Part shown: piece by piece, positions 1-64,000 of the stretch
Position numbering within the stretch: position 1 is the first letter of the stretch
Layout: each line of letters opens with the position of its first letter
NCBI GenBank assembly: GCA_965216675.1
Contig: CBDCGK010000004.1
Span: 455,692 to 519,691, forward strand
Reading direction: 5' to 3'
DNA: 64,000 bases
Source: Acidimicrobiales bacterium
Lineage (GTDB): Bacteria > Actinomycetota > Acidimicrobiia > Acidimicrobiales > SZUA-35
Notes under the pieces: generated by a model
The model's input: the letters and a program-made list of their open reading frames with translations, nothing else
Told to the model about the DNA's origin: nothing
Databases searched by the model: none
Translations under genes and position numbers: made by a program

Positions 1-1122
1 TGGCGGGCCCAGTACTACGAGCCGCAGGAACACATTGCGGTCGTCACCCCGGAATCGGGATGGGTCGACGAGACACCCGAGGAGAAGGAACAACGCAAAG
101 AGCGGTTCTTCGCCGATTGCGCGGCGGTCCTGGCCGACGGTCGGCCCTTCGGCATTGCGCCCGAGGGCAACATCACCGAGGAGGAGAGCACCACCGAGCA
201 GTCGCCGGCTCATTTCAAACCCGGTGCCTTCATCATGAGCCAGCGCCTCCCGAGCAAACCCAAACTCGTTCCGGTGGCGTTCGCCAACCTCGACAAGCCG
301 GCCCATCGGGCCGTCTTCAGCTGCGTGATCAAACCGGCGTTCTCCATGGACGATCGGGGCATCGACGTCGACGACCGAGAGGCCATGTCCCGGTTCCTCG
401 ACGAGTACCGCCGTGAGTTCCGAGGCTACGTCGAGGAGGCGGTGGATCTCGCCAGGCACGCGGTTGGGTCGGGCGCCGACTTGAACAGCCTGGTGACCAA
501 CCTCGGAACCGTCAGCGTCGTCAACGAGGAATTCGAGCACGAGGTTCGTGAGATGGAGATCCGGCAGACTCCGCTCCGCCACGGACCGAACCCCACCGTC
601 TTCTTCGGCTCCTCCACCTTCCGGCTCTGGAACGACGGACTCGGCCCAGCCGTCGGACTGCCCGACGCCGTCAACCTGGGCTTCGGCGGCGCCACCATGG
701 AGGCCGGACGGCACTACTTCGAGCGGATGGTGCTCCCCTACCGGCCTTCGAGGTTGATCGTGTACTTCGGTGAAAACGACCTGGCCGCGGGACATCCGAT
801 CGGAGACGTCGTCGACCGCTTCCGGGAGTTGGCCGAAGCCGTCGATCTGACACTCCCAGAAGCAGAATGCTGGTTCGTCTCCAACAAGCCGAGCCCGGCC
901 CGCCGCGACCGACAAGGCGACATAATACGTGTCAACCAGGAGATCCGGGCCGAGATCGACGGGCTGAAGCAGTGGCGGTTCATCGACTGGTTCGGCCACA
1001 TGGTCGACGACGACGGCGAGCCACGCGCCGAACTCTACGGTCCCGATCAGCTTCACCTCAACGCCGACGGCTACGACGTGCTCGCCGGCCTGTTGCGCCG
1101 GAAACTCGGCGTGGGCGGCTGA
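1..1122 (+). CDS. 5'-truncated CDS: C-terminal part of a PlsC-type lysophospholipid acyltransferase domain fused to an SGNH/GDSL-type hydrolase domain
   Basis: Frame 1 is open from base 1 and runs in frame into the 235..1122 ORF. FGIAPEGN...FKPGAF...VPVAF resembles acyltransferase blocks III/IV. Downstream FFGSSTFRLW, GFGGATMEAG, YFGENDL and DQLHLNADGY resemble SGNH blocks I, II, III and V. Confidence 0.6.
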   Translation, partial: WRAQYYEPQEHIAVVTPESGWVDETPEEKEQRKERFFADCAAVLADGRPFGIAPEGNITEEESTTEQSPAHFKPGAFIMSQRLPSKPKLVPVAFANLDKPAHRAVFSCVIKPAFSMDDRGIDVDDREAMSRFLDEYRREFRGYVEEAVDLARHAVGSGADLNSLVTNLGTVSVVNEEFEHEVREMEIRQTPLRHGPNPTVFFGSSTFRLWNDGLGPAVGLPDAVNLGFGGATMEAGRHYFERMVLPYRPSRLIVYFGENDLAAGHPIGDVVDRFRELAEAVDLTLPEAECWFVSNKPSPARRDRQGDIIRVNQEIRAEIDGLKQWRFIDWFGHMVDDDGEPRAELYGPDQLHLNADGYDVLAGLLRRKLGVGG

Positions 1123-1181
1123 AGAGGCCAAGGGCGCTGACGCGCGCAGGCCGGAAAGCGAAAGCCGGCTGAGCTCATCGA

Positions 1182-2078
1182 TCAGGAGGAGCGGTCCGAT
1201 GCTAGATCGCCGCCGATCGGCAGACCGAGGCGTGCCCAGTCGGCGAGATCGAGCAGGGGCTGTTCGTCCCAGCGGTGGCCGTGCTGGCGCCGCAGTTCGG
1301 CGGGGATCTCAGCCGCCGATCGATAGCATCCGAGCGCCTCCTCGATGACGCCCCGGTGTTCGGCCGGCACGTGTCCGAGAGCCCACAGCGCCCCTTCCTC
1401 CTTGGTCGGCGGCACACCGGGATCGTCGAGGAGAACAAGCGCGCTCCGGCAGATGTTCAACACTCCATAGAACGGCGATTCCACGATCCCACCGTCGAGA
1501 ATCCATCGAAGGTCGTCGAGAACGGCGTCCAGGTAGGCCCATCGAGGGACTTCGCCGATCACCTCGGAAGGAGCCGGCCCGGCGAGAGCAACACCGCGCG
1601 ACCGGGTCACGGTGCAGTGGGCGGCAAGATCAGGATCTGTCCCCCGAGGGCCGCTGCCACCGCCACGAACGTCATCGGCCCAGTTCTCGCCGAAGTGGAA
1701 CTCGTAGGGCGCCGGATGCCGGAACGGCTCGAGTGTGTGACGCGCCATCACCGACAGCTCGAGTCCGCCGACGATCGGACGCCGGTCGAACAGGCTGAGC
1801 ATGTCGGCGGCCAACGATGATCGGACCTCGTCACCCATTGCGGACTCGACCACGACCAGGAGATCGACATCGCTCTTGGGCCGACGGAATCCACCCATCG
1901 CCAACGAGCCGTGCAGATACACACCAACCACATCATCGAGCCGGAGCAAGCGCTCGACGACAAGATCGACCCAGTCCCCGATGTCGTCATCGACATCGTG
2001 CCACCGCTGCGAGCGACCAGCGGTGTGATCAACCGACTCGCGAGATGGAAGGTGCACACCGCATTGTCGCACACGCAA
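1182..2078 (-). CDS. AadA/ANT(3'')-like nucleotidyltransferase (nucleotidyltransferase domain plus DUF4111-like helical domain)
   Basis: IGDWVDLVVERLL...VGVYLHGSLAMGGFRRPKSDVDLLVVV follows the AadA N-terminal pattern (hLYGSxxxGGxxxxSDhDLLV). The C-terminal half is helical, as in aminoglycoside adenylyltransferases. The first ~25 codons of the ORF look non-coding, so the true start is probably downstream of 2078. Confidence 0.7.
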   Translation of the reverse strand: MRVRQCGVHLPSRESVDHTAGRSQRWHDVDDDIGDWVDLVVERLLRLDDVVGVYLHGSLAMGGFRRPKSDVDLLVVVESAMGDEVRSSLAADMLSLFDRRPIVGGLELSVMARHTLEPFRHPAPYEFHFGENWADDVRGGGSGPRGTDPDLAAHCTVTRSRGVALAGPAPSEVIGEVPRWAYLDAVLDDLRWILDGGIVESPFYGVLNICRSALVLLDDPGVPPTKEEGALWALGHVPAEHRGVIEEALGCYRSAAEIPAELRRQHGHRWDEQPLLDLADWARLGLPIGGDLASDRSS

Positions 2079-2105
2079 AATCGTTTGCCCGAGGGCCGCT
2101 CGGCT

Positions 2106-3002
2106 TCAGGCGGCGTAGCTGGCGTCGAGTTCGGACCACCACCGACGGGCCGGTTCGATGAGCCCGGCCCGAACCTCGGCGAACCGCCGGGCGGCGACCG
2201 GACCGGGCCAACCAGCCGGGAGAAGCTCGTGCGGCAGGTCGGGATCGAGAAACGGGAAACGGCGCCAGTGGTGGACGAGCGCGGCCAGCCTGGTCGCCGC
2301 GTCGGACGGATCAACTGGTGGGACGTCACCGGATGTCGGATCGTGGTCGGCGAGGAACTCGCGATATCGGCCGGCAAGATCGTCCAGATCCCACGCCTCG
2401 GCCACCAGATCGGCCCCCGATCCGAGTGAACCGAGCTCGGCCCGAAACGAGCTGGCACGAACACCGAGGCGGCTCAGGAGATCGGCGACCGCCGGTTCGT
2501 TGTCGACCCACGGGCTGATCCACAACCCCTGCCCCAGCGACCCCATGCCGACCCAGTTCAACTCGAGGCCCATTCGATAGCGAATCTTGCGATCACGTTC
2601 GGGCACACTCGCCAGCACGACGAGCCAACGTTGTTCCCATGGGCGCGGGCTGGCACCGAAGCCGTAGATCCGTTCCGCGCCCTCGACGAGAAGGTCGGCG
2701 AAGGTCGTGGTCACCGACCATCTCGTGCGCCGACCGATCCGGTCACGTTCGAGCCATCCTCGCTTCTCCATCCGAGCCAGGGCTTGGCGGGTCGCCTTGC
2801 TCTGGACTCCGAGTCGTTCCATCGACGTGATCAGGGTCTGAGTCCACACCGAACCGCCGGCCGGAAGCACGAACTCGCCCATCACGGTGACCAACAGGCC
2901 GCGGCTCGAGTCGGCGGTGGCGCTGCCGTCGCGGTTGGCCCCGAGAACCGGGGCCAAAGCCGCCGGAGTCGAATTTACTACAGATTGCTGGCGACCTGCC
3001 AT
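2106..3002 (-). CDS. paaX: PaaX-family transcriptional regulator
   Basis: LLVTVMGEFVLPAGGSVWTQTLITSMERLGVQSKATRQALARMEKRGWLERDRIGRRTRW is the typical PaaX N-terminal winged helix. A PaaX_C-like C-terminal half follows (WDLDDLAGRYREFL...). Confidence 0.8.
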   Translation of the reverse strand: MAGRQQSVVNSTPAALAPVLGANRDGSATADSSRGLLVTVMGEFVLPAGGSVWTQTLITSMERLGVQSKATRQALARMEKRGWLERDRIGRRTRWSVTTTFADLLVEGAERIYGFGASPRPWEQRWLVVLASVPERDRKIRYRMGLELNWVGMGSLGQGLWISPWVDNEPAVADLLSRLGVRASSFRAELGSLGSGADLVAEAWDLDDLAGRYREFLADHDPTSGDVPPVDPSDAATRLAALVHHWRRFPFLDPDLPHELLPAGWPGPVAARRFAEVRAGLIEPARRWWSELDASYAA

Positions 3003-3049
3003 TGATTCATCGTACTACAGCGCCAACTCGGTCATGCGAACGACAACGG

Positions 3050-3079
3050 TTGACAGGTGACCATATGGTCACGTAATCT
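3050..3079 (+). promoter_or_regulatory. Sigma-70-type promoter of the arsR-like gene: -35 TTGACA (3050-3055), 18-bp spacer, -10 TAATCT (3074-3079)
   Basis: Exact TTGACA and a TAnnnT hexamer at canonical spacing. The predicted transcription start is about 7 nt downstream, at or next to ATG 3087, so the mRNA may be leaderless or nearly so. Confidence 0.55.
3057..3072. promoter_or_regulatory. Perfect 16-bp palindromic operator GTGACCATATGGTCAC inside the promoter spacer
   Basis: Read directly from the sequence. It lies between the -35 and -10 hexamers, immediately upstream of an ArsR/SmtB-type repressor gene, which is the classical autoregulation layout. Confidence 0.6.
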
Positions 3080-3086
3080 GAAAGGG

Positions 3087-3452
3087 ATGGGAATCGACGG
3101 CGAGCGAACCGATGTCTTTCGAGCCATCGCCGATCCGGGACGACGCGCCCTGATGGACGCGCTGTTCGACCAGGACGGGCAGACGGTCAGCGAACTTTGC
3201 GCGGTTCTGCCCGACATGACCAGATTCGGGGTGATGAAACACCTCAAGATCCTCGCCGAGGCCAACCTCGTCGTCACCGAGAAGGTCGGACGGTCGAGGT
3301 ACCACTACTTGAATCCCGTTCCCATCCAGGAGATCCACGATCGCTGGATCGCCAAATACGCCCGGCCGACAACCGAGACACTCACCGAGCTGTCGCGCCG
3401 GCTTGCCCAACCCGACGGACCGAGACCAACACGAGATCAGGACCCAACATGA
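3087..3452 (+). CDS. ArsR/SmtB-family transcriptional regulator
   Basis: DVFRAIADPGRRALMDALF...TVSELCAVLPDMTRFGVMKHLKILAEANLVVTEKVGRSRYHYLN is an ArsR-type wHTH. I prefer ATG 3087 over ATG 3057, because 3057 lies inside the operator palindrome and upstream of the -10 hexamer. The stop overlaps the next start (ATGA). Confidence 0.85.
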   Translation: MGIDGERTDVFRAIADPGRRALMDALFDQDGQTVSELCAVLPDMTRFGVMKHLKILAEANLVVTEKVGRSRYHYLNPVPIQEIHDRWIAKYARPTTETLTELSRRLAQPDGPRPTRDQDPT

Positions 3453-4423
3453 CCACACCCCAACACCTCTATCAGATCTACATCAAGGCCGACCCCGATC
3501 GGGTGTGGCAGGCCATCACCGATCCCGCCTTCACCAGCCGGTACTTCCACCGCACGGCAATCGAGTCGACGTTCGAGGCCGGCGCCGGCTACCGCTACGT
3601 GCTCCCCGACGGCGACACCGCGGCCGAGGGAACCGTCGAGGTGGTCGAGCCCGGGCGGCGACTCGTCTTGACCTGGCAGGCTCTCTACGACGCGGACCTG
3701 GCGGCCGAGCCGGCGAGCAGGGTCGAGTGGACGGTGGCGCCGGCCAACGACGACGCCACCGTGACCCGGGTGCAGGTTCGACACTACGATCTCGGCCTGA
3801 GCCCCAAGACCTGGGCCAACGTGGCCGATGGTTGGCGGGCCATCCTCGACGGCATGAAGACGCTCCTCGAAACCGAGACCGTTCTGGGCGACGTGTCGGT
3901 GCCCGAACCGAAGCCGGCCGACGATGTCGAGCGCGACTGGCACCGGGCCCTCGCCGTCGAGGCCAACAACTCGACGTGGGAGCTGCTCGGCCCGGCGGCG
4001 ATGAACGACACGCCGACCCTCGCACCCGAGGAGGCCTTCGACCTGTTGGGCCGGGCCTACGCCGCAGCCCACCACTGGCGGGCGGCCGCCGGGCCGGCAT
4101 CGATCAACGCCGCCCGAGCCGCCTGGCTCTGCTCCCGGTGCCACGCCACCGTCGGCGACGGTGACGCGGCCCTGCGGATGGCCGGGCTCTGTGCAAGCCT
4201 CACCGACTCGGCCGACGGCGCCGCCGACTTCGATCACTTCTACGCCGCCGAATCCAAGGCCCGGGCTCTGGCCTGCCTGGGGCGAACCGATGAGGCGACG
4301 ACGGCCCACCGGACGGCGGAGGAGCTGCTCGCCGGCCTGGCCGACCCCGAGGACCACAAGATCGCCGCCGGCGACCTCGAAGCCGGCCCATGGTTCGGCC
4401 TCGCAAACCACCACGACTCGTAG
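3449..4423 (+). CDS. SRPBCC (Aha1/START-like) domain protein with a ~170-aa helical C-terminal extension
   Basis: MTTPQHLYQIYIKADPDRVWQAITDPAFTSRYF...RLVLTWQ is typical of Aha1-like SRPBCC proteins that pair with ArsR regulators. ATGA translational coupling with arsR. The C-terminal half (WHRALAVEANNSTWELL...) is a separate helical domain. Confidence 0.75.
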   Translation: MTTPQHLYQIYIKADPDRVWQAITDPAFTSRYFHRTAIESTFEAGAGYRYVLPDGDTAAEGTVEVVEPGRRLVLTWQALYDADLAAEPASRVEWTVAPANDDATVTRVQVRHYDLGLSPKTWANVADGWRAILDGMKTLLETETVLGDVSVPEPKPADDVERDWHRALAVEANNSTWELLGPAAMNDTPTLAPEEAFDLLGRAYAAAHHWRAAAGPASINAARAAWLCSRCHATVGDGDAALRMAGLCASLTDSADGAADFDHFYAAESKARALACLGRTDEATTAHRTAEELLAGLADPEDHKIAAGDLEAGPWFGLANHHDS

Positions 4424-4459
4424 CAAAACACAAGGCCAGGCCTCGTGTTTTGCTACGAG
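4417..4459. terminator. 43-nt near-perfect palindrome (21-bp arms, one mismatch) between convergent genes: a putative bidirectional terminator and REP-like element, copy A
   Basis: CTCGTAGCAAAACACAAGGCC-A-GGCCTCGTGTTTTGCTACGAG. The TAG inside the left arm (4421-4423) is the stop codon of the SRPBCC gene. A related copy lies at 25488..25530. Confidence 0.5.
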
Positions 4460-4464
4460 AGATT

Positions 4465-5283
4465 TCAGGCCTCGGAACTGATCGTGACCGAGACGTCACC
4501 GAGACCGGCGAAGCGGGCGGTCAGGCGACGATCGAGCGGAGCCGGCGGGGCGCCCGAACAGCTACCGGTGATGACCCAGGTTCCAGCGCGAATGCTGCGG
4601 CCGCGGTCGGCCAGATGTCCGAGGGCCCAGTGGAAGGACCGCCACGGGTCGCCGAGCACGTTGGCGCCGAGCCCTTCCGCCAGCAACTCGTCGTCACCTC
4701 CATCGCCGGCGGCCAGCAGACGAACCGCCGTCTCGGCCAGTCGGCCGGGCGAGAACCCGTCGTCCAACGCCACCGGCGCCCCGAGCACTGCGGCGGTGGC
4801 CATCGAGTTGTCGGCCACGACGCTGGGACCGTCGATACCGAGCTGGCTGTCGTAGCGGCCGTCGACCAGCTCCAATGCCGGGGCGACGGCATCGACAACG
4901 GCGACCGCCTCGGCCAGCGTTTCGAACTGTCGACCCGAATCGATGTCGCTCCCCAGCCTCATCGCGAACTCGCATTCGATCAACGGCGGGTGATGGAACG
5001 CTCCGACCGGAACGACTGCGCCCGACCGGTGCACCGCATCGACCGGAAGGCATCCGCCGATCGGTTCATCGATGTCCATGATTCGTTGCGTCTCGACGGT
5101 CGTGCATCCGATCTTGACCAAACCGATGGCGCGGCCGTCGAGATCGATGAGCCGATCCTGAATGGCGTAGCCGTCGGCGAACACCCGTGGCCTCAGCTCG
5201 TCGGGTAGCTCGGTGATGGTTCGGCCGGTCCGTCGGGCGTCGAGCAGCAACGACGCGGCCTCGGCCACCGGGTCGGTGTTCAT
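4465..5283 (-). CDS. 2-keto-4-pentenoate hydratase / 4-oxalocrotonate decarboxylase family protein (FAH-fold, MhpD-like), paralogue 1
   Basis: AIGLVKIGCTTVETQRIMDIDEPIGGCL, PLIECEFAMRLG and VADNSMATAAVLG follow the MhpD/XylJ/XylI family pattern. 4-bp overlap with the upstream paralogue. Confidence 0.75.
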   Translation of the reverse strand: MNTDPVAEAASLLLDARRTGRTITELPDELRPRVFADGYAIQDRLIDLDGRAIGLVKIGCTTVETQRIMDIDEPIGGCLPVDAVHRSGAVVPVGAFHHPPLIECEFAMRLGSDIDSGRQFETLAEAVAVVDAVAPALELVDGRYDSQLGIDGPSVVADNSMATAAVLGAPVALDDGFSPGRLAETAVRLLAAGDGGDDELLAEGLGANVLGDPWRSFHWALGHLADRGRSIRAGTWVITGSCSGAPPAPLDRRLTARFAGLGDVSVTISSEA

Positions 5284-6050
5284 CCCCCACTCACCTCGAA
5301 GCCGACATCATCGAGTGCCACAGACCGCAGATGGTAGTGATCGCCGGCCACGAGATCGAACGGTTTGGCCAGTCCACCGGTGAAGACGATGTCCCCGGCG
5401 TCGAGGCCCAGACCTTCCGACGACAATGATCGGACCAGCCAGGCGACCGCCTCGGCCGGCGACCCCATCGCTGCGTGCCCCCTCCCCGTCCGGGTTTCGT
5501 TCCGGTTGCCGAATTCGATCTCGATGGTGGCCGGATCGCCGTCGAACGACTGGAAGGGACCGATGACGACGGCCTGCGACGACGAATTGTCGGCCGTGTT
5601 GTCGAGCCAGGTGAACCCGAAGTCCACAAATCGTGGGTGCACGATCTCATGTCCGAGGGCCCACCCGTCGGCCGCGTCCAGCACCGCCGTGCGATCCACA
5701 TCGGGTCCCGACAGTTCCCCGCCCGCCCGGTACACCAGCTCGGGTTCGACTTTGGGATGGCGGAGATCGGAGATGTCGATCTTCCGTTCCACGAGCTGGC
5801 GGTCCCATAAGGTGCCCCAGTTTGGTTCGTCGATCCCGAGCGCCTCCCGCATGACCACCGAGGTCCAGCCCAGCTTGTAGCCGATCTGACGGTGACCAGC
5901 CGCGCGGCGAAGCTCGTCGACGGTTCGAGCCACCCGCCTGGCCCCGGTCCACGAGAGATCCGGAAAGCGTTTCGACGGCAGATCGACGAACCCGCCGGAG
6001 CGCTCCGCCAGCCACAGCTCCGTCGCCAGGTCGTCGAGCGTCTCAGCCAT
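5280..6050 (-). CDS. 2-keto-4-pentenoate hydratase / 4-oxalocrotonate decarboxylase family protein, paralogue 2
   Basis: Start set at MAETLDDL (ATG 6050); the ORF upstream of it is Ser/Pro/Arg-rich junk. QIGYKLGWTSVVMREALGIDEPNWGTLW, KVEPELVY and DNTADNSSSQAVVIG are family motifs. 8-bp overlap with the HAD gene. Confidence 0.75.
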   Translation of the reverse strand: MAETLDDLATELWLAERSGGFVDLPSKRFPDLSWTGARRVARTVDELRRAAGHRQIGYKLGWTSVVMREALGIDEPNWGTLWDRQLVERKIDISDLRHPKVEPELVYRAGGELSGPDVDRTAVLDAADGWALGHEIVHPRFVDFGFTWLDNTADNSSSQAVVIGPFQSFDGDPATIEIEFGNRNETRTGRGHAAMGSPAEAVAWLVRSLSSEGLGLDAGDIVFTGGLAKPFDLVAGDHYHLRSVALDDVGFEVSGG

Positions 6051-6735
6051 CGGTATCGAGCCCGGCGACAAGATCGAGATGAAGACCCAGATGGTCGGCG
6101 ACGTCCTGCCATGACCGGGTGGCTCGAGCCACGTCGAACCAGTACACCTGCATGCCGAAGGCCTCCGCTCCGGTGATGTTGAGCGGCTGATCGTCGACGA
6201 AGAGCATCCGTTCCGGGTTGACGCCGACGATGTCGACGACTCGCTCATAGGCCCGCCGGTCGGGTTTGAGAATGTTCGTGTCGGAGCAGTCGGCAAGGTT
6301 GTCGAGCAGGTCGAAGAATGCGATCCTCTTGTGCCACTCCGGTCCGTGGAACGCCCGCAGATCGTTGGTCAGCGCCGACACGCCGTAGCCGGCCGCCAGC
6401 GCCGCCTTGGCCACGATGCCGGCCTCGGGCCGGATCAGTTCATCCGACGGCGGCGAGTAGATGATCGTCATGTAGTCGCGCAACGACAGCTCCCGACCGG
6501 CCATCTCGCCGATCTCGGCCGAGCGTCGGCGCCAGTAATCGCGTTCGGTGAGTCCGTCGCCGACAATCATGCGTTGCCACAGCTCGTCGGTGTCGGGGTC
6601 CAGCGGTCCCATCCAGTCGAGCGTCCCCGGTTCGAAGTCGAGTGCGGCCTCAGCTCGATGATGGAGCTCGACCGGGCTCAACACGCACACCCCGCCCAGA
6701 TCAAGGAGCAGCACGTCGATGTCGGGGCGGGTCAC
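6043..6735 (-). CDS. HAD-superfamily hydrolase
   Basis: N-terminal DVLLLDLGGV (DxDxT-like motif I), SALTND (motif II) and KPDRRAYE...MLFVDDQPLN (motifs III/IV). Confidence 0.75.
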   Translation of the reverse strand: MTRPDIDVLLLDLGGVCVLSPVELHHRAEAALDFEPGTLDWMGPLDPDTDELWQRMIVGDGLTERDYWRRRSAEIGEMAGRELSLRDYMTIIYSPPSDELIRPEAGIVAKAALAAGYGVSALTNDLRAFHGPEWHKRIAFFDLLDNLADCSDTNILKPDRRAYERVVDIVGVNPERMLFVDDQPLNITGAEAFGMQVYWFDVARATRSWQDVADHLGLHLDLVAGLDTDG

Positions 6736-7514
6736 GAGTCGCGCCCCGCCCGGTAGCCGAGCCGGTGTGAGATCAGTCCAGCGGCCCGCTGGACCGCCTG
6801 GGCGATCTGGCTGCGAAGCGGATCCATGCGCTCGGCCGGTCCGGCCACGCTGATGGCGGCGATGATCGCGCCACCGGTGTCTCGTATCGGCGCCCCGATC
6901 GATACGACGCCGACCTCGGACTCGTGCCGGTTCTCCGCGTAGCCCTGCGCCCGGATCTTGTCGAGTTCCTGGCGGAACTTGCGGGGTGATGTGATGGTGT
7001 AGGCGGTTCGTTTGGTCATGCTCAGCTCCGCGAGGACACGGTCTCGACGTTCGGCCGGAAGATGGGCCACCAGCGCCTTGCCCGTCGCCGTGCAGTGCGC
7101 CTCGTTGCGCCGGCCCACGTCGGTGAACAGCCGCAGCGTATTGGGGCTGTCCAGTCGCTCGATGTAGACGACGTGGATGCCGTCGAGCACGCCGACCTGC
7201 ACAGTCTCGCCGGTCCGATTGCGAAGCTCGGTCATGGGCAGCAGGACCGCCTCATGGAGGTCCCGTTGCGAGGGCACGGCGGCGACGAGGTCATACATCG
7301 CCAGGCCGAGCCGGTAGCGACCGGACTCGGGATCCTGCTCCAGCATGCCCTCGTCGGTGAGGGTGGCCAGGATGCGGTGCACCGAGGACTTCGAGATGCC
7401 CAGTTCGCGCGACAGCTCGCTCACGCCCCAGGTCGTTCTGGTTGCGGTGAACGACTTGATCAGACGGACGGCGTTGGTGACCGAGGTGAGCCGGTTCCCG
7501 GACATGGGCGCCAA
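6732..7514 (-). CDS. IclR-family transcriptional regulator
   Basis: VSELSRELGISKSSVHRILATLTDEGMLEQDPESGRYRLG (IclR HTH), plus a C-terminal effector domain (VSIGAPIRDTGGAIIAAISVAGP). Divergent from the dioxygenase genes. Confidence 0.85.
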   Translation of the reverse strand: MAPMSGNRLTSVTNAVRLIKSFTATRTTWGVSELSRELGISKSSVHRILATLTDEGMLEQDPESGRYRLGLAMYDLVAAVPSQRDLHEAVLLPMTELRNRTGETVQVGVLDGIHVVYIERLDSPNTLRLFTDVGRRNEAHCTATGKALVAHLPAERRDRVLAELSMTKRTAYTITSPRKFRQELDKIRAQGYAENRHESEVGVVSIGAPIRDTGGAIIAAISVAGPAERMDPLRSQIAQAVQRAAGLISHRLGYRAGRDS

Positions 7515-7541
7515 CTCTAGTCAACGGCGACAGCGTTGTCG

Positions 7542-7576
7542 TTCCTGCATGCGGAATAGTTTCCCACCTGATGGAA
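7542..7576. promoter_or_regulatory. Array of four alternating TTCC / GGAA half-sites in the iclR / dioxygenase divergent spacer (candidate operator)
   Basis: gTTCCtgcatgcGGAAtagtTTCCcacctgatGGAAc, read directly. Spacings are 7, 4 and 8 nt, within an 84-bp divergent intergenic region. Confidence 0.3.
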
Positions 7577-7598
7577 CACTTGATGTAGCGTCCGTCAC

Positions 7599-8507
7599 AT
7601 GGGAATCCTCCGCCTCAGCCACGTCGACATCCATTGCCCCGACTTGGAACTGGCGGCCGCCTACTACACCCAGGTGATGGGGCTCGAGATCTCGGAGCGC
7701 ACGGAGGATCGCCTCTTCCTCAAGTGTTGGGACGAGCGCGATCACCACTGTCTGGCGATCCGCCACGACCCCCGGGTCGGCCTGGACCGTTTCGCATTCA
7801 AGGTGGAGCACCCCGACGATCTCGCCCATTTCGAGTCGAGAATCGAGGCCGCCGGCCATCCCGTTCAGCGCATCTCCGCCGGTGAGGAGATCGGGCAGGG
7901 CGAGTCGATCCGCTTCGAGTTGACCTCCGGTCATGAGATGGAGCTGGTGGCTGATGTCGAGAAGGTCGGGGGTCGTCTCCCGCTGGTCAATCCCCCGCCA
8001 ATGGTCGATGGACTCCTCGGCATAGCTCCTCCTCGGATCGATCACCTCCTGGTCCATGCCGAAGAGGTCCCGGCGGTGGCCCGCTTCTTCCAAGACGTGC
8101 TCGACTTCCGTCTCACCGAGCAGTTGCTCGACGGCGGCGGCCATCAGATGATCGCCTTCCTCGAACGTTCGGCCAAACCCCACGACATCGCCTTCGTCCA
8201 GGGTCCCAACGGTGCCCTCCATCACTTCTCGTTCTGGCTCGATGACTGGGATCATGTTCGCCGGGCGGCCGACATCCTGGCCTACAACGGAGTCAGCATC
8301 GACATCGGTCCCACCCGCCACGGGTTGACGAGAGGCAACACCATCTACTTCTTCGATCCGCTCGGAACCCGCAACGAGGTGTTCAGCGGCGGCTATCGAC
8401 CGGACCCGGACTTTCCCACCATCACCTGGACCGACGAGGAGGCCGGTCGAGCCGTCTTCTACTACGAGGGTGTTCTCAACGAACGCTTCGCCACGGTTCA
8501 CACATGA
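7599..8507 (+). CDS. Catechol 2,3-dioxygenase (type I extradiol dioxygenase, VOC fold), copy 1
   Basis: ILRLSHVDIHCPDLE..., RIDHLLV, PHDIAFVQGPNGALHHFSFW and GPTRHGLTRGNTIYFFDPLGTRNEVF give the two-domain extradiol signature with His/His/Glu ligand contexts. Confidence 0.9.
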   Translation: MGILRLSHVDIHCPDLELAAAYYTQVMGLEISERTEDRLFLKCWDERDHHCLAIRHDPRVGLDRFAFKVEHPDDLAHFESRIEAAGHPVQRISAGEEIGQGESIRFELTSGHEMELVADVEKVGGRLPLVNPPPMVDGLLGIAPPRIDHLLVHAEEVPAVARFFQDVLDFRLTEQLLDGGGHQMIAFLERSAKPHDIAFVQGPNGALHHFSFWLDDWDHVRRAADILAYNGVSIDIGPTRHGLTRGNTIYFFDPLGTRNEVFSGGYRPDPDFPTITWTDEEAGRAVFYYEGVLNERFATVHT

Positions 8508-8622
8508 CGAGAGGTGCCTTGGCCCATGCAGACAACGGCAACCAGCGGGAGTTTTGGCGCCAGCCGAAACTCGACGCGACGGGCTCCGTCCCGTCGCACC
8601 CACACCTAGGAAGGCATCGACG

Positions 8623-9540
8623 ATGAGCGACGGAATTCTTCGACTGTCCCACGCCGAGGTCCGGGTCCCGGATCTGGAGTTGGCGCTGGCCTACTACGTT
8701 GAGGTCGTCGGTCTCGTGGAGACCGCTCGCACCGTCGACAAGGCCTATCTCAAAGGATGGGACGAACATCAACACCACTCGTTGATTCTCACCGCCTCCC
8801 CCACCTACGGCCTGAACGCCCTGGCCTTCAAGGTCATGGAGGAATCCGAACTGGATCGCCTGGCCGCTCGGGTCGAGGAGGCCGGCATCACGGTGAGCCA
8901 TCATGTGCCCGGTGAACTCGACGTGGCCTCGGGTCGTGTCGCCCGATTCGTCGCCCCCAGCGGCCACGTGGTCGACCTCGAATGCGGGCAGGGTCAGGTC
9001 GGCAACGGGCTCTCACTGATCAATCCACCACCTCGGCCCGATGGACTGGTCGGCATGCACCCGCCCCGGCTCGATCACATCTTTCTCCTCTGCGAGGACG
9101 TCGACGGGATCACCGAGTTCTTCACCGACGTGCTCGAGTTCCGCCTGACCGAGCAGATCGTGGCCGACGACGGCCATCAGCTCACCACGTTCCTCGAGCG
9201 CACCCACACCCCCCACGACATCGCCTTTCTCACCGGGCCCAACGGCGGCTTTCATCACCTGGCCTACTGGGTCGACGAGTGGAACGACCTCCGGCACGCA
9301 GCCGACACCTGTGCCCACCACGGTGTGGAGATCGACGCCGGACCCACCCGCCACGGCGCGACCCGGGGCTGTGGCCTCTACTTCTTCGACCCGGCGGGAA
9401 ACCGCAACGAGGTCTACACCGGCGGCTACTGGTTCGACCCGGACGACGAGCCGACCACCTGGACCGAGTCCGAGATGGGCCGCGCCGTGTTCTGTTACAA
9501 GGGTCAGGTCGACCAGCGGTTCATGACGGTGCATTCGTAG
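8623..9540 (+). CDS. Catechol 2,3-dioxygenase (type I extradiol dioxygenase), copy 2
   Basis: Start at ATG 8623 (MSDGILRLSH), preceded by GGAAGG. PHDIAFLTGPNGGFHHLAYW and GPTRHGATRGCGLYFFDPAGNRNEVY. By eye it is roughly half identical to copy 1. Confidence 0.9.
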   Translation: MSDGILRLSHAEVRVPDLELALAYYVEVVGLVETARTVDKAYLKGWDEHQHHSLILTASPTYGLNALAFKVMEESELDRLAARVEEAGITVSHHVPGELDVASGRVARFVAPSGHVVDLECGQGQVGNGLSLINPPPRPDGLVGMHPPRLDHIFLLCEDVDGITEFFTDVLEFRLTEQIVADDGHQLTTFLERTHTPHDIAFLTGPNGGFHHLAYWVDEWNDLRHAADTCAHHGVEIDAGPTRHGATRGCGLYFFDPAGNRNEVYTGGYWFDPDDEPTTWTESEMGRAVFCYKGQVDQRFMTVHS

Positions 9541-9567
9541 GACCACCGAGGGGAACGAACCACAGCG

Positions 9568-10818
9568 ATGTCAGACCAGAACCCGCCCACCCCGAAGCGC
9601 AACGGGCAGTCGGCCCAGCCGGTCGGTTCGACCGACCGGTTCGAGGCGCCGATGTATCTCGCCCGCTACCGGGAGCGGCAAAAGACCGATTCCGGGTCGC
9701 AGGGGGCCGGTGAGCCTTCTGTGGCCCGCGGCGGCGACAACGGTGGCGGGCCGACCGGCGCCGAGAGGGCCAACGGCACCGCCGATGCCGAACCGACCGT
9801 CGACACCGACGAAGCAGAAACCGACGATGCACCGCTGTACCTGCGGCGGTTCCGTGACCGCACGGCCGGCCAGGCACCGGCCGATGTCGAGAAGCCGTTG
9901 TGGCAGCGGGCCGACCTCAGCGTCCAGCAGGCTCTCACCGAGGACAACCGGAACAAGGAGATCTCGGCGCCCGTCGAGGCCTACCGCAAGCTGACCAACG
10001 ACGTCTACCTCATTCGCCACGGTGAAACACAGGGTTACTCCACCGATTCGGGTCTGACCCCCCAGGGGGCGTGGCAGGCTCACAGTTACGGGCGGACCCT
10101 CGCTCGCCGTATCTCGTCGGGTGAGACCGTCGTGTTCCGTCATGCTCCCACCAACCGGGCCCGCGAGACGGCCGAGCAGATCCGTCGGGGTCTCGGTGAC
10201 GGACTCGAGCAGTACGAGAAGAGCATCACGATCGTCGAGCCGGAGCCGATGAACGAGTTCCGGAACTTCCAGTTCGTCGCCCCCGACGGTCTGAAGGACG
10301 TCACGGCCGCCTTTCGCGAATATCACGCACTTCTCGAACAGTTCGAACGGTCGGCCCGGAGCGACCGCCCGCTGTGGCTGGTCGAGATGGACCGCTTCTG
10401 GCGAACCCAGCAGGGCGGCGGCGACCCGATCCAGCACTGGCTCACCATCCCACTGATGCACTTCGAGCCACCCGCTTTGTGTGTCCGCCGGTTCTGGGCC
10501 GGCATCACCAAGCTGTCGGATCAGTTCCCGGGTGCCCGCCTGGCGGTCGCCACCCACTCCGGGTGCATCCGGGCGGTCGCCGTCTCCGCCCTCGGCTACG
10601 ACCCGGGCGAGCCCTACAACACCGAACACGTGCGCATCAAGCTCTACGCATCGAACGAGCACACCCGGGGCGGAACCGATGCCACCGTCACCTACCGGAA
10701 CCGGGTCCAGGAGATCAAGGTACCCCGGATCGACCAACTGCCCCAGTGGTCGGTTCACGACGACTGGTCCGGGTTCGCCGATCCGACCGAGCTGACGCAA
10801 CCGAGCCCGCACCGATGA
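9568..10818 (+). CDS. Histidine phosphatase (phosphoglycerate-mutase-like) family protein with a ~140-aa low-complexity N-terminal extension
   Basis: VYLIRHGETQGYS (RHG catalytic motif), RARETAEQI and ATHSGCIRAV (second His). The N-terminal region carries two copies of an AP(M/L)YL-R-(Y/F)R-(E/D)R motif. Confidence 0.7.
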   Translation: MSDQNPPTPKRNGQSAQPVGSTDRFEAPMYLARYRERQKTDSGSQGAGEPSVARGGDNGGGPTGAERANGTADAEPTVDTDEAETDDAPLYLRRFRDRTAGQAPADVEKPLWQRADLSVQQALTEDNRNKEISAPVEAYRKLTNDVYLIRHGETQGYSTDSGLTPQGAWQAHSYGRTLARRISSGETVVFRHAPTNRARETAEQIRRGLGDGLEQYEKSITIVEPEPMNEFRNFQFVAPDGLKDVTAAFREYHALLEQFERSARSDRPLWLVEMDRFWRTQQGGGDPIQHWLTIPLMHFEPPALCVRRFWAGITKLSDQFPGARLAVATHSGCIRAVAVSALGYDPGEPYNTEHVRIKLYASNEHTRGGTDATVTYRNRVQEIKVPRIDQLPQWSVHDDWSGFADPTELTQPSPHR

Positions 10819-10953
10819 CCAGCGTCAACACCTCGAACGAGCCCAACTGGCCGAACAGCGGAGACAGCAATGTGCGAAGCATGCCCGGTGATCGACTGGG
10901 CCAAGGAACTCCCCACCATCCGATCGTTTACGGCGAGAAAGGTCGATGCGTCC

Positions 10954-12039
10954 ATGACTGATCACATCGTGTGGTTCGATCGATACGAGCCCGAACACAA
11001 GCCATTCGTCGGCGGCAAGAACTCCAGCCTCGGAGAGATGATGCGGGCCGAACTGCCCGTTCCACCCGGATTCGCGGTGACGACCAACGCCTACGAGCTG
11101 ATCTGGTCGGATCGAACGATGGTGAACGACGTCAACGACCTGTTGCGGTCGATCGACCACGACGATCTGGCCGCCAACCGGGAGATCTCCACCAAGATCC
11201 GGGACCGGATCGAACAGAATCCCGTTCCCGACCAGGTTGCGGCCGACATCGCCGACGCGTACAGCGCGCTGTGCCGCCACTGTGACGTCGACGACGTGCC
11301 GGTGGCGGTGCGATCGTCGGCGACGGCGGAGGACCTGCCCGACGCCTCGTTCGCCGGCCAGCAGGACACGTTCCTGTGGATCCAGGGCGCCGACGCCGTC
11401 GTCGAGCACGTGCGGCGGTGCTGGTCGTCGCTGTTCACCGACCGGGCCATCGCCTACCGGCACTCCATGGGGTACCTGCATCAGGCGATCGCCATGTCGG
11501 TCGGCGTGCAGAAGATGGTCGACCCGGTCGCGGCGGGGGTGGCGTTCACGCTCAACCCCACCAACGGTGACCGTTCCCAGGTGGCCGTCGATGCCTCGTG
11601 GGGACTGGGCGAAGCGGTCGTGTCGGGTGAGGTGACCCCGGACAACTTCCTGATCGACAAGGTGCTGCGTGAGGTCGTCCACCGGGAGATCTCCGACAAG
11701 CACGTCGAATACCGACTGACCGAAAGCGGTGTGGTGGAGAAGACGGAGGTGCACGCCGACCGGCGGGAGACGCCGTGTGTCTCCGATGAAGATCTGGTGG
11801 CCATCACCATCCTGGCCCGTCGTGCCGAGAAGCACTACGGCTGTCCGCAAGACGTGGAGTGGGCGATCGACCGGCATCTGCCGGTCGGGGAAAACGTCGT
11901 GATGCTGCAGTCGAGGCCGGAAACGGTGTGGTCCCAGAAACCGAGGAAATCCGTGGGGGCGAAGACCGGAGACCCGATGAGTTCGATCGTCTCCACGCTG
12001 TTGTCACCCATGCACAACAACAAAAAAGACGACGACTGA
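10954..12039 (+). CDS. PEP synthase / PPDK N-terminal ATP-grasp (PPDK_N) domain protein, PpsB-like
   Basis: FVGGKNSSLGEM..LPVPPGFAVT, VAVRSSATAEDLPDASFAGQQDTFL, VGVQKMV and DVEWAI...VMLQSRPET are the PPDK_N nucleotide-binding signatures. No swivel-His or PEP/pyruvate domain. Start at ATG 10954, after GAGAAAGG. Confidence 0.8.
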   Translation: MTDHIVWFDRYEPEHKPFVGGKNSSLGEMMRAELPVPPGFAVTTNAYELIWSDRTMVNDVNDLLRSIDHDDLAANREISTKIRDRIEQNPVPDQVAADIADAYSALCRHCDVDDVPVAVRSSATAEDLPDASFAGQQDTFLWIQGADAVVEHVRRCWSSLFTDRAIAYRHSMGYLHQAIAMSVGVQKMVDPVAAGVAFTLNPTNGDRSQVAVDASWGLGEAVVSGEVTPDNFLIDKVLREVVHREISDKHVEYRLTESGVVEKTEVHADRRETPCVSDEDLVAITILARRAEKHYGCPQDVEWAIDRHLPVGENVVMLQSRPETVWSQKPRKSVGAKTGDPMSSIVSTLLSPMHNNKKDDD

Positions 12040-12089
12040 GGTCGCGTCGACGCTCATCAAGAAGTTCAACGAAGAAGGGGAGCATCGTC

Positions 12090-13892
12090 ATGTCCGAGAA
12101 ACGTTTTCCGAGCCCGTTCGGGGTCGAAGGACCCGAGGGGATCGAAGGTTGGGAGGAGCTGTACCCGTACAGCGTCGTCTTCTCCGAGGACCTGAAGGAC
12201 TACGAGGACAACCGGTTCTGGTTCTGGGATTCCATGCACTGGGGTTGGGCCATGACACCGTGGGACTCGACGTTCCTCGAGCTGGCCATCTCGGCGCTGA
12301 GCCAGTTCAACTCCCGTCACTACCGGATTCCACCAGCGGACGGCATCGACTTCCGGGTGCTCTACGGCTATCCCTACTTCACACCGGTGACAATCGAGGA
12401 CGGCGCCCGTATCGAGAGCCGCGTACCCGACTTCATGGAGCGGGCCGGTCACTACTTCATGAATTGGGACGACCTCTACCAGAACTGGTTGGGCAAGATC
12501 AAAGCAACGATCGACGAGATCAGCGGCCTCGATTTCTCGCCTCTGCCGGAGATGGAGGATCTGTCGGTTGTCACCGACGGGCTGGGCAGCGGCTCCGGTT
12601 CCCGACTCCAGAGTGACTACCACCGGTTCAAGGACCTGATCCTTCTGGTTTGGGAGTACCACTTCGAGTTCCTCAACCTCGGCTACGCCGCCTACCTGGA
12701 CTTCTTCGGCTTCTGCAAGCAGGCGTTCCCATCGATCCCGGATCTCGGCATCGCCAAGATGGTGGCCGGTATCGAGGTGGACCTCTTCCGCCCGAACGAG
12801 GAGCTGAAGGTCATCGCCCAGAAGGCGGTCGACGCCGGCCTGTCCCGGGTGTTCGACGACCCCGACGACGTCGCCGCCATCCAGGCCGCACTGGCCGGAA
12901 CCGACCTGGAGGCCTACTGGAACGAGGTACAGGAGCCGTGGTTCAACTTCAGCTCCGGCACCGGGTTCTACCACTACGACAAGACGTGGAAGGACCATCC
13001 GGAGATCCCGTATGGCTTCATCGCCGACTACATCACCAAGATCGAAGCCGGTGAGGACATCAGCCGCCCGATCGAGGCCATCACCGCCGAGCGGGATCGG
13101 GTGGTGTCGGAATACGCCGAACTGCTGGAGACCGATGAGGACCGTCAGGCCTTCCAGGAGAAGCTGGGTCTGGCCCGGGTGGTGTTCCCCTATGTCGAGA
13201 ACCACAACTTCTACATCGAGCACTGGACCATGTCGGTGGTGTGGGCGAAGCTCAAGGAACTCGGCGCCACCCTGGTCAAGGAGGGGATCGCCAGCGAGGT
13301 CGACGACGTCTTCTACATCCGGCGCGACGAGATGGACGAGGTCCTGTTCGACATCTACTCGGCCTGGGCCGTCAACGCACCCAGCCGTGGCCCGAAGTAC
13401 TGGCCGCCCCGCATCGCCCGCCGTCGCGAGATCGTGGACAAGATGAGGGACTGGAAGCCGCCGAAAGCCCTCGGCGAACCCCCGGCCGTGGTCACCGAGC
13501 CGTTCACCATCATGTTGTGGGGCATCACCTCGGAGTCGGTGAACGGCTGGCTCGGCGCCGACGACGAGGGCAATGGCGTCTCGGGTATGGCCGCCTCACC
13601 GGGCACGGCCGAGGGTCCGGCCCGTCTGATCTTCAGTCCCGACGACATCGGCGACATCGTCGACGGCGAGATCCTGGTCGCCCCGATCACCGCTCCGTCG
13701 TGGGCCCCTGTCTTTCCCAAGATTCGAGCCTGTGTCACCGACATCGGCGGGATGATGAGCCACGCCGCCATCGTCTGCCGTGAATACGGCATCCCTGCCG
13801 TCACCGGGACCGGGTTCGGCACCTCACAGATCCAGAACGGTCAAATCATCCGGGTCGACGGTTCGACCGGGACGGTGACGATCGTCGACTAG
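12090..13892 (+). CDS. PEP-utilising-enzyme mobile (phosphohistidine swivel) domain protein with a ~450-aa N-terminal domain of unknown function, PpsA-like
   Basis: The C-terminus GMAASPGTAEGPARLI...ILVAPITAPSWAPVFPKIRACVTDIGGMMSHAAIVCREYGIPAV is the swivel-His domain. The N-terminal part (FWFWDSMHWGWAMTPWD...) has no motif I can name. Start at ATG 12090, after GAAGGGGA. Confidence 0.8.
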   Translation: MSEKRFPSPFGVEGPEGIEGWEELYPYSVVFSEDLKDYEDNRFWFWDSMHWGWAMTPWDSTFLELAISALSQFNSRHYRIPPADGIDFRVLYGYPYFTPVTIEDGARIESRVPDFMERAGHYFMNWDDLYQNWLGKIKATIDEISGLDFSPLPEMEDLSVVTDGLGSGSGSRLQSDYHRFKDLILLVWEYHFEFLNLGYAAYLDFFGFCKQAFPSIPDLGIAKMVAGIEVDLFRPNEELKVIAQKAVDAGLSRVFDDPDDVAAIQAALAGTDLEAYWNEVQEPWFNFSSGTGFYHYDKTWKDHPEIPYGFIADYITKIEAGEDISRPIEAITAERDRVVSEYAELLETDEDRQAFQEKLGLARVVFPYVENHNFYIEHWTMSVVWAKLKELGATLVKEGIASEVDDVFYIRRDEMDEVLFDIYSAWAVNAPSRGPKYWPPRIARRREIVDKMRDWKPPKALGEPPAVVTEPFTIMLWGITSESVNGWLGADDEGNGVSGMAASPGTAEGPARLIFSPDDIGDIVDGEILVAPITAPSWAPVFPKIRACVTDIGGMMSHAAIVCREYGIPAVTGTGFGTSQIQNGQIIRVDGSTGTVTIVD

Positions 13893-13907
13893 CCGCCAGC
13901 TCACACA

Positions 13908-13955
13908 CTTCTGTGCCTGTCAGCGCCCGGAACCCGGAGCTGACAGGCACAGAAG
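13908..13955. repeat. Perfect 17-bp inverted repeat (CTTCTGTGCCTGTCAGC / GCTGACAGGCACAGAAG) with a 14-nt loop
   Basis: Read directly. It lies in the 93-bp spacer between the PpsA-like gene and the Rieske oxygenase gene, with no trailing T-tract. It could be an intercistronic hairpin or a protein-binding site. Confidence 0.5.
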
Positions 13956-13985
13956 GCCCAAACCGACCAACCGAAGGACGTCACC

Positions 13986-15245
13986 ATGCTCACCCAGGAA
14001 CAAAATGATGAACTGACCCGAGTCGGGCCCGGCACCCCGATGGGGGCCATGCTCCGGCACTACTGGTATCCGATCGCCTTTGTTCGCGAACTGGACGAGT
14101 TCCCCTCGAAGAAGGTTCGTCTCCTGGGTGAGAACTGGGCGTTGTTCAAGACCGCCACCGGTTACGGCATCGTGGCCGAACGGTGTCCGCACCGTGGCGC
14201 CTCCATGGTCTACGGCATCGTCGAGTCCGACGGTCTTCGCTGTGGCTATCACGGTTGGAAGTTCGACACGGCCGGCAAGTGCGTCGACATCCTGGCCGAA
14301 CCCGACTCCTCACCGAAGTTCCGGGAGGGTTGCGCCATCAAAGCGGGCGAGGCCCAGGCACTCGGTGGCATGATCTGGGTCTATGTCGGCGACGGGCCCG
14401 CCCCGAAGCTGCCCCGCTATGAGGCCTACGTGATGGACGGTGTGCGCGACATCGGCCACTCGACGCTGCCGTGCAGCTGGTTGCAGATCATGGAAAACGC
14501 CGTCGATCCCTACCACGTCGAAGCCCTCCACGGGAACTACTTCGAGTTCATCGCCGATCAGCAGGGCACACCCATGCCCGGATCGTTCGGCGGCAACAAA
14601 CACGAGAAGGTGGCGTTCGATCCGTTCGAGCACGGCATCATCAAACGTCGTCTGCTGGAAGGTCAGAGCGAGGAGGACGACGACTGGAAGATCGGTCACC
14701 CCCTCGTGTTCCCCTACTGCATGTGGGTGGGCGGCAACGGCGTCTACCAGATGCAGATCCGGGTACCGATCGACGACACCCACACCTGGATGCTGTTCTA
14801 CACCGTGCACGCTCCCGACGGCGCCGAACTACCGGAGAACCCGCCGGTGATCGACTACGAGTACCAGTGGAAGCGTGACGACGGTACGTTCATCGTCGAC
14901 TACATCGAGGGCCAGGACATCATGGCCTGGGTCACCCAGGGTGAGATCGCCGACCGGACCAACGAGAAGCTGACCAAGAGCGACGTCGGCGTGGTGGCGT
15001 GTCGCCGCATGTACCGCGACTGCATCGACGCGGTGCGCAACGGCGACGATCCACCGGTGGCGGTGGTCCGCGAGGATCACGACGTCATCAAGCTGCCGCT
15101 CGAGCGGTCGAAGTTCGGTCGGGGCGCCGAGTTCGCCAGCGACTGGATCGACAACGGCTCCATGCGGTACAGCCCTCAGGCCGACTACATGAAGCAGCTC
15201 CATCGCGACGCCGAGGCCAATCGCCGGCAACTGGCCGAAAGCTGA
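13986..15245 (+). CDS. Rieske [2Fe-2S] non-haem-iron oxygenase, alpha-only (phthalate/KshA-type family)
   Basis: CPHRGASM...CGYHGWKF (CxH-x17-CxxH Rieske motif) and ENAVDPYHVEALHG (DxxHxxxxH mononuclear iron motif). No beta subunit, ferredoxin or reductase gene is adjacent. Confidence 0.85.
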   Translation: MLTQEQNDELTRVGPGTPMGAMLRHYWYPIAFVRELDEFPSKKVRLLGENWALFKTATGYGIVAERCPHRGASMVYGIVESDGLRCGYHGWKFDTAGKCVDILAEPDSSPKFREGCAIKAGEAQALGGMIWVYVGDGPAPKLPRYEAYVMDGVRDIGHSTLPCSWLQIMENAVDPYHVEALHGNYFEFIADQQGTPMPGSFGGNKHEKVAFDPFEHGIIKRRLLEGQSEEDDDWKIGHPLVFPYCMWVGGNGVYQMQIRVPIDDTHTWMLFYTVHAPDGAELPENPPVIDYEYQWKRDDGTFIVDYIEGQDIMAWVTQGEIADRTNEKLTKSDVGVVACRRMYRDCIDAVRNGDDPPVAVVREDHDVIKLPLERSKFGRGAEFASDWIDNGSMRYSPQADYMKQLHRDAEANRRQLAES

Positions 15246-15264
15246 TGCCGGCATCGACCGCCGG

Positions 15265-16098
15265 TCAGCGTCTTGTCGAGCGTCTCGGCGACCGGCGGCT
15301 GCCAGGATTCGGCGCCACGTGATAGCGATAACCGTGTACGACCTCGAAGCCGAGCTTCCGGTAGAGGGCGATGGCGCCGTCGTTGTCGGCGGTCACCTGC
15401 AGCCAGGCGTGCCGGGCCCCAGACTCGACGGCACTGCCGACCAGTGCGCTGATGATGGCCGAGGCCACGCCCCGGCGACGGGCTTCGGGCAGCGTCTTCA
15501 TCGCCTGGATCGCCATCCACGGTCCGTCGATCGTGGTCATGCCGCCGCCGAGGGTTCGGTGATGTTCATCGGCCACGATGACAAACCGCTGAGGCAGCTG
15601 GGCGGTCGTGACCTCGGCCATGCGTGCGTCATCGCCGACCAGCGCTCTGAACGCTTCGGGCGGGCGATCGGTCAACTCCACCGTCGTCCCCCAGGGAGGA
15701 TCGGAGGTACCGCCGCGGGCGCTGCTGGTGACGATGCAGATGTCGGCCGCCATCACGAGGCTGGCCTCGCCGACGATCCAACCGCGGCCGTCGAGATCAG
15801 CGACGAGGTCGGGATCGGTGCCGTCGAAGACCTGGAACCTCGGTGTCAGATTCCTTGCCCGATACCAGCCTTCGATCTCGTCGACGGCGGTCGTGATGCC
15901 TCGCCCCGCCGAGCCGTTGGCCCACGCGCTGTTGGCTCGGCCGGTGGCACCGAGGCCGGCCCGCGCCCACCAGCCACCGACCGCCAATCGCTCGCGGCCT
16001 GGTACGGCCCGATCGCTCAGCCACTCCAGGGTCGCCCGAACGCCATCCGGAACGGCGTCCGACGGTACGTTGGGCTGCATCGGCTCAGTAAACCACAT
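15265..16098 (-). CDS. GNAT-family N-acetyltransferase (two-domain)
   Basis: The C-terminal IQAMKTLPEARRRGVASAIISALV...GARHAWLQVTADNDGAIALYRKLGF is the acetyl-CoA-binding motif A/B region. The start is uncertain (ATG 16098, 16080 or up to 16167). The extreme 5' ORF part is built from a DNA repeat (MSDVMMGDVMMSDV). Confidence 0.65.
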   Translation of the reverse strand: MWFTEPMQPNVPSDAVPDGVRATLEWLSDRAVPGRERLAVGGWWARAGLGATGRANSAWANGSAGRGITTAVDEIEGWYRARNLTPRFQVFDGTDPDLVADLDGRGWIVGEASLVMAADICIVTSSARGGTSDPPWGTTVELTDRPPEAFRALVGDDARMAEVTTAQLPQRFVIVADEHHRTLGGGMTTIDGPWMAIQAMKTLPEARRRGVASAIISALVGSAVESGARHAWLQVTADNDGAIALYRKLGFEVVHGYRYHVAPNPGSRRSPRRSTRR

Positions 16099-16101
16099 CC
16101 C

Positions 16102-16144
16102 CACGTCACTCATCATCACATCACCCATCATCACGTCACTCATC
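16102..16144. repeat. Two exact 13-bp direct repeats CACGTCACTCATC (16102-16114 and 16132-16144)
   Basis: Read directly. They sit in the short divergent region between the GNAT gene and the 4-oxalocrotonate decarboxylase gene. Confidence 0.4.
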
Positions 16145-16175
16145 GGCACACGCCGGGAACGGAGCACGCAAGACC

Positions 16176-16952
16176 ATGATCGACCACGCCCACTGGGCCT
16201 CCTATCTCGCCGCCGGTGTCGACGAGCGACGGGAGCTTCAGGCCATCACCAAGCAGGTCGACGAACTCTCGATTGACGACGCCTACGCCATCCAGACTGC
16301 GCTTCTCGAACTCCAACTCGACCGGGGCGACACCCTGGCCGGGGCCAAACTCGGCTTGACCTCGGTGGCCAAGCAGGAGCAGATGGGGGTCACCGAGCCC
16401 TGTTATGGCTGGGTGCCGGCCGCGACGGTGGTGGCCAACGGCGGCACGATCCCGCTCGACGAGCTGATCCATCCCCGGTGTGAGCCGGAGCTGGTGTTCG
16501 TGCTCGGTGAGGATCTGGCCGGGCCCGGCGTGACCGGCGAGGATGTGTTGGACGCCACCGAGAAGGTGCTGGGGGGCATCGAGATCATCGACTCGCGCTA
16601 CGAGGCATTCTCGTTCACCTTGCCCGATGTCATCGCCGACAACACCTCGGCCGCCCGGGTCGTGCTCGGCAGCGAGGGTATCGGGCCCCGCGACCACGAT
16701 CTTGCCGCCATCGACTGCTGGTTCGACATCAACGGCGAACAGGTCGGCGAGGCGACCGGCGCCGCCCTGCTCGGCGACCCGGCCACCTGCGTCGCCCACC
16801 TGGCCAACCACGTCGGCAAGGCCGGTCTCAAGCTGGAGGCCGGCTGGCACATCCTGGCCGGGGCTGTGACCGACGCCAAGCCGTTCACCCCCGGCACGAC
16901 CGCCACCGCACGCTATTCGGTGCTGGGCGACGTGTCAGTCACGGCCGTCTGA
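16176..16952 (+). CDS. 4-oxalocrotonate decarboxylase-like (XylI/DmpH family, FAH fold)
   Basis: LAGAKLGLTSVAKQEQMGVTEPCYGWV, RCEPELVFVLG and IADNTSAARVVLG. Located immediately upstream of a 4-OT gene and the hydratase gene. Confidence 0.8.
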   Translation: MIDHAHWASYLAAGVDERRELQAITKQVDELSIDDAYAIQTALLELQLDRGDTLAGAKLGLTSVAKQEQMGVTEPCYGWVPAATVVANGGTIPLDELIHPRCEPELVFVLGEDLAGPGVTGEDVLDATEKVLGGIEIIDSRYEAFSFTLPDVIADNTSAARVVLGSEGIGPRDHDLAAIDCWFDINGEQVGEATGAALLGDPATCVAHLANHVGKAGLKLEAGWHILAGAVTDAKPFTPGTTATARYSVLGDVSVTAV

Positions 16953-16968
16953 AGAAGGACCATCGACC

Positions 16969-17220
16969 ATGCCCCTCGTCAACGTGCACATGGCCTCCGG
17001 CCGCAGTCCCGAGCAGAAGAAGGCGCTGATGACCGCGATCACCGACGCCGTCGTCGACACGCTCGGCGCCCCGCGTGATTCGGTGCGGGTCTGGATCACC
17101 GAGATGTCGAACCTCGACTTCATGGCCGGTGGCGAACTGCTGGCCGACAAGCAAGCGCGCCTTGCCGCCGGACAGGCGACGCCGATCGAGTCCACGTCGA
17201 ATGGAGAAGGTGATGGTTGA
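16969..17220 (+). CDS. 4-oxalocrotonate tautomerase family protein
   Basis: MPLVNVHMASGRSPEQKKALMTAITDAVVDTLGAPRDSVRVWITEM has the catalytic Pro1 after Met and a beta-alpha-beta tautomerase pattern. It carries a ~20-aa C-terminal tail beyond the usual length. Confidence 0.8.
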   Translation: MPLVNVHMASGRSPEQKKALMTAITDAVVDTLGAPRDSVRVWITEMSNLDFMAGGELLADKQARLAAGQATPIESTSNGEGDG

Positions 17221-18007
17221 GCAGAACCTGATCGAGCAGGCGGCCCTCGCGCTGCGCAAGGCGATGGAGTCGTCAACGCCCATCGAGCCGATCCGCACCA
17301 TCGTCGGAACCGACTCCGACATCGACGTCGGCTACGCCATCCAGGATCTGAACACCGAGGCCGACATCGCCGCCGGCCGCCGGGTCTGCGGACGCAAGAT
17401 CGGCGTCACGGCCCGGGCCGTGATGGACATGATCGGTGTGGATCAGCCCGACTTCGGCACGCTGTTCGCCGACATGGAATACGGCGACGGTGTGCCCATC
17501 GAACCCGGCCGTCTCATCCAGCCCAGGGCCGAGGCCGAGGTCGCGCTGGTGCTCGATCGCGACCTCGACAAGGGACAGCACACGTTCAACGACATAATCG
17601 CCGCCACCGCCTACGCCCTCCCGTCGATCGAGATCGTCGATTCCCGCATCGCCGATTGGGACATCTCGATCGTCGACACGGTGGCCGACAATGCCAGCTG
17701 CGGCCTGTACGTGCTCGGTGGTCGACCCGTCACGCTCGACCGCTTCGACCTGCGGACCGTCCCGATGACGATGAACGTCAACGGCGTCGAGGCCACGACC
17801 GGCATCGGCGCCGCCTGCCTCCACCACCCGCTGAACGCCGCCCGATGGCTGGCCGACACCCTGTCGGCGAGAGGCATCCCGCTCCGAGCCGGCGACGTGT
17901 TGATGACCGGCTCGCTCGGAGCGATGAAACCGATCGGTCCCGGTGACACGGTCGACGCCGACTTCGGGCCGCTCGGCACCGTGACCACGTACCTGGAGCA
18001 GGCATGA
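17213..18007 (+). CDS. mhpD: 2-oxopent-4-enoate (2-keto-4-pentenoate) hydratase
   Basis: [38 protein letters not shown] and [13 protein letters not shown]. Start at ATG 17213 after GGAGAAGG, overlapping the tautomerase stop. 4-bp overlap with the next gene. Confidence 0.85.
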
Positions 18008-18903
18008 CGGGATCACGAGCCACGGCCGCCATCGTCGGGTCCGGAAACATCGGCACCGACCTCATGTACAAGCTGTTGCGGTCCGAGCACCTCGAGCCGC
18101 GGTGGATGATCGGTGTCGACCCCGACTCCGAGGGTTTGAAACGGGCGGCGGATCAGGGTTTGGAGGCGTCGGCCGAGGGTGTGGATTGGCTACTCGCCCA
18201 GTCAGAGTTGCCCCAGGTCGTGTTCGAGGCCACGTCGGCCTACGTACACGTCCGCAACGCGCCCCGCTACCGGGAAGCCGGCATCAGGGCGGTCGACCTG
18301 ACTCCGGCGGCCAGGGGTCCGTTCGTGGTGCCGCCGGCCAACCTCACCGAACATCTCGACGAGATGAACGTCAACATGGTCACCTGCGGTGGCCAGGCCA
18401 CGATTCCCATGGTCCACGCCGTGTCCCGTGTCGTACCGGTCGACTACGCCGAGATCGTGGCCACGGTGGCCTCGAAGTCAGCCGGTCCGGGAACCCGTCA
18501 GAACATCGACGAGTTCACCCGGACGACCTCACGGGCCGTCGAGGAGATCGGCGGCGCCACCCGGGGCAAGGCCATCATCATCCTCAACCCGGCCGAGCCA
18601 CCGCTCATCATGCGCGACACCATCTTCTGTTCCATTCCGGCCGACGCCGACACGGCCAAGATCACCGACTCGATCAACGAGGTGGCGGCCCAGGTCCAGT
18701 CCTATGTCCCCGGCTACCGGCTCACCGCCGAGCCCCAGTTCGATCCGCCCGAGCTCGGTCAGACCAACGGCCGGGTCGCCATCTTCGTCGAGGTCGAAGG
18801 GGCCGGCGACTTCCTGCCGCCGTACTCCGGGAACCTCGACATCATGACCGCAGCCGCCACCAAGGTGGGCGAGGAGATCGCCCAGACTATGACTCACCGC
18901 TGA
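18004..18903 (+). CDS. mhpF: Acetaldehyde dehydrogenase (acetylating)
   Basis: [34 protein letters not shown] (catalytic Cys context) and [14 protein letters not shown] are strongly characteristic of DmpF/MhpF. Confidence 0.92.
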
Positions 18904-18910
18904 TCCCCGC

Positions 18911-18966
18911 CCGAACTTTGAGCCTCCCACGACCCGGAAATGGGTCGCCGGCGGCCCAAAGTTCGG
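18911..18966 (+). other. Structured intercistronic element: 10-bp outer stem (CCGAACTTTG / CAAAGTTCGG) enclosing a 6-bp hairpin (CGACCC-ggaaat-GGGTCG)
   Basis: Read directly. It occupies most of the 85-bp spacer between the acetaldehyde dehydrogenase and aldolase genes. Confidence 0.4.
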
Positions 18967-18988
18967 TGGGATCCCAAGGAGACCGACC

Positions 18989-20038
18989 ATGACCGTCCCC
19001 GCCCCACTCCCCCGGACCTTTTGCGACACCCTCGACGTCCGGGTCACCGACACGTCGCTTCGCGACGGCTCGCACGCCAAACGTCATCGGTTCACCGAGG
19101 CTCACGTCCGCTCGATCGTGGCCGCGTTGGACGACGCCGGCATGCCCGTCATCGAGGTGACCCACGGCGACGGGCTCGGCGGCTCGTCCTACAACTACGG
19201 CCACTCCCTGGTCGATGAACGCATCCTGATGAAAGCCGCCGTCGACCAGGCGGTCAACGCCAAGATCGCCGCCCTGATGCTGCCGGGCCTCGGCACCAAG
19301 GACGACATCAAGGCCATCGCCGAGATCGGCGTGTCGATCGTACGGGTAGCCACCCATTGCACCGAGGCCGATATCTCCGAACAGCACTTCGGGCTGGCCC
19401 GGGAGATCGGCCTGGAAACCGTCGGGTTCCTGATGATGGCCCACACGTCGTCGCCCGAGGACCTGGCCTCACAGGCCCGCATCATGACCGATGCCGGCTG
19501 CCAATGCGTGTACGTCGTCGACTCGGCCGGGGCCATGATCCTGGAGGACGCCTCGGACCGGGTGGCCGCCGTCGTGGCCGAACTCGGTGACGACGCCCAG
19601 GTCGGCTTCCACGGCCACGAGAACCTGTCACTGTCGCTGGCCAACACCCTCGCGGCCATGCGGGCCGGGGCCGTCCAGGTCGACGGCTCGACCCGCCGGT
19701 TCGGCGCCGGGTCCGGCAACACGAGCTGTGAGGCGTTGGCCGCGGTCACCGAGCGCCTCGGCATCAACTCCGGGCTCGACGTCTTGAAGATGATCGACGC
19801 CGCCGAAGACGTGGTCCGCCCGGTCATGGACGGCGAGTGTGTGCTCGATCGTATGTCGCTCATCATGGGCTACGCCGGCGTCTATTCGAGCTTCCTGAAG
19901 CACGCCTACCGGGCCGCCGAACGCTACGACGTGTCGGGGGCCGACATCCTGATGGAATGCGGCAACCGAAAGCTGGTGGGCGGCCAGGAGGATCAGATCA
20001 TCCAGATCGCGGCCGACCTGGCCGCATCCCGGGGCTGA
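18989..20038 (+). CDS. mhpE: 4-hydroxy-2-oxovalerate aldolase
   Basis: [39 protein letters not shown] and [18 protein letters not shown] are the DmpG/MhpE signature blocks. Confidence 0.92.
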
Positions 20039-20202
20039 AACTACGGATCTCGCCACCACGTGCGGAGCAGACGACCCGCTGTCGCCTGACAACGTTCGCG
20101 CTCGTCACCAGCGTCGCTACGACGACAATACTCGGCTGCGGCGTACCCATAGACCCCTCTATCGGCCGCGGTTCGATCGGGGGAATCGAGGGCAGTCAGG
20201 CG

Positions 20203-20685
20203 ATGATTGACGCCGTCTACATCGACTCAGCTGACGACAATAGGCAGGTGTTCGAGATCGAGTCGAACGAATTCCTGGACGACACCTTCGACCTGCCAGA
20301 GGCCGGCGATGAGCTGATCGTCAGGGACTACCATCGTGGGGCCTCCTTCGAGAAAGACCGTCGCTACCTGCTGTTTGTCAGTGAAGACCTGTCCGGCGAA
20401 ACGCCGCTCCTGCGCTTCGCCTTCAACCTCGACGCTGCCGGTCTGGTACCGGGCCATGACGAACCGGCGACGCTGGCAGACAGCGGCGTTCGCGACGGTC
20501 GGCCCGTGATCGACGTCGTCGACTGCGTCCAGTCGGAATTGGGATCGGCGTCACGCGATGAGGCGCTCCGGCAGCTCGGCCGAGACACCGATCCGTCAGC
20601 TCGACTCCGTTCAACCCCTCGCCGTGGTGCGTGGCTGGTATTGATCGCCTGCGACCCTGGAGACGATGGCCACCCCGAACCATAA
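20203..20685 (+). CDS. Hypothetical acidic protein (possibly a lipoprotein if translation starts upstream)
   Basis: The translation has plausible protein composition in a region of locally lower GC. The first ATG is 20203. The in-frame upstream extension encodes RCRLTTFALVTSVATTTILGC (signal peptide plus lipobox), but there is no ATG/GTG/TTG between 20038 and 20203. Confidence 0.35.
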   Translation: MIDAVYIDSADDNRQVFEIESNEFLDDTFDLPEAGDELIVRDYHRGASFEKDRRYLLFVSEDLSGETPLLRFAFNLDAAGLVPGHDEPATLADSGVRDGRPVIDVVDCVQSELGSASRDEALRQLGRDTDPSARLRSTPRRGAWLVLIACDPGDDGHPEP

Positions 20686-20725
20686 GGCCCGAACCACCCA
20701 AGCCTTGACGGGGTCGGGACCTGCA

Positions 20726-20769
20726 AAGTGAAGCAGATTCGGACAGTTTTGTCCGGATCCGCTTCACTT
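20726..20769. repeat. Inverted repeat AAGTGAAGC ... GCTTCACTT with an inner TCGGACA/TGTCCGGA pairing
   Basis: Read directly. It lies in the spacer between the hypothetical ORF and the SDR gene. It could be a terminator or an operator. Confidence 0.3.
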
Positions 20770-20785
20770 CGGCCATCATGAGGCC

Positions 20786-21526
20786 ATGGATCTCGGAATC
20801 GACGGACGGACGGCACTGATCACCGGAGCCTCGGCCGGGCTCGGCCTGGCCTGCGCCAGGGCGCTGGCAGCCGAAGGGGTGCAGGTAGCGCTGAGCTCCC
20901 GGTCGGCCGAAAAGCTGAATGCGGCCGCCGCCACGATTCCCGGAGCAATTACCATCCCGGCCGATGTCAGCGACCTGTCCGATCGGCGGGCCATGATGGA
21001 CCGGGCCGAGGCGGGGCTCGGGCCGATCGACATCGTCATCGCCAACGGCGGAGGCCCGCCACCGGGCACGTTCGCGTCCACCGACTTCGACGCCTACGCC
21101 CAGGCGGTCAATCTGAACCTGCTGCCGGCCGTCGACATGTGCAAGCGCTTCGTTCCCGCCATGCAGAAGCGGGGCTGGGGTCGGGTGGTGGCCATAACCT
21201 CCACGTCGGTGCGCGAACCCATCGACCGACTGATCCTGTCCAACACGGCCCGGGCCGGACTCACCGCCTTCCTCAAGACAACCGCCCGGGAAGTGGCAGG
21301 TGACGGCGTGACGGTGAACTCGGTCCAGCCCGGCCTGCACCTCACCGACCGCCTCGAATCGGTCTATACCGACACAGCGGCCCTGGCCGAGACCGTACCG
21401 GCGAAGGCTCTGGGCGACCCTGCCGATTTCGGTCGAATCGTCGCCTTCCTCTGCTCGGAGCACGCCCGGTTCGTCACCGGCCAGGCGCTGGCAATCGACG
21501 GCGGCGCCACCCGCGGTCTGCAATAG
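20786..21526 (+). CDS. SDR-family oxidoreductase (atypical active site)
   Basis: ALITGASAGLGLA (TGxxxGxG), IANGGG (NNAG-like) and a Rossmann layout. By manual alignment the expected YxxxK position reads S-N-T-A-R. Confidence 0.8.
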   Translation: MDLGIDGRTALITGASAGLGLACARALAAEGVQVALSSRSAEKLNAAAATIPGAITIPADVSDLSDRRAMMDRAEAGLGPIDIVIANGGGPPPGTFASTDFDAYAQAVNLNLLPAVDMCKRFVPAMQKRGWGRVVAITSTSVREPIDRLILSNTARAGLTAFLKTTAREVAGDGVTVNSVQPGLHLTDRLESVYTDTAALAETVPAKALGDPADFGRIVAFLCSEHARFVTGQALAIDGGATRGLQ

Positions 21527-21606
21527 CAGCCCACGAGCGGCGCCGATCGTCGCATCTGGTCTTGGCGCCGGTCACAACTCGGTCGCACCGGCTTTCGGGA
21601 ACGACG

Positions 21607-22329
21607 TCAGTCGTTGAGGGTGAACCGGAGCTGAACGAGGCGGAGGCCGTTGTTGTTGTACTCCCAGAACTCACCCTCGATACGGTCGTCGAAGATCGGG
21701 ACGGTGATGTATTCGGTGGTGGTCACACCGTCGAGCGTGATCTCCACCTCGAAGGTGATGGTCAGCAGCTCCTGCGTGACGTTGCCCCACATCGGGCGAC
21801 CGCTGTTGCGAACCAGGTTCACGTCGTACTGCTCGAGGGTGCAGTAGGCGTCGGGATCGATCAGCGAGCGCCGGTTCTTCACCGACAGTTCACCATCGAG
21901 ACCGAGGTCGACGATCTCGGCGCAGGTCGAGATCGTGGCCGAGCCACCAGGGGTACCGAGCGCCCGGACGTGGACCGAGTAGGTGCCGTCGAGCTCGCCG
22001 TCGCCGTCGACGTCGGGATCGAGCAGACCCAGCGTGGCGCCGTCCTTGTCGGTGCCGTTTCCGTCGATGACCTGGAACTCGTCACTCTCCTCGAGGTTGA
22101 TCTTCGACAGACCTTCGAGGTTGACGAAGATGGTGCGGCGCTCGGTGTCATCGAGATCGGTCTTCTTGGCCTTGTCGACGCCGACGATGTTGACCAGGTA
22201 ATCGGGATGCGGTGACGGGCCGTTGGCCTCAGCATCGGCGGATATGCCGCCGAGCACCACCAGGGTGCTCAGGAGTCCGACAACGACGCCGATGGCGGTG
22301 AGAATTCTGGTAAGAGGTTTGCGTGACAT
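21607..22329 (-). CDS. Secreted protein of unknown function (Sec signal peptide; Asp/Gly-rich Ca-binding-like loop)
   Basis: Start at ATG 22329, 5 nt after a strong GAAGGAG. MSRKPLTRILTAIGVVVGLLSTLVVLGGISADA-EA is a signal peptide with an AxA site. It has a DPDVDGDGELDG motif, two Cys residues and locally lower GC. Confidence 0.6.
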   Translation of the reverse strand: MSRKPLTRILTAIGVVVGLLSTLVVLGGISADAEANGPSPHPDYLVNIVGVDKAKKTDLDDTERRTIFVNLEGLSKINLEESDEFQVIDGNGTDKDGATLGLLDPDVDGDGELDGTYSVHVRALGTPGGSATISTCAEIVDLGLDGELSVKNRRSLIDPDAYCTLEQYDVNLVRNSGRPMWGNVTQELLTITFEVEITLDGVTTTEYITVPIFDDRIEGEFWEYNNNGLRLVQLRFTLND

Positions 22330-22574
22330 TTTGCTCCTTCGTCGCCCGGATTTGGTGGTGAACAGCGTCATGTCCGCGCCAAAACGATTCCCTCTCAGGT
22401 TTCGCTCCCGCCCGGACGTTCGTCAACCTAACATCGGGCCCAGTCCATGCTCAACGACCCGTCTGCCAAGAGTGGGACAATCCCGGTAAAGAGTTGCTAT
22501 AGCTTGTCGAAGGAGCCTGTATTGCTGGGAACTATTGCCCAGTTTCAGATCTCATAGGATTGAATTCGACCCAG

Positions 22575-23357
22575 TCATCGGCGCCGCACACGCTCCAGAT
22601 AGCGGGCAGCGGCGGCCCGGGATTCGCCGTCGTGCAGTGCGGCCACCAAGCTGTCGGCGTCGTTCCAGTTCCGAACAGCCCCCGACATGGACTCGAGCAC
22701 AGCGTTGACGTGACGCTTCGTCGCCTGCAACGTCAAGGTCGACTTCTGGATCAGGTCGGCGGCCAGCAAATCGACCGTGTCGTCGAGTTCGGCGGCGGGA
22801 ACAACCCGATTCAGGAAGCCGAGCGCTTTGGCCTCGTCGGCACCGAACGGGCGACAGGTCATCACCAGCTCACGGGTCATCGCCGGTCCGATCTCGCGCA
22901 CCAGCCGGGGAATGCCTCCCCACGCCAGCGGGATGCCGAGGTCGACCTCCGGAATCGAGAAACGGGTGTCGTCGGCGGCCACACGAAGATCACACCCGGC
23001 GGCCAACACCAGTCCCCCGCCAACGCAGTGGCCCTGGATGGCGGCGATGGTGACGGCGCCGAGCCGCTCCAATGACTCGACCATGAGACGACCAGCATCA
23101 GCCGATGCTCGAGGGCTCAATCCCTGGTTGGCTTCAGCCGAGCCGAAAAAGCTCAGGTCGGCCCCGGCCGAGAACGCCCGTCCCCGACCCGAAACAACGA
23201 CAACCTTGAGGCCCTCGACCCGGTCAAGGGTGGTGAACGCGTCCGTCAGCTCCAAGAGCGTGGCGGTGCTGAGCGGGTTGAGCTTGTCCGGTCGGTTGAG
23301 GGCGACCTGGCCAATGGCGCCGTCTGTTGCCACGTCGATCGTCTCGTAATCGTGCAT
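22575..23357 (-). CDS. Enoyl-CoA hydratase/isomerase (crotonase) family protein
   Basis: VALNRPDKLNPL, VVVVSGRGRAFSAGADL and IAAIQGHCVGGGLVLAAGCDLRVA are crotonase oxyanion-hole motifs. Confidence 0.85.
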   Translation of the reverse strand: MHDYETIDVATDGAIGQVALNRPDKLNPLSTATLLELTDAFTTLDRVEGLKVVVVSGRGRAFSAGADLSFFGSAEANQGLSPRASADAGRLMVESLERLGAVTIAAIQGHCVGGGLVLAAGCDLRVAADDTRFSIPEVDLGIPLAWGGIPRLVREIGPAMTRELVMTCRPFGADEAKALGFLNRVVPAAELDDTVDLLAADLIQKSTLTLQATKRHVNAVLESMSGAVRNWNDADSLVAALHDGESRAAAARYLERVRRR

Positions 23358-23464
23358 GGATCGTTGCTCCTCTTATCGGTTGGCGATATTCGGTTGTGGT
23401 GCTGCCCGTCAGGTGGCGATCATAGGAGTCGGACCGCGGATCGAGCGAGCCCGGTCGAAGCGCC

Positions 23465-24100
23465 ATGATGACAACCAGAAGCCAGGAACACCCGACATTC
23501 GTCGACGACACCGGCTGGATACACCTTCGCGGGATCCTGACCGTCAGCCAGGCCGCCGCCCTGGCTGACGAGTGCCTCGAGATGTTGGCCGCAGCCGGCG
23601 ATGATCGGCGGACCGGCGACAAACCGTTTTCCGGGACCCGCCGCCTCGTCGATCTGACCGACCGCATGCCGGCGATGGTCGAGCAGATAACCTCCCATCC
23701 GACCGTCGCCAGAACCGTCGAGTCGGTGCTCGGGTCGAACACCGTCGTCGGCGAGTTCACGTTCCGGTGTCCCTGGCCGGGATTCGGCCAACAGAAGCTG
23801 CACGCCGATGATCTACCGCTCGTCGACGTCGAGCAGACCCTCGGGCTGACGGCGATCATGCCTTTGGTGGCCTTCACACCCGACAACGGAGCGACCCGTC
23901 TCGTACCTGGAAGCCATCGCCGCGCCGATCTACAGAAGCTCAGCGGGAACCTCGACGGTCACCCCGACGAAATCGTTTTGACGGGCCCGGCCGGTGGTAT
24001 GTTCATGTTCTCCCGCCATGTCCTCCACTCCGGAACCAAGAACCGATCCGGGCAACCGCGTCCGGCCTTCCAGATCACCTGGGCACCGGGCCGCAGCTGA
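23465..24100 (+). CDS. Phytanoyl-CoA dioxygenase (PhyH) family Fe(II)/2-oxoglutarate dioxygenase
   Basis: QQKLHADD (HxD), NGATRLVPGSH and FSRHVLHSGTKNRS (distal His/Arg) are typical of the PhyH fold. Confidence 0.7.
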   Translation: MMTTRSQEHPTFVDDTGWIHLRGILTVSQAAALADECLEMLAAAGDDRRTGDKPFSGTRRLVDLTDRMPAMVEQITSHPTVARTVESVLGSNTVVGEFTFRCPWPGFGQQKLHADDLPLVDVEQTLGLTAIMPLVAFTPDNGATRLVPGSHRRADLQKLSGNLDGHPDEIVLTGPAGGMFMFSRHVLHSGTKNRSGQPRPAFQITWAPGRS

Positions 24101-25472
24101 CCACCCGGGCGTCGTCTGGTTCCGACGCGATCTCCGCCTCCAGGACAACCCGGCTTGGGCTGCGGCCACCGCCGACCACGACGACGTCGTCGCCCTGTTC
24201 ATTCTGGAACCCGCCCTTCTGGCCGCCGCCGGGCCGCACCGCCGAAACCAACTGCTCGGCCATCTCGCCGCCCTCGATCGGTCACTGGCCGATCTGGGCG
24301 GACGGTTGACGGTCCGATCAGGGCCTGCCGACGCGGCCATCGGACAGCTGGTCGACCAAACGGGGGCATCGGCGATCCACTACAACGCCGACTACTCGGC
24401 GTTCGCCCGGCGCCGAGACGAGGCTGTGTCGGCCCGGCTCGAGAGAGGGCCGGTTGCGGTGGAGGTCTTTCACGGCAACGTGGTCCACCCTCCCGGAACC
24501 GTGCTGACGAACGGCGGAGAGCTCTCCCGGGTGTTCAGCCCGTTCCACCGCCGCTGGGCCGGTGCACCGATGGCAGCCTGGCCGGAGCCCGGTGCGGCGA
24601 ACGTGCTCACGCTTCCGGGTGAGGATCTGCCCCGCGCCGAGGGAGGCGCCGAGGTCGACCTCGACCAGGCCGGCGGTGAGACGCCCGCGTGGGAGCAGCT
24701 CAACGAGTGGCTCGACCGTGTCGACCACTACGTCCACACCCACGACTATCCCGGCGTCGACGGAACATCTCGCCTCTCCGCCGATCTCCGGTTCGGCACA
24801 CTGGCCGCCCGCTCCGTGCTCGACGTCGTCGGCACCCACACTCCGGGCAGAGCAGCCTTCGTCCGGCAACTGGCATGGCGTGACTGGTGGGCCCACACCC
24901 TCGCCAAGCGGCCGGATCTGACCCACCGGGCTCTGCGATCCGACTACGACCGCATCCGCTGGCGCAACGCGCCGGATGAGCTGGAGGCGTGGAAGCAGGG
25001 TCGTACGGGGTATCCACTGGTCGATGCCGGGATGCGGCAGCTGGCGCAGACCGGGTGGATGCACAACCGGGTGAGGATGGTGACCGCCAGCTTCCTCGTC
25101 AAGGATCTGCTGATCGACTGGCGGGAGGGTGAACGTCACTTCCGTCGGCTGCTCGTCGACGGTGAACCGGCGCAGAACGGCGGGAACTGGCAGTGGGTTG
25201 CCGGCACCGGGCCCGACGCCGCCCCCTACTTCCGAATCTTCAATCCGACGACCCAGTCCGAGAAGTTCGATCCGGACGGCGCCTACATCCGACGCTGGGT
25301 CCCGGAGTTGGCCGCCCTCGACGACAAGGCGATCCACGATCCGTCGAGACTGGGACCGCTGGAGTTGGCGGCCGTCGGGATCACACTCGGCGAGACCTAC
25401 CCGGAGCCGATCGTCGACCACAAGGCGGCCCGATATCGGACCCTCGACGCCTACAAGACCGCCCTCAAGTAG
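24018..25472 (+). CDS. phr: Deoxyribodipyrimidine photolyase (class I CPD photolyase / cryptochrome family)
   Basis: VVWFRRDLRLQDNPAW, GYPLVDAGMRQLAQTGWMHNRVRMVTASFL, NGGNWQWVAGTG and APYFRIFNPTTQSEKFDPDGAYIRRWVPEL. The nearest in-frame canonical start upstream of the conserved VVWFRRDL block is ATG 24018, which overlaps the PhyH gene by 83 nt. The start is uncertain. Confidence 0.85.
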   Translation: MSSTPEPRTDPGNRVRPSRSPGHRAAADHPGVVWFRRDLRLQDNPAWAAATADHDDVVALFILEPALLAAAGPHRRNQLLGHLAALDRSLADLGGRLTVRSGPADAAIGQLVDQTGASAIHYNADYSAFARRRDEAVSARLERGPVAVEVFHGNVVHPPGTVLTNGGELSRVFSPFHRRWAGAPMAAWPEPGAANVLTLPGEDLPRAEGGAEVDLDQAGGETPAWEQLNEWLDRVDHYVHTHDYPGVDGTSRLSADLRFGTLAARSVLDVVGTHTPGRAAFVRQLAWRDWWAHTLAKRPDLTHRALRSDYDRIRWRNAPDELEAWKQGRTGYPLVDAGMRQLAQTGWMHNRVRMVTASFLVKDLLIDWREGERHFRRLLVDGEPAQNGGNWQWVAGTGPDAAPYFRIFNPTTQSEKFDPDGAYIRRWVPELAALDDKAIHDPSRLGPLELAAVGITLGETYPEPIVDHKAARYRTLDAYKTALK

Positions 25473-25487
25473 CGGCTCACCGGACGT

Positions 25488-25530
25488 CTGGTAGCAAGAA
25501 GCGAGGCCTCGCCTCGCTTTTTGCTACCAG
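25488..25530. terminator. 43-nt palindromic element, copy B (18-bp core stem with one G-T pair): a putative bidirectional terminator and REP-like element
   Basis: CTGGTAGCAAGAAGCGAGGC-ctc-GCCTCGCTTTTTGCTACCAG. The CTA in the right arm (25524-25526) is the stop codon of the minus-strand flavoenzyme gene. It shares GTAGCAA / TTGCTAC ends with copy A at 4417..4459. Confidence 0.5.
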
Positions 25531-26891
25531 AGGTGGGGTTGGGGCTCGATCGGGCCGATGACGCGGTCGAGATACGGGTTGGCGAACGTGCCGGTCGGGT
25601 CGAGTACCGAACGGGCGGCCGTGAACTCGCCCCACCGGGGGTATCGGTCCCGGAGCGACGCCGCATCGTGGAAGTGGATCTTGCCCCAGTGAGGGCGACC
25701 GCCGTAGTCGTCGACGATCGCCTGAACCCCTCGAAAGTACTCCTCGTAGGGCAAGCCGTGATACCGGTGAACGGCGATCCAGCCCGTTTCCCGGCCCTCG
25801 GCGGTCGACAGGGCGATGTCGTCGGCGGCCGACACCCGGACCTCGATCGGGAACAGCGGGGCCGGATCGAGGGTTTCGATCAGAGCCCTGACCCTATCGA
25901 CCGCCTCGGGCACGTGCGCGATCGGGATCCCGAACTCGGCCTCGCTGAATCGCACCCGACGCACCGAGCAGAACACGCGGTGGCTCGCGTCGGTTTGCTC
26001 ACTCGTCGAGATGGAGGCGGCAATGAGCTGGGCCAGGACGGACCGGCTGGCCGGGAATCGGCGAGCGATCCGCATGGCCCCGTCCAGGAGCGCATTTTCG
26101 ACCAGTTCGTCCTCGACGAAGCGGCGGATCGTCGACGACGGCTCGGCTGGATCCGTGGTTCGATGGTTGCGCTTGATCAGGCAGCGACCCTGTCCCGGCA
26201 ACCAGAAGAACTCGACGTGATCGGCGCTGTCGACAAAGGCATCCCAGTCGCCGAGGATGTCGTCGAGTTCGCCCGCCTCCTCGACCGCCCGAAGGCGGAA
26301 TGCGTCGACACACTGGAGCGCTACCTTGGTTACCACGCCCAGCGCTCCGAGCCCGACTCGGCCCGGTCTCCACAACTCGGCGTTGTTCACCGAATCGCAC
26401 CAGACCACCTCACCCGTGCCGGTCACCAGCTCCATGCCCACCACCGCGGACGACAGATTGCCGAACGCCCGCCCGGTGCCGTGCGTGGCCGTCGACACGG
26501 CGCCGGCGATGGACTGGCGGTCGATGTCACCGAGGTTCGGCAGCGCAAGACCACGATCGGCCAGCGCGACATTCAGCCGGTCGATGGTGATGCCGGCCTC
26601 GACCGTGACGATCCTGGAGTCGCGGTCGACGGCGTGCACGCCGTCCAAGGCACCGATGTCGAGGTGGACATCGTCGGTGCAGGCGATGTCGGTGAACGAA
26701 TGGCCACTCCCGACCGTCTTGACCCTGCGGTCCTGCCGTGCGGCTCCGGCGACGATGGCCGCCGCATGCTCGATGTCGACCGCCTCCATCCGCACCCGCG
26801 GCCGGCAGGAGGTCGTGCGGCCCCAGTTGCGCCAGGTCTCGAACTCGGCAGCGGCCCCCCGCTCCATGTCACCAGCCACAGCTCCGGCCAT
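25524..26891 (-). CDS. FAD-linked oxidase of the L-gulonolactone / D-arabinono-1,4-lactone oxidase family
   Basis: VKTVGSGHSFTDIA (FAD-binding PCMH domain), LPNLGDIDRQSIAGAVSTATHGTG and a C-terminal ALO-type GGRPHWGK. Start at ATG 26891, 1 nt after the upstream stop. Confidence 0.8.
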   Translation of the reverse strand: MAGAVAGDMERGAAAEFETWRNWGRTTSCRPRVRMEAVDIEHAAAIVAGAARQDRRVKTVGSGHSFTDIACTDDVHLDIGALDGVHAVDRDSRIVTVEAGITIDRLNVALADRGLALPNLGDIDRQSIAGAVSTATHGTGRAFGNLSSAVVGMELVTGTGEVVWCDSVNNAELWRPGRVGLGALGVVTKVALQCVDAFRLRAVEEAGELDDILGDWDAFVDSADHVEFFWLPGQGRCLIKRNHRTTDPAEPSSTIRRFVEDELVENALLDGAMRIARRFPASRSVLAQLIAASISTSEQTDASHRVFCSVRRVRFSEAEFGIPIAHVPEAVDRVRALIETLDPAPLFPIEVRVSAADDIALSTAEGRETGWIAVHRYHGLPYEEYFRGVQAIVDDYGGRPHWGKIHFHDAASLRDRYPRWGEFTAARSVLDPTGTFANPYLDRVIGPIEPQPHLW

Positions 26892-26892
26892 C

Positions 26893-27915
26893 TCACCAGC
26901 CTCGCAGATCGACGGGCCAGTGTTCCAGCACCCGCTCGTCATCGACCAGCCACAGAGCGTCGTGACGGGCCACCGTCGGATCGATGTGACCGGGGATCAA
27001 CCGGACCCGGTCCCCCACCGCCCAATCGCCGGGATCGTGCGGGATCAGCGTGGCGTGTTCGTCGGAGCAGAACAGCACGTCGCCGCGGTCCCAGGTCGGG
27101 TTGCCGTGGTCCATGGCGATCGCCTTGATGCCCGCGTCGGCCACGATCCACCCTTTGGGACTGACCGAGATCACGGTGGCCAACACCGACAGCGCCGGCC
27201 GAAAGGGCCCACCGATGCGGACGTAGTCGTTGTCCATGAGGGTGAAGCTGCCGGCCTGGATCTCGGTGGCGACGGTGTTGATGTCGAATGTCCCGGTACC
27301 ACCGGCCGAGATGATGTCGCCGCCGACCCGGTCGGCCACCGACGCCAGAACCGCCATCGACTCGGCGACCTTCTCGATCCTCTCGCTTCGGTCCTCGATC
27401 ATCATGAGGTGGCCCTCGTAACCCATCACCCCCCGGACCGTGAGGCCTCGAGACCGGGCCTGATCGGCCAGCCGGGGCGCATCCTCGGGAGCACAACCGC
27501 AGCGGGGCAGGCCGACGTCGACGTCGATCAGGACCTGCCTGAGGCCGGCGGCGACCGCGGCCTCGAGGATTGCCTCTGAGTCGACGGCGACCGTGATCGA
27601 CGCCGTCTCGGTCAACACTCCGAGGCGGGCCAGATCGAGCGACTCGTTGGCCAGGAGCAGATCCTGGGTGAGTCCGGCGGCAACCATGCCCTCGATCTCA
27701 CGCGGGGTGGCGGCACAGAAATTGTGGTGACCGCGGCGATCGAGCTCGGCGGCGACCGCCGTGGACTTGAACGCCTTCACGTGAGGCCGCAGGCGATCGC
27801 CGGGCAGCGCCGCATCGGCGGCGTCGAGGTTTGCGTCGAAGGTCGTCTTGTCCACGATGAGCGACGGCGTCGGTAGCCGGTCGGTCGTGGTCGGAACGTC
27901 GACCTGTGAGCTCAC
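26893..27915 (-). CDS. PLP-dependent alanine-racemase-fold enzyme (D-serine deaminase DSD1 / D-threonine aldolase-like)
   Basis: PSLIVDKTTFDANL, RLRPHVKAFKS (PLP lysine context) and the C-terminal GDRVRLIPGHIDPTV are typical of the DSD1/DTA family. 4-bp overlap with the acyl-CoA dehydrogenase gene. Confidence 0.7.
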   Translation of the reverse strand: MSSQVDVPTTTDRLPTPSLIVDKTTFDANLDAADAALPGDRLRPHVKAFKSTAVAAELDRRGHHNFCAATPREIEGMVAAGLTQDLLLANESLDLARLGVLTETASITVAVDSEAILEAAVAAGLRQVLIDVDVGLPRCGCAPEDAPRLADQARSRGLTVRGVMGYEGHLMMIEDRSERIEKVAESMAVLASVADRVGGDIISAGGTGTFDINTVATEIQAGSFTLMDNDYVRIGGPFRPALSVLATVISVSPKGWIVADAGIKAIAMDHGNPTWDRGDVLFCSDEHATLIPHDPGDWAVGDRVRLIPGHIDPTVARHDALWLVDDERVLEHWPVDLRGW

Positions 27916-29081
27916 ACGTAGGCTCGTTTGGCCACTTCCTCCAACATGACCTCGGTGGCCCCGCCACCGATCGGCAGGATCCGGGCGTCGCGGTACATCC
28001 GCTCGATCGCGGATTCCCGCATGTAGCCGATGCCGCCGTGGAACTGGACGCAGTCGTACATGATCTGGTTGACCACCTCGGCCCCGAACGCCTTCACGCC
28101 GGACATCTCCTTCACGTTGTCGACGCCCTGATCGCCCAGCCAGGCGGCGTGGTACATCGAGGCCCGAACGGCGTCGATCTTGGCCTGGTTCATCGCCATT
28201 CGCTGGCGAATCGCTCCGAGATCGTACAGCGTGCCGTCGAACGCCTTGCGGTCCTGGGTGTAGCCGTTGGTCAGGTCGATGGCCGCCTGAGCGGCACCCA
28301 CGCCCATGCCGACGAGCACCATGCGCTCATTCTGGAAGTTCTTCATCGTCTCGTAGAAGCCACGGTGAACGGTGCCGAGCACCTGGTCGTCGGGAACGAA
28401 GACGTCGTCGAGCACGAGTTCGGCGGTGTCGGAGCAGCGCCAGCCGTGTTTGTCGAGCTTTTTGGCCACCGAGAAACCCTCGGTATCGGCCGGCACGAGA
28501 AACATCGTGATGCCGTACTTGTTGCCCGGATCGGTCTTGGCCGCCACGATCGTCATATCGCCGTACACGGCATTGGTGATGAACGTCTTCGTGCCATTGA
28601 TCCGCCACCCGTCCCCGTCTTTCACCGCCGAGGTGCGGATACCGGCGACGTCGGAACCGGCGTCCGGTTCGGTCACCCCGATCGCCAGGATGGTGTCGCC
28701 CGACAGCACCCCGGGCATCCACTGTTCAAGCTGTTCGGGGGAACCCGAGTTGACCAGGTGGGGACCGGCCATGTCGGTGTGGACCAGCACGGTCACGTCG
28801 AAACCGGCGAAGGTCGACGCTCCGAGCGCCTCGGAAAAGGCGGCCGAGGCCAGCATGCCCATGCCAAGGCCGCCGTGCTCTTCGGGAACCCGAAGGGCGA
28901 GCATCCCGAGGTCACCCATCTTGCGCAGCACGTCGCGAGGGACCTTCCCCTCTTCCTCCCAGACCTCGCCGTGCGGCATCACCTCGTTGGTGACGAAGTC
29001 GACGGTCTGGTCGTAGATGGCCTGCAGCTCATCGGTCATGTAGGCGTTGCGGTGGCGGAGCGAGGACGCGGTTGCGGTCAT
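27912..29081 (-). CDS. Acyl-CoA dehydrogenase (isovaleryl-CoA dehydrogenase-like by context)
   Basis: LGMLALRVPEEHGGLG, GVTEPDAGSDVAGIRT, WRINGTKTFITN and QFHGGIGYMRESAIERMYRDARILPIGGGATEV are the canonical ACAD blocks. It lies next to the biotin carboxylase and carboxyltransferase genes. Confidence 0.9.
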   Translation of the reverse strand: MTATASSLRHRNAYMTDELQAIYDQTVDFVTNEVMPHGEVWEEEGKVPRDVLRKMGDLGMLALRVPEEHGGLGMGMLASAAFSEALGASTFAGFDVTVLVHTDMAGPHLVNSGSPEQLEQWMPGVLSGDTILAIGVTEPDAGSDVAGIRTSAVKDGDGWRINGTKTFITNAVYGDMTIVAAKTDPGNKYGITMFLVPADTEGFSVAKKLDKHGWRCSDTAELVLDDVFVPDDQVLGTVHRGFYETMKNFQNERMVLVGMGVGAAQAAIDLTNGYTQDRKAFDGTLYDLGAIRQRMAMNQAKIDAVRASMYHAAWLGDQGVDNVKEMSGVKAFGAEVVNQIMYDCVQFHGGIGYMRESAIERMYRDARILPIGGGATEVMLEEVAKRAYV

Positions 29082-29120
29082 TGGTTGTTTCTCCTTGAGG
29101 CGGTTCTCTTCGGCAGGTTT

Positions 29121-31061
29121 CTAGTGACTGTCTTCGACGACGAACGTGACAAGCGTCTGTTTGGTGTCGACCTGATCGCCGACGGCGACCCGGATCTCAT
29201 CGACCGTGCCCGGTCCCGAGGCCGACAGCGAGTGCAGCATCTTCATGGCTTCGACCACGATCACGACATCACCACCGGCGACCACATCGCCGACCGCGAC
29301 CCGGATCTCAGCCACGACCGCCGGGAACGGGGCGACGATGGCGCCGGCCGAGCTGCCCGAGGTGGCCGTATCGGGAGCCCACCGCTGCGACCGGGGAACC
29401 GGTTCGAACGTGTGGGTTGCGCCGGCCAGGTTGACCGCGATCGACGGTGAACGACTCGACCTGGCCGAACCCGGATCGAGATCGGCTGCGACCCGCCGGG
29501 CGGAGACGTCGAGTTCATGTACCGGCACCTCGACCAGGTCGCCGGTGTGATGGCGGAGCGCGATCGTTTGTGTCGAGGGTCGTGGGGTCAGGCTGAAGTG
29601 GCCGAGTCGACCCCACGGTCCGGCACTTCGCCCGGCCCCCATGTGCGACAGCCACACGCCGGCCGCGACCCGGCCCGCCACGTCCAGGTCTTCGGAGCCG
29701 ACCGGCGGAATGTCGGTTTCGTCGAGAAAGCGGGTGGTGATACGACCGGCAACCAGCGGCGGCTGATCGGCCAGCCAGCGGTGGAAACCGGTGTTGGTGG
29801 TCAACCCGCCCACGACGAGATCGTCGAGAGCCGACCGCAGCCGGGCCAATGCCTCGGTCCGGTCGTCACCGCCGACGATGAGCTTGGCCACCATCGAGTC
29901 GTAGTGGGGGCTGATGGCCGACCCGGCTTCGATGGCGGAGTCCCAGCGCACACCTTCGGGCACGACGAGGTTGGTCACGGTGCCGATCTGCGGCGCGAAG
30001 CCGTTGGCCGGGTCCTCGGCGTTGATTCTGGCCTCGACGGCGTGCCCGGCCAAACTCACCTGATCCTGGGTGATCGGCAGGGGTTGGTCGAGCGCAGAGC
30101 GGATCTGCAGTTCGACGAGATCGAGACCGGTGACCAACTCGGTGACGGGGTGTTCGACCTGGAGGCGGGTGTTCATCTCGAGGAAGTAGAAGTCGCCGGT
30201 CTCGTCGTCGACGATGAACTCGACCGTGCCGGCCGAGTCGTAGTCGATGGCCTCGGCCAGGGCTCGGCCGCGGTCGCGCAGCCCCTGCCTGGTGGCGTCG
30301 GGCAGGTTCGGTGCCGGCGCCTCCTCGAAGAGCTTCTGGTAGCGACGCTGAACCGAGCACTCGCGGGTGCCGAGGTCGATCACCGAACCGTGTTTGTCGC
30401 CGACGACCTGCACCTCGACGTGGCGGGGGCGGGTGATGTAGCGCTCGACGATCATGTCGCCGTTGCCGAAGGATCGCTCGGCCTCGGATCGGGCCTCGGC
30501 CAGCCCGGCGGCGAACCCGGCAGGCTCGTTGACGATCCGGATGCCTTTGCCTCCCCCACCAGCCGCCGCCTTGACCAGCACCGGATAGCCGATCTCGTCG
30601 GCCGCTCCGGCCAGGTCGTCGGCGTCCTGTGACCGGTCGAAGCCGGGGATGATCGGGACTCCGGCCTCATCGGCGATCCGGCGGGCTTCGATCTTGCCCC
30701 CCATCGATTCGAGCGCACCGGGGTGGGGCCCGACCCAGACGAGTCCGGCCTCGATGACCGCTCGAGCGAACGCGGCGTTTTCGGACAGGAACCCGTAGCC
30801 GGGGTGGACGGCGGTGGCGCCGGTGTCGGCCGCGGCAGCCAGGATCCGCTCGATCGACAGGTAGGACTGCGACAGGTCGGCCGGGCCGATCAGAACCGCG
30901 TCGTCCGCTTCGGCCACGAACGGAGCGGTGGCGTCGGGTTCGGCGTAGACGGCGACGGTCGCCATGCCGAGACGGCGGGCGGTGCGCATCACCCGGCGGG
31001 CGATCTCGCCCCGGTTGGCCACCAGCAGTTTGGTCGTCGAGATGTCGTTCACGCTGCTCAC
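29121..31061 (-). CDS. Acyl-CoA carboxylase alpha subunit (biotin carboxylase plus BCCP; methylcrotonyl-CoA carboxylase-like)
   Basis: KLLVANRGEIARRV, GYPVLVKAAAGGGGKGIR, MNTRLQVEHPVTE and the C-terminal VVEAMKM biotinylation motif. Confidence 0.9.
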   Translation of the reverse strand: MSSVNDISTTKLLVANRGEIARRVMRTARRLGMATVAVYAEPDATAPFVAEADDAVLIGPADLSQSYLSIERILAAAADTGATAVHPGYGFLSENAAFARAVIEAGLVWVGPHPGALESMGGKIEARRIADEAGVPIIPGFDRSQDADDLAGAADEIGYPVLVKAAAGGGGKGIRIVNEPAGFAAGLAEARSEAERSFGNGDMIVERYITRPRHVEVQVVGDKHGSVIDLGTRECSVQRRYQKLFEEAPAPNLPDATRQGLRDRGRALAEAIDYDSAGTVEFIVDDETGDFYFLEMNTRLQVEHPVTELVTGLDLVELQIRSALDQPLPITQDQVSLAGHAVEARINAEDPANGFAPQIGTVTNLVVPEGVRWDSAIEAGSAISPHYDSMVAKLIVGGDDRTEALARLRSALDDLVVGGLTTNTGFHRWLADQPPLVAGRITTRFLDETDIPPVGSEDLDVAGRVAAGVWLSHMGAGRSAGPWGRLGHFSLTPRPSTQTIALRHHTGDLVEVPVHELDVSARRVAADLDPGSARSSRSPSIAVNLAGATHTFEPVPRSQRWAPDTATSGSSAGAIVAPFPAVVAEIRVAVGDVVAGGDVVIVVEAMKMLHSLSASGPGTVDEIRVAVGDQVDTKQTLVTFVVEDSH

Positions 31062-31076
31062 TCCTCAGCCACTCCC

Positions 31077-32699
31077 CTACATCCGGTACACGAGAGCGGG
31101 ACCGGCGGCCGGCTCGTCCTGTCGGGCGGCCAGCGCCAGCGACAGGCCGAGCACGTCGCGGGTCTGCACCGGGTCGATCAAACCGTCGTCCCACAGGCGG
31201 GAGGTGGCGTGATAGGGGTCGGACTGGGTCTCGTACTGGTGGCGGATCCCGGCCCGTATCTCGGCGATCTCCTCCTCCGTGGTCTCAGCTCCCTTGAGGC
31301 CGCCGAGACGGATGTCGGTCAGAACGGTTTCGGCGGTGTCGGCGGCCATGGTGGCGATTCGCGAGTTCGGCCAGGCGAACAGGAGGCGAGGGTTGAAACC
31401 GCGGCCGCACATCCCGTAGTTGCCGGCACCGTAGGAACCGCCGATGAGCACCGTGTACTTGGGCACCGTGGCGTTGGCCACCGCGGAGACCATCTTGGCC
31501 CCGTTCTTGGCGATGCCGCCCCGCTCGGAGTCGGACCCGACCATGTAGCCGGAGGTGTTCTGGAGGAAGACCAGCGGGATGCGACGCTGCTCGCACAACT
31601 CGATGAAGTGTGTTGCCTTCAGGGCTGATTCTGAGAAGATGATGCCGTTGTTGGCGATGACCCCGACGAGGTGACCCCAGATCCGGGTGAATCCGCAGAT
31701 GATCGACGAGCCCCATTCGGGCTTGAACGGTGAGAAGCGGGAGCCGTCGACGATACGGGCGATGATCTCCGTGGCGTCAAACGGGATCCGGTCGTCGGCC
31801 GAGACGATGCCGTGCAGCTCCGCCGGGTCGTAGGCCGGAGGCTCGGGTTCGACCCAGTCGATCCAGCCCTGCCGGTCCTCGATCGACCGCTGGTTGGTGG
31901 TGGCGCAGATCTCCCGGAGCCGGCCGTAGGCCTCGGCTTCGGTGGCGGCCATGTAGTCGCTGACGCCGGAGATCCGGGTGTGGACCTCGGCCCCGCCGAG
32001 CTCGTCGGGGCTGATGATCTCGCCCAGCGCCGCTTTCACGATCGGTGGTCCGCCGAGGAAGATGCCGCCGATTCCCTCGACCATGATGACCTCGTCGCTC
32101 AGGGCGGGCACATAGGCCCCACCGGCGGTGCAGCCGCCGAGCACAACCGAGAGTTGGGGCAGACCCTGGGCCGACAGGCGGGCCTGGCGGTAGAAGGAAC
32201 CCCCGAAGTGGTCCTTGTCGGGGAAGATCTCGTCCTGGAGCGGAAGGAAGGCGCCGCCGGAGTCGACGAGGTAGATCACGCCGAGGCCGTTTTCGGCGGC
32301 GATGTCCTGGGCTCGAACGTGTTTCTTGATGGCCATGGGGACGAGCGAGCCGCCCTTGACGGTGGCGTCGTTGGCGATGAAGACGTACGGCACGCCGTGA
32401 ACCAGGCCGACGCCGGTGACGATGCCGGCGCCCGGCACGTCGTTGTCGTACTGGCCCCATCCGCTCAGCGTGGAGAACTCGAGAAAGGGGGTGTCGGTGT
32501 CGGTGACCATGTCGATCCGGTCCCGGACCATGACCTTGCCTCGATCGAGGTGGCGCTGAATACTCCGCTCACGATTGCGACCGCCGCTGATGGCCCACTG
32601 CAGACGTTCGTCGAGCGTGGCCAGCAGCTGATGGTAGGCCTTGGTGTTGGCCGCGAACTGTTCCGAGCCGGTGTCGATGGCGGATTCGATCGGTCTCAA
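31077..32699 (-). CDS. Acyl-CoA carboxylase carboxyltransferase (beta) subunit (methylcrotonyl-CoA carboxylase-like)
   Basis: ANDATVKGGS, GCTAGGAYVPALSDE, VFLQNTSGYMVG and GGSYGAGNYGMCGR are carboxyltransferase family blocks. Confidence 0.9.
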   Translation of the reverse strand: MRPIESAIDTGSEQFAANTKAYHQLLATLDERLQWAISGGRNRERSIQRHLDRGKVMVRDRIDMVTDTDTPFLEFSTLSGWGQYDNDVPGAGIVTGVGLVHGVPYVFIANDATVKGGSLVPMAIKKHVRAQDIAAENGLGVIYLVDSGGAFLPLQDEIFPDKDHFGGSFYRQARLSAQGLPQLSVVLGGCTAGGAYVPALSDEVIMVEGIGGIFLGGPPIVKAALGEIISPDELGGAEVHTRISGVSDYMAATEAEAYGRLREICATTNQRSIEDRQGWIDWVEPEPPAYDPAELHGIVSADDRIPFDATEIIARIVDGSRFSPFKPEWGSSIICGFTRIWGHLVGVIANNGIIFSESALKATHFIELCEQRRIPLVFLQNTSGYMVGSDSERGGIAKNGAKMVSAVANATVPKYTVLIGGSYGAGNYGMCGRGFNPRLLFAWPNSRIATMAADTAETVLTDIRLGGLKGAETTEEEIAEIRAGIRHQYETQSDPYHATSRLWDDGLIDPVQTRDVLGLSLALAARQDEPAAGPALVYRM

Positions 32700-33364
32700 C
32701 GTTTGTCCTTCCCTGACATCGTGGTCTCCTCGGTCGGGCCGACCCCACGCCAGAACTGATCGGCGATCAACGTCGCGAACCGGTCGACAGTACCACGGCC
32801 CGTATCAAGCCATTCAATGGATGCGTTCATCGCCCCGAACAGACCGAGGCGCAACATGGTCACCTCGTCGGCCGATCTGCTCGGCAACACGTCCGACAGC
32901 AGTGCGGTCCATCGCGATTCGTAGTCGTCGCGGCGTGGCAATACCGCCTTGCGCACCGCCTCGGGCGCCGTGCGGAACAGGGTGACGTGGCCGGCGGTGA
33001 ACGCCCGGTTTCCGTGCAGCGCCTGGAGGTGAGCGGCCACGTGGGCGGCGAGGCGCTCTTCGGCCGACGCGGCATCGGCCGGCGGGTACCGGGCCTCGAC
33101 CTCCTCGAACGCATCGACCATGAAGGTCATGCCCCGCTCGAGGACGGCCACGAGCAGGTCGTCCTTCGAGGCGAAGTGGTAGTACATCGACCCGGCTTTC
33201 ATACCGACGTCAGCCGCCAGGTCGCGCAACGAGGTCTCCACGTAGCCGGCGTCGAGGAACCGTTGTGCCGCTGCAATCAGGATTCGTTCCCGACCCGAAG
33301 AGACCGTGCCGTCGGCCGGTGTTCGAGTGACGGGTGATGATTTGACGGGCGACATCGGACACAA
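32696..33364 (-). CDS. TetR-family transcriptional regulator
   Basis: RILIAAAQRFLDAGYVETSLRDLAADVGMKAGSMYYHFASKDDLL is the TetR HTH. 4-bp overlap with the carboxyltransferase gene. The start may be ATG 33355. Confidence 0.85.
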   Translation of the reverse strand: MCPMSPVKSSPVTRTPADGTVSSGRERILIAAAQRFLDAGYVETSLRDLAADVGMKAGSMYYHFASKDDLLVAVLERGMTFMVDAFEEVEARYPPADAASAEERLAAHVAAHLQALHGNRAFTAGHVTLFRTAPEAVRKAVLPRRDDYESRWTALLSDVLPSRSADEVTMLRLGLFGAMNASIEWLDTGRGTVDRFATLIADQFWRGVGPTEETTMSGKDKR

Positions 33365-33384
33365 GCCTAGCGCGTTTCCCGCTA

Positions 33385-33400
33385 CCTAACAAACGTTAGG
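33385..33400. promoter_or_regulatory. 6-4-6 inverted repeat CCTAAC-aaac-GTTAGG (candidate TetR operator)
   Basis: Read directly. It lies in the 81-bp divergent spacer between the TetR gene and the LLM oxidoreductase gene. Confidence 0.35.
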
Positions 33401-33445
33401 CAGACAACAATCCAGGGGGCTGGACTCGGCTGCTACTGTTCCCCC

Positions 33446-34378
33446 ATGCCCTCCGCTCCGGCAACCGACACCCTTCGAATCGGTTACGCCACACCGGTCG
33501 GTCTCTGGAACGCGTCCCGGGCGGACAAACACCGCATGCTCGATCAACTCCACGAGGCCGGCATCGACCACGTCTACATGGCCGACCACGTCTCGTTTCG
33601 CGATGGTCACGGCACCGACGGATTCGTCGAGATCGCCGGATTGTCCCAACTCCACGATCACCTCGGGGTCATGATCAGCGTCTACCTGCTGGCGCTTCGA
33701 CATCCGATGGCCGTGGCCAGACAGATGGCGACGATGACACAGCTCGCCCCGGGGCGGGTGTCGCTCGGTGTCGGCGTCGGCGGTGATGACCGCCACGAGA
33801 TCGAGGTCTGTGGTGTCGATCCCCGGACCCGGGGACGCCGTACCGACGAGTGTCTGGCGATCCTGCGCCTACTGGCCGACGGTAATCCGATCGACTACAC
33901 GGGTGAGTTCTTCGACCTCGACGCGGCGTCGATCAAGCCGCCGATCGGCTCGATTCCGATACTGATCGGGGGACGGTCCGATGCCGCCCTGGTTCGCACG
34001 GGACGACATGGCGACGGCTGGATCGGCGCCTGGTGCTCACCACGGCGCTTCGCCGAGGCGGTCGACATCATCGACGAGGCCGCGGCCGAGGCGGGACGGG
34101 CCGCGAACTGGATCCACGGCTACCAGCCATGGATCGGCGTCGGACGGACCCGGGACCAGGCTCGACAAGCCGTGGCGGGCGCCATGGAGCGCTTCTACCG
34201 CGTGCCCTTCGAGCGATTCGAGCGCTACACGCCGTACGGCGGCGTCGAAGAGGTCGCCGAGCGTCTGCAGCCCTATCGAGAGGCCGGATGCCGGCTGTTC
34301 AACCTGAAGGTGGTCGCTCACGACGAACCCACCGCCATGGAGGCCGCCGGTCGAATCGCCGGGCTACTCAGAGCCTGA
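33446..34378 (+). CDS. Luciferase-like monooxygenase (LLM) class, probably an F420-dependent oxidoreductase
   Basis: AGIDHVYMADHVSF, APGRVSLGVGVGG, ILIGGRSDAALVRTGRHGDGWIG and an LLM TIM-barrel pattern. Confidence 0.75.
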   Translation: MPSAPATDTLRIGYATPVGLWNASRADKHRMLDQLHEAGIDHVYMADHVSFRDGHGTDGFVEIAGLSQLHDHLGVMISVYLLALRHPMAVARQMATMTQLAPGRVSLGVGVGGDDRHEIEVCGVDPRTRGRRTDECLAILRLLADGNPIDYTGEFFDLDAASIKPPIGSIPILIGGRSDAALVRTGRHGDGWIGAWCSPRRFAEAVDIIDEAAAEAGRAANWIHGYQPWIGVGRTRDQARQAVAGAMERFYRVPFERFERYTPYGGVEEVAERLQPYREAGCRLFNLKVVAHDEPTAMEAAGRIAGLLRA

Positions 34379-34426
34379 TACCCGATCGAGGGCCTGACAC
34401 GGCGAGTCCGTCGATGGAGGAGACGG

Positions 34427-35833
34427 TCAGAGCGAATCGAGTTCGAGCACCGCCGCTCGAATGGCGTGAGCCAGCGGATCGAGATCGTCGATCAACTGCC
34501 GGTCGGCGATCAGGCACAAATCCACCGACTCCGCTTGCGACAACACGCAGATCGACAGTCCGGTTCCGTCGACCAGCGCCGGCAACGAGTAGCGGTGCAG
34601 CACCGGGGCACCGAGCACATCACTCTGGTTGCGTTCACCGGGCACGCTGACCACGACCACATTGAACGGCGGATGGAACCGCGAACCCGAGCCGGTCCGG
34701 GCCATCAGGCGCGAGGCCATCGCCGCCACAGCCGGAGAAGCCTGGTAGAGCCGGCGGATGGTGTCGACCGGATGGGCTTCCACCGATTCGAGCAGCTCGT
34801 CCATCTGAGTCCGGATCGAGGTGAGTCGATCGAGTCCGTCGTCGGCGTCGGTGGCCAACCCGATCAGGGCCGTCCCCAACGGCTGGTCGACCGAGTTCAC
34901 CAGGATCGGCGCCAACGCAACAAGCTGATCGACGGGCAGTTCACCGCGGTCGATCAACCAGCGCCGCAATCCGCCGCCGACGGCAGCCAGCACGACGTCG
35001 TTGAACCGGGCGCCATGCCGCTTGCGGATGTCTCGGAGCGGACCGATCGGCAGCGACGTCAGCGACACCTTCCGAGTCGCTCCAAGCGCTCGGTTGAACG
35101 GCAGCCGGGGGGCGGTCAGATCGCCGACGTCGACCTCGACGTCACCGTGCGGGGCAGCCCACTGGGCGGCCAGCGACGGCAGGATCTGCGGCCCGATGAC
35201 CGGGATGTTCCGGGCCAGGGAGACCCCGAAACGACCCCATCGAACCGGCGACCGCAACTGGGACACGACCGCGTGGGCCAGCAGCTGCTGGTCGTCGAGC
35301 GGCTCCGTACCCGGCGGTTCGTCGGCCATGGAGCGCAGCGGTGGAACCACCGGCTCGCCGGCCAACCCGGCGGCGGTGAGCGGGGTCACGAGGTCGAGTC
35401 CGGTGATGCCCTCGATCAGGACGTGGTGCACCTTGACGTAGATGCCGGCGCTGCCGTCGGGACGGTCGATCAGATACAGCTCCCAGAGCGGCCGTTCGCG
35501 GTTGAGTGGCCGTTCGTGGAGGCGGGCGATCAGCGCCGCCTCCTTGTCGCCGCCGCCGGACGACGGAACGCCGATGTGGCGGAGGTGGAAGCTCAGATCG
35601 AACCGCTCGTCCCGTTCCCACCAAGGCCGATCGAGACGGAGAGGCACCTCTCGAAGTCGGAAACGCAGCTCCGGCACGACGGCGAGGCGCTGCTCGACCA
35701 GCTCGCTCAGGTGTTCGAAGTCGAAGTCAGGGGCACTCGTCGGGTCGACGACCGTGTAGACCGACGTGTGACCGAGGTTTGTCGGCGTCTCGGACCGCAG
35801 GAGCGCGGCCTCCCGTGGGGTGAGCTGGCGCAT
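34427..35833 (-). CDS. Wax ester synthase / diacylglycerol acyltransferase (WS/DGAT) family protein
   Basis: Start at MRQLTPREAALL. PLWELYLI..., KVHHVLIEGITG (the HHxxxDG active-site motif with Glu in place of Asp), NDVVLAAVGGGLRRW and a C-terminal FNVVVSVPG. TGATG overlap with the upstream gene. Confidence 0.8.
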   Translation of the reverse strand: MRQLTPREAALLRSETPTNLGHTSVYTVVDPTSAPDFDFEHLSELVEQRLAVVPELRFRLREVPLRLDRPWWERDERFDLSFHLRHIGVPSSGGGDKEAALIARLHERPLNRERPLWELYLIDRPDGSAGIYVKVHHVLIEGITGLDLVTPLTAAGLAGEPVVPPLRSMADEPPGTEPLDDQQLLAHAVVSQLRSPVRWGRFGVSLARNIPVIGPQILPSLAAQWAAPHGDVEVDVGDLTAPRLPFNRALGATRKVSLTSLPIGPLRDIRKRHGARFNDVVLAAVGGGLRRWLIDRGELPVDQLVALAPILVNSVDQPLGTALIGLATDADDGLDRLTSIRTQMDELLESVEAHPVDTIRRLYQASPAVAAMASRLMARTGSGSRFHPPFNVVVVSVPGERNQSDVLGAPVLHRYSLPALVDGTGLSICVLSQAESVDLCLIADRQLIDDLDPLAHAIRAAVLELDSL

Positions 35834-36606
35834 CAGCCTCCCTCGATGCTCGGGTACAGCGCCCGGGTCACGGTCGAGACGTCGAACGGCCGCCACTCAC
35901 CGTCGGGTAACGCCAGCCGATCGGCCACGACCCGGAGAACGGCCACGTTCCATCCGAGACCGAAATGGCTGCCCCGGACTTCGATCGCCTCGGCCTGAGG
36001 TCCGGGTGTCTGCCGGCAGGCGATGCCCGGGACGACGCCGTCGTGACGGGTCCAGATCGTCGTCGACGGTACGGGAATACGATCGACGTCGAGCCGCTGG
36101 GAGGCGAAGGCGAACTTCCAGATCGAGCCCATCAGCTCGAACAGGAAACTCACGTTCGACTGCTGGCGGTCGATCTTGATGGGCGATCCGAGGGTTATCA
36201 CCTGGCGCACCATCTCCGGACGGTTCAACGCCAACATACGGCCGAACACACCACCCAGACTCCAGCCAATGATGTCGATCGGGCCCCGATGGCGGTTGTG
36301 GAGACGGACGAGCATACGATCCAGCCCCGCCACCACATGATCGGCGGGACCGACGTTGCGCCCGATTCCCCACCCGTAGGGACGATGACCCTGACTCCAG
36401 AGGAACGTTCGCAGCGGGAGCGTCGACTGATCGGTGCCGATGAATCCTGGCACCACGAGAACCGGCCGTGACTGGGCGGACGGCGTCGACACGGCGGCCG
36501 TCACCGCGGCCAGCGGGAACGCGGCCAATTCGGGAACGGCGAGCAGCTCGCGCCACAAGCCGGCGGGCCGAACGTCGGTGGGACCGCTTTCGTCACCATC
36601 GGCCAT
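35833..36606 (-). CDS. Alpha/beta hydrolase (lipase/esterase-like)
   Basis: PVLVVPGFIGTD and IDIIGWSLGGVFGR (GxSxG nucleophile elbow). Start provisionally at ATG 36606, because AT-richer non-coding-looking sequence lies upstream. Confidence 0.6.
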   Translation of the reverse strand: MADGDESGPTDVRPAGLWRELLAVPELAAFPLAAVTAAVSTPSAQSRPVLVVPGFIGTDQSTLPLRTFLWSQGHRPYGWGIGRNVGPADHVVAGLDRMLVRLHNRHRGPIDIIGWSLGGVFGRMLALNRPEMVRQVITLGSPIKIDRQQSNVSFLFELMGSIWKFAFASQRLDVDRIPVPSTTIWTRHDGVVPGIACRQTPGPQAEAIEVRGSHFGLGWNVAVLRVVADRLALPDGEWRPFDVSTVTRALYPSIEGG

Positions 36607-36814
36607 CAGCGAGCCGTCGTCGAACGCGGCAGGGCTCAATGCGACTTCGTGCAACGGTCCGGCCTTACCATGAGGACTCAATTTTATCCGACGACGCGCC
36701 TCCACCCGGGGTCGGACCCGAGGAGGGTAAAGATACCCACCTGCGACCCCGGCAAGCCGGCGCTGTCGGATCCCGACCGCCACAGCGGGCCCAGGTTGGC
36801 TACCGTCGCAGATC

Positions 36815-38443
36815 ATGAGCGATGCAACCGGGGGACCCGACTCGTACGACGCCGACGCGCCCGAGGGCCCGTCCGAACCGGCGACGACGTCCGGCGCCAT
36901 GACGGCGACCAACCCACGACTGCCTCCTCCCCCTCCTCCAACCGATCGGCCGCCCCCGAATCCCGCCGAACGCGCACAACCCGATGTTCGATGGCCCCGA
37001 GTCGTCCGCCCACCCTCGTCGCTGAAGCCGGCATGGGTCGCAGCCGTCGTGCTCGCGGCGCTGTTGACCGACCTGGCGTTGCGTCGGGTGCCGTGGGATC
37101 AGGCGGCAACGTCGCTGCTCATCGCCGCAATCGCCCTCGGCTTGGCCGTCTCGGGCTTCGTGACATCCCGTTCGGCGCGGATCATGCTTGTCCTGGCCAC
37201 GTTTTTCGGCGCGTTCCTGACCTGGCGGACCGGGTTCTTGTTGAGCGCGTTCAACCTCCTGGCCGCCGTCGGGCTGCTGACGGCAGCGGCCGCGTTCGGT
37301 CGCCGTGGCGACATCTGGAACGCCGGGCCGGGGCGCCTGATCGCCGCCGCGGTGGCGGTCCTCGAGGGCATGCTCTTCGTGCCGGTCGGCGGTATCGAGG
37401 AGGCCGAGGCCCGGTACCACGCCTGGAATCGCGAAGGCAACGAGACGGCTCGGGCGGTGGTACGTGGTGTCGCCATCGCCGGTCCGACCGTCCTCGTGCT
37501 CGGCCTGCTCCTGGCTTCCGCCGACGTCGTCTTCGAGTCGTTCTTCACCGGCTACGACCTCCGACTCGGCACGCTGCTCGGCCATCTCATCCTGATGGCG
37601 GTCGGGGCGGGAGCGATGACCGTGCTGCTTCGGGTGGCCTCGCGCCGGGCGGAGCCCCGGATCACCGGCCCGGGCTGGTCGTTGGGGGTGGTCGAGGTCT
37701 CGATACTGCTGGGCTCGATCACCGCGCTGTTCGCCGTTTTCGCCTACGCCCAGCTCGTCACCGTCATGGGCGGGGCCGACGAGGCGCTGAGCCGGGCCGG
37801 GCTCGACCCCAAGCAGTTCGCCCGCCAGGGCTTCTTCCAGCTGCTCTGGGTGGCCGCGATCACCCTGGCCGTCGTGATGATTGTCAGGGTGTTGGCCGAC
37901 CGATCGGATGGGGCGCGACGGGTGGCCACGACGCTCGGTCTCGTGACGGTGGCTCTCACGCTGGTCATCGTCACGGTGGCCATGGCCCGAATAGCGTTCT
38001 ACGTCGACGACAGCGGACTCACCGCTCGACGGCTCTACGCCGCAGTCATCTCGGCCTGGATCGCCATCAGCTTCGTCCTGGTCGCCGCTCGACTCCTCGG
38101 CCTGCGCCGCGACCGGGCCTGGCTCACACCGGCCTCGGTCCTCAGCGCCGTCGTCCTCCTGCTGGTGTTGAACCTGGCCAACCCGCAGCGGCGAATCGCC
38201 GAGAACAACCTGGCTCGCAACGAGGACGTGCTTGTATGGCACGTACGTCACGACCAGTTCGTCGGTGAGGGTCGAGCCGAACTGGCCGACAACCTCGACC
38301 GCCTCTCGCCTGACCTGGCGGTCGAGGTGCGGGGGGAGCTTTGCGCCCGATACCGACACGATGGAGCCGATGACGACGGCTGGCTCTCGTTCAACGCCGG
38401 TCGAACCAGAGCAGCCGACGCCATCGGACGTCTCTGCGGTTGA
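36815..38443 (+). CDS. Polytopic membrane protein (DUF4153/DUF4173-like) with a Pro-rich N-terminus
   Basis: About 10 hydrophobic segments, with no catalytic motif that I recognise. The overlapping long ORFs on both strands have Arg/Pro/Gly-rich junk composition. Confidence 0.6.
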   Translation: MSDATGGPDSYDADAPEGPSEPATTSGAMTATNPRLPPPPPPTDRPPPNPAERAQPDVRWPRVVRPPSSLKPAWVAAVVLAALLTDLALRRVPWDQAATSLLIAAIALGLAVSGFVTSRSARIMLVLATFFGAFLTWRTGFLLSAFNLLAAVGLLTAAAAFGRRGDIWNAGPGRLIAAAVAVLEGMLFVPVGGIEEAEARYHAWNREGNETARAVVRGVAIAGPTVLVLGLLLASADVVFESFFTGYDLRLGTLLGHLILMAVGAGAMTVLLRVASRRAEPRITGPGWSLGVVEVSILLGSITALFAVFAYAQLVTVMGGADEALSRAGLDPKQFARQGFFQLLWVAAITLAVVMIVRVLADRSDGARRVATTLGLVTVALTLVIVTVAMARIAFYVDDSGLTARRLYAAVISAWIAISFVLVAARLLGLRRDRAWLTPASVLSAVVLLLVLNLANPQRRIAENNLARNEDVLVWHVRHDQFVGEGRAELADNLDRLSPDLAVEVRGELCARYRHDGADDDGWLSFNAGRTRAADAIGRLCG

Positions 38444-38450
38444 GCAATTT

Positions 38451-39830
38451 CTACGCCGGCACCTCCGGCCGGTCCCAGGCGCCGTAGCCACCGAGAATGT
38501 CGGAGACGTCACCGAATCCGGCCTGACGAAGCGAGCTGGCGGCCACCGACGAACGGTATCCACCGGCGCAGAACACCACGGTGGTCTTGTCGGGGTCGAG
38601 CTCGCCAGTCCGGCTCGGCAGTTCACCTACCGGGATGTTGACCGCACCGGGGATCGTGCCCAGCTTGGCCTCGCCCTGGTTGCGGACGTCGACCAGTTGC
38701 AGATCGTCGAGTTCGGCGCGTCGGTCGTCGAACTCCGCCACCGTCAGGCGAGATGCCCGCCGGACCCGGTCGGGATTGCCCTCCATCACCGCCAATGGGC
38801 TCTGGAGGAAGCCGACCACCCGGTCGAAACCGATTCGAGCCAGCCGGTTCTTCGCTTCGAGTTCGAAGCCGTCGTCGACGACCAGCACGATGTCGACATC
38901 GGAGGGGACGACCGACCCGGCGAACTCGGCGTAGCGGCCGTTGAGGCCGACGTTGATCGAACCTGCGAGGTGCCCCCGGGCGAAGTCCTCGGGATCCCTG
39001 CCGTCGATGATCATGGCCCCGTCGGCCACGACCCGGTCGAACCCGTCGAGATCGAGCGCCGGTGGCAGCGCGGTCTCGTCGAGCAGTTCACGGTCCTTGC
39101 GGTTGAGAATGGCGTCGTAGACGAAGTAGTCGGGGGCCGGCGGTTGGCCCTCGGTGACGAGTTCGATGAACGTCTCACGGTCGGGGGCGAGCAGGGCGTA
39201 GTTGGTCTGCTTCTGCTCCCCCATCGTCGACCAGGTGTCGGTCGACAGGTTCTTGCCGCAGGCCGAACCGGCCCCGTGGGCGGGATAGACCTTGGTGGCA
39301 TCGGGCAGCGGCATCAGCTTGTTGTGCAGGCTGTCGTAGAGCTTCTCGGCCAGTTCGTCGCGGCTGAAGCCGATCGACGCCAGCAGATCGGGGCGGCCGA
39401 CATCGCCGATGAAGAGGGTGTCGCCGGTCAACACGCCATAAGGCGTCTCGTCGCCGGCGTGCTCCCGCACCACGATGCTCATCGACTCGGGTGTGTGACC
39501 CGGCGTGTGCAGAATCTCGAGCGTGACCTCGCCGAGGCTGATCACCTCGCCGTCGGCCAGCTTGCGAGCCGGGAATTCGGGCTCGGCGACCGACGAGAAG
39601 CCGATCTCGGCGCCGGTCGCCTCGGCCAGTTCGAGGTGCCCCGACAGGAAGTCGGCGTGGAAGTGGGTCTCGAGCACCAGGTCGATGGTGAGACCCGCTT
39701 CGGTGGCGTCGGCCACGTACTCGTTGATGTCCCGGCGAGGGTCGACGACGACGGCCCGGCCGGAGGTCTCGTCACCGATCAGGTAGGAGGCGTGCGACAG
39801 GCAGTCGAGGTAGTACTGGTTGAAGATCAT
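38451..39830 (-). CDS. Persulfide dioxygenase (MBL fold) fused to two rhodanese domains (CstB-like architecture)
   Basis: LETHFHADFLSG (HxHxDH), TPGHTPES and GDTLFIGDVGRPDL. A first rhodanese-like domain follows without a catalytic Cys, then a second with VVFCAGGYRSS. Confidence 0.85.
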   Translation of the reverse strand: MIFNQYYLDCLSHASYLIGDETSGRAVVVDPRRDINEYVADATEAGLTIDLVLETHFHADFLSGHLELAEATGAEIGFSSVAEPEFPARKLADGEVISLGEVTLEILHTPGHTPESMSIVVREHAGDETPYGVLTGDTLFIGDVGRPDLLASIGFSRDELAEKLYDSLHNKLMPLPDATKVYPAHGAGSACGKNLSTDTWSTMGEQKQTNYALLAPDRETFIELVTEGQPPAPDYFVYDAILNRKDRELLDETALPPALDLDGFDRVVADGAMIIDGRDPEDFARGHLAGSINVGLNGRYAEFAGSVVPSDVDIVLVVDDGFELEAKNRLARIGFDRVVGFLQSPLAVMEGNPDRVRRASRLTVAEFDDRRAELDDLQLVDVRNQGEAKLGTIPGAVNIPVGELPSRTGELDPDKTTVVFCAGGYRSSVAASSLRQAGFGDVSDILGGYGAWDRPEVPA

Positions 39831-39915
39831 TTGTTTGCCTTTCTCGGAATCGTCCGGGCTGTGAATCGGGTCGGTTGATGAGTTGTGGGATCGGGTGTGC
39901 GGATCAGGTTGCCAA

Positions 39916-40224
39916 TCAGGTTTGGCTGTCGTGTGCCAGCATCCCGCCGGTCAGGTTGACGACGTCGCCGAATCCTCTCGACGCCAGGAACCCGGCGGCC
40001 TGACCGCTCCGGGCCCCCGATCGACAGAGGAGGACGATCCGTCGGTCGTGGCGGAGTTCGTTCGTTCGGTACGGGAGCTCGCCCAACGGGATGTTCACGG
40101 CGCCGGGCAGGGTGCCGGCGGCCACCTCCTCCGGCTCGCGAACATCGATGAGCTGTGACCCCTCACCGAGCAGCGACCGATAGTCGGTGACCGGGTGTTC
40201 GGTGTAGGTGGCTTGGGTGTGCAT
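39916..40224 (-). CDS. Single-domain rhodanese sulfurtransferase
   Basis: QLIDVREPEEVAAGTLPGAVNIPLGEL and the active-site loop VLLCRSGARSGQAA. Confidence 0.85.
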   Translation of the reverse strand: MHTQATYTEHPVTDYRSLLGEGSQLIDVREPEEVAAGTLPGAVNIPLGELPYRTNELRHDRRIVLLCRSGARSGQAAGFLASRGFGDVVNLTGGMLAHDSQT

Positions 40225-40261
40225 GGTGTCTCCTTGGGGAGTCCTGGAAACGTTCAGAGGA

Positions 40262-42046
40262 TCAAATTCGGCCCGGAGTGCTGAGAGCAGGCGTCTCGTC
40301 GGACCGGGGGCGTTCGTCGATACCCGAGGCCACGGGGTCGGCGGGTGCCGAGGCTCCGGTCACGATGGCGGCCACGGCGTCATGGGTTGAGGCGTGGATC
40401 CGGTCGACCAGACTGTCCCACAACCGGCAACGGCGTAGCACGTCGCGGACGGGTCCCTTGACGCCCGACAGGTGCAGGCTGACCCCCCGGCGGTCGAGGT
40501 CCTCGACGATCTCTCCCATGGTCTCGGCCCCGGTGGCATCGATGTCGTTGATCCCCGACGCGTCGAGGACCAGCGCGGCGGGAGGTGATACGAGGGCCCG
40601 AGTGCCGTGGGCGGCCATGAGCTTCTTGACGTGGTCGGCGTTGACGAACGAGACGGCGGCGTCGATGCGGACGATGTGGATGCCGTCGACGACGTCGACG
40701 TCATCGAATCGAGCGACGTTGCGGTAGGTGGTGGTACCGGGGACGTGACCCAGAACAGCGGTGTGCGGCTTGGACATGCGGGCGAACACCACAAGCATCG
40801 ACGCAACCACGGCAACCGCGATACCGACCTCGATTCCCAGCAACAGCGTGGCTGCGAAGGCGGTGACCAGCCCGACGAGATCGGTCTTCTTCACCGCGGC
40901 GATGTGGCGCATCTCGGCCACGTCCACCAGGCCGACGACGGCGGCGATGATGATGGCGCCCAGCGCGGCATTGGGCAGCGACCGGAAGAGCGGGGTGAGA
41001 AAGGCGATCGTGGCCAGGATCACCGCGGCGGTCACCACCGATGCGAGCGGCGTGCGGGCTCCGGCGGATTCGTTGACCGCGGTTCGGGAGAAGCCGCCGG
41101 TGACCGGGTAGCCGCCGAACAGGCCGGAGGCGACGTTGGCGGCGCCGAGGCCGATCAGCTCCTGATTCGCCTCCACCTCGTAGCGGTGGCGTCTGGCGTA
41201 GACCTTGGCCACGGCGATCGACTCCATGAAGCCGACAATCGTGATCACGATCGCGGTCGGCGCCAGGGTGGTGAGCAGTGAGCCGTCGAATGCCGGAAGG
41301 CTGAAGGCGGGCAAGGAGTCGGGGATGTCGCCGACCACCTTGACACCCTCGTCCTCGAGCGAAAGCAGTTCGACGGCCAGGATGGAGCCGACGACGACCA
41401 CGAGCGCCCCCGGCACCCGTGGCACCCATCGTTTCAGGGCGAACAGCGCACCGAGGCAGGCCATGCCGATCGTCACCGTGGCTGGATTGCTCGAACCGAG
41501 ATCGGCGATCACCCCTTCGACCGTGCCGGCGAAGCTCTCCGCCCGAGGGGGTGAGATCCCGAGCAGGTGTTTGACCTGTGAGAATCCGATGATGATGGCG
41601 GCGGCCGCGGTGAAGCCGACCAGCACCGAATGGGAGAGCAGGTTGACGAGGAAGCCGAGCCGGCCGAGCCCCATGACCAGGTGGACGATGCCGACCAGCA
41701 CCGCCAGGAGTGCGGCGGCGATGAGGTAACCGGCCGTGCCCTCCTCGACGATCGGGGCCAGGGCGGCGGCGGTCATCAGCGAGACGATGGCGACGGGGCC
41801 GACCGCAAGCTGTCGGGACGTACCGAACAACGCGTAGGCCACGATCGACACGGTCGAGGCGTACAGCCCGACTTCGGGGGGCAGGCCGGCGAGCAGGGCA
41901 TACGCCATGGCCTGGGGCACGAGCATCGCGCCGACGGTCAGACCGGCAGCCAAGTCGCTCTGGAGCCAGGCCCGGTCGTATCGCCTGAGCCACTGGGAAA
42001 CTGGAAGAATGGTGGCCAACTCCATAATGACCGAATATACGGACAT
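40262..42046 (-). CDS. SulP-family anion transporter with a C-terminal STAS domain
   Basis: DLAAGLTVGAMLVPQAMAYALLAGLPPEVGLYAS is the SulP signature. There are multiple TM segments and a C-terminal STAS domain (VLDASGINDIDATGAETMGEIVEDLDRRGVSLHLSGV). Confidence 0.9.
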   Translation of the reverse strand: MSVYSVIMELATILPVSQWLRRYDRAWLQSDLAAGLTVGAMLVPQAMAYALLAGLPPEVGLYASTVSIVAYALFGTSRQLAVGPVAIVSLMTAAALAPIVEEGTAGYLIAAALLAVLVGIVHLVMGLGRLGFLVNLLSHSVLVGFTAAAAIIIGFSQVKHLLGISPPRAESFAGTVEGVIADLGSSNPATVTIGMACLGALFALKRWVPRVPGALVVVVGSILAVELLSLEDEGVKVVGDIPDSLPAFSLPAFDGSLLTTLAPTAIVITIVGFMESIAVAKVYARRHRYEVEANQELIGLGAANVASGLFGGYPVTGGFSRTAVNESAGARTPLASVVTAAVILATIAFLTPLFRSLPNAALGAIIIAAVVGLVDVAEMRHIAAVKKTDLVGLVTAFAATLLLGIEVGIAVAVVASMLVVFARMSKPHTAVLGHVPGTTTYRNVARFDDVDVVDGIHIVRIDAAVSFVNADHVKKLMAAHGTRALVSPPAALVLDASGINDIDATGAETMGEIVEDLDRRGVSLHLSGVKGPVRDVLRRCRLWDSLVDRIHASTHDAVAAIVTGASAPADPVASGIDERPRSDETPALSTPGRI

Positions 42047-42073
42047 TTAGCTCATTTGTCAACCTGACCGGCT

Positions 42074-44926
42074 CTACAGGTAGCCGTCCATCCGATCGGC
42101 GAGGTACGGCGCACCCAAACCGGTGTAGAGGGAACGGGCGATATCGGCGTAGCGGCCGGCGGCCTCCCGGTCGCCGCGACGAGCCGCCAGTCGGGCCAGA
42201 GGGTCGGCGGCGGCGAGGCCACACGCCCACGGGACACCAAGTACCAGGTGTTCGAACTCGGCGAGGCACGGCTCTACGGCGGCGGCCATTTCGTCGGCGT
42301 CGAGACGCAGGGCGGCCTCGGCGAATCCAACAAGGCCGTTGCCACCGAGAATGTGTTCACCCATCGTCGACAGCACCGAGAGGTCGAGGTCGCCGGCCAA
42401 GGTTTCGGCCTCGTCAACCTCTCCCGTGGCGTGGAGGGCGGTGATCAGCGCGCCGTCGAAAATGGCTGCGCCATCGAAGTCAGCCAGAAGTCTGAGCAGC
42501 GCCGGAGAGTGCGTCCACTCGTCCGCGATGAGGTCGAGGAAGAACTGGCCGAATCCATGAAGGGCAAACGAGGAATCACCCCAAAAGGCATCACCGATGG
42601 CCGCGGCCCGTTCACAGAGGTCCCGAGCAGCGCCAATATCGCCTTCGAAGGCCGAGAACGTCGCACGGTTGGACAGATCCCGCCACTCGGCTATCGGCTG
42701 AGCCCGAATCCTGACGTCGTCGGTGAGCGTGCTTCTACGGAGCTGGTCGCCGCGCCCGTGCATCAACGCCGAGGTTTCCGGCGCCGCGGCGTCGGTGAAG
42801 TAGGCCCTCGACGCGGTTCGTAACCGTTCGAGCTCCACGTCGATCTCGTCCAGGCGATCGGCACCGGCAGGGCACGAGAAGGTTATGTGACGCCATTCGA
42901 GAAGCTCGAAACGCGCGTCGTCGGTCATGCCGACCGCTTCCGCCATCGCGATCGCCTGGTCGACCTGGGCGGCGCGGACAGACAGGGGTTGCCGGAAGAT
43001 GTTGAAAACCGCCGTCTTGGCCATGATCCGAGCCTTGTCGACCGAGTCGTCCTCACCGAGAAGCCGATCGGCCTCGGCCAACAGCTTCAAGGTGCTCGTG
43101 TCGCTGGGCTTGCGGAACGGGCTCCGGTTCCAGTGGGCCAGCGTTGCCGTCAGGAACAGATCCGGCCAGCCGTTGTGTCGGGCGAGATCGATGACCTGGT
43201 CCAGATGGTCGATGGCGAGACCCGGCGTGCCTCTCCGGTTGAGGAGCTCGCCGATCTCCAGCAGAACCTCGGCTCGGACTCGGGTCGGGGGCTCAACGGC
43301 AAGCACCGCTTCGAGAACTCGTACAGCACGATCATACTGATTTGCCCCGGCGGCATCGGTGGCCGCACGACGGCTGAAGGCGATCGCTTCGTCGGCGGAA
43401 ACCAACGGAATCGCGCCGAGTGTGTGAAAGGCGATCTCCATCTCGTCGGCTCCGGCTTCGGTCAACGCGTCGGCACATGCGGCATGAAGTGATGCTCGGC
43501 GTGCCCGTGTCAGGTCGCCGACGATGGCTTCCGGTACGAGTTGGTGGGAGAACCGAAATCGAGACGACGTGGTGGTCTCGTGCAGCAGTTCGGCATCGAT
43601 GGCCAGATCAACCGCGGCGAGTGCGGTCTCCGGCTCCAGGTCGGCGGCGGTGGCGGCGATCGGGAACAGGAACTCGGGCCCCAACAAGGCTCCCACCTGA
43701 ACGATGCGGCGAACGTCGTCGTTCTGGCGGCTGAGACGGCGGGTGACCAGTTCCTTGACCGACCGGGCGGTGTCTTGGCCGAGTTGGAGATCGCGAAGGC
43801 TCTCGGTCAGAAAGAGGCTGTGTCCTCCGGTGGTGGCGAACAACGGCTCGGATTCGGGGTCGGTCGCCCGACCGGTGACGGCTTCGATGAGATCCTTCGC
43901 CGCCGACTCGTCGAGGTTGCCCAGCGCCAGCTTGAGTGACGAAGCCGACCGGCACTCACTCTGTATCCAGCCATACACGTCGTTGGGAAGGTCCTGCCGG
44001 CCCGACCGGTAGGTGGTGAGTGTTGCCACCGACTCGCCGGGTAGCCGCCGATGCAGCCGCGACAGGAACGAACGAGTCGGCTCATCGGACCACTGCAGAT
44101 CATCGACGAGGATGAGAAGCGGACCGCCGGCCGCGATTCGTTCGAACACGGTGAGGAACACATCGATTCCCGCGTAGGCGTCCACCATGACGGGATCGTG
44201 GGGAAGGGCGTCGACGAGCGACGGGATCAGCGATACCAGCTGTGCCTCGACACCACGGCTCCAGCCGGCCAGACTGGCTCGGTTGTTCACGGCCAATTGA
44301 GCGAACGCGTCCCGTACGGCCTGGAGGCTCGAGGTGACGCTGGCCTCACACCTTCCGGCACACACCGTCGCCCCGTTGCCGGCGGCCATCGTCAAGACCT
44401 CGATCGCCAAGCGGGACTTCCCCGAACCGGGAGCACCCCCGATGAAGACCCGACTGTTGGCACCGCGGCCGGAGCGGAGAATCCCGTCGATCTGATCCAA
44501 TTCAGCTTTCCGACCGACGAAGGGGAACTCATCGTCGACGGCGATGTCGATCGCCAGGCTGCGCGCCCTGACCGGGCCCGATTCACCGTCGCCGCCCGGC
44601 TCCGTTTGCTGCGGCGCAATGTCGGTCAGTTCTCCAACGAACTGATAGCCGCGACCGTGGACGTTGCGCACGAATTTCTGGGTACGCCCATCGTCGCCCA
44701 GCGACCGTCGAACCTGTTTGATTCGGGTGGTCAACGCTGACTCCGAGACGAATTGATCGCCCCATACGGCATCGAGAATCGCAGCCTTCGGCACGACGCG
44801 AGCCCTCTCCGCGATCAGCAGAGCAAGCACGTCGAACGCCTGGGGTTCGAGGTGCACCTCTCCGTCCGGCCCCACCAGCCGCCTGGCGGCCACGTCAAGC
44901 GCGAAGCCGTCCCACGTGTAGGTCAT
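42074..44926 (-). CDS. STAND-type regulator: N-terminal OmpR/PhoB winged-helix DNA-binding domain, AAA/NB-ARC-like ATPase, and a long helical-repeat (TPR-like) C-terminus
   Basis: AILDAVWGDQFVSESALTTRIKQVRRSLG...VHGRGYQF (trans_reg_C), Walker A GGAPGSGKS and Walker B LLILVDDLQWSD, followed by ~600 aa of helical repeats. Confidence 0.8.
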   Translation of the reverse strand: MTYTWDGFALDVAARRLVGPDGEVHLEPQAFDVLALLIAERARVVPKAAILDAVWGDQFVSESALTTRIKQVRRSLGDDGRTQKFVRNVHGRGYQFVGELTDIAPQQTEPGGDGESGPVRARSLAIDIAVDDEFPFVGRKAELDQIDGILRSGRGANSRVFIGGAPGSGKSRLAIEVLTMAAGNGATVCAGRCEASVTSSLQAVRDAFAQLAVNNRASLAGWSRGVEAQLVSLIPSLVDALPHDPVMVDAYAGIDVFLTVFERIAAGGPLLILVDDLQWSDEPTRSFLSRLHRRLPGESVATLTTYRSGRQDLPNDVYGWIQSECRSASSLKLALGNLDESAAKDLIEAVTGRATDPESEPLFATTGGHSLFLTESLRDLQLGQDTARSVKELVTRRLSRQNDDVRRIVQVGALLGPEFLFPIAATAADLEPETALAAVDLAIDAELLHETTTSSRFRFSHQLVPEAIVGDLTRARRASLHAACADALTEAGADEMEIAFHTLGAIPLVSADEAIAFSRRAATDAAGANQYDRAVRVLEAVLAVEPPTRVRAEVLLEIGELLNRRGTPGLAIDHLDQVIDLARHNGWPDLFLTATLAHWNRSPFRKPSDTSTLKLLAEADRLLGEDDSVDKARIMAKTAVFNIFRQPLSVRAAQVDQAIAMAEAVGMTDDARFELLEWRHITFSCPAGADRLDEIDVELERLRTASRAYFTDAAAPETSALMHGRGDQLRRSTLTDDVRIRAQPIAEWRDLSNRATFSAFEGDIGAARDLCERAAAIGDAFWGDSSFALHGFGQFFLDLIADEWTHSPALLRLLADFDGAAIFDGALITALHATGEVDEAETLAGDLDLSVLSTMGEHILGGNGLVGFAEAALRLDADEMAAAVEPCLAEFEHLVLGVPWACGLAAADPLARLAARRGDREAAGRYADIARSLYTGLGAPYLADRMDGYL

Positions 44927-45021
44927 CCCAGGAAGTGTAGTGGCAGCGCAAAATCGGTCTCGTGTTGCCGTGGTTCGTGACGGTTACCCGCTGCGGTTCG
45001 GTCGGCGCAGCTCTGGGGCCG

Positions 45022-45044
45022 CGACGAAGCGGGACCGCTCGTCG
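45022..45044 (-). terminator. Hairpin directly after the sqr stop codon (CGACGAGCG-gtcc-CGCTTCGTCG on the minus strand, one bulge)
   Basis: Read directly. There is no U-tract, so an intrinsic terminator is only tentative. Confidence 0.3.
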
Positions 45045-45045
45045 G

Positions 45046-46245
45046 TCAGGCTCGACCCTTGAGCATGAGGTTCCAATACAGGAACGGCAGGCCGTACTTC
45101 TTGAGATACCACATGTCCCGACGGGGCTTGGTGGTGTCGATCACGGGGAACGAGGGCGCGGGCTCGGTCGAGTAGTCGAACTCGGCCAGCAACATCTCGT
45201 GCCGCGACGTCGTGAGCGGGCACGAGGAGTAGCCTTCGTAGCGCTCGGTTGGATCCTTGCTTTCGAGCTGGCGGAGAACGTTGGCCGCCACCACCGGGGC
45301 CTGTTTGCGGATGGCGGCCCCGGTCTTCGAGTTCGGCGTCGAGCCGGCATCGCCCAGCGAGAAGATGTTGGGGTAGCGAACGTGTTGATGCGTGTGCTTG
45401 TCGACGTCGACGTAACCTGTCGGCTGATCGGTCGACAGCGGGCTCGACTTGATCCAGTCCGGTGCCGACTGGTGAGGAACGACGTGCATGACGTCGTAGG
45501 GCAACGTGAAGTTGGCACCGCCCTCGTTCATCGGCATGAACGTCGCCTTGCGGCCGGCGACATCGACCGATTCGAGTTCCGCTTCGGTGTGGAGGTTGAT
45601 GCCGTAGCCGTCGACGACCCTGTCGAGGGCGTCAGCGAACACCTTCACGCCGAAGATGCGAGGCGTCGGCACGACGAGATGCACGTCGATGTCGCCCAAG
45701 ACCCCCTGCTCCTGCCAGTAATCACAGGCCAGGTAGGCGATCTTCTGGGGTGCCCCACCGCACTTGATCGGGCCGGACGGCATGGTGAACACTGCCGTGC
45801 CCGACCGGGTGTTCCTGATGAAGTCCCAGGTCTTGGGAGCGAGATCGTAGGTGTAGTTCGACGAGACGCCATCGCGGCCGAGCGTGTCGGTCACTCCGGG
45901 AATACGGTCCCAGTCGAGCTGGATGCCGGGGCACACGACCAGAACGTCGTAGCCGATGGTCTTGCCGCCGCTGGTGAGCACCACGTTGTTGGCCGGATCG
46001 AACTCCGTGGCCGCGTCGCGAATCCAGGTGGCCTCCCTCGGCATGACCGATGCCTCGGACCGCATACTCGTCTCGCGTTTGGCGCAGCCGCCGCCGACGA
46101 GGGTCCAGAGTGGCTGATAGTAGTGTTTGTCGGACGGCTCGATCACCGCGAAGCTGTCGACCTTGCCGGCAAGGCGGGCAGCGACGGAGATGCCGGCGGT
46201 ACCTCCGCCGACGATGACGACTCGGTAGTGGGATGTGGTGGCCAT
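45046..46245 (-). CDS. sqr: Sulfide:quinone oxidoreductase (type II, SQOR-like)
   Basis: RVVIVGGGTAGISVA (FAD GxGxxG), YYQPLWTLVGGG, GPIKCGGAPQK and YSSCPL (the two redox Cys contexts of type II SQR), plus GDAGSTPNSKTGAA. Confidence 0.85.
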   Translation of the reverse strand: MATTSHYRVVIVGGGTAGISVAARLAGKVDSFAVIEPSDKHYYQPLWTLVGGGCAKRETSMRSEASVMPREATWIRDAATEFDPANNVVLTSGGKTIGYDVLVVCPGIQLDWDRIPGVTDTLGRDGVSSNYTYDLAPKTWDFIRNTRSGTAVFTMPSGPIKCGGAPQKIAYLACDYWQEQGVLGDIDVHLVVPTPRIFGVKVFADALDRVVDGYGINLHTEAELESVDVAGRKATFMPMNEGGANFTLPYDVMHVVPHQSAPDWIKSSPLSTDQPTGYVDVDKHTHQHVRYPNIFSLGDAGSTPNSKTGAAIRKQAPVVAANVLRQLESKDPTERYEGYSSCPLTTSRHEMLLAEFDYSTEPAPSFPVIDTTKPRRDMWYLKKYGLPFLYWNLMLKGRA

Positions 46246-46314
46246 GGGTATGTCCCCTCGGATCGACGGCCGATTGGCTACTCTCCGACGGACGCGTCGC
46301 GTTGCGAAGAGCCA

Positions 46315-46327
46315 CCTACAATGTACG
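46315..46327. promoter_or_regulatory. Near-palindrome CCTACAATGTACG upstream of sqr (candidate GntR/HutC operator)
   Basis: Read directly; 10 of 13 positions are symmetric around a central A. It shares the TGTACG and CGGACA words with the 47170..47234 region. Confidence 0.3.
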
Positions 46328-46344
46328 TTCTTTCGGACAGCCGG

Positions 46345-47115
46345 TCAAGTCTCGGTCGATGTCGCACTGGGACGCAGCTCGGTACGCGATCCGGCCGACC
46401 AGTCGGTCACGAAACGGTACCGATCACCTCGAATCACGGTCGTTCGCCATTCGACGGGCACGCCGTCGCGACAACCTCGCCGTTCGAGAAAGAATGCGGC
46501 GTCGGACTTGGTCAGGCCCAGCAGCTTGCGATCGCCGGCAGTGGGCAGGATCGGCGTCAACCGCTCCCATCCCTGGTTCGGGACCGGCGCACCCAACTTT
46601 GCGAGTTCGTCGTAGAGCGCCGTGTGGCTGAAGTCGACATCGAGCAGCGGCGCGCCCACCGAAGCCGGAAGCCAGGCCCGATCGACGGCCAGGGGCGCGC
46701 CTCCCGCCATCCGCAGCCGCTCGAGGAGCACGAACTCCGAGTCCTCGGGCAGTTCCAGGTGGCTGGCGGCAACCGTGTCAACCACCGTCTCGAGACGCAA
46801 CACCTGGCTCGTCTGCTCGACGCCGGTCGACTCGACCGATTGGAACAGGCTGTACAGGGTGCCGAGCGATTGCTCGAACTCGGACCGGTTGACGACCGTG
46901 CCCCTCCCCCGCTCCCGCTTCAGTACGCCGGTCTTGTTGAGATGGCGCACGGCCTCCCGCACGGTGTGGCGACTCACCTCGTAGGCTTCGGTGAGCTGCA
47001 GATCGGTGGGAAACCCGTTCTCGAACTCGCCCGACTCGAGCCGTCGACGAAGATCAACCTCCAACTGAGCCCAGAGGGGCATCGGTGAACGGCGATCCAG
47101 TGGGTTGATCGACAT
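46345..47115 (-). CDS. GntR-family (HutC subfamily, UTRA domain) transcriptional regulator
   Basis: Start at MSINPLDRRSPMPLWAQL. FPTDLQLTEAYEVSRHTVREAVRHLNKTGVLKRERGRGTVV is the GntR wHTH. The C-terminal region is UTRA-like. Confidence 0.85.
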   Translation of the reverse strand: MSINPLDRRSPMPLWAQLEVDLRRRLESGEFENGFPTDLQLTEAYEVSRHTVREAVRHLNKTGVLKRERGRGTVVNRSEFEQSLGTLYSLFQSVESTGVEQTSQVLRLETVVDTVAASHLELPEDSEFVLLERLRMAGGAPLAVDRAWLPASVGAPLLDVDFSHTALYDELAKLGAPVPNQGWERLTPILPTAGDRKLLGLTKSDAAFFLERRGCRDGVPVEWRTTVIRGDRYRFVTDWSAGSRTELRPSATSTET

Positions 47116-47220
47116 GATCTGCCTTCCGGGACGTGCTGGCCTGCGCGGACCATCAGAGATCCTGTTGTTCGGACTTACAAAGTTAACACAGGATATGTCC
47201 GTTGCGGCACTCCCGCTGAA

Positions 47221-47234
47221 ATTGTACGGACAAT
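47221..47234. promoter_or_regulatory. 5-4-5 inverted repeat ATTGT-acgg-ACAAT in the gntR / rhodanese divergent spacer (candidate GntR operator)
   Basis: Read directly. A second imperfect inverted repeat, CGGACTTA...ATATGTCCG, lies at 47170-47201. Confidence 0.35.
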
Positions 47235-47285
47235 CAGTTCCCGTGGCCGATACCATTGGCCCCGAACCACTGCGAGGAGTGTCCG

Positions 47286-47741
47286 ATGATTCGCAAGCCG
47301 CAAGAACGACCACCGTTCCGATCAGTCAGGAAGGTTCTTCCCCTCGCCGTCGCGCTGACCGTCATGGTGACGGCCTGTTCGTCGGCCGGCGACCAGCGCG
47401 AGGGCGCCGGCGATGCTGCGGCCATCCGCGTGGTCGAGCCGACCGCCGCCGTCGAACTTCTCGACGACGGCACCGACCGGGTCCTCATCGACGTGCGAAC
47501 CCCCGAGGAGTTCGACGAAGCCCACCTCGACGGAGCCATGCTCATCGACTTCTACCGGGATGATTTCGAGGCGGCGATCGATGAACTCGACCGCGACCAG
47601 CCGTACGTCATCTACTGCCGCTCCGGCAACCGCAGCGGCCAGGCCCGGGAACTGATGGCCGAGCTGGGCTTCACCGACGTCGCCGACATCGACGGCGGGA
47701 TCGTCGCCTGGGAAGCCGACGGCCTACCGACCGTCAAGTGA
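47286..47741 (+). CDS. Rhodanese-domain lipoprotein
   Basis: Start at MIRKPQ. LPLAVALTVMVTAC is a signal peptide with a lipobox. VLIDVRTPEEFDEAHLDGA and the active-site VIYCRSGNRSGQA. Confidence 0.75.
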   Translation: MIRKPQERPPFRSVRKVLPLAVALTVMVTACSSAGDQREGAGDAAAIRVVEPTAAVELLDDGTDRVLIDVRTPEEFDEAHLDGAMLIDFYRDDFEAAIDELDRDQPYVIYCRSGNRSGQARELMAELGFTDVADIDGGIVAWEADGLPTVK

Positions 47742-48229
47742 CCGACCGTCTCGCCGGCTGGCTCTTCGTGGCCGCACAGGCGGTGCTGCTGGTTGCGTTG
47801 GTGGTGCTCCCCCGTGCCGATCACTGGCCCGTCCCCACCTGGCTGAATGTGATCGGATACGGGCTGATGGCCGTCGGGTTCGCGCTGGTCGTCGTGGCCG
47901 GCCTGCGACTCGGGCCGAGCCTGACACCGACACCGGTGCCGACCGAGCACGGCCGTCTCACCACCACCGGCCTGTATCGGATCAGCCGACATCCGATCTA
48001 CACGGGGGTTCTGGCCATCGTGGCCGGGATCACCGTCCGCTCGGCCAGCTACGCGGTCGCCGCCGTCGGGCTGTTGACTGTGGCGTTCTTCACCGTGAAG
48101 GCGCGCTGGGAGGAGGATCGGTTGCGGGAACGCTACGCCGACTACGACGCCTACGCCGCCGCCACCGGGCGATTCCTGCCCCGCCTTCAGCCTCGGATGC
48201 CCCGGTCGGAGGTCAATCGGCGGCGATGA
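47738..48229 (+). CDS. Isoprenylcysteine carboxyl methyltransferase (ICMT/PEMT)-like membrane methyltransferase
   Basis: Four hydrophobic segments, then TTGLYRISRHPIYTGV...EEDRLRERYADY, typical of the ICMT/NnrU-type family. GTGA overlap with the rhodanese gene. Confidence 0.7.
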   Translation: MTDRLAGWLFVAAQAVLLVALVVLPRADHWPVPTWLNVIGYGLMAVGFALVVVAGLRLGPSLTPTPVPTEHGRLTTTGLYRISRHPIYTGVLAIVAGITVRSASYAVAAVGLLTVAFFTVKARWEEDRLRERYADYDAYAAATGRFLPRLQPRMPRSEVNRRR

Positions 48230-49475
48230 ACCCTTCGGCCGCGAGCCGATCGATCTCGTCGTCGTCGAAGCCGAGTTCGGTGAGCACATTCCGGCTGTCG
48301 GATCCGACCGATGGCACCGGACCGCCGGGGGCGACGTCGACCCCGGCGATCTTGATCGGAACGGCCACCGTCTCGATGGGCACGCCGAGATCACCATCGG
48401 ACACCGTCGGCTCGTCGCCACTGGTGTCGAGCCGGTGGGCCAGCGGCACCATGTAGCCGTTGGCCCGGATCTGCTTGTCCTTCACCACCTCGTCAAGCGG
48501 CTGGACCGGGGCCCAGACTATGTTCTCCTCATCGAGCAGCCGGCCCCATTCGGCCGCCGTCTTCGTCAGCAGCTGCTGGTCGATGATCGGCACCAGTTCG
48601 GCCATGTTCCGGTACCGATCACGGGGGGTGGCGAACCGCTCCTCGTCGAGCACCCACTCCAGGCCCAGCTGGCGGCAGAACGTCGGAAACGTCTCCGGAA
48701 CCGGCATGTTGACCAGCAGCCACACCCCGTCGCCACACCGGTAGGTGTTCACGGCGGCGTTGAGCGCCTCGTGGCGATTCCGGGCCGTCGGACGCCGGCC
48801 GTCGATCAGCGCGGTCGACACATCGCCGGCGATGGCCCACAACGAGTTGGCCAACAGGCTCGTCTCCACCACTTGGAACTCACCGGTGCGTTCGGCCAGC
48901 CTGAGCGCGGCCAGCACACCGGCCAGCAGGGCGAGGCCGCTGGAGTGATCACCGGCCGCCTGGGGAAACCGCGAGGGCTGGCCGGTATCGGGGTCCGAAC
49001 TCATGTCAGCAAACCCGCCCCTGGCGAAGTAGGCGGTCACATCGAAGCCGGGGCGGTCCGCCTCCTCCCCCTTGGTTCCGTAGCCGGTCAGGGTGGCGTG
49101 GACCAGGCTGGGGTTGACCGCCCGCAGGCTGTCGGGGTCGAAACGGTAGCGCTGCTGGCGGCTCGGCAACATGTTGCACACGAACACCTGGGCGGTGGCG
49201 ACGAGGCGATGCATGATCGCCTGGCCCGCCTCGGTCGTGACGTCGACCGCCAACGACCGTTTGCCCCTATTGTCGACCGCGAATGCGGCGTCGAAGTCGA
49301 TCTTCCGGCCGTCGAGTTTCGGCTGGCGCATCAGCCCGCGATAGGTGTCGCCGGTCGGCGGCTCGATCTTGATCACGTCGGCGCCGAGGTCGGCCATGAT
49401 GGCGCCCGCGCTGGGCGCGGCGACGAAGCTCGCCATCTCCACCACCCGCACGCCGTCAAGTGGCTTGACCGTCAT
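48213..49475 (-). CDS. Family III CoA-transferase (CaiB/BaiF family)
   Basis: LDGVRVVEMASFVAAPSAGAIMADLGADVIKIEPP..GD is the characteristic N-terminus, with the catalytic Asp region GDHSSGLALL. Confidence 0.85.
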   Translation of the reverse strand: MTVKPLDGVRVVEMASFVAAPSAGAIMADLGADVIKIEPPTGDTYRGLMRQPKLDGRKIDFDAAFAVDNRGKRSLAVDVTTEAGQAIMHRLVATAQVFVCNMLPSRQQRYRFDPDSLRAVNPSLVHATLTGYGTKGEEADRPGFDVTAYFARGGFADMSSDPDTGQPSRFPQAAGDHSSGLALLAGVLAALRLAERTGEFQVVETSLLANSLWAIAGDVSTALIDGRRPTARNRHEALNAAVNTYRCGDGVWLLVNMPVPETFPTFCRQLGLEWVLDEERFATPRDRYRNMAELVPIIDQQLLTKTAAEWGRLLDEENIVWAPVQPLDEVVKDKQIRANGYMVPLAHRLDTSGDEPTVSDGDLGVPIETVAVPIKIAGVDVAPGGPVPSVGSDSRNVLTELGFDDDEIDRLAAEGFIAAD

Positions 49476-49576
49476 CAGCTCGTTCCCTGTCGGTTCACGG
49501 CTCCGATTATCGCATTCGAACCGGGTCAGGACATTTTCGGAGCCGACGAATCCCCACGACGGCTACCGTTGCATCC

Positions 49577-50560
49577 GTGACCGTCGTCCGAGCCCGCAGC
49601 CTGGTGAAACAGTTCGGTGAACACCGAGCCGTCGACGGTATCGACTTCGACATCGAGCCCGGCGAGACCTTCGCCATGCTCGGGCCCAACGGCGCCGGCA
49701 AGTCGTCGACGATGAAGATGATCTCCACGGTCAGCCCGGTGACCTCCGGCGAACTCCGAGTACTCGGGCGGGATCCGGCCACCGACGGCCGTCGGATACG
49801 GGCCAGGCTTGGCGTGGTTCCCCAGGAGGACATCCTGGACATGGCACTGACGGTGAGGGAGAACATCACCGTCTACGGTCGGTACTTCGGTCTGATGCGT
49901 TCCGAGGCCCGCCACCGGGCCGACGAGCTTCTTGCGTTCGTCCAGCTCGCCGATCGGGCCGATGACCAGGTCCGCCCGCTGTCGGGCGGCATGAAACGGC
50001 GGCTGTCGATCGCCCGGTCGATGGTGAACAACCCCGAGCTGATCCTGCTCGACGAACCGACGACCGGCCTGGACCCGCAGGCCCGCCATCTGCTGTGGGA
50101 ACGGCTCTACCAGCTGAAGCGGCAAGGCGTCACCCTCCTGTTGACGACCCACTACATGGATGAGGCCGAGCAGCTCGCCGACCGGCTCGTCATCATGGAC
50201 CGGGGTCGTATCGTCACCGAGGGCACACCACGGTCGCTGATCGAAACCCACTGCAGCCGCGACGTCATCGAACTCCGCTTCGGCGACCCCGCTCTTGGCC
50301 CGGCCGACGCCGAGGAGCCCGCGAACGGTGGAGAACCCGGCGAGGGTGGCGCCGACGCGGTCCGCGTCGAGGAGGTGGCGGCGCGGCTCGGACTGCGCAG
50401 CGAGCGGCTTCCCGATCGGGTCCTGATCTACGCTGACGACGGCGACGGAGCGCTGGCGGCGTTGGCGGAACAGGATGTCGCTGCGGCGAGCACACTCACT
50501 CGGAGGGCCACCCTGGAGGATGTGTTCCTCACCCTCACCGGGAGGACACTCGTTGAGTAG
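49577..50560 (+). CDS. ABC transporter ATP-binding protein (DrrA/NodI-like, ABC-2 type exporter)
   Basis: GPNGAGKSST (Walker A), LSGGMKRRLSIA (signature) and LILLDEPTTGLD (Walker B). GTG start. Confidence 0.9.
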   Translation: MTVVRARSLVKQFGEHRAVDGIDFDIEPGETFAMLGPNGAGKSSTMKMISTVSPVTSGELRVLGRDPATDGRRIRARLGVVPQEDILDMALTVRENITVYGRYFGLMRSEARHRADELLAFVQLADRADDQVRPLSGGMKRRLSIARSMVNNPELILLDEPTTGLDPQARHLLWERLYQLKRQGVTLLLTTHYMDEAEQLADRLVIMDRGRIVTEGTPRSLIETHCSRDVIELRFGDPALGPADAEEPANGGEPGEGGADAVRVEEVAARLGLRSERLPDRVLIYADDGDGALAALAEQDVAAASTLTRRATLEDVFLTLTGRTLVE

Positions 50561-51392
50561 CGTCACCGAGATCGCCCGACCAGGGTCCGAATCGGTTACC
50601 GACCGGCCGCTGACCGTGGCCGGCCTGACCAGAATCCTCGAGCACCTCTATGTGCGCACACCGGCCAAGTACCGGTCCGTGCTGATCTCGGGGCTCGTGA
50701 GCCCGATCTTCTTTCTGGGCCTGCTCGGACTCGGACTCGGCTCCCTGGTCGACGATCGGCAGGGCAGCACGGCAACGCTCGGTACATCCAGCTACATCGA
50801 GTTCATCGGCCCCGGCCTCCTGGCCATCTCCGCCGTGCTGTGGGCCTTCGGCCAGAGCCTGTGGCCGACCGCCGGCGAGCTGAAATGGGATCGCACCTAC
50901 CTGCTGACGGCCGTCACGCCGGTCAGCAAGGCCGAGATCGCCGTCGCCCATGTCGCGTGGATCGCCATCCGGTTCACCGCGGCGGCCGTCCTGTTCACCA
51001 TCGTCCTGGCCGCAGCGGGCGCGGTCAGCTCGTGGTGGGCGGTTCTCGCCCCTCTGTCGGCCGGAGCCACCGCACTCGTGCTCTCCTCGATCATCTGCGG
51101 CTTCACGGTGAGACAGGAGAACGAGGACACATTCGCAATGTTGCTACGCCTGGGTGCCATCCCCATGTTCCTGTTCTCCGGCGCCTTCTTCCCCCTGTCC
51201 GAAGTGCCGGCGGGCGTGGCCTGGCTGGCCAGGCTCACGCCGGGCTGGCACGGCGTCGAACTGTGTCGTGATCTGGCCCGGGGCGCAGTCGATGCCAGCG
51301 TGATCGTCCACCTCGGCTACTTCGCCGTCGTCGGCACCGCCGGGATGGTCTATGCCATCACCGGCTTCCAACAAGCGTTGGCGGACGGGTAG
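50553..51392 (+). CDS. ABC-2 type transporter permease, subunit 1
   Basis: Six hydrophobic segments. TTG 50553 is preceded by GGGAGGA and overlaps the ATPase stop. Two different permease genes imply a heterodimeric membrane unit. Confidence 0.75.
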   Translation: MSSVTEIARPGSESVTDRPLTVAGLTRILEHLYVRTPAKYRSVLISGLVSPIFFLGLLGLGLGSLVDDRQGSTATLGTSSYIEFIGPGLLAISAVLWAFGQSLWPTAGELKWDRTYLLTAVTPVSKAEIAVAHVAWIAIRFTAAAVLFTIVLAAAGAVSSWWAVLAPLSAGATALVLSSIICGFTVRQENEDTFAMLLRLGAIPMFLFSGAFFPLSEVPAGVAWLARLTPGWHGVELCRDLARGAVDASVIVHLGYFAVVGTAGMVYAITGFQQALADG

Positions 51393-51395
51393 ATC

Positions 51396-52232
51396 GTGTC
51401 CGACTCGATGCTTCGGTCCACACGGTCGATCCCATCCGCGGTCGTCGACGAAAACCGTTCCGTACCCGGCGTGTTCACCGGCATGACGCGGGTCTTCCAA
51501 CACAACCTGGTGGCGTACCGACGGATGTGGCTCACCCTGGCCAGCGGCATCTTCGAGCCGCTCATGTACCTGCTCGGCATGGGCTACGGCATGGGGGCCA
51601 TCATCGGCGACCTGTCCTTCCGTGACGAGGTCGTCACCTACGCCGCGTTCATCGGGCCGGGGTTGATGGCGTCTTCGGCGATGAACGGCACGCTCTTCGA
51701 CACCACCTACAACTTCTTCTTCAAACTCCGCGAGTCACGCCAGTACGACGGCATGCTGGTCACGCCGTTGACGATCGGCGGGCTCGTCGGGGGCGAGCTG
51801 GCCTGGGCCGTGGCCCGCGGCGCCATCTACTCGGCGTTCTTCGTTGCCACCCTCATCGGGCTGGATCTGGCCGAGCCCCTGCATGCCCTGTCGGCCTGGC
51901 CGGCAACCCTGCTGACCGGCTGGGCTTTCGGCGCCGTGGGGGCGACGCTGACCAGCTACGCCCGGGCCTGGACCGACTTCGACATGATGGATCTGATCGT
52001 CCAACCGATGTTCCTGGCTTCGACGGCGTTCTTCCCGCTGGCCGTGTTCCCCGAGTCGGTGCAGCCGATCGTCTGGGCCACTCCCCTGTTCCACGCCGTC
52101 GACCTGACCAGGGCACTGGCACTCGGCAGCGCCGGGTGGGGCGACCTCGTCCACGTCGCCTACCTGACGATCATGGGTCTCGTTTTCGGCATGCTCGCCC
52201 GCCGGCGCCTTCATCGGCTCCTGCTGAGCTGA
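51396..52232 (+). CDS. ABC-2 type transporter permease, subunit 2
   Basis: Six hydrophobic segments. GTG start 3 nt after the previous stop. Confidence 0.75.
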   Translation: MSDSMLRSTRSIPSAVVDENRSVPGVFTGMTRVFQHNLVAYRRMWLTLASGIFEPLMYLLGMGYGMGAIIGDLSFRDEVVTYAAFIGPGLMASSAMNGTLFDTTYNFFFKLRESRQYDGMLVTPLTIGGLVGGELAWAVARGAIYSAFFVATLIGLDLAEPLHALSAWPATLLTGWAFGAVGATLTSYARAWTDFDMMDLIVQPMFLASTAFFPLAVFPESVQPIVWATPLFHAVDLTRALALGSAGWGDLVHVAYLTIMGLVFGMLARRRLHRLLLS

Positions 52233-52254
52233 TGAGTCGAAGCGAGGTCAGGAG

Positions 52255-52941
52255 TTGCGGCCGCCGCCGGCGACGGCCATCCTGACCGACGTGGATGTCT
52301 CCAAAGCGGTCGACCAACGAATGTCCTGTCGAGCCTTCCTCGACACGCCCGTACCGGACGACACCCTGGCCGAGCTGTTGACGAAGGCGGCCCGTTCGCC
52401 GTCCGGGGGCAACGTGCAGCCGTGGAAGATCTACGTCGTCAACGGCGAGTCGATGGAGCGGTTCCAGGCCTTACTCGCCGATCGGGACATCGAGGAGCCG
52501 GGCTACGACATCTACCCGCCGTCACTGTGGGAACCGCACCGCACCGCCCGCTATGAACTCGGCGAGCAGATGTATTCGCTGTTGGGCATCGAGCGGGACG
52601 ACAAGGCCGGCCGGATCGCCCGGATGATGGACAACTACCGGTTCTTCGGTGCCCCGGCGGCGATCTTCTGTTTCCTCGACCGGCGTATGCTGCCACCACA
52701 GTGGTCGGACTGCGGCATGTTTCTCCAGACGCTCATGCTGCTGTGTGAAGAGGCCGGCCTGTCGACGTGCCCCCAAGAGATCTGGACCAACCGCTCCCGA
52801 GCCGTCACCGAGTTCGTCGGCGCACCGGAGGAGCTGATGCTGTTCTGCGGTATGGCCATCGGCCACGCCGACGAGGACCATCCGGTCAACGCACTGCGTT
52901 CCGAGCGGCTGCCGCTGGAGTCGTTCGCCCAATGGGTCTGA
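52255..52941 (+). CDS. Nitroreductase-family flavoprotein
   Basis: RMSCRAFLDTPVPDDTL..LLTKAARSPSGGNVQPWK is the classical nitroreductase N-terminal motif, with C-terminal FCGMAIGHAD. Confidence 0.8.
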   Translation: MRPPPATAILTDVDVSKAVDQRMSCRAFLDTPVPDDTLAELLTKAARSPSGGNVQPWKIYVVNGESMERFQALLADRDIEEPGYDIYPPSLWEPHRTARYELGEQMYSLLGIERDDKAGRIARMMDNYRFFGAPAAIFCFLDRRMLPPQWSDCGMFLQTLMLLCEEAGLSTCPQEIWTNRSRAVTEFVGAPEELMLFCGMAIGHADEDHPVNALRSERLPLESFAQWV

Positions 52942-52942
52942 G

Positions 52943-54037
52943 GTGATCGATCGCCCGACGGTCGACATCTACGAACGACAGGCCGAGTCGTGGGCCGAAC
53001 GACGGGCGCCCCGCCATCTCGACGCCCTCGCATGGCTCGAAGATCGGCGGCTCGGCGAACTGCCCGTCGTCGATCTGGGCTGCGGACCGGGCTGGCATCT
53101 CGAACCGCTGCAGCGACCTGCCATCGGATTGGACGCAGCGTCGGCGATGCTGGCGATCGCTCGACAGCGCACCACCGCACCTCTGGTGCAGGCGTCGGTC
53201 GGTGCCCTCCCGTTCGCCGACCGCTCACTCGGCGGGGCGGTGGCCAGCCGGGTCCACACTCACCTGCCGGCAGTCGACAACCCGATGGCGCTGGCCGATC
53301 TGCATCGGTGCCTCGACACCGACGCCCCGGTCATCTTCGACTTCGTGTCACAGGCCGACGATGGAACCGAGCCGGCCCGGTCGGGGGCCGACCTGATCAG
53401 CGACCAGCCCTTTCCGGGCCGGCTGATCTCCGCCTGGTCCGATACGGGACTGCACGATCTCCTCGAGGGCGCCGGTTTCTCAGCGGAGACGATCGACGAC
53501 TCGCGGGCGGGTCTCCGGGCCGTCAGGGCCCACCGCCGCTTGACGCTCCCGGACACCGTCGGCCCGAACATGGCCGTTCTGATGTGCGGACTCAATCCTT
53601 CGATCCATGCGGCCGAGGCCGGTGTCGGGTTCGTGACCGCCAGCAACCGCTTCTGGCGGGGTGCGGTGGCAGCAGGACTGGTGTCGACCGAACGGGATGC
53701 AGTCGATGCGCTCGGTCGCCATCACATCGGAATGACCGACCTGGTGAAGCGGGCCACCCGCCGGGCCGACGAGCTCGGCGCCGACGAGTACCGGGCCGGC
53801 TTGGCCCGGGTCGAGCGGCTGGTGGGGTGGCTGCAGCCAGGGGTGGTTTGCTTCGTCGGGCTGTCCGGGTGGCGGGTGGCCGTCGACCGCACGGCCTCAG
53901 CCGGCCTCCAGGCCACCGGGTTGGCGGGCCGCCCCGTCTATGTGATGCCGAGCACCAGCGGACTCAACGCTCATTGCCAACTACCGGATGTGATTGCGCA
54001 CTTGACCGAGGTGCGCCGTCTCTCAACCCAGGTCTAA
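52943..54037 (+). CDS. Fusion protein: class I SAM-dependent methyltransferase (N-terminal) plus Mug/TDG-family mismatch-specific uracil-DNA glycosylase (C-terminal)
   Basis: The N-terminal VVDLGCGPGWHL is SAM motif I. The C-terminal VLMCGLNPSIHAAEAGVGFVTASNRFW parallels E. coli Mug (GINPGLSS...NRFW), and VYVMPSTSGLNA parallels Mug (LPNPSGLS). GTG start 1 nt after the nitroreductase stop. Confidence 0.75.
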   Translation: MIDRPTVDIYERQAESWAERRAPRHLDALAWLEDRRLGELPVVDLGCGPGWHLEPLQRPAIGLDAASAMLAIARQRTTAPLVQASVGALPFADRSLGGAVASRVHTHLPAVDNPMALADLHRCLDTDAPVIFDFVSQADDGTEPARSGADLISDQPFPGRLISAWSDTGLHDLLEGAGFSAETIDDSRAGLRAVRAHRRLTLPDTVGPNMAVLMCGLNPSIHAAEAGVGFVTASNRFWRGAVAAGLVSTERDAVDALGRHHIGMTDLVKRATRRADELGADEYRAGLARVERLVGWLQPGVVCFVGLSGWRVAVDRTASAGLQATGLAGRPVYVMPSTSGLNAHCQLPDVIAHLTEVRRLSTQV

Positions 54038-55689
54038 GTCCATGTGTGATCGGAGCACGTCGAGACCGACGGACCCGATCGCCAGCAGATTTGCGTGAAA
54101 CGCCTTCAGGTCGAAGTCGGCTCGACTGCTGTGCTCGGTTCGTAGATCGAGGATGGCCTGCTCCCCCACCTTGTACGAGATCGCCTGCCCGGGCCAGCCG
54201 AAGTAGCGAATGACCTCCGACTCGGCCTCATCGGGCCGTAGCAGGGCCCGGGTTCGCAGAAGCTCATAGGCCAGGTCGTAGGTCCACGTCTCACCGGGGT
54301 GGAAGCTGACGGTCTCGGGAATCGGCAGCCCGAGGTGCACCCCGATGTCGATGGCGACCCGGCACGACCGGAACATCTGGCTGGCCAGCAGCCCGACCCG
54401 GTACTCGGGACGCTCCAGGTAACCGAGTTCGTCCATGAACCGCTCGGCGTACAGCGCCCAACCCTCGCCGGAACCGGGGTACCAGACCCAGGTGCGATGG
54501 AAGCGGGACAGGCGTTCGCCCTGGGAGACCTGCACCCCGACCTGCAGGTGGTGGCCGGGGAACCCCTCGTGGTAGGCGGTGGTGATCTCCTGGAACAACG
54601 GCAGAAAGTTCTTCCCCTCGATCGGATACCAGATCGAGCCCGGCCGGGAGAAGTCCTCGGACGGCCCGACGTATGACGCCGCCGAGGCGCCGCCGGCCGG
54701 TTCGACCTGCACGTTGATCGTCTTGATCGGCTCCGGCACGTCGAAGTGGGAACCGTCGAGCTGCTCCAGGGCCTGCATCTGACGGTCCTTCATGAACGCG
54801 ATGAACTCGTCGGTGGAGGTCATGGCGTAGGCCGGATCGGTCATCAACATCTCGAAGACCTCCGACGACGATTTGGTCGAGTCGATCTCCGCCGCCACGA
54901 GCCTGATCTCGTCCCAGAGGCGTTCCACCTCCTGCCAGCCCCAGGCATAGGTCTCCTCCAGGTCGAGCGACGTGCCGAGATAGAGCCCGGCCAGCATGGC
55001 ATAGCGGTCGCGCCCGACCGCATCGGCTTCGGGGGCGTCAGGGGCGTAGGTCGTTTCGAGGTAGCCGTTGAACTCGGCGAAGGCCGCCTTGGCCGGTCGG
55101 CTGCCGAACGCGCGTCGGCGGTGAACGCTTCGGACGCCTTTCCCCACGCGGTGAGTCTGTCGATGAGCTGGTCGTAGCTGGAGTCGGGTCCGGAAGCCAT
55201 CCGCCCTTGTTCGATGACCGCTTCGACCTGTCGGCGGGCGACGGCCAGCCCCTTCGCCCGTCCCGCCTCGAGCGACCGCCGATAACCGTCGAGCGCGGCC
55301 GGCACGGTCTGCAGGCGGCTCAGGACGGCTTCCCACCCCTCCCGGGAGCCGGTGTCGTGGGAGCCGAAGACCATTCGCAGATCCTGGTGGGCGCTGACGA
55401 TGTTGTTCAGGTCGCGGAGGTGCTCCTCGGCGTCGGCCAAGGTCGCAACCATCTTGCACTCGTCGAGCAGCACGTCCTGAGCCAGTCGGTCGCGGTCGTT
55501 TCCGATGTCGCAGGCTCGAGCCCGCCGCTCGATGTCGGCCCAGACACCGGCCCGCTGTTCATAGCCTTCGGGCGACAAGTCGGGCCAGCGGTGATCGTGA
55601 CCGGACACCCCGGCCATGGTGGCATTGACGGGATCGGCGGCAGCGGCCAGGTCGGTGGCCTCGTCACTCAGCGCGAAGATGTCGGTCAT
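54023..55689 (-). pseudogene. DUF885-family (metallopeptidase-like, HEGFPGHH) gene interrupted by a single frameshift near 55090-55115
   Basis: ORF 54844..55689 encodes a sensible N-terminal ~195 aa and then turns into Arg/Pro/Ser junk. ORF 54023..55459 is junk for ~120 aa and then encodes a sensible C-terminal ~360 aa (AKAAFAEFNGYLE...HEGFPGHHLQ...). The two good parts abut in frames offset by one nucleotide. Confidence 0.7.
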
Positions 55690-55793
55690 CTCGCCAGCCT
55701 ATGGGCAAGGGATGCCGGGAGGAAGTGTTTCCGGAACGCGAAACCTCACCAAATCGGGCCCGAGGCGACAGCCGCCGGAGGTACTCTGCGGGT

Positions 55794-57545
<1,752 letters not shown>

Positions 57546-57790
57546 GGCCAGGCCGCGGCAGACTGTCGACAACGTGGGCCGTTCAACGTTGGAGCGAATT
57601 CGCTCAGCACAACCTGGCGTCGATGGCCCGCAATGAGCGTGACCGTCAGGGTCAGCGATGGCCAGCGCCCTGAGGGTCCACGAGGCGTCCGCCGGCGATC
57701 GGCAGCTCTGATGTGCACCCACCGAGGAGTCGAGGAACTCGACACGCTCGGTCCAGCGGATGACACCAAGATAGCGTCGGCACCCAAGCC

Positions 57791-58279
57791 GTGACGAGAT
57801 CGGCGTCGATGCCAGCGGGACATTCGGCCCATACTGGATGCGTGGAGATCCGTGAGATCGGCTCGGACAACGTCCATCAGCTTGTTGCGCTCTTCGCTGC
57901 CGTACAGCCGGATTCACCGACGGCATCATCGCGGCCGACCAACGGACCGCTTACGTTCCTGGAGGATCCGAGCTCGTTCGCCCTTGGCGCCTACCTGGAG
58001 GATCAGCCGGTTGGGTTGGCCTGGGGACTGCAGATGCGGTCCCCGAGCGGACGTCTCACCAGCTACTTACACGAGCTCTTTGTTCATGAGGACTGGCGGC
58101 GACGCGGAATTGGTGGGGGTCTGGTCACTGCAGCCATGGCACTTGCCCGGCAGAACGGCTCTACGAAGTTCTGGCTTTCGACCGGGTCACACAACCAACC
58201 TGCCCGAGCGCTCTATGAGAATCTCAATGGCGACCGCAAACCGCTCGGCGATGTGAACTACTGGTGGGACCTCACATAG
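57791..58279 (+). CDS. GNAT-family N-acetyltransferase
   Basis: HELFVHEDWRRRGIGGGLVTAAMALARQNGSTKFWLSTGSHNQPARALYENLNG is acetyl-CoA-binding motif A (R-x-x-G-x-G). The start is uncertain (GTG 57791, ATG 57809 or GTG 57842). Confidence 0.7.
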   Translation: MTRSASMPAGHSAHTGCVEIREIGSDNVHQLVALFAAVQPDSPTASSRPTNGPLTFLEDPSSFALGAYLEDQPVGLAWGLQMRSPSGRLTSYLHELFVHEDWRRRGIGGGLVTAAMALARQNGSTKFWLSTGSHNQPARALYENLNGDRKPLGDVNYWWDLT

Positions 58280-58512
58280 CACCACCCCGTCGGTGATCGT
58301 CCTACTCAGCTAGCGTATTCCGCGTCACATAGATCGCCTGTGACCACCAACAGATTGCTGCCGCATCACCGCCAATTCGCTGAGACGTTGAACGGCGACC
58401 CACACATCGAGCCGACCCGGCCGACCGACCACACGCACCGCCACGAGCACACATCGGCGGACCGTCGATCACCCGGTAGCGCTCGATCGGGCGGCGGTCC
58501 TATGATCGGCCC

Positions 58513-60837
58513 ATGACAGCCGTTGACGTTCCTCGCTTCGACCGGGCCGACGGTCCGGACAAGGTCACCGGAAGCGGGCGCTACGCCGCCGATCTGGTCC
58601 TTCCCGGCATGTTGTGGGCCAAGTTCCGCTACGCCGACCACCCCCACGCCCGCATCGTCTCCCTCGACACCGCGGCGGCGAAGGCGATGCCCGGTGTACT
58701 GGCGGTGTTGACCGCCGACGACGTGCCCGACGTGCGTTACTCGGCCGGTGTCGCCGACCGGCGGCTCTTCGCCCGCGATGTCGTACGGTTCGAAGGGGAG
58801 GTCGTCGCCGCCGTGGCCGCCACCTCGGCCGAAGCGGCCGCCGCAGCCGCCGATGCCATCGAGGTCGTCTACGAACCGCTACCTGCCGTGACCGACCCGG
58901 AGGCGGCTCTGGAGGTCGACAGCCCGCTCGTCCACCCCGACTGGGCGAGCTACGACGCCGACGACGAAACCGTGCGCAACGGCAACACGGCGTCGTTCTC
59001 GTCGATTTCCCGAGGCGACGCCGAGACGGCCATGGCCGACGCCCACACGGTGGTGTCAAGCCGCTACGTGGCCGACGCCAGCCACGCCGTGCCCATCGAA
59101 CCCCGGGCCATCGTGGCCCAATGGGAGGGAAACCGGGTCACCATCCACAGCTCGACCCAAGTGCCCTACAACGCCCGCGCCGGCGTCTGCCAGACGCTGG
59201 GTCTGCCGACGAACCGGGTCCGCGTGATCGTTCCCCACTTGGGCGGAGGATTCGGCGGAAAATGCGGGTTCCACTACGAGGCCCACATCGCCGCGCTGGC
59301 CCGGGCGGCCAAACGACCGGTCAAGCTGGTGTTCAGCCGCCGGGAGGAGTTCCTGGCCCCCGACCGGCGACGTGAGGGCATGGTCGTCGAGATCACCACC
59401 GGCCTCGACACCGAGGGCTCCATCGTGGCCCGTACCGGCCGCCTCGTCATCGACAACGGCGCCTACATCGCCGACGCTGCGTTCTTCCCCCAGATCGCGG
59501 CCATGCACGTGGCCGGCCCCTACCGGACACCGAACCTCCATGTCGACGCCCACCTGGTCTACACCAACCACCAGCCGTCGGGCTCGGTCCGGGCCCCCAC
59601 CGCACCACAAGCCTGCTGGGCCCTCGAATCCCACACCGACGAATTGGCCCGTGCCATCGACATGGATCCGGTCGAGTTCCGGCGACGCAACATCGTGACC
59701 GACGGATCGGTCGGTCCGGCGGGCCAGACCTACGGTGACATCGGTCTGGCCGACTGCCTCGACAGCGCAGTCGAGCGAATCGGCTACGAGTCGGCCGCCG
59801 ACAGCGATGGCGGCAACGACAGCAACAGCGAGGGCGACAGGGATGAGGCGATCGGCGTGGCCGTCGGGTGGTGGCCCAGCTTCCCCGGCGCTTCCGGCGC
59901 CTACGTCCGCATCGACGACGACGGCAAGGGTCAGATCGTCACCGGCGCCCAGGAGTGCGGGACCGGCGCCGTGATGACGCTCCGCAATCTGGCCGCTGAC
60001 GAGCTCGGCATGGAGCCGACCGACTTCGAGATCGTCTACCAGGACACGGCGGCCGCCCCCTACGACACCGGCGCCACCGGATCACAGACCCTCCTCAACA
60101 ACGGGAGGGCCGTGGTCGAGGCGTCACAGCAGGTGGCGGCCCAGCTCAAGGCTCTGGCCGCCGAGCATCTTGAGGCCGCCGTCGGTGACATCATCCTGGC
60201 CGATGGCGCCGCCTCGGTGGCCGGCAGTCCGACCGCGTCCATCCCGATCGCCGATCTGGCGGCCGAGGCGGCCGGTGGTGAACTGCTCCTCGGAGCCGGG
60301 TCCGGCACCCCGGGCGAGTATCCCAGTCTGGACGGCGCGACCTGCATCGGCGATCACGGGGTGGCGGCTTGGGCCTCCCCCCAATTCTCGTGCCACGCCG
60401 TGCGGATCCGCCTCGATCGTGACACCGGCGTGGTGCGGGTGCTCGAGGTGGCGGCAGCCCACGACTCCGGCACGATCATCAACCCGATGGGCGCACTCGG
60501 GCAAGTGCACGGCGGGATCATGATGGGCATCGGTCAAGCCCTCACCGAGGGCACCGTCTACGATGACGACGGCCGCCAGCGCAACCCCATGCTCCTCGAA
60601 TACAAGCTGCAGACGGCAGCCGACGGGCCGGATATCACCGTCGAATTCGTCCAGCCCGGCACACCGGGTCAGGGCCCGAAGGGGGCTAAAGGGCTGGCCG
60701 AGGCACCGAACGTGGCCACGGCCGCCGCCATCGCCAACGCCGTCACCAAACTCGTCGGCAGCCCGGTCCGGCAGCTCCCCATGACGGCGGAACGGGTTTG
60801 GAACACACTCCGAGAGACGGCGGGAGACGCCCGATGA
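58513..60837 (+). CDS. Molybdopterin-binding large subunit of a xanthine dehydrogenase / aldehyde oxidase / CoxL-family hydroxylase
   Basis: DGPDKVTGSGRYAADL, VPHLGGGFGGK, RAPTAPQACWALESH and GAKGLAEAP are typical of the XDH-family Mo-pterin subunit. Confidence 0.9.
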   Translation: MTAVDVPRFDRADGPDKVTGSGRYAADLVLPGMLWAKFRYADHPHARIVSLDTAAAKAMPGVLAVLTADDVPDVRYSAGVADRRLFARDVVRFEGEVVAAVAATSAEAAAAAADAIEVVYEPLPAVTDPEAALEVDSPLVHPDWASYDADDETVRNGNTASFSSISRGDAETAMADAHTVVSSRYVADASHAVPIEPRAIVAQWEGNRVTIHSSTQVPYNARAGVCQTLGLPTNRVRVIVPHLGGGFGGKCGFHYEAHIAALARAAKRPVKLVFSRREEFLAPDRRREGMVVEITTGLDTEGSIVARTGRLVIDNGAYIADAAFFPQIAAMHVAGPYRTPNLHVDAHLVYTNHQPSGSVRAPTAPQACWALESHTDELARAIDMDPVEFRRRNIVTDGSVGPAGQTYGDIGLADCLDSAVERIGYESAADSDGGNDSNSEGDRDEAIGVAVGWWPSFPGASGAYVRIDDDGKGQIVTGAQECGTGAVMTLRNLAADELGMEPTDFEIVYQDTAAAPYDTGATGSQTLLNNGRAVVEASQQVAAQLKALAAEHLEAAVGDIILADGAASVAGSPTASIPIADLAAEAAGGELLLGAGSGTPGEYPSLDGATCIGDHGVAAWASPQFSCHAVRIRLDRDTGVVRVLEVAAAHDSGTIINPMGALGQVHGGIMMGIGQALTEGTVYDDDGRQRNPMLLEYKLQTAADGPDITVEFVQPGTPGQGPKGAKGLAEAPNVATAAAIANAVTKLVGSPVRQLPMTAERVWNTLRETAGDAR

Positions 60838-61772
60838 GCTTCACCATCGCAACGACGGTCGACGAGGCCATCTCCTCGATGGCCGACGGGGCCCGGGTCG
60901 TGGCCGGCGGCACCGACCTGGTGGTCGGTCACCGTCAGGGAAAGGCCCCACTCCCCGACCGGATCGTGGCCATCGATCGGATCGACGATCTACGCACTAT
61001 CGAACCCGATGGCGACAGCGGCGAACTCCGCATCGGGGCGCTGGTCAGCCACGCCGATCTGATGACCGACGAGACGGTCGTCGGCGCCTACACCGCCCTG
61101 GCCGACGGGGCCGCGTTGATCGGCTCACCCGCCACCCGCGCCACCGGCACGATCGGCGGCAACATCATGAACGCATCCCCGGCGATGGACACCGGAGCGC
61201 CCCTCGTCGTGTTAGGGGCCCGATTCGAATTGGTCTCCGGGCGGGGGACACGGGTCGTCGATCCCAACGAGCTGTGGACGGGCCCCGGCACCACATCGGC
61301 CGCGGCCGACGAGCTGCTGACCGCCTGCGTCCTCCCGGCCCGATCGCAGGCGCCGTCCGGGCCGTCGGGCAGCGCATACGTCAGGCTCGAGTATCGGAGG
61401 GCGATGGAGATCGCAGTTGTCGGGGCGGCCGCCTCGGTGACCCTCGACGGCAGCGGGCTCGTCACCTCGGCCCGGGTGGCCCTGACCGCCGTTGCCCCCA
61501 CGATCGTGGAGGTCACCGACCTCGGCGATCTCACCGGACGCCCGGTCGACGACGACCTCCTCGCCACCGTGGCGGCGACGGCCGCCGAACAGGCCAACCC
61601 CATCTCCGACCTCCGGGCCAGCGACGCCTATCGCCGTCACACCGTCGGCGTCATGGCCCGGCGGGCCGTGGCCGCAGCAGCGGCCCGAGCCCGAGGTGAG
61701 GACATTGCCGTACCCGTCAACCGCTCCGCCGGCATCGGCGCAGCCGCCACGATCACGGGAGGTTCCCGATGA
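60834..61772 (+). CDS. FAD-binding medium subunit (CoxM/XdhB-like) of the molybdenum hydroxylase
   Basis: ARVVAGGTDLVV, GSPATRATGTIGGNIMNASPA and SDLRASDAYRRH. ATGA overlap with the large-subunit gene. Confidence 0.85.
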   Translation: MSFTIATTVDEAISSMADGARVVAGGTDLVVGHRQGKAPLPDRIVAIDRIDDLRTIEPDGDSGELRIGALVSHADLMTDETVVGAYTALADGAALIGSPATRATGTIGGNIMNASPAMDTGAPLVVLGARFELVSGRGTRVVDPNELWTGPGTTSAAADELLTACVLPARSQAPSGPSGSAYVRLEYRRAMEIAVVGAAASVTLDGSGLVTSARVALTAVAPTIVEVTDLGDLTGRPVDDDLLATVAATAAEQANPISDLRASDAYRRHTVGVMARRAVAAAAARARGEDIAVPVNRSAGIGAAATITGGSR

Positions 61773-62260
61773 CGACCTCGATCTCGTACCTGCTCACCGT
61801 CAACGGTGTCGATTATCCGGTGTCCGGGCCGAGCCACCTCAGCCTGCTCGACGCCGTGCGGAACCAGGTCGGCCTCACCGGAACCAAGGAAGGCTGCGAC
61901 GACTGCGAGTGCGGGGCCTGCATGATGCTGCTCGACGGCCGGCCGGTCAACTCCTGCTCGTACCTGGCGGCCCAGGCCCAGGGCCGGGAGGTCACGACCG
62001 TCGAGGGTCTCTCCGGCGATGACGAGCTCGGCCCGTTGCAGCAGGCGATCCTCGACGCCGGCGGCGTCCAGTGCGGCTTCTGCACCCCTGGCATGCTGAT
62101 CTCCGCCCAGGCTCTCCTCGACCGGTCCGAGCGGCCGTCCACCGAGGACATCCGCATCGGCCTGTCCGGCAACCTGTGCCGCTGTACCGGCTACACCAAC
62201 ATCGTGGCGGCCGTGCAAAGCCTCGTTTCCGCTGGGTACGATTCCAAGCCGAAGGGCTGA
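61769..62260 (+). CDS. [2Fe-2S]-binding small subunit (CoxS/XdhC-type) of the molybdenum hydroxylase
   Basis: GCDDCECGACMMLLDGRPVNSC and QCGFCTPGMLIS...NLCRCTGY are the two [2Fe-2S] cluster motifs. 4-bp overlap with the FAD subunit gene. Confidence 0.9.
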   Translation: MTTSISYLLTVNGVDYPVSGPSHLSLLDAVRNQVGLTGTKEGCDDCECGACMMLLDGRPVNSCSYLAAQAQGREVTTVEGLSGDDELGPLQQAILDAGGVQCGFCTPGMLISAQALLDRSERPSTEDIRIGLSGNLCRCTGYTNIVAAVQSLVSAGYDSKPKG

Positions 62261-62288
62261 TGACCCGAGCCGTGAGGCGAGCACTCCC

Positions 62289-63521
62289 ATGAACTGTCGA
62301 CACTGTCACACCCCGTTGGAGCTGGTCTTCGTCGACCTCGACGAATCCCCACCATCCAACTCCTACCTCGTCGACCTCGACCAGCCCGAGAGTTCCTATC
62401 CGCTTCGGGTGCTCGTCTGCGAGAACTGCTGGCTCGTCCAGACCGAGGACTTCGCCGAAGCCGACGAGTTCTTCGCCTCCACCTACGCCTACTTCAGCTC
62501 CTACTCGACCTCGTGGCTGGCCCACGCCAAGGCCTACGTCGACGACATGGTCGACCGCTTCGAGCTCGACGAGACCAGCCATGTCGTGGAAGTGGCGGCA
62601 AACGACGGCTACCTGCTGCAGTACGTGGCCGAACGAGGCATCGGCTGCCTCGGTGTCGAACCGACACTCAGCACCGCCGAGGCGGCCCGGGGCAAGGGCA
62701 TCGAGATCGTCAACGAGTTCTTCGGCTTGGCGTTGGCGGAGCGTCTGGCCGGCGAAGGCCACCGGGCCGACCTGACCGCGGCCAACAACGTGTTGGCCCA
62801 CGTGCCCGACATCAACGACTTCGCGGCCGGCTTCGCCGCCCTGTTGAAACCCGACGGGGTGTCGACGTTCGAGTTCCAGCACCTCGTTCCCCTGGTCGAG
62901 CACTGCCTGTTCGACACGATCTACCACGAGCACTTCTCGTATCTGTCGCTGAGCACCGTCGAGCAGGTGCTGGCCACCAACGGTCTCACCGTGTTCGACG
63001 TCGTCGAGCTCCCAACCCATGGGGGCAGCCTTCGGGTGTTCGCCCAGCGCTCGGGCTCGGGCGAACGACCCCGCACCGCCGCAGTCGATGAACTGCTGGC
63101 CCGCGAACGCGCCGCCGGGGTCGAGACGCCCGACTTCTACCAGGGCTTTCAACCGCGGGTCGATGCCATCCGCCAGGGGTTGCTCGACTTCCTGGCCAAA
63201 GCCGAGGCCGAGGACCGCTCGGTTGCCGCCTACGGGGCGGCGGCCAAAGGAAACACGCTCCTCAACTATTGCGGGGTCGGGTCCGATCAGATCGAGTTCG
63301 TGGTCGACGCCAACCCCCACAAACAGGGGCAGTTCCTCCCGGGCAGCCACATCCCGATCGTCGACGAGGACCACCTGAGGGCGGCCAAACCCGACTATGT
63401 GCTCGTCCTGCCGTGGAACCTGCTGGATGAGATCTCCCGTCAGCTGCACTACATCAGCGCCTGGGGTGGACGCCTGCTTCGGGCCGTCCCCACCATCACG
63501 ATCGTCGACCCACCCGACTAG
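62289..63521 (+). CDS. C-methyltransferase family protein (Zn-ribbon N-terminus, class I SAM domain, C-terminal C-methyltransferase domain; TylCIII-like)
   Basis: CRHCHTPL...CENCWLVQ (putative Zn-binding), VVEVAANDGYLL (SAM motif I-like), NVLAHVPD, and a C-terminal GAAAKGNTLLNYCG...DANPHKQGQFLPGSHIPI. Confidence 0.75.
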   Translation: MNCRHCHTPLELVFVDLDESPPSNSYLVDLDQPESSYPLRVLVCENCWLVQTEDFAEADEFFASTYAYFSSYSTSWLAHAKAYVDDMVDRFELDETSHVVEVAANDGYLLQYVAERGIGCLGVEPTLSTAEAARGKGIEIVNEFFGLALAERLAGEGHRADLTAANNVLAHVPDINDFAAGFAALLKPDGVSTFEFQHLVPLVEHCLFDTIYHEHFSYLSLSTVEQVLATNGLTVFDVVELPTHGGSLRVFAQRSGSGERPRTAAVDELLARERAAGVETPDFYQGFQPRVDAIRQGLLDFLAKAEAEDRSVAAYGAAAKGNTLLNYCGVGSDQIEFVVDANPHKQGQFLPGSHIPIVDEDHLRAAKPDYVLVLPWNLLDEISRQLHYISAWGGRLLRAVPTITIVDPPD

Positions 63522-63539
63522 GAGCGTCAGGCCGGCACC

Positions 63540-64000
63540 ATGAGCGACAACCCCCAACCGCTGGGCGGCAACGAGATGCCCCGATTCGGCGGCATCACCA
63601 CATTCATGCGCCTGCCCGGCACGTCCGATCCAGCGGATCTCGACGTCGCCGTCCTCGGGGTCCCGTTCGACATCGGCACCTCGAATCGCCCGGGAGCCCG
63701 GTTCGGGCCTCGCGGCATCCGCTCGGAATCGGTGCTGCTACGGCCCTACAACATGGCGACCAGGGCCGCTCCGTTCGACAGCCTGCGGATCGACGACTGC
63801 GGTGACGTGGCCACCAATCCCTACAACCTGGGCGACTCGGTGGCCAGGATCGAGGATCACGTCCGGGGCCTGCTCGATCACGGCCTGCGCACAGCCGTGA
63901 TGGGCGGCGATCACACGATCGTGCTCCCGATCCTGCGGGCCATGGCGGCCGAACACGGTCCGGTCGGGCTGGTTCACGTCGACGCCCACACCGACATCAA
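63540..64000 (+). CDS. 3'-truncated agmatinase / guanidinobutyrase (ureohydrolase, arginase-fold) family protein
   Basis: My own translation from ATG 63540 is open to the window end. It reads MSDNPQPLGGNEMPRFGGITTFMRLP...AVLGVPFDIGTSNRPGARFGPRGIR...GGDHTIVLPILRA...VHVDAHTDI (the GGDH and DAHxD Mn-binding motifs). Confidence 0.8.
   Translation, partial: MSDNPQPLGGNEMPRFGGITTFMRLPGTSDPADLDVAVLGVPFDIGTSNRPGARFGPRGIRSESVLLRPYNMATRAAPFDSLRIDDCGDVATNPYNLGDSVARIEDHVRGLLDHGLRTAVMGGDHTIVLPILRAMAAEHGPVGLVHVDAHTDI

Follow-up and report, generated by a model that had tools for sequence, protein, structure and literature searches.

A putative aromatic dikinase encoded with a Rieske oxygenase and a histidine phosphatase beside catechol meta-cleavage genes in an Acidimicrobiales bacterium

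Organization and conservation of the locus

The window, a 64-kb stretch of DNA from an Acidimicrobiales bacterium, contains six genes between positions 7599 and 15245 that encode two catechol 2,3-dioxygenases, followed by a histidine phosphatase, a PpsB-like protein, a PpsA-like protein and a Rieske oxygenase (Table 1). An earlier sequence-only reading had placed four co-directional genes behind two extradiol dioxygenase genes, and this arrangement holds in both position and strand, all being on the plus strand. In this window the Rieske gene is separated from the genes of the lower pathway by a minus-strand GNAT gene (15265–16167).

Table 1. Genes of the locus, with positions counted from the first nucleotide of the window
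Feature	Position	Strand	Length, family and profile matches
Two more MhpD/DmpH-like (FAA-hydrolase fold) paralogs	4465–6112	-	Downstream of HAD gene
HAD-IA family hydrolase, possible second phosphatase	6043–6735	-	Hydrolase/HAD_2 (Pfam); TIGR01509 above cut-off
IclR-family transcriptional regulator	6732–7514	-	IclR_C 161.9 bits and HTH_IclR (Pfam)
Catechol 2,3-dioxygenase paralog 1	7599–8507	+	TIGR03211 361.7 bits (cut-off 320.2)
Catechol 2,3-dioxygenase paralog 2	8623–9540	+	TIGR03211 339.6 bits (cut-off 320.2)
Histidine phosphatase	9568–10818	+	416 aa; His_Phos_1
ATP-grasp (PPDK_N) subunit, PpsB/CreI/HpeI-like	10870–12039	+	389 aa; PPDK_N E=2e-112
Substrate-binding and phosphohistidine swivel subunit, PpsA/CreH/HpeH-like	12090–13892	+	600 aa; PEP-utilizers
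Alpha-only Rieske non-heme iron oxygenase, phthalate/LigXa family	13986–15245	+	419 aa; Rieske and LigXa_C
4-Oxalocrotonate decarboxylase-like (DmpH-like)	16176–16952	+	Best NCBIfam TIGR03218 235 bits, below cut-off
2-Hydroxymuconate (4-oxalocrotonate) tautomerase	16969–17220	+	NF002571 69.5 bits (cut-off 55)
2-Keto-4-pentenoate hydratase-like	17201–18007	+	NF008461 310.6 bits; TIGR03220 265 bits
Acetaldehyde dehydrogenase (acetylating)	18004–18903	+	TIGR03215 458.5 bits (cut-off 282)
4-Hydroxy-2-oxovalerate aldolase	18989–20038	+	TIGR03217 486.7 bits (cut-off 286)

The two dioxygenases share 51% identity; paralog 1 is conserved across related loci, and the TIGR03211 alignment of paralog 2 begins at M52 of its long ORF. 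The tautomerase is 77% identical to the ortholog used as tblastn query. Examination of the window by tblastn and ORF comparison turned up neither a dehydrogenase nor a hydrolase for 2-hydroxymuconate semialdehyde, so the meta pathway is incomplete as encoded here. At an Ilumatobacter locus (L090) the operon runs unbroken from the dioxygenase genes through to an aldehyde dehydrogenase, a set that would make the catechol meta pathway complete. On the minus strand, the gene at 4465–5283 has weak DmpH/MhpD matches, and the product of 5291–6112 shares 53% identity with a conserved L090 protein of 258 aa, itself a decarboxylase/hydratase paralog. The IclR gene is divergent from the catabolic operon, which its product probably controls, and 52 related loci have it in the equivalent place.

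The gene set is not a chance neighborhood. Both dioxygenases, the phosphatase, the PpsB- and PpsA-like proteins and the Rieske oxygenase are encoded together in 53 of the 58 related loci with complete coverage, and the order phosphatase-PpsB-PpsA-Rieske, for which conservation among relatives had been proposed as a test, is thus strongly conserved. The PpsB-like gene adjoins the PpsA-like gene in 71/72 loci, and the Rieske gene follows directly in 68/71; in locus L026 it is placed before the PpsA-like gene. The phosphatase gene is present in 62 of the 67 loci with enough upstream sequence, and the dioxygenase genes in 58 of 62. Loci with the cassette come mostly from uncultured, aquatic Acidimicrobiia MAGs. 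The set can be followed to ∼60% identity, and the MAGs that carry it bear the labels of several phyla.

The two-component dikinase

The profiles PPDK_N, PEP-utilizers, His_Phos_1 and Rieske each matched the gene in which they were expected. In the ATP-grasp protein, PPDK_N is the sole Pfam domain; its length would be 361 aa with a start at 10954 instead of 10870. It is 49% identical to Azoarcus PpsB, 46%–47% to Cre-type CreI and 61% to the protein of a UbiD-linked locus (L076), and it matches (E=4e-79) the structure 9goj, a stand-alone ATP-grasp protein of 387 aa deposited as "phosphoenolpyruvate synthase". The long ORF of the partner subunit (11859–13892) is over-extended, the true start being placed at 12090 from NCBIfam profiles and orthologs of 598–605 aa. 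Its swivel domain lies at the C terminus (PEP-utilizers, 85.9 bits) and carries the motif TDIGGMMSH558AAIVCREYG, in which His558 is the predicted catalytic residue; Cre-type proteins have the identical swivel motif, GGMMSHAAIVCREYG.

The N-terminal domain had been described as large and unassigned. This description does not stand, since NCBIfam PRK08296 models (PRK08296.1-2) match it at 806 bits and, in the AF2 model (pLDDT 84.6), it resembles the rifampin-binding domain of rifampin phosphotransferase (RPH) in fold. The best structural matches of the model are rifampin phosphotransferases (∼613 alignment columns, E=2e-17), and the match spans both the substrate-binding and swivel domains.

The PpsA-like protein is 52% identical to Cre-type CreH, 47% to Azoarcus PpsA, whose gene neighbors are ppcBDAG and UbiD/UbiX, and 41% to an Hpe-like protein. 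The pair groups with the two-component aromatic dikinases (PpsAB, CreHI, HpeHI) as a clade of its own, sister to the Cre-type clade. Domains, identities, fold and motif agree with the initial view of the pair as a small-molecule dikinase of the phenylphosphate synthase type, split into two proteins. A two-component subfamily among the aromatic dikinases already has an explicit name (PMC12167813). In two loci of the same clade (L072 and L076, 63% identity) the same kinase is paired with a UbiD carboxylase. This is the classical phenylphosphate context and indicates a phenol-like substrate.

The Rieske oxygenase and the candidate phosphatases

In the Rieske protein, the cluster ligands (C67, H69, C86 and H89) and the iron ligands (H177, H182 and D311) are all intact. 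The catalytic domain is of the phthalate family, and no beta-subunit gene adjoins the Rieske gene. The nearest solved structure is phthalate dioxygenase PDO-KF1 (7fjl, E=7e-45; PMC8649396). Phthalate dioxygenase binds its anionic aromatic substrate via Arg residues. K220-R221-R222 and H238 are invariant among aligned homologs and align at or near the anion-binding face of the dioxygenase, in a region where the alignment is of low confidence. The LigXa_C profile aligns with no more than a C-terminal motif of 50 residues, which phthalate dioxygenase has as well. JGI annotates the orthologs as LigXa-type, 5,5'-dehydrodivanillate O-demethylase, a label that, counter to a plain-phenol reading, would indicate methoxyphenols.

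Neither a ferredoxin or oxygenase-type reductase nor UbiD/UbiX was found in the 64-kb window, either by the Pfam scan, which took in the larger ORFs up to 60.7 kb, or by tblastn with representative queries, and the view that the window has no carboxylase and no dedicated Rieske reductase is borne out. Alpha-only phthalate-family oxygenases require a reductase only, and it is often encoded elsewhere, as for LigXa. The earlier label of "orphan" carries less weight than it implied. A cis-dihydrodiol, alcohol or aldehyde dehydrogenase is not conserved beside the Rieske gene in related loci, which fits a route that yields catechol directly.

The histidine phosphatase scores 57.2 bits with His_Phos_1 (cut-off 21.7). 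It has the RHG motif at residues 150–152 and a second catalytic histidine, H330, that is invariant in 39 homologs. It belongs to branch 1, and its fold matches CobC, PGM and PhoE-type phosphatases; similarity to the phosphohistidine phosphatase SixA is slight (E=0.0012; 18.7 bits against a cut-off of 74.5). The domain begins near residue 146, and the preceding ∼145 residues form a low-complexity extension with two copies of P[LM]YLxR[FY]R, a motif kept in orthologs. The start at 9568 is supported by an identical 416-aa protein on record (P0241). The HAD-IA gene, downstream of the IclR gene, belongs to a family found in 41 related loci, and its product does not resemble PpcD, the delta subunit of phenylphosphate carboxylase. 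The presence of this second conserved candidate phosphatase makes the role of the histidine phosphatase ambiguous.

A possible aryl phosphate route and its precedents

We lean, by a modest degree, toward reading the six-gene stretch at 7599–15245 and the lower-pathway genes as one operon for the oxygen-dependent catabolism of simple phenols via an aryl phosphate. Judged from homology and gene neighbors, the predicted substrate of the cassette is a phenol or phenols, and the kinase, Rieske and phosphatase steps would take the place of a phenol hydroxylase. By homology, the dikinase would transfer phosphate from ATP to the phenolic hydroxyl by way of phospho-His558, giving the aryl phosphate, AMP and Pi. 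Synteny and family suggest that the Rieske enzyme, with electrons from a reductase encoded elsewhere, may recognize the anionic phosphate ester and oxygenate the ring beside it. Loss of phosphate would then leave catechol or a methylcatechol. In one version 2-hydroxyphenyl phosphate is hydrolyzed by the histidine phosphatase; in the other, ipso/ortho dioxygenation leads to spontaneous phosphate loss and the phosphatase may serve in salvage or proofreading. The two catechol 2,3-dioxygenases would open the ring, and tautomerase, decarboxylase, hydratase, aldolase and acetaldehyde dehydrogenase, proteins that do belong to these families, would lead through the 4-oxalocrotonate branch to pyruvate and acetyl-CoA.

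An unlikely alternative, although the best placed, starts from a methoxyphenol such as guaiacol: after phosphorylation, O-demethylation by the Rieske enzyme would yield 2-hydroxyphenyl phosphate and formaldehyde, and the phosphatase would release catechol. The phosphatase would then be strictly needed, in keeping with its conservation. Many phthalate-family alpha-only enzymes are O-demethylases (VanA, LigXa, DdmC), DdmC is among the PDB matches of the Rieske protein, and both the LigXa_C match and the JGI name point the same way. However, the short motif behind that match occurs in phthalate dioxygenase too, and the solved structure nearest to the Rieske protein is that of a ring dioxygenase rather than a demethylase. 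Related loci have no conserved formaldehyde-detoxification gene in the neighborhood, and the UbiD-linked sister loci point to phenol itself.

It is rather improbable that the genes are neighbors without acting in sequence, the Rieske enzyme oxidizing an unphosphorylated aromatic while kinase and phosphatase run a cycle of their own for detoxification, trapping or regulation of phenols. The Rieske enzyme may not need a phosphorylated substrate, an adjoining kinase and phosphatase could make a buffering cycle, and the order in L026 indicates that some rearrangement is tolerated. Against this, the tight and long-lived adjacency of the four genes is hard to explain without a common pathway, a kinase product without a consuming enzyme is a dead end, and every characterized relative passes the phosphorylated compound to the next enzyme.

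Aerobic aniline pathways employ an ATP-dependent activation step together with a Rieske dioxygenase and a hydrolase, and meta cleavage comes afterwards. A parallel scheme for aniline or other arylamines, in effect the gamma-glutamyl route of aerobic aniline dioxygenases with phosphate as the activating group, would have the kinase form a phenylphosphoamidate, the Rieske enzyme dioxygenate C1/C2 to give catechol, and the phosphatase cleave the released P–N compound. PpsAB-type synthases that form phenylphosphoamidate are described (PMC7500099; compare Desulfatiglans anilini), and the trace of SixA similarity would suit such a product. We regard this scheme as very improbable: that match is far under its cut-off, no nitrogen-handling gene is conserved nearby in related loci, and the nearest characterized relatives of the kinase by sequence, in a comparison that covered Azoarcus Pps, Cre-type and Hpe-like proteins, act on phenols.

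Side-chain oxidation as in the Cre pathway has still less to commend it. Here the Rieske enzyme would hydroxylate the methyl group of 4-methylphenyl phosphate, as TsaM does in toluenesulfonate degradation, on the way to 4-hydroxybenzoate. The Cre-type kinases are the sister clade, and TsaM, a phthalate-family Rieske monooxygenase acting on an anionic para-substituted toluene, is a precedent; yet alcohol and aldehyde dehydrogenase and protocatechuate pathway genes are not conserved with the cassette, which is joined instead to two catechol 2,3-dioxygenases and a catechol meta pathway. A split PEP synthase or PPDK recycling meta-pathway pyruvate, to which the match of the ATP-grasp subunit to the N-terminal domain of PEP synthase models (E=1e-110) might point, is effectively ruled out, as the first reading had held, by the missing PEP/pyruvate TIM barrel (no PF02896 match among the four core proteins in the Pfam profile search), by equivalog scores of 354 and 92 against a cut-off of 739.75 and by the RPH-like fold of the large subunit.

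Compared with a phenol hydroxylase, the preferred aryl phosphate route would cost two more ATP equivalents, so a selective reason is needed. The expense probably pays for irreversible, high-affinity capture of scarce phenols, by analogy with the argument made for HpeHI, whose sub-micromolar Km values are read as scavenging (PMC12167813).

The suggestion that phosphorylation, oxygenation and dephosphorylation in an aerobic, actinobacterial-type setting is not a known pathway has to be withdrawn, since the Cre (with a P450) and Hpe systems precede it. Phosphorylation by CreHI is the first step of aerobic 4-cresol catabolism in Corynebacterium glutamicum, as cited in PMC12167813, and the Hpe order is kinase, carboxylase and HAD phosphatase (PMC9618137). 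A dikinase, a phthalate-family Rieske oxygenase, a histidine phosphatase and extradiol cleavage as one set were not found in the searchable literature. What is new is this set of enzymes: a Rieske oxygenase where Cre has a P450, a histidine phosphatase in place of the HAD phosphatase of Hpe or the HD phosphohydrolase of Rhodococcus plasmid clusters, and the direct tie to extradiol cleavage. The logic of kinase, oxygenase and phosphatase itself recurs with non-homologous parts. Rhodococcus plasmids carry clusters of P450, dikinase, SDR, Fdx/FdR, HD phosphohydrolase and ALDH, and on a haloarchaeal plasmid an alpha/beta Rieske oxygenase and a metallophosphoesterase/HAD-IB occur in a kinase/oxygenase/phosphatase setting.

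The cassette and its conservation

The sequence-only reading had placed four co-directional genes, for a histidine phosphatase, an ATP-grasp protein, a kinase subunit with a swivel domain and a Rieske oxygenase, behind two extradiol dioxygenase genes. All four are present where it had put them and carry the domains it had named. The third gene truly begins at 12090, further in than the earliest start codon that its long open reading frame offers. An IclR regulator gene is divergent from the cassette and is followed by a HAD hydrolase gene and two MhpD-like genes. The G+C content of the window is ∼65%, and its nearest relatives are Acidimicrobiales/Acidimicrobiia MAGs, with protein identities of up to 90%. 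A promoter and terminator scan, uninformative on this actinobacterial DNA of 65% G+C, returned no promoters and fewer terminators than the shuffle mean. Three further neighborhoods, the last three rows of the table, are unrelated to the cassette.

Features of the cassette and its surroundings, in window positions
Feature	Position	Strand	Observation
HAD-IA hydrolase	6043-6735	-	
C23O (catechol 2,3-dioxygenase) paralog 1	7599-8507	+	TIGR03211 361.7 bits vs cut-off 320.2
C23O paralog 2	8623-9540	+	TIGR03211 339.6 bits vs cut-off 320.2
Branch-1 histidine phosphatase, 416 aa	9568-10818	+	Identical protein on record, which supports the start
PPDK_N-only ATP-grasp protein (PpsB-like)	10870-12039	+	PPDK_N E=2e-112
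600-aa kinase subunit (PpsA-like)	12090-13892	+	Last ∼100 residues are a PEP-utilizers swivel domain
Rieske oxygenase alpha subunit, 419 aa	13986-15245	+	Rieske and 2-His-1-Asp ligands intact
GNAT acetyltransferase (Rv0428c_C-like)	15265-16167	-	
Lower-pathway genes	16176-20038		DmpH-like decarboxylase, 4-oxalocrotonate tautomerase, 2-keto-4-pentenoate hydratase, acetaldehyde dehydrogenase, 4-hydroxy-2-oxovalerate aldolase
Acyl-CoA dehydrogenase and biotin carboxylase/carboxyltransferase pair	27912-32804	-	
Sulfur cluster	38451-47741		Sulfate permease, three rhodanese-domain proteins, metallo-beta-lactamase-rhodanese fusion, Pyr_redox_2 protein
Neighborhood starting with a xanthine-dehydrogenase-family molybdoenzyme	58480-63521		Molybdoenzyme at 58480-60837 (ORF scan to 60.7 kb)

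An exact-sequence look-up returned no record for the PpsA-like protein of the window, so the neighborhood context was drawn from orthologs; the look-up of protein P0241 likewise returned none. One genome per GTDB species was scanned, which gave at least 593 loci with relatives of the 600-aa protein. The best 80 were taken, and related loci were compared with the window proteins by tblastn, each count covering only loci with sufficient flanking sequence. The PpsB-like gene is adjacent to the PpsA-like gene in 71/72 loci and a Rieske gene lies directly downstream of the latter in 68/71, while a histidine phosphatase gene is found upstream in 62 of 67 loci and at least one C23O gene in 58 of 62. 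The whole set occurs together in 53 of the 58 loci that could be scored, and the phosphatase-ppsB-ppsA-Rieske order, whose conservation had been put forward as a check on the initial reading, is kept across relatives. The extended order, with IclR on the minus strand followed by C23O, C23O, phosphatase, PpsB, PpsA and Rieske genes, persists down to ∼60% identity. It also occurs in MAGs labeled Acidobacteriota, Spongiisociaceae and Kineosporiaceae, labels that may be due to gene transfer or to errors in binning. When all neighbors were clustered without supervision, the same core emerged, joined by the lower-pathway genes, the tautomerase and, in 41 loci, the HAD hydrolase. The four-gene set is a conserved cassette rather than a chance neighborhood. 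Protein searches with the kinase subunit and with the Rieske protein each returned thousands of relatives, and one with the phosphatase returned ∼1,100; the best 120 matches of each search had at least 62% identity to the query. Acidimicrobiia MAGs from numerous samples commonly carry the cassette.

Family, fold and likely substrate of the kinase pair

Two-component ATP-dependent small-molecule dikinases of aromatic catabolism form a recognized subfamily, whose members act in anaerobic phenol catabolism (PpsAB), in aerobic 4-cresol catabolism of Corynebacterium glutamicum (CreHI) and on hydroxyphenylethanones (HpeHI) (PMC12167813, PMC9618137). The cassette pair is a member of this subfamily: a separate ATP-grasp gene adjoins the large-subunit gene. 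Group representatives were taken from annotated plasmids of Azoarcus sp. KH32C (Pps), two Rhodococcus (Cre-type) and a Rhizobium (Hpe-type, a set with biotin carboxylase and HAD hydrolase). For the large subunit, identity to the Cre type is 52%, to Azoarcus PpsA 47% and to the Hpe-like protein only 41%, values similar to or higher than the 43%–50% among the three groups themselves. The small subunit shares 49% identity with Azoarcus PpsB and 46%–47% with Cre-type CreI. In a neighbor-joining tree of the large subunit, the cassette proteins group in a separate clade whose sister is the Cre type; the window protein and the Cre type have the GGMMSHAAIVCREYG motif in common.

Pfam found no PEP/pyruvate TIM barrel (PF02896) in any of the four proteins, and the PEP synthase equivalog TIGR01418 gave 354 and 92 bits vs a cut-off of 739.75. 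The pair is not a PEP synthase, and not a phenylphosphate synthase sensu stricto either. The split-dikinase architecture recognized at first sight, with adjacent ATP-grasp and swivel subunits and no TIM barrel, is borne out, but the N-domain of the large subunit, then called unassigned, can now be given a role. An AlphaFold2 model of this subunit (pLDDT 84.6) has rifampin phosphotransferase (RPH) as its best structural match (5hv1/5fbt, ∼613 alignment columns, E=2e-17), and the N-domain is therefore predicted to bind the small molecule, a role also reported for HpeH. RPH combines the same ATP-grasp, small-molecule-binding and swivel histidine modules and transfers phosphate to a hydroxyl; in contrast to the cassette pair, it is a single polypeptide, with 18% identity and an NCBIfam rph score of 112 bits vs a cut-off of 999. 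The swivel motif of the 600-aa protein reads TDIGGMMSH558AAIVCREYG, and His558, within GGMMSHAAIV, is invariant in 42 sequences. The pair is very probably a dikinase for phenolic small molecules.

A clue to the substrate comes from two Acidimicrobiia loci (L072 and L076) that nest inside the cassette clade, with a kinase 63% identical. Their gene order is IclR-UbiD-HAD-PpsB-PpsA followed by a 1184-aa indolepyruvate-oxidoreductase-like gene (e.g., L076:5551-15334), and neither locus has a Rieske, histidine phosphatase or C23O gene. They are an oxygen-independent counterpart of the cassette in the same class, in the classical context of phenylphosphate carboxylase. The coupling of one kinase clade either to a UbiD carboxylase or to an oxygenase cassette argues for a simple phenol as the substrate.

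Oxygenases and phosphatases

Among solved structures, the best relative of the Rieske protein by sequence is the phthalate dioxygenase (PDO) PDO-KF1 (7fjl, E=7e-45), followed by carbazole 1,9a-dioxygenase, SxtT, NdmA and dicamba demethylase, all of which are alpha-only enzymes of the phthalate family. The cassette protein has the CXH...CXXH Rieske motif, the D-x2-H-x4-H plus Asp iron site and no adjacent beta-subunit gene, as is typical of this family, and shares the C-terminal QD...ADR...SD motif of PDO-KF1. In the alignment with PDO, C67/H69/C86/H89 and D174/H177/H182/D311 correspond to its ligands, and 63 orthologs all retain them. PDO grips its dianionic aromatic substrate through the basic residues Arg207, Arg231 and Arg244 (PMC8649396). 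The cassette protein does not keep the PDO residues Arg207, Arg244, Ser179 and Ser182 as such; past residue ∼190 the alignment is weak. Residues K220-R221-R222, H238 and R259 are invariant in the 63 orthologs and fall at or near the anion-binding face of PDO in a pairwise alignment that has low confidence there, which is only a hint that the Rieske substrate may be anionic. In a difference from phthalate dioxygenase, a cis-diol dehydrogenase is not conserved beside the Rieske gene in the related loci. An alcohol dehydrogenase and a beta subunit are likewise missing from the conserved neighbors.

As had been noted from the sequence, no reductase or ferredoxin for the Rieske enzyme was found in the 64-kb window by tblastn and by ORF scans to 60.7 kb; a Rieske-type ferredoxin gene is present in only five related loci. 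In 15 loci (e.g., L038:13178-13474 and L048:13146-13442), but not in the window, the Rieske gene is immediately followed by that of a ∼95-aa Cys4 protein. This protein has two CxxC knuckles (CPxCGG ... CHxCGW), matches no Pfam family and may be a zinc ribbon or an electron carrier resembling rubredoxin.

Both C23O paralogs retain the motifs PR[IL]DH, PHDIAF, HH and YFFDP.GNRNE. They are only 51% identical, yet nearly all related loci keep the tandem with its gene order unchanged; the two may differ in substrate or form a heteromer. The lower-pathway genes, among them a tautomerase gene missed by the first ORF call, lie beyond the GNAT gene. The latter splits the Rieske gene from the decarboxylase gene only in the window and in its closest relatives, L001 and L005, whereas the two are directly adjacent in most loci. 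No 2-hydroxymuconate-semialdehyde dehydrogenase or hydrolase was found in the 64-kb window. Because the tautomerase and decarboxylase of the dehydrogenative branch are present without the semialdehyde dehydrogenase, 2,3-dihydroxyphenyl phosphate or pyrogallol was considered as the ring substrate, whose cleavage would lead straight to 2-hydroxymuconate or its acyl phosphate. This was set aside as less likely, because an aldehyde dehydrogenase gene comes after the aldolase gene in the Ilumatobacter locus (L090) and is also found within 10 kb in 11 further loci. The Ilumatobacter operon spans the C23O genes through the aldehyde dehydrogenase and would amount to an entire catechol meta pathway.

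The phosphatase belongs to branch 1 of the histidine phosphatase superfamily (Pfam His_Phos_1 57.2 bits vs a cut-off of 21.7) and, though divergent, is strongly constrained. R150-H151-G152 and H330 are invariant in a 39-sequence set; in an alignment of 54 orthologs, RHA replaces the canonical RHG in nine. No solved relative was detectable by sequence. Foldseek of the model (pLDDT 66.9, moderate) returned CobC, PGM and PhoE-type matches, which support the fold and are silent on specificity. The low-complexity N-terminal extension is variable and in most orthologs contains a conserved motif, P[LM]YLxR[FY]R, ∼60 residues before RHG. In the window (9568-10000) and in close relatives the motif is duplicated (aa 28-35 and 89-96). 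Both copies are predicted, with low confidence, as short helices, and the motif could serve in docking.

Phosphatases of related systems are unrelated to this one, being HD-domain proteins in the Cre-type clusters and a metallophosphoesterase and HAD-IB pair on a haloarchaeal plasmid; that of the Hpe system is a NagD-like HAD protein (PMC9618137). Such non-orthologous replacement suggests that dephosphorylation is integral to the logic of the pathway. The HAD-IA hydrolase downstream of IclR, which is also present in the UbiD-linked loci, is a second candidate phosphatase of the pathway. Its equation with PpcD, the delta subunit of phenylphosphate carboxylase, was rejected because BLASTP similarity is nil.

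Proposed pathway, alternatives and known systems

Domain content, intact catalytic motifs, family memberships and conserved synteny were observed directly, and a pathway can be proposed on this basis. The kinase would phosphorylate a phenol and the Rieske enzyme would oxygenate the aryl phosphate beside the ester. The phosphate would then be removed by the histidine phosphatase, or be lost spontaneously after ipso/ortho dioxygenation, to yield catechol, and the two extradiol dioxygenases with the 4-oxalocrotonate branch would finish the degradation. This route, from phenol through aryl phosphate and catechol to meta cleavage, is favored with moderate confidence.

A narrower version is tentative and, taken by itself, unlikely. 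The Rieske enzyme may be a phenylphosphate 1,2-dioxygenase that attacks the phosphate-bearing carbon and its neighbor, so that phosphate leaves spontaneously and catechol is formed in one step; the histidine phosphatase would then act as a proofreading valve. Such dioxygenolytic dephosphorylation would parallel, with phosphate, the reactions of dioxygenases whose leaving group is sulfite, halide or a gamma-glutamyl-amine, and we know of no described example. Somewhat less probable again is the O-demethylation of a phosphorylated guaiacol. The LigXa evidence consists only of a 50-residue LigXa_C match and an automatic JGI ortholog name (5,5'-dehydrodivanillate O-demethylase), and the UbiD-linked loci speak for a simple phenol. 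Independent functions of the enzymes, or a trapping cycle, are improbable for genes kept together in so many loci.

Aerobic aniline dioxygenase systems, which consist of a gamma-glutamylanilide synthetase, a Rieske dioxygenase and a hydrolase, resemble the proposed phenol pathway in several respects: a ring substituent is activated at the expense of ATP, the activated group is expelled as Rieske dioxygenation forms catechol, the activation is undone by a hydrolase, and meta cleavage follows. However, the activating enzyme is glutamine-synthetase-like, the group is gamma-glutamyl, and neither the kinase nor the phosphatase of the cassette has a homolog there. An aniline version of the cassette, proceeding through a phosphoamidate, is considered very unlikely.

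In the Cre pathway, reportedly worked out in Corynebacterium glutamicum (CreHI kinase, CreJEF P450 system, CreG, CreC and CreD), the dikinase phosphorylates the phenol, the oxygenase then works on the phosphorylated product, and the phosphate is taken off later by a phosphohydrolase. The pathway is aerobic and actinobacterial, like the cassette, and the sequence-only reading has to be corrected here: it had held a phosphorylate, oxygenate and dephosphorylate logic in such a setting to be without precedent, whereas Cre is exactly that, with a P450. Megablast of the window against plasmids gave short matches only and led to Cre-type clusters on two Rhodococcus plasmids (L083 and L086), ordered IclR-P450-PpsB-PpsA-SDR-ferredoxin-reductase-HD hydrolase-ALDH. 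As in the cassette, IclR adjoins the genes. In contrast, the cassette has a Rieske enzyme where Cre has a P450 plus dedicated ferredoxin and reductase, a His_Phos_1 phosphatase in place of the HD-domain protein, and no SDR or ALDH for side-chain oxidation. By tblastn, neither the P450, ferredoxin and reductase nor the SDR, ALDH and HD phosphohydrolase of the Rhodococcus Cre-type clusters was found in the window, save for one weak SDR match 7 kb off. Since the cassette is fused to extradiol dioxygenases, the ring is likely the target rather than a methyl group, and methyl oxidation of the Cre kind is a highly improbable function. That the pair is a PEP synthase is scarcely credible given the missing TIM barrel and equivalog scores far under the cut-off.

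The phenylphosphate synthase and carboxylase systems of Thauera aromatica and Azoarcus sp. KH32C (PpsABC and PpcABCD) share with the cassette the split into a ∼40 kDa ATP-grasp and a ∼70 kDa histidine-carrier subunit. The Azoarcus locus is ordered PpsA-PpsB-CBS protein-ppcBDAG-UbiD-UbiX. The window differs in having the order B-A rather than A-B, an oxygen-dependent context and a kinase of a separate clade. ORF scans of the window to 60.7 kb found neither the CBS-domain protein PpsC nor a UbiD/UbiX-type carboxylase, the latter absence in line with what had been claimed, whereas PpsC and UbiD are both present in Azoarcus. In the Hpe/Acv system of Rhodococcus rhodochrous GD02 (HpeHI kinase, HpeCBA biotin carboxylase, HpeD phosphatase), a two-component kinase likewise acts first and a dedicated phosphatase later; the middle step, however, is a carboxylation, and the phosphatase is of a different family. 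Hpe is thus the same phosphorylate/dephosphorylate bracket around carboxylation; its second enzyme takes the phosphorylated compound only, and the kinase has a high, scavenging-type affinity (PMC9618137, PMC12167813). No description of the Rieske-linked enzyme set, of its fusion to extradiol cleavage or of its dominance in Acidimicrobiia was found in the literature searched, which is not proof of absence.

If the proposed phenol pathway is correct, phosphorylation-initiated phenol catabolism would extend past anaerobes (PpsAB), P450 cresol oxidation (Cre) and lignin ketones (Hpe). The strategy would be modular, one kinase clade being combined with a UbiD carboxylase, which needs no oxygen, or with a Rieske enzyme and extradiol cleavage, which do. 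Surveys that seek phenol hydroxylase or "anaerobic" pps genes would mis-assign organisms bearing the cassette. Were the Rieske enzyme in fact a phenylphosphate 1,2-dioxygenase, abundant uncultured aquatic Acidimicrobiia would possess an ATP-driven, high-affinity, oxygen-dependent route from phenol to catechol without phenol hydroxylase. For biocatalysis, where CreJ has been exploited with phosphate as directing group, the cassette may offer a Rieske oxygenase that uses the same removable group. It also provides a testable functional context for a divergent histidine phosphatase subfamily and for the NCBIfam PRK08296 "hypothetical protein" models.

On a plasmid of the haloarchaeon Natribaculum luteum (L088, 3033-11709), a PpsA/PpsB-like pair (40% identity) adjoins an alpha/beta Rieske dioxygenase, and an aldehyde dehydrogenase, a metallophosphoesterase, a HAD-IB phosphatase and an IclR regulator are also encoded. 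This is apparently another, undescribed combination of kinase, Rieske enzyme and phosphatase.

Follow-up and report, generated by a model that had tools for sequence, protein, structure and literature searches.

A GntR/HutC-type candidate repressor without conserved cysteines at a sulfide-oxidation gene cluster of Acidimicrobiales

A 2026 review assigns all dedicated sensors of H2S and reactive sulfur species reported to date to the CsoR, ArsR or Fis superfamily and notes that a pair of cysteines is used by most of them (PMC13467558). The S. aureus cst operon (cstR / tauE-cstA-cstB-sqr) is among the closest known counterparts of the gene cluster presented here, which was read entirely from a 64-kb stretch of DNA (the window) of the 5.2-Mb genome of an Acidimicrobiales bacterium. 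Common to both are a type II sulfide:quinone oxidoreductase (SQR), a three-domain CstB, one or more additional sulfurtransferases, an anion transporter and a dedicated local repressor with an operator at the promoters, the latter being predicted in our case. In contrast to S. aureus, the repressor is a GntR/HutC protein without a dithiol pair and not a CstR of the CsoR family, a SulP-STAS protein is present where TauE gave no match in the window, single-domain rhodaneses are found instead of a multidomain CstA, and two separate, putatively GntR-controlled promoters are accompanied by a divergent unit. The cstB-sqr-tauE clusters of mycobacteria and Arthrobacter (L056 and L069) encode orthologous SQR proteins with 64-66% identity, together with a CstB that is orthologous in L056 (73%) and CstB-like in L069 (36%). 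Unlike the window, mycobacteria have a CsoR-like protein with two Cys (C34 and C63) but no His, and its operators follow the pattern ATACC-N6-GGTAT. Arthrobacter possesses the GntR type of the window, but combines it with TauE.

The cluster probably represents a heterotrophic sulfide-oxidation regulon, in which sqr, followed by sulP-rhd-cstB, and the divergent genes for a lipoprotein rhodanese and a membrane methyltransferase are placed under a GntR repressor that does not rely on thiol sensing.

Gene content of the locus

A first-pass annotation of the window had described six minus-strand genes between 38451 and 47115. Their coordinates and, by Pfam and NCBIfam profiles, the domains assigned to them were confirmed, as was their interpretation as a module of SQR, CstB-type persulfide dioxygenase-rhodanese, rhodanese and anion transporter. 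A third control region (42026-42073) and the two divergent plus-strand genes had been overlooked (Table 1). Since a 269-aa ORF on the minus strand (47612-48421) runs antisense to the latter two genes and has no Pfam match, it was treated as spurious. No RNA elements were detected in the spacers by an Rfam scan of positions 36000-50000 (E <= 0.1).

Table 1. Coordinates of genes and control elements of the locus within the window
Feature	Coordinates	Strand	Evidence or remark
cstB-like persulfide dioxygenase (MBL, Cys-less pseudo-rhodanese, active rhodanese)	38451..39830	-	Pfam, PDB, sequence
Single-domain rhodanese, active-site C67	39916..40224	-	Pfam 4e-18, sequence
SulP-STAS anion transporter	40262..42025 (ORF to 42046)	-	Pfam, TIGR00815
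P_sulP operator AATGTCCGTATATT	42034-42047	-	Motif match, 1 mismatch; covers -10 box and part of spacer
P_sulP: TTGACA-17-TATATT	42034..42062	-	Promoter scan, 11/12 matches
950-aa STAND regulator (OmpR-type wHTH, P-loop NTPase, helical repeats)	42074..44926	-	Pfam, AF2, Foldseek
sqr-STAND spacer, arrived with the insertion	44927..45045	-	-10-like TACACT at 44934-44939, 7 nt before STAND ATG
Type II sulfide:quinone oxidoreductase (sqr)	45046..46245	-	Human SQOR match, aligned Cys pair
P_sqr operator: right half-site CGTACATT plus TGTCCG 6 bp upstream	46320-46339	-	Motif match
P_sqr: TTGACC-17-TACATT	46320..46348	-	Promoter scan; -35 box overlaps gntR stop codon
GntR/HutC-family repressor (wHTH + UTRA), predicted cluster regulator	46345..47115	-	Pfam, synteny
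Divergent gntR/rhodanese control region	47116..47285	.	Operator ATTGTACGGACAAT at 47221-47234
Lipoprotein-type extracytoplasmic rhodanese, divergent from gntR	47286..47741	+	Pfam 2e-20, lipobox VTAC
PEMT/ICMT-like membrane methyltransferase, overlaps rhodanese stop codon	47738..48229	+	Pfam PEMT 1e-12

By similarity and Cys pair, the SQR is of type II. Among solved structures, human type II SQOR comes closest (3e-101, 342 bits), and its two catalytic cysteines align to C162 and C342, whereas the bacterial SQR structures from Aquifex and Acidithiobacillus reach at most 39 bits; the best NCBIfam match is named 'type III' and stays below its cutoff. The CstB-like protein shows the CstB arrangement of an MBL dioxygenase, an inactive and an active rhodanese: Pfam finds Lactamase_B and two rhodanese domains, the best PDB matches, 3tp9 (5e-91) and 3r2u, are full-length, an HxHxD motif is present, the middle rhodanese lacks Cys, and the C-terminal rhodanese carries C421 in CAGGYRS. 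This protein is kept at 62-88% identity across Acidimicrobiia loci, and the position of the single rhodanese between sulP and cstB is conserved in relatives. Orthologues of the lipoprotein rhodanese lie near the cluster in nine Acidimicrobiia loci, L086-L090 and L093 likewise contain a divergent rhodanese gene, and the rhodanese-PEMT pair recurs in L002, L089 and L090. For the PEMT/ICMT-like protein, the NCBIfam match to isoprenylcysteine methyltransferase is below cutoff, and we found no literature linking it to MddA. A further link to sulfide comes from relatives in which cydAB is part of the operon facing away from gntR, since cytochrome bd has been described as the sulfide-resistant oxidase (PMC13467558).

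The transporter combines the Sulfate_transp membrane domain (PF00916, 8e-115) and the cytoplasmic STAS domain (PF01740, 7e-15) of the SulP/SLC26 family and scores 506.7 against a cutoff of 380 for TIGR00815. Among 62 SQR loci, SulP was found only alongside GntR and in no case together with TauE, which supports the earlier proposal that SulP stands in TauE's place. SulP would then take over the anion-export role played elsewhere by TauE, with outward transport as the presumed direction. The first in-frame ATG of sulP (42046) falls within the operator and the -10 box. The real start is probably the ATG at 42025, as suggested by seven loci with an ATG 5-8 nt past the sulP -10 box, and would give rise to a leaderless mRNA; in one relative, SulP has an annotated length of 587 aa.

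The GntR protein and its predicted operator

In 15 of 62 assessable SQR loci, gntR immediately precedes sqr on the same strand, and in five more the two genes are no more than 10 kb apart. Linked loci span Acidimicrobiia, Arthrobacter, Knoellia and Brachybacterium, with GntR identities from 91% down to 39%. A search seeded with GntR also reaches other sulfur genes, namely those for CstB, SulP, YeeE/YedE and a Soe/Psr-like Mo enzyme. Matches to PF00392 (42.8 bits, cutoff 27) and PF07702 (83.7 bits, cutoff 23.8) place the protein in the HutC subfamily, and its best PDB matches are NagR and DasR. A longer reading frame with a GTG start at 47313 was rejected because the N-termini of the orthologues align at 47115.

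The window contains three copies of a 14-bp palindrome, AATGTMCGKACATT, where 0.21 (or 0.36 in another count) would be expected, and all three fall into control regions of the cluster. Between 38300 and 48400, P_sulP and P_sqr are the only sigma-70-like promoters found, and the -10 box of each lies inside an operator. The P_sulP-type module is found upstream of sulP in L001, L002, L004, L005, L006, L013, L018, L086, L089 and L093. In Acidimicrobiia, the P_sqr operator is a non-canonical palindrome with half-sites separated by 6 bp, and the block TGTCCGAAAGAMCGTACATT at this promoter is conserved across 13 loci; Arthrobacter-type loci carry a perfect AATGTACGTACATT at the same position. In the divergent gntR/rhodanese region, the operator is accompanied by weaker sites of related sequence (47165-47176 and 47191-47200). 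Among Acidimicrobiia, the loci L006, L010, L013, L015, L018 and L086-L090 have a site equivalent to ATTGTACGGACAAT upstream of gntR, as does L093.

We counted 52 operators in 477 kb of GntR-containing sequence versus nine in 976 kb of loci without GntR, and six of these nine are situated just upstream of sqr in Acidimicrobiia. A few SQR loci, however, have the operator while gntR is not within 10 kb, which counts against the model, as do the split half-sites of the P_sqr operator. Independently fetched loci (L086-L090, L093 and L094) possess the operator at every expected promoter, and none was found in 99 kb of loci containing orthologues of the STAND gene. Taken from the window and more than 25 further loci, the comparison of P_sqr, P_sulP and the region upstream of gntR points to a palindromic operator shared by the cluster and the regulator gene. 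We propose that GntR acts as a repressor by binding to AATGTMCGKACATT palindromes overlapping the -10 boxes of P_sqr and P_sulP. The third palindrome resides in the divergent promoter region of gntR itself and thus implies autoregulation.

Signal perception and alternative regulators

An alignment of 23 GntR orthologues contains no conserved Cys column, and four of the proteins (L002, L004, L005 and L007) are devoid of any Cys. The conserved reactive Cys pair of thiol sensors is therefore missing; the window protein has a single Cys, C229. Without a conserved Cys, persulfidation, which the first-pass annotation had suggested looking for by mass spectrometry, cannot be the general mechanism of GntR. 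By comparison with the phosphate- and ligand-contact residues of NagR (PMC4333415), R133, R135, Y168, R212 and E222 are invariant in GntR and align with them, and the position of NagR A224 is occupied by an invariant Arg. Missing Cys conservation together with retention of the anion-binding arginines led us to infer a ligand-binding, non-thiol mechanism. Judging from the conserved pocket residues, derepression would occur when a small anionic sulfur metabolite derived from sulfide fills the UTRA pocket. Thiosulfate or sulfite, the products of CstB, are the leading candidates, and a low-molecular-weight persulfide is an alternative. We tentatively suggest that Cys-free HutC/UTRA repressors, which are widespread in Acidimicrobiia and Micrococcales, form a fourth class of dedicated sulfide or reactive-sulfur regulators beside the CsoR, ArsR and Fis types and sense a sulfur oxyanion or persulfide through a ligand pocket. 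Our literature search turned up no GntR-type protein that controls sqr or persulfide, rhodanese or thiosulfate genes.

GntR might instead respond to a cue other than sulfide, for instance an organosulfur compound, a metabolite of the amino-sugar type or a conjugate resembling mycothiol. The module would then serve to assimilate sulfur or to use thiosulfate, and SulP would be an importer. NagR and DasR, its closest solved relatives, bind amino-sugar phosphates, GntR orthologues also adjoin genes for YeeE/YedE-type transporters and Mo oxidoreductases, and the mycobacterial cstB-sqr unit is flanked by cysH and a CbiX-family gene. However, the sugar-contact residues of NagR are replaced in GntR (F89 to L, T90 to F and Y228 to I/V), the common denominators of the regulon, i.e. 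SQR, CstB, rhodaneses and, in relatives, cytochrome bd, are sulfide-stress functions, and SulP is an exact substitute for the putative exporter TauE. We consider such a cue unlikely.

The second regulator gene of the cluster codes for a STAND protein, in which Pfam detects Trans_reg_C, AAA_16 (72 bits) and a weak TPR match. Its P-loop NTPase with Walker A (GAPGSGKS) and Walker B (LILVDD) motifs is followed by a helical/TPR arm. The AF2 model (pLDDT 88.9) is best matched in Foldseek by 6mfv, a STAND-TPR protein, Apaf-1 and MalT, which agrees with the build of MalT-/AfsR-/Apaf-1-type STAND NTPases. The protein differs from these in its N-terminal OmpR-type wHTH, which is not joined by the BTAD domain of SARP/AfsR proteins, and a role in anti-phage defence was rejected as PADLOC gave no match.

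The first-pass annotation had regarded GntR, the STAND protein or both as possible sulfide- or polysulfide-responsive regulators and had proposed a comparison of SQR neighbourhoods. This comparison gave strong support to GntR, the conserved partner of sqr with operators at three control regions, and did not link STAND to the module. By tblastn, the STAND gene is present in none of 80 related SQR loci, and it is missing from the syntenic relatives L086-L090 (93-94% GntR identity among them). Its five closest orthologues are all in non-sulfur contexts, with methyltransferase/OsmC/FMO genes, GlnS, or SDR/TPP genes as their neighbours. The tblastn result and these unrelated contexts rule out conserved membership in the cluster. 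On this comparative evidence, the gene is a recent, lineage-specific insertion of one gene that separates the sqr stop codon from P_sulP and stands outside the conserved circuit. Inspection of its junctions by eye revealed no target-site duplication or mobile-element signatures. The -10-like element in front of STAND has counterparts upstream of its orthologues, TAGCCT or TAACCT at a comparable distance of 6-8 nt. A terminator scan found no terminator after sqr (44927-45045); L001 and L018 carry an intrinsic terminator at the position of this spacer. STAND may now be read through from P_sqr.

The same orientation, a place between two putatively GntR-controlled units and the unterminated sqr would suit a STAND protein that this lineage has recruited as a functional co-regulator, for example an activator providing a second input to sulfide-gene expression. 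The wHTH and Walker motifs are intact in a confident model, and in L004 and L013 the same spacer houses another regulator, a CsoR-like gene. Nevertheless, conserved linkage to sulfur genes was found nowhere, P_sulP and P_sqr are the same as in relatives without STAND, and the family is multi-copy with variable neighbours, so that we judge recruitment to be quite improbable.

The initial observation that sensor genes of the CsoR, ArsR and sigma-54 types are lacking holds throughout the 64-kb window. There, tblastn detected no CsoR homologue, PF02583 had no match among approx. 53 genes, and no Sigma54_activat domain, the mark of a FisR-type activator, was present in the genes scanned. The CsoR-type palindrome ATACC-N6-GGTAT is absent from the window even with one mismatch allowed, whereas all 35 of 35 CsoR-containing loci have at least one. 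These results speak against CstR-type control in trans. CsoR alone was found in 32 SQR loci, GntR alone in 17, and both together, a rare combination, in 3. In the Acidimicrobiia loci L004, L013 and L093, a CsoR-family gene and its operator are found at the same promoters as the GntR operator. The clade thus has a second layer of control, and the genome studied here could have a CsoR-type layer acting from outside the window. That the true switch is a persulfide sensor of the CstR, SqrR or BigR type, encoded in another part of the 5.2-Mb genome, and GntR merely contributes metabolic fine-tuning would be compatible with these loci and with a view limited to 64 kb, but appears very unlikely given the missing palindrome and CsoR homologue, the short promoters already filled by the GntR operator and the scarcity of loci with both regulators.

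Finally, it is highly improbable that GntR, STAND or both represent a new kind of thiol-based sensor whose switch is the persulfidation of a cysteine, an idea favoured by the local lack of known sensor genes, by C229 of GntR and by well-conserved Cys in the STAND family (C193 in 78/80, C685 in 73/80), since the Cys of GntR is unconserved, the four Cys-free orthologues retain the same operators, and STAND is missing from every related cluster and has its orthologues beside the unrelated genes listed above.

Implications and comparison with ligand-sensing regulators

With GntR as the repressor, the role held by CsoR, ArsR and Fis sensors would be filled by another family without usable Cys. With a defined operator and a regulon predicted to the base pair across two actinobacterial classes, such a family in the sensor position offers a directly testable case of ligand-based instead of thiol-based sulfur sensing. 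GntR and its operator are a candidate biosensor part and a route to annotating sulfide-responsive regulons in Acidimicrobiia, an abundant but largely uncultured group to which Candidatus Microthrix from wastewater belongs. The distribution of SulP and TauE suggests that they are interchangeable exporters in the sulfide module. The STAND gene serves as a warning that a regulator gene within a cluster need not belong to it.

The HutC repressors NagR (YvoA) and DasR have the same wHTH and UTRA architecture as the window protein (E 5e-26 and 5e-22). Also common to them are a palindromic operator with a GT...AC core, GTMCGKAC in the window versus GTCTAGAC in NagR/DasR, the anion site formed by Arg133, Arg135 and Tyr167, the residues R211 and E222 and presumably the logic by which a small ligand releases the repressor. 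In contrast to NagR and DasR, the window GntR has its sugar contacts replaced, contains the extra invariant Arg224, remains below every NCBIfam equivalog cutoff and would govern sulfide oxidation instead of amino-sugar use. CysB is a member of another family, the LysR family, and activates assimilation genes rather than repressing genes for oxidation or detoxification. With thiosulfate and sulfide as its ligand-type anti-inducers, it provides a precedent for sensing inorganic sulfur anions without Cys.

Gene content of the sulfide oxidation cluster

The six minus-strand genes of the cst-like cluster (38451-47115), in a window of about 66% GC, are present as the first-pass annotation described, and their domains were borne out by Pfam and NCBIfam. 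Human type II SQOR is the nearest structure to the window SQR (3e-101) and both of its catalytic cysteines align; the closest SQR matches are Acidimicrobiales MAGs with 92-93% identity. Over its entire length, the CstB-like protein matches 3tp9 and 3r2u, both three-domain structures. Its middle rhodanese lacks a cysteine, and the C-terminal rhodanese carries C421 in CAGGYRS.

A rhodanese and a methyltransferase gene divergent from gntR had been overlooked (Table). This pair recurs divergent from gntR in the window (47286-48229 (+)) and in the comparison loci L002, L089, L090 and L093. In the window, L002, L089 and L090, the paired methyltransferase belongs to the membrane PEMT/ICMT type; that of L093 is a TehB/Methyltransf_11-type enzyme (class I SAM). 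The PEMT/ICMT-like enzyme may resemble MddA, and the pair may form a branch for sulfide or thiol S-methylation. The ORF at 47612-48421 (-), antisense to real genes and without any Pfam match, was rejected as a high-GC shadow ORF, and the long antisense ORF at 44962-47088 (+) is typical of this class.

A DUF4153 membrane protein gene (36815-38443 (+)) is convergent with cstB across a 7-nt gap. It also occurs after cstB in L002 (57% identity) and before a cstB-like gene in L074 (37%), whereas neither L086 nor L089, the closest relatives, has it; it could represent an accessory gene or else another indel. Unrelated to the sulfide genes, an aromatic meta-cleavage-type gene set at 2106-20038 comprises PaaX- and IclR-type regulators, extradiol dioxygenase-like genes, FAA hydrolases, a Rieske oxygenase and acetaldehyde dehydrogenase/HMGL-like aldolase (DmpFG-like) genes.

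Coordinates of predicted features in the window and in comparison loci (L-numbers)
Feature	Position	Remark
Lipoprotein-type rhodanese	47286-47741	divergent from gntR
PEMT/ICMT-like membrane methyltransferase	47738-48229	divergent from gntR
Operator site	42034-42047	motif match just upstream of sulP
Operator site	46320-46333	motif match upstream of sqr
Operator site	47221-47234	motif match in gntR/rhodanese-gene spacer
P_sulP	42062 to 42034	TTGACA-17-TATATT; -10 box within operator
P_sqr	46348 to 46320	TTGACC-17-TACATT; -10 box within operator
cydAB	L089:6630-9202 (-); L090:7321-9893 (-); L018:~6437-8874 (-)	first in operon divergent from gntR
Fused 4Fe-4S/NrfD protein + ~1000-aa molybdopterin oxidoreductase (Soe/Psr/Phs-like)	L093:8913-13495 (+); L025:11259-15621 (+)	beside GntR orthologue
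CsoR-family gene	L004:5177-5422 (-); L013:11216-11461 (-); L093:13512-13772 (-)	upstream of P_sulP; 81 aa in L004, L013

The GntR/HutC protein and its predicted operator

Gene neighbourhoods and promoter architecture point to the GntR/HutC protein as the very likely repressor of the cluster. Using tblastn, we compared 80 genome loci with close SQR relatives (≤10 kb flank each) to the window proteins. In Acidimicrobiia relatives, a GntR orthologue (65-91% identity) immediately precedes sqr in the same orientation, and this placement is seen in Arthrobacter and other Actinomycetota loci at 39-45% GntR identity. Of the 62 loci that retain 3 kb or more on each flank, 15 have GntR adjacent to sqr and a further 5 have it within 10 kb; 32 have a CsoR-family gene but no GntR, 3 have both and 10 have neither. 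SulP (at least 50% identity) occurred with GntR only (12/12 loci), TauE was found in 32 loci but not in the window, and no locus had both transporters. This mutual exclusivity supports the earlier proposal that SulP replaces TauE.

Relatives with 93-94% GntR identity share the flanking genes of the window (CoA-transferase, ABC transporter, WS/DGAT, TetR, carboxyltransferase) and the order gntR-sqr-sulP-(rhd)-cstB. Divergently from gntR, L089, L090 and L018 carry a cydAB-rhodanese-PEMT operon, with a GntR operator in the intervening spacer in L018 and an operator match inside the annotated cydA start in L089 and L090; cydAB is missing from the corresponding position in the window. A switch to cytochrome bd is among the bacterial responses to H2S (PMC13467558). 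More distant GntR orthologues (77-79%) adjoin other sulfur genes, namely the 4Fe-4S/NrfD and molybdopterin oxidoreductase pair, whose promoter and operator in L093 are almost identical to P_sqr, or CstB and YeeE/YedE transporters. Thus, the neighbourhood comparison ties GntR consistently to sulfur-oxidation and sulfur-transport genes.

Alignment of intergenic spacers brought to light a 14-bp palindrome, whose perfect form (AATGTACGTACATT) precedes sqr in Arthrobacter-type loci. Among cultured bacteria, Arthrobacter sp. 179 (L076) combines gntR-sqr-cstB-tauE with this perfect form, and in Knoellia koreensis (L073) and Brachybacterium sp. UMB0905 (L058) the gntR-sqr pair is accompanied by operators that deviate at one position. 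The consensus AATGTMCGKACATT, allowing up to two mismatches, has three matches in the 64-kb window versus 0.21 expected, and an independent scan of 38300-48400 returned only two sigma-70-like promoters, P_sqr and P_sulP. Motif matches numbered 52 in the 477 kb of sequence that contains GntR versus nine in the 976 kb that lacks it; of the latter, six sit immediately 5′ of sqr in Acidimicrobiia, and no mycobacterial cstB-sqr-tauE cluster has any. The motif was also present at the corresponding promoters of the independent loci L086-L090, L093 and L094, and was not found in seven STAND-orthologue loci (99 kb). The Acidimicrobiia P_sqr operator is atypical, with a conserved block TGTCCGAAAGAMCGTACATT and half-sites 6 bp apart. 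The first in-frame sulP ATG (42046) falls within operator and -10 box, and automated annotation of sulP length differs among relatives (594 vs 587 aa). In seven loci, an ATG is found 5-8 nt past the P_sulP -10 box, which suggests a leaderless sulP mRNA starting from 42025.

The STAND gene and the putative effector of GntR

The 950-aa protein encoded between sqr and sulP joins an OmpR-type wHTH to an AAA_16 domain, in which both Walker motifs (A and B) are present, and to helical repeats. Structures matched by its AF2 model (pLDDT 88.9) include a STAND-TPR protein, Apaf-1 and MalT. It had been proposed as a regulator of the cluster. By comparison with related loci, however, the STAND ATPase is a recent insertion, and its putative role in the cluster is without support: tblastn gave no match in any of the 80 SQR loci, and the gene is missing in near-identical syntenic relatives. 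Homology to relatives stops at the sqr stop codon and resumes about 10 nt past the STAND stop codon, just before the P_sulP -35 box. Between sqr and sulP, L001 and L018 have nothing but a terminator, and the spacer of L086 measures 47 bp; in L004 and L013, a CsoR-family gene on the opposite strand occupies this place.

Homologues of the STAND protein number in the hundreds; those close, full-length matches that are named come from Acidimicrobiia or Actinomycetota MAGs, and the family is multi-copy in these genomes. The five closest orthologues checked (63-70% identity) neighbour methyltransferase/OsmC/FMO genes, GlnS/LTD, or luciferase/SDR/TPP genes. The first context, common to the three closest orthologues, includes two paralogues in near-tandem with two small genes between them (L091:1987-4827 and 6008-8863). 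Some cysteines are conserved within the family, the protein has no PADLOC match, and no link of the family to sulfur appeared in the data examined. A -10-like hexamer, TAGCCT or TAACCT, precedes the ATG of orthologues by 6-8 nt, and in the window TACACT precedes the STAND ATG (44926) by 7 nt; this matching distance suggests that the gene brought its own leaderless promoter. Since no terminator after sqr was found in the window, transcription from P_sqr possibly runs through into STAND.

Persulfidation of cysteines had been considered as the readout for GntR. An alignment of 23 orthologues shows no conserved cysteine column, and four of the proteins are entirely Cys-free, which rules out thiol persulfidation as the general mechanism; judging from this alignment, GntR almost certainly does not act via cysteine chemistry. 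GntR belongs to the HutC subfamily, scores below every NCBIfam equivalog cutoff, and has NagR/YvoA (5e-26) and DasR as nearest solved relatives. When the NagR effector site (PMC4333415) was mapped onto the alignment, R133, R135, Y168 (NagR Y167), R212 (R211) and E222 were invariant. In contrast, the sugar contacts of NagR are replaced (F89 by L, T90 by F, Y228 by I/V), and NagR A224 corresponds to an invariant Arg in the cluster GntR family. From these residues we infer a small anion as ligand. Thiosulfate or sulfite, the products of CstB, would be the leading candidates, a low-molecular-weight persulfide the alternative.

Comparison with known sulfide-responsive systems

The claim that the cluster lacks a CsoR, ArsR or sigma-54 sensor was borne out for the 64-kb window of the 5.17-Mb genome: a Pfam scan of about 53 coding-like ORFs from the window gene call yielded PaaX, IclR, TetR, GntR and STAND as the only regulators, and tblastn detected no CsoR homologue in the window. 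The CsoR-type palindrome ATACC-N6-GGTAT, present in 35/35 CsoR-containing loci (94 matches), was not found in the window even at one mismatch. It adjoins the P_sulP -35 box in the loci with a CsoR-family gene there (L004, L013, L093). In L004 and L013, it further neighbours the GntR operator that precedes cstB, a layout implying dual CsoR-family and GntR control at these putative sites. The CsoR-family proteins of L004 and L013 contain only one Cys; the second Cys and the His of CsoR or CstR are missing.

Of the first reading, the GntR regulator was supported, whereas the STAND role and cysteine-based sensing were not. According to an August 2026 review, dedicated RSS sensors belong to the CsoR, ArsR and Fis superfamilies only, with OxyR, PerR and MarR as secondary RSS sensors (PMC13467558). 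Our literature search returned no report of a GntR-type regulator tied to sqr, persulfide, rhodanese or thiosulfate. In all likelihood, the GntR/HutC protein represents a regulator type new to sulfide-oxidation genes. Mycobacterial loci follow the classical cst logic, combining cstB-sqr-tauE with a two-Cys, His-less CsoR-like gene, and the gene order in Arthrobacter is gntR-sqr-cstB-tauE.

Follow-up and report, generated by a model that had tools for sequence, protein, structure and literature searches.

We report that a 364-codon gene lying within a 64,000-nucleotide stretch of Acidimicrobiales DNA (the whole of which is referred to here as the window) encodes what we take, with a probability of about 0.7, to be the sole family-2 (Mug/TDG-type) glycosylase of the cell, to which a dispensable, accessory, SAM-binding methyltransferase domain is docked. 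The Mug/TDG enzymes are textbook stand-alone repair glycosylases; here the glycosylase forms the C-terminal part of a longer chain, its base pocket departs from that of the canonical Mugs, and many of its relatives have discarded the catalytic parts of the methyltransferase half whilst keeping those of the glycosylase.

Gene and domain architecture

The features of the gene and of its upstream neighbour, all on the forward (+) strand, are as follows.

52255..52941, +, upstream nitroreductase-family gene (Pfam Nitroreductase, 5e-31)
52943..54037, +, the fusion gene in full; 364 codons opening with GTG and followed by TAA (54035-54037)
52943..53536, +, class I SAM-dependent methyltransferase domain, residues 1-198, pI 5.2 (Pfam, Foldseek, PDB profile)
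53066..53095, +, SAM motif I, VVDLGCGPGW, residues 42-51 (homologue conservation)
53120..53140, +, acidic loop AIGLDAA at the end of strand 2 (IGLDAA being residues 61-66; D64 conservation)
53195..53215, +, SVGALPF segment; Ser at position 85 here, P90 invariant
53270..53314, +, helix AVDNPMALADLHRCL, residues 110-124; P114 invariant, H121 in 116/117, L120 in at least 90%
53399..53437, +, SDQPFPGRLISAW, residues 153-165, candidate methyltransferase substrate site (R160, W165 conservation)
53537..54034, +, family-2 (Mug/TDG) UDG-fold domain, residues 199-364, pI 8.7 (Pfam UDG, PDB, Foldseek)
53588..53602, +, motif 1, GLNPS, residues 216-220; N218 lines up with the catalytic Asn (N18 in E. coli Mug, N140 in human TDG)
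53621..53656, +, GVGFVTASNRFW; F230 lines up with F30, the base-stacking residue of E. coli Mug
53729..53752, +, GMTDLVKR; D266 takes the place of E. coli Mug K68 and human TDG N191
53945..53971, +, motif 2 (wedge loop), MPSTSGLNA, residues 335-343; L341 lines up with the Leu that intercalates in E. coli Mug (LPNPSGLS)

The interval 52943-54037 is a single open frame of 364 amino acids with zero internal stops, as given by the open reading frame list and its translation, and its reverse strand is rich in stops. An AlphaFold model of the whole chain presents the two domains as one rigid body (pLDDT 96.1, pTM 0.94). A first-pass annotation, made from the sequence letters, had described one 364-residue frame joining a methyltransferase to a Mug-like domain, and the Pfam and PDB matches and the full-length homologues bear that description out: Methyltransf_25, Methyltransf_11 and UDG all exceed their Pfam gathering cut-offs, the structure prediction that it proposed returns a rigid two-domain body, and the motifs that it quoted (VVDLGCGPGW, IGLDAA, GLNPS, NRFW and MPSTSGLNA) are each present. 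The dN/dS values show purifying selection on both halves and a faster evolution of the methyltransferase half (0.19-0.34) than of the Mug half (0.14-0.22).

The C-terminal glycosylase domain

Pfam UDG (PF03167) matches residues 205-344 (E 1.8e-10; 41.5 bits against a cut-off of 24.3), and the best sequence match in the PDB is E. coli Mug (PDB 1mtl/1mug; residues 203-343, E 2.3e-14), human TDG matching at E 1e-9 in the PDB search. The modelled domain superposes on 1mug with an rmsd of 1.7 Å (Foldseek TM 0.88, E 9e-15) and the human TDG entries come next. With GLNPS, NRFW and MPSTSGLNA all kept, the complete Mug/TDG-type domain and catalytic-Asn context noted in the first-pass annotation stand. 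Motif 1 holds the catalytic Asn, and not the Asp of family 1, and each of its residues (G216, L217, N218, P219, S220) is present in 117/117 homologues; N235, R236 and W238 of NRFW (residues 235-238) are invariant in the 117 as well, and the counts in motif 2 are 116 for P336, 113 for S337, 116 for T338 and 117 for both S339 and G340.

The canonical actinobacterial Mugs, sampled from other Actinomycetota and from Acidimicrobiia (for example L104-L119), are 30-45% identical to the C-terminal domain of the fusion and form a separate clade from the fusion Mugs in the Mug tree (support 100/98); they lack a methyltransferase domain, even as a remnant. Their motifs read GINPG/S, GHHF, TN and LPNPSGLNAH. 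In the fusion protein, V228-G229 stand where these Mugs, and human TDG (H150/H151), have His-His, and at the position of GVGFVTASNRFW the canonical stand-alone enzymes carry GHHFARPGNRFW. D266 is found in 117/117 homologues, T265 and R270 being invariant too, whereas the canonical actinobacterial Mugs have G(I/L/V)TN(L/F)V at this place and, once, GISNIV. Motif 2 is likewise a variant form, in which S337 and T338 replace Asn and Pro. The pocket signature of the clade is therefore GVGF as against the canonical GHHF, Asp266 as against Asn191 of TDG, and PSTSG as against PNPSG. The curated Mug models are not reached (67 bits against 144 for the equivalog NF007570, 53 against 402.6 for TIGR00584) and, judged by its sequence, the C-terminal domain is a divergent member of family 2 and not an equivalog of E. 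coli Mug.

The likeness to E. coli Mug extends to the UDG fold, the catalytic Asn within G-[IL]-N-P, the stacking Phe, NRFW and the SGL wedge loop. The E. coli enzyme is, however, a stand-alone protein of 168 amino acids, in front of which the fusion adds a methyltransferase of 198, and from the one to the other K68 becomes Asp266, GFPF becomes GVGF and LPNPSGLS becomes MPSTSGLN. The catalytic domain of human TDG (PDB 2RBA, 5HF7) has the same fold and motif 1 at some 26% identity, but Asp266 stands in place of N191 and Val/Gly in place of H150/H151, and where TDG has disordered regulatory tails the fusion has a folded methyltransferase domain. Motif 2 of human TDG, which we take to be MPSSS (in MPSSSAR) and which lies beyond the span of the alignment made here, resembles the MPSTSG of the fusion. 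Among the family-2 enzymes, the MUG of Deinococcus radiodurans (the 'MUG2' class, PDB 2C2P/2C2Q) is reported to use an additional catalytic Asp, Asp93, and to act on a wider range of substrates (PMC5128194, PMC6300522). In the fusion clade, too, there is an additional invariant Asp close to the pocket, but D. radiodurans MUG is a weaker match to the fusion (29-31 bits) than is E. coli Mug and, by index arithmetic, Asp93 would fall at about residues 276-277, which are not conserved in the fusion clade.

Distribution and the place of the fusion among the glycosylases of the cell

Relatives of the gene occur in at least 577 species genomes, nearly all of them Acidimicrobiia. The full-length fusion is present in 17 of 151 sampled genomes of the class (about 11%), with N-truncated forms in about 11 more, and in most of the window's own genus; none was found in about 260 sampled genomes of the phylum outside Acidimicrobiia. 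The fusion is thus a common, vertically inherited gene of the class, which removes the supposition that the architecture is unusual in its lineage. The first-pass annotation had also foreseen that the fusion might prove both common and already characterised; common it is, within Acidimicrobiia, and for the latter no published characterisation of a methyltransferase-Mug architecture was found in the full-text literature, where in the sole apparent match 'MUG' denotes a beta-galactosidase substrate.

In the window's genome, the set of uracil-DNA glycosylases comprises Ung, an Fe-S family-4/5-like enzyme and one odd protein of 605 amino acids, and no second family-2 enzyme was found there besides the fusion. 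Across the class sample, a canonical Mug accompanies a member of the fusion clade in 0 genomes, a count that ignores phylogenetic non-independence and for which, in some genomes, only 13 first-look candidates were scored. The fusion clade replaces the canonical Mug and is no addition to it and, because the two do not co-occur in the sampled genomes, we infer that they share a role. One family of stand-alone Mugs (f57) is preceded by long open frames; these gave no match to the methyltransferase half and are of low complexity, rich in Arg, Gly, Ala and Pro, as is typical of open frames in high-GC DNA.

The N-terminal methyltransferase domain

Residues 42-125 match Pfam Methyltransf_25 (E 5e-11) and the domain is also matched by Methyltransf_11 (E 9e-11) and, again above the cut-off, by Methyltransf_23. 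The order of secondary structures in the AlphaFold model agrees with the Rossmann-like seven-strand fold of the class I enzymes, and Foldseek matches the domain to 3e23 (TM 0.80), 3h2b (0.76), Trm9 (5cm2, 0.75) and DhpI entries (0.64-0.69). In motif I, D44, G46 and G50 are present in 117/117 homologues and G48 in 116/117, and D64 of the acidic loop, the expected ligand of the SAM ribose, is present in 117/117. At position 85, an adenine-side SAM contact before LPF, 77 of the 117 homologues have Asp, 25 Ser, 4 Gly and 3 Glu; the window's protein has Ser, as do 24 other homologues, and the substitution in this subclade could weaken the affinity of this copy for SAM. Outside the SAM site, H107 and Y10 are invariant, R21 is nearly so, and R160 and W165, of the segment SDQPFPGRLISAW, are found in 117/117 and 115/117 homologues respectively.

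The first-pass annotation had found the SAM motifs of the domain (motif I and the acidic loop), and both are present and intact in this copy. Its alternative, that the domain might be a degenerate module, fails for this gene because the SAM-binding motifs are intact, and survives for the many relatives in which motif I has been deleted. Its further suggestion, of a methyltransferase that makes or recognises methylated bases in DNA, finds no support: DNA-methyltransferase motifs are lacking, the domain is acidic, and its nearest structures are class I methyltransferases of the small-substrate or rRNA/tRNA kind. None of the motifs (D/N/S)PP(Y/F/W), PCQ or ENV occurs in the 364 residues, the profile of the domain returned only generic class I methyltransferases (small-substrate and rRNA) and no DNA methyltransferase from the PDB, and the median pI among homologues is 5.65, against 9.5 for the Mug domain. 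Given these properties, and a length of only about 198 amino acids, identity as a DNA base methyltransferase was rejected, the domain appearing not to be an enzyme of that kind. A pairing of DNA methyltransferase and mismatch repair of the Dcm/Vsr type was rejected too, the motifs and a target-recognition domain being absent and the domain acidic, as was membership of the DVU_1556 methyltransferase family (NCBIfam NF045667; 49.7 bits against an equivalog cut-off of 155), DVU1556 itself having no mention that we found in the full-text literature.

The fold, motif I, acidic loop and LPF segment are common to this domain and to 3E23 (RPA2492), 3H2B (cg3271), Trm9 (5CM2) and DhpI (3OU6), yet the identity to these proteins is just 14-21% and no substrate can therefore be assigned to the domain from them; RPA2492 and cg3271 are methyltransferases of unknown function. 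Unlike enzymes of the 3E23/3H2B/Trm9/DhpI type, the methyltransferase clade of the fusion is essentially only found attached to a Mug domain. A search for close stand-alone relatives of this half revealed none and gave only 26 matches. The three short matches whose contigs were inspected each lie directly upstream of an open reading frame that occupies the Mug position and in one case bears a UDG annotation; two further short ones are labelled partial, and the remainder are generic methyltransferases of 33-35% identity.

Repeated loss of the methyltransferase half and its meaning for function

Forms in which motif I is deleted and the Mug motifs are kept are scattered across the Mug tree, which needs at least 7-8 state changes, at least 3-4 of them forced by well-supported branches, and such forms are numerous also among the representatives of 50%-identity clusters. 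Read from these alignments, the methyltransferase half has lost its SAM motif repeatedly with the glycosylase half intact. It is because relatives have deleted the catalytic parts of the N-terminal domain many times, and kept the glycosylase, that we regard this domain as accessory and dispensable. The helix AVDNPMALADLHRCL outlives motif I, as remnants of the 'LPLALADLHR' type in truncated homologues (L089, L090, L092, L093, L098-L100, L102 and L103), whilst in the decayed L099, L100, L102 and L103 the SDQPFPGRLISAW segment and motif I have gone together. One homologue that has lost motif I, P0027 (L009/L103), belongs to the window's own genus. What the decayed relatives keep is only this helix and a hairpin, which would pack against the glycosylase, and the helix is presumably part of the platform that does so.

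In the reading that we prefer, of a sole family-2 glycosylase with an accessory domain, the C-terminal domain would flip a damaged base from duplex DNA and hydrolyse its glycosidic bond, N218 positioning the water for this hydrolysis, and base-excision repair would thereby begin. Deaminated or adducted bases opposite G are the lesions to be expected and, because the pocket appears remodelled relative to that of the canonical Mugs (with GVGF in place of GHHF, Asp266 of Asn and PSTSG of PNPSG), the range of lesions is probably different from theirs. The N-terminal domain would bind SAM and most likely be an accessory enzyme acting on a substrate other than a DNA base, for example a protein or a molecule that is small or anionic, which may be handled via three invariant residues (Y10, H107 and R160) and two nearly invariant ones (R21 and W165). 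Taken from the model, the rigid packing (pTM 0.94), together with the exclusive association with Mug, would argue for a coupling tighter than the word 'accessory' implies.

The strongest competing explanation, to which we give perhaps a third of the weight of our own, is that the N-terminal domain transfers no methyl group and, binding SAM, SAH or nothing, serves the glycosylase as a platform that regulates or stabilises it. In relatives, which repeatedly delete motif I and GRxFSxW, the 'LALADLHR' helix and the GAGF hairpin survive and, since these outlast the catalytic segments, the lasting value of the domain is suggested to be structural; the rigid predicted interface, the Ser in place of Asp at position 85 in the window's subclade and the faster evolution of the methyltransferase half all point the same way. 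On the other hand, motif I and D64 are invariant (117/117) wherever the domain is complete, Y10, R21, H107, H121, R160 and W165, which lie outside the SAM site, are invariant or nearly so, as in a conserved substrate site, and dN/dS of 0.2-0.3 signifies purifying selection across the whole domain.

A second explanation joins the two chemistries on the same nucleic-acid base: methylation would mark or convert the base, which the Mug pocket would then excise, or, in a variant, both domains would process a carboxylated or otherwise modified pyrimidine. Such logic is akin to that of animal ALKBH8, in which an AlkB repair fold is joined to a Trm9-type methyltransferase. The near-exclusive fusion of the methyltransferase clade to this Mug clade, the rigid two-domain body, the presence of Trm9 amongst the nearest methyltransferase structures (TM 0.75) and the changed pocket, with its invariant Asp266 and smaller residues at 228-229, are all consistent with it. 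We nevertheless consider it improbable: the methyltransferase domain, of median pI 5.65, is acidic and lacks the motifs of DNA methyltransferases, its catalytic parts are repeatedly lost where the Mug motifs are retained, so that the glycosylase evidently works without methylation, the fusion clade substitutes for the canonical Mug instead of supplementing it, and the fusion has no base-modifying enzyme or other conserved partner gene beside it. That the protein is one machine, in which methylation or a Trm9/CmoM-like methyl-esterification is coupled to excision by the remodelled Mug pocket, with its Asp266 and an enlarged GVGF wall, is accordingly a proposal we make with much reserve.

Neighbouring genes and integrity of the frame

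The TGA stop of the nitroreductase-family gene lies one base ahead of the GTG start of the fusion (TGAgGTG), and this spacing makes it probable that the two are co-transcribed. A broader proposal is that an ABC ATPase, two ABC-2 permeases, the nitroreductase and the fusion form a genotoxin-tolerance operon that exports and reduces DNA-reactive compounds and repairs their damage. The Pfam identities of the neighbours would suit such a role, the genes are densely packed on one strand, the nitroreductase and the fusion being a single base apart, and the same five-gene order is found in L005, L006 and L009. The arrangement is, however, confined to the closest relatives (62-74% identical): the exporter genes are already absent in L007, and even the adjacency of nitroreductase and fusion is kept only in L005, L006, L007 and L009. 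Conservation of the neighbourhood was assessed over 80 homologous loci, by tblastn with the window's neighbours as queries and by clustering of all neighbouring open reading frames. The nitroreductase and the ABC-2 permeases were found near 0 of about 70 homologous loci at about 50% identity, 8 of these having only a weak match to the ABC ATPase (27-38% identity) at a distance of 1-5 kb, and the neighbours in the wider family are unrelated housekeeping genes (SDR, FAD reductase, PAP2 phosphatase, PHA synthase). No conserved partner gene emerged across the 80 loci, only lineage-specific housekeeping neighbours, and the operon or 'genotoxin module' was rejected as a feature of the family; for the window itself we think it a poor prospect, and we infer that the exporter and nitroreductase are a genus-level neighbourhood and not a conserved system.

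That two adjacent genes have been fused by a missed stop, a frameshift (either of which the first-pass annotation had feared might split the frame) or mis-assembly can be dismissed almost entirely, for although the halves appear as separate open reading frames in some entries (P0130, P0134, P0127 and G015), two of the three inspected split cases (P0130 and P0134) are long-read contigs at 2x-3x coverage, whereas the frame is intact here and the same full-length form recurs in 80 retrieved genome loci and in over 100 homologues, about 50% identical, whose assemblies are independent and include complete chromosomes and that of the cultured strain Actinospongicola halichondriae Hal317; the domain junction (R198, T201, L202 and D204) is kept in the homologue alignment and modelled by AlphaFold at high confidence.

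Implications

In much of the Acidimicrobiia, then, the only Mug would be a form joined to a dedicated SAM-binding domain and altered in its base pocket. The many lineages that have dropped the methyltransferase chemistry and kept the glycosylase constitute a natural deletion experiment, from which paired comparisons are easily drawn, and the existence of cultured hosts, A. halichondriae Hal317 (L080) and Microthrix parvicella (L011), makes the function experimentally testable. Were the coupled chemistry true, the protein would represent a bacterial 'modify-and-excise' pathway with a logic like that of ALKBH8 or of TDG-dependent demethylation, TDG in animals being tied to DNA methylation biology. 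If the SAM domain neither regulates nor cooperates with the glycosylase, the protein is no more than a divergent Mug carrying a passenger domain; if it does either, the fusion would be a new link of methyl-donor status or base modification to base-excision repair.

Domain assignment and predicted structure

The first-pass annotation described a methyltransferase joined to a Mug-type glycosylase domain in a single reading frame, and this frame is indeed uninterrupted:

52943-54037, + strand: fusion ORF, 364 codons, GTG start, TAA stop

No internal stop was found in it, the opposite strand of the same interval is closed by stops and the motifs quoted from the sequence all lie where they had been placed. 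Pfam bears out both domains with matches above the gathering cut-offs: the N-terminal half matches Methyltransf_25 (residues 42-125, E 5e-11), Methyltransf_11 and Methyltransf_23, and the C-terminal half matches UDG PF03167 (residues 205-344, E 1.8e-10). Among solved structures the best match is to E. coli Mug (E 2.3e-14 over residues 203-343), with human TDG next; the NCBIfam Mug equivalog is matched at 67 bits, far below its cut-off of 144.

It had also been proposed to predict the interdomain arrangement. An AlphaFold2 model built with a 117-sequence alignment has a whole-chain pLDDT of 96.1 and a pTM of 0.94, from which a fixed mutual packing of the two domains is predicted and not beads on a string. 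In Foldseek searches the C-domain superposes on numerous TDG entries as well as on 1mug (rmsd 1.7 Å, TM 0.88), the nearest folds to the N-domain are small class I methyltransferases (RPA2492/3e23, TM 0.80; cg3271/3h2b, 0.76; Trm9/5cm2, 0.75), with DhpI also among its matches, and no PDB entry was found to span both domains.

Conservation of the two halves

Across 117 full-length homologues the invariant residues of the methyltransferase half are Y10, D44, G46, G50, D64, P90, H107, P114, R160 and G178, with R21, G48, H121, W165 and R198 conserved in at least 90%, and those of the Mug half are G216-L-N-P-S220, N235, R236, W238, G263, T265, D266, R270, S339 and G340. All of these are kept in the window's protein, whose sole deviation is Ser85, at a position where 77 of the 117 homologues have an adenine-side Asp. 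Comparison with the three closest orthologues gives dN/dS values of 0.19-0.34 (methyltransferase half) and 0.14-0.22 (Mug half), which are only approximate because dS is near saturation.

The N-domain is probably not a DNA methyltransferase, since it has no (D/N/S)PP(Y/F/W), PCQ or ENV motif, comprises only some 198 residues without a target-recognition domain and has an acidic pI (median 5.65; under 7 for 91% of the homologues). In the PDB its profile matches only generic class I methyltransferases of small substrates or rRNA, and no DNA methyltransferase. The Mug domain, with a median pI of 9.5 among the homologues, is basic.

Glycosylase pocket and UDG repertoire

Table. Pocket signatures (canonical actinobacterial Mugs; fusion clade)
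Motif 1: GINPG/S; GLNPS
Pocket wall: GHHFARPGNRFW; GVGF..NRFW
Loop at TDG N191 position: G(I/L/V)TN(L/F)V; GMTDLVKR
Wedge loop: LPNPSGLNAH; MPSTSGLNA

D266 of the fusion aligns at K68 of E. coli Mug and N191 of human TDG, and V228-G229 align at H150-H151 of human TDG. Since these pocket residues differ from those of canonical Mugs and TDG, the fusion clade would be expected to differ in lesion preference. An extra catalytic residue, Asp93, has been reported in D. radiodurans MUG (PMC5128194, PMC6300522); D266 is at most a possible counterpart of it.

Four UDG-superfamily matches, the fusion included, are found in the window's own genome. The other three classify elsewhere: one is a bona fide Ung (family 1 equivalog), one an Fe-S protein of family-4/5 type that carries a GLAPAAHG motif, and the third, a protein of 605 aa (G000:C4:3037096-3038925; fetched locus L004, 1309-3138), has a weak family-4-like segment. 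The fusion is therefore the genome's only family-2 enzyme. The likeness of the 605-aa protein to family-4/UdgX-type enzymes is short, weak and near the N-terminus (LIIGQEGAQDE; Pfam UDG, 29 bits), and no NCBIfam model matches its remaining ~450 residues; possibly it is a UDG-like fusion that has yet to be characterised.

Distribution

The best 120 of thousands of matches in a large protein database, mostly at ~50% identity, carry both domains in 118 cases and have only generic names ('TDG/mug DNA glycosylase family protein', 'uracil-DNA glycosylase family protein'); the family forms 147 clusters at E <= 1e-30 (50% clustering). Mapping of its taxonomic spread, which the first-pass annotation had put forward, located relatives in at least 577 species-representative genomes, the best 80 of which are almost all Acidimicrobiia MAGs and take in Candidatus Microthrix parvicella, Candidatus Poriferisocius and the cultured Actinospongicola halichondriae Hal317. 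Among 151 evenly drawn genomes of the class, 17 encode the fusion at full length, about 11 a version from the same clade that is N-truncated, and in about 38 the sole match is a distant canonical Mug; most genomes of the window's own genus have the full-length form. Of 300 genomes sampled across the phylum, those outside the class yielded no full-length fusion, only Mug-domain matches at 34-45% identity. From these counts the fusion is a gene confined to the class, passed on largely by vertical inheritance and ordinary within its lineage, not an isolated case.

Every class-sample genome with a fusion-clade Mug holds that single match only, which suggests, for genomes that are phylogenetically non-independent and candidates that were partly scored, that it functionally replaces canonical Mug; about a third of the other class-sample genomes have canonical Mugs.

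Decay of the methyltransferase half

With the methyltransferase half alone as query only 26 matches were returned, none of which shows convincingly that this methyltransferase clade occurs without its Mug. On the contigs of three short matches the ORF directly downstream of the methyltransferase ORF occupies the place of the Mug (annotated UDG in locus L086), two of the three contigs having 2x-3x long-read coverage; two further short matches are labelled 'partial', and the next nearest are generic methyltransferases at 33-35% identity.

At many of 16 fetched loci with truncated matches, motif I and the GRxFSxW segment have been lost by in-frame deletions, and loci with motif I deleted still retain the 'LPLALADLHR' helix, the GAGF hairpin and all Mug motifs. 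A maximum-likelihood tree of the Mug domain separates a clade of canonical stand-alone Mugs (100/98) from the fusion clade (100/98). The decayed forms are scattered across the latter, requiring at least 7-8 state changes, and well-supported branches force at least 3-4 of these; four decayed forms fall within the window's own genus.

The 279-aa protein P0027 (loci L009/L103), from the same genus, is 62% identical to the window's gene over residues 53-363. In-frame deletions have removed its motif I and residues ~140-168 and left every Mug motif in place; it represents a ready-made natural control. In one class member, at locus L091 (G015:C5:47800-50900), 58 nt and a change of frame separate a methyltransferase part (1023-1379; residues 6-124, 40% identity) from a Mug part (1438-2040; residues 154-354) in which Asn stands in place of the Asp of D266; either the gene has truly become two or a frameshift is present.

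Genomic neighbourhood

The genes flanking the fusion are as follows:

49577-50560, + strand: ABC ATPase, upstream
50475-51392, + strand: ABC-2 permease, upstream
51396-52232, + strand: ABC-2 permease, upstream
52255-52941, + strand: nitroreductase, directly upstream
54023-55689, - strand: DUF885 gene, downstream and convergent, overlapping the fusion 3' end by 15 nt

The four upstream genes are packed head to tail (49577-52941, +). Because a single base separates the nitroreductase TGA from the fusion GTG, these two genes are likely co-transcribed. No promoter-like site was found, and the one terminator-like site (50691-50704) is no more than shuffled sequence yields.

A 'genotoxin module' as a family-wide feature is rejected, the arrangement being genus-level at best, since the whole upstream order is kept only in the closest relatives (loci L005, L006 and L009) and the neighbours in the wider family are unrelated housekeeping genes. 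The nitroreductase alone remains at locus L007; at loci of ~50% identity it and the ABC-2 permeases are absent, and eight of them have no more than a weak ABC ATPase match (27-38% identity) 1-5 kb off.

The DUF885 gene is split into two overlapping frames (54844-55689, profile 1-181; 54023-55459, profile 183-532), with the break near nt 55098-55100 and no obvious homopolymer there; either the gene is a pseudogene with a frameshift or the break stems from an error in sequencing.

Discussion

The fusion is real and had been well described from the sequence. It is a divergent, putative Mug-type repair glycosylase with an accessory, predicted SAM-binding methyltransferase domain of non-DNA type. 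What is new is an apparently uncharacterised architecture, a methyltransferase clade exclusive to Mug, the repeated decay of the methyltransferase half and a remodelled Mug pocket in the fusion clade. We infer that the core function is that of the glycosylase, that methyltransferase chemistry is an accessory which has been repeatedly discarded and that the helix and hairpin kept in the decayed forms would serve as a structural interface.
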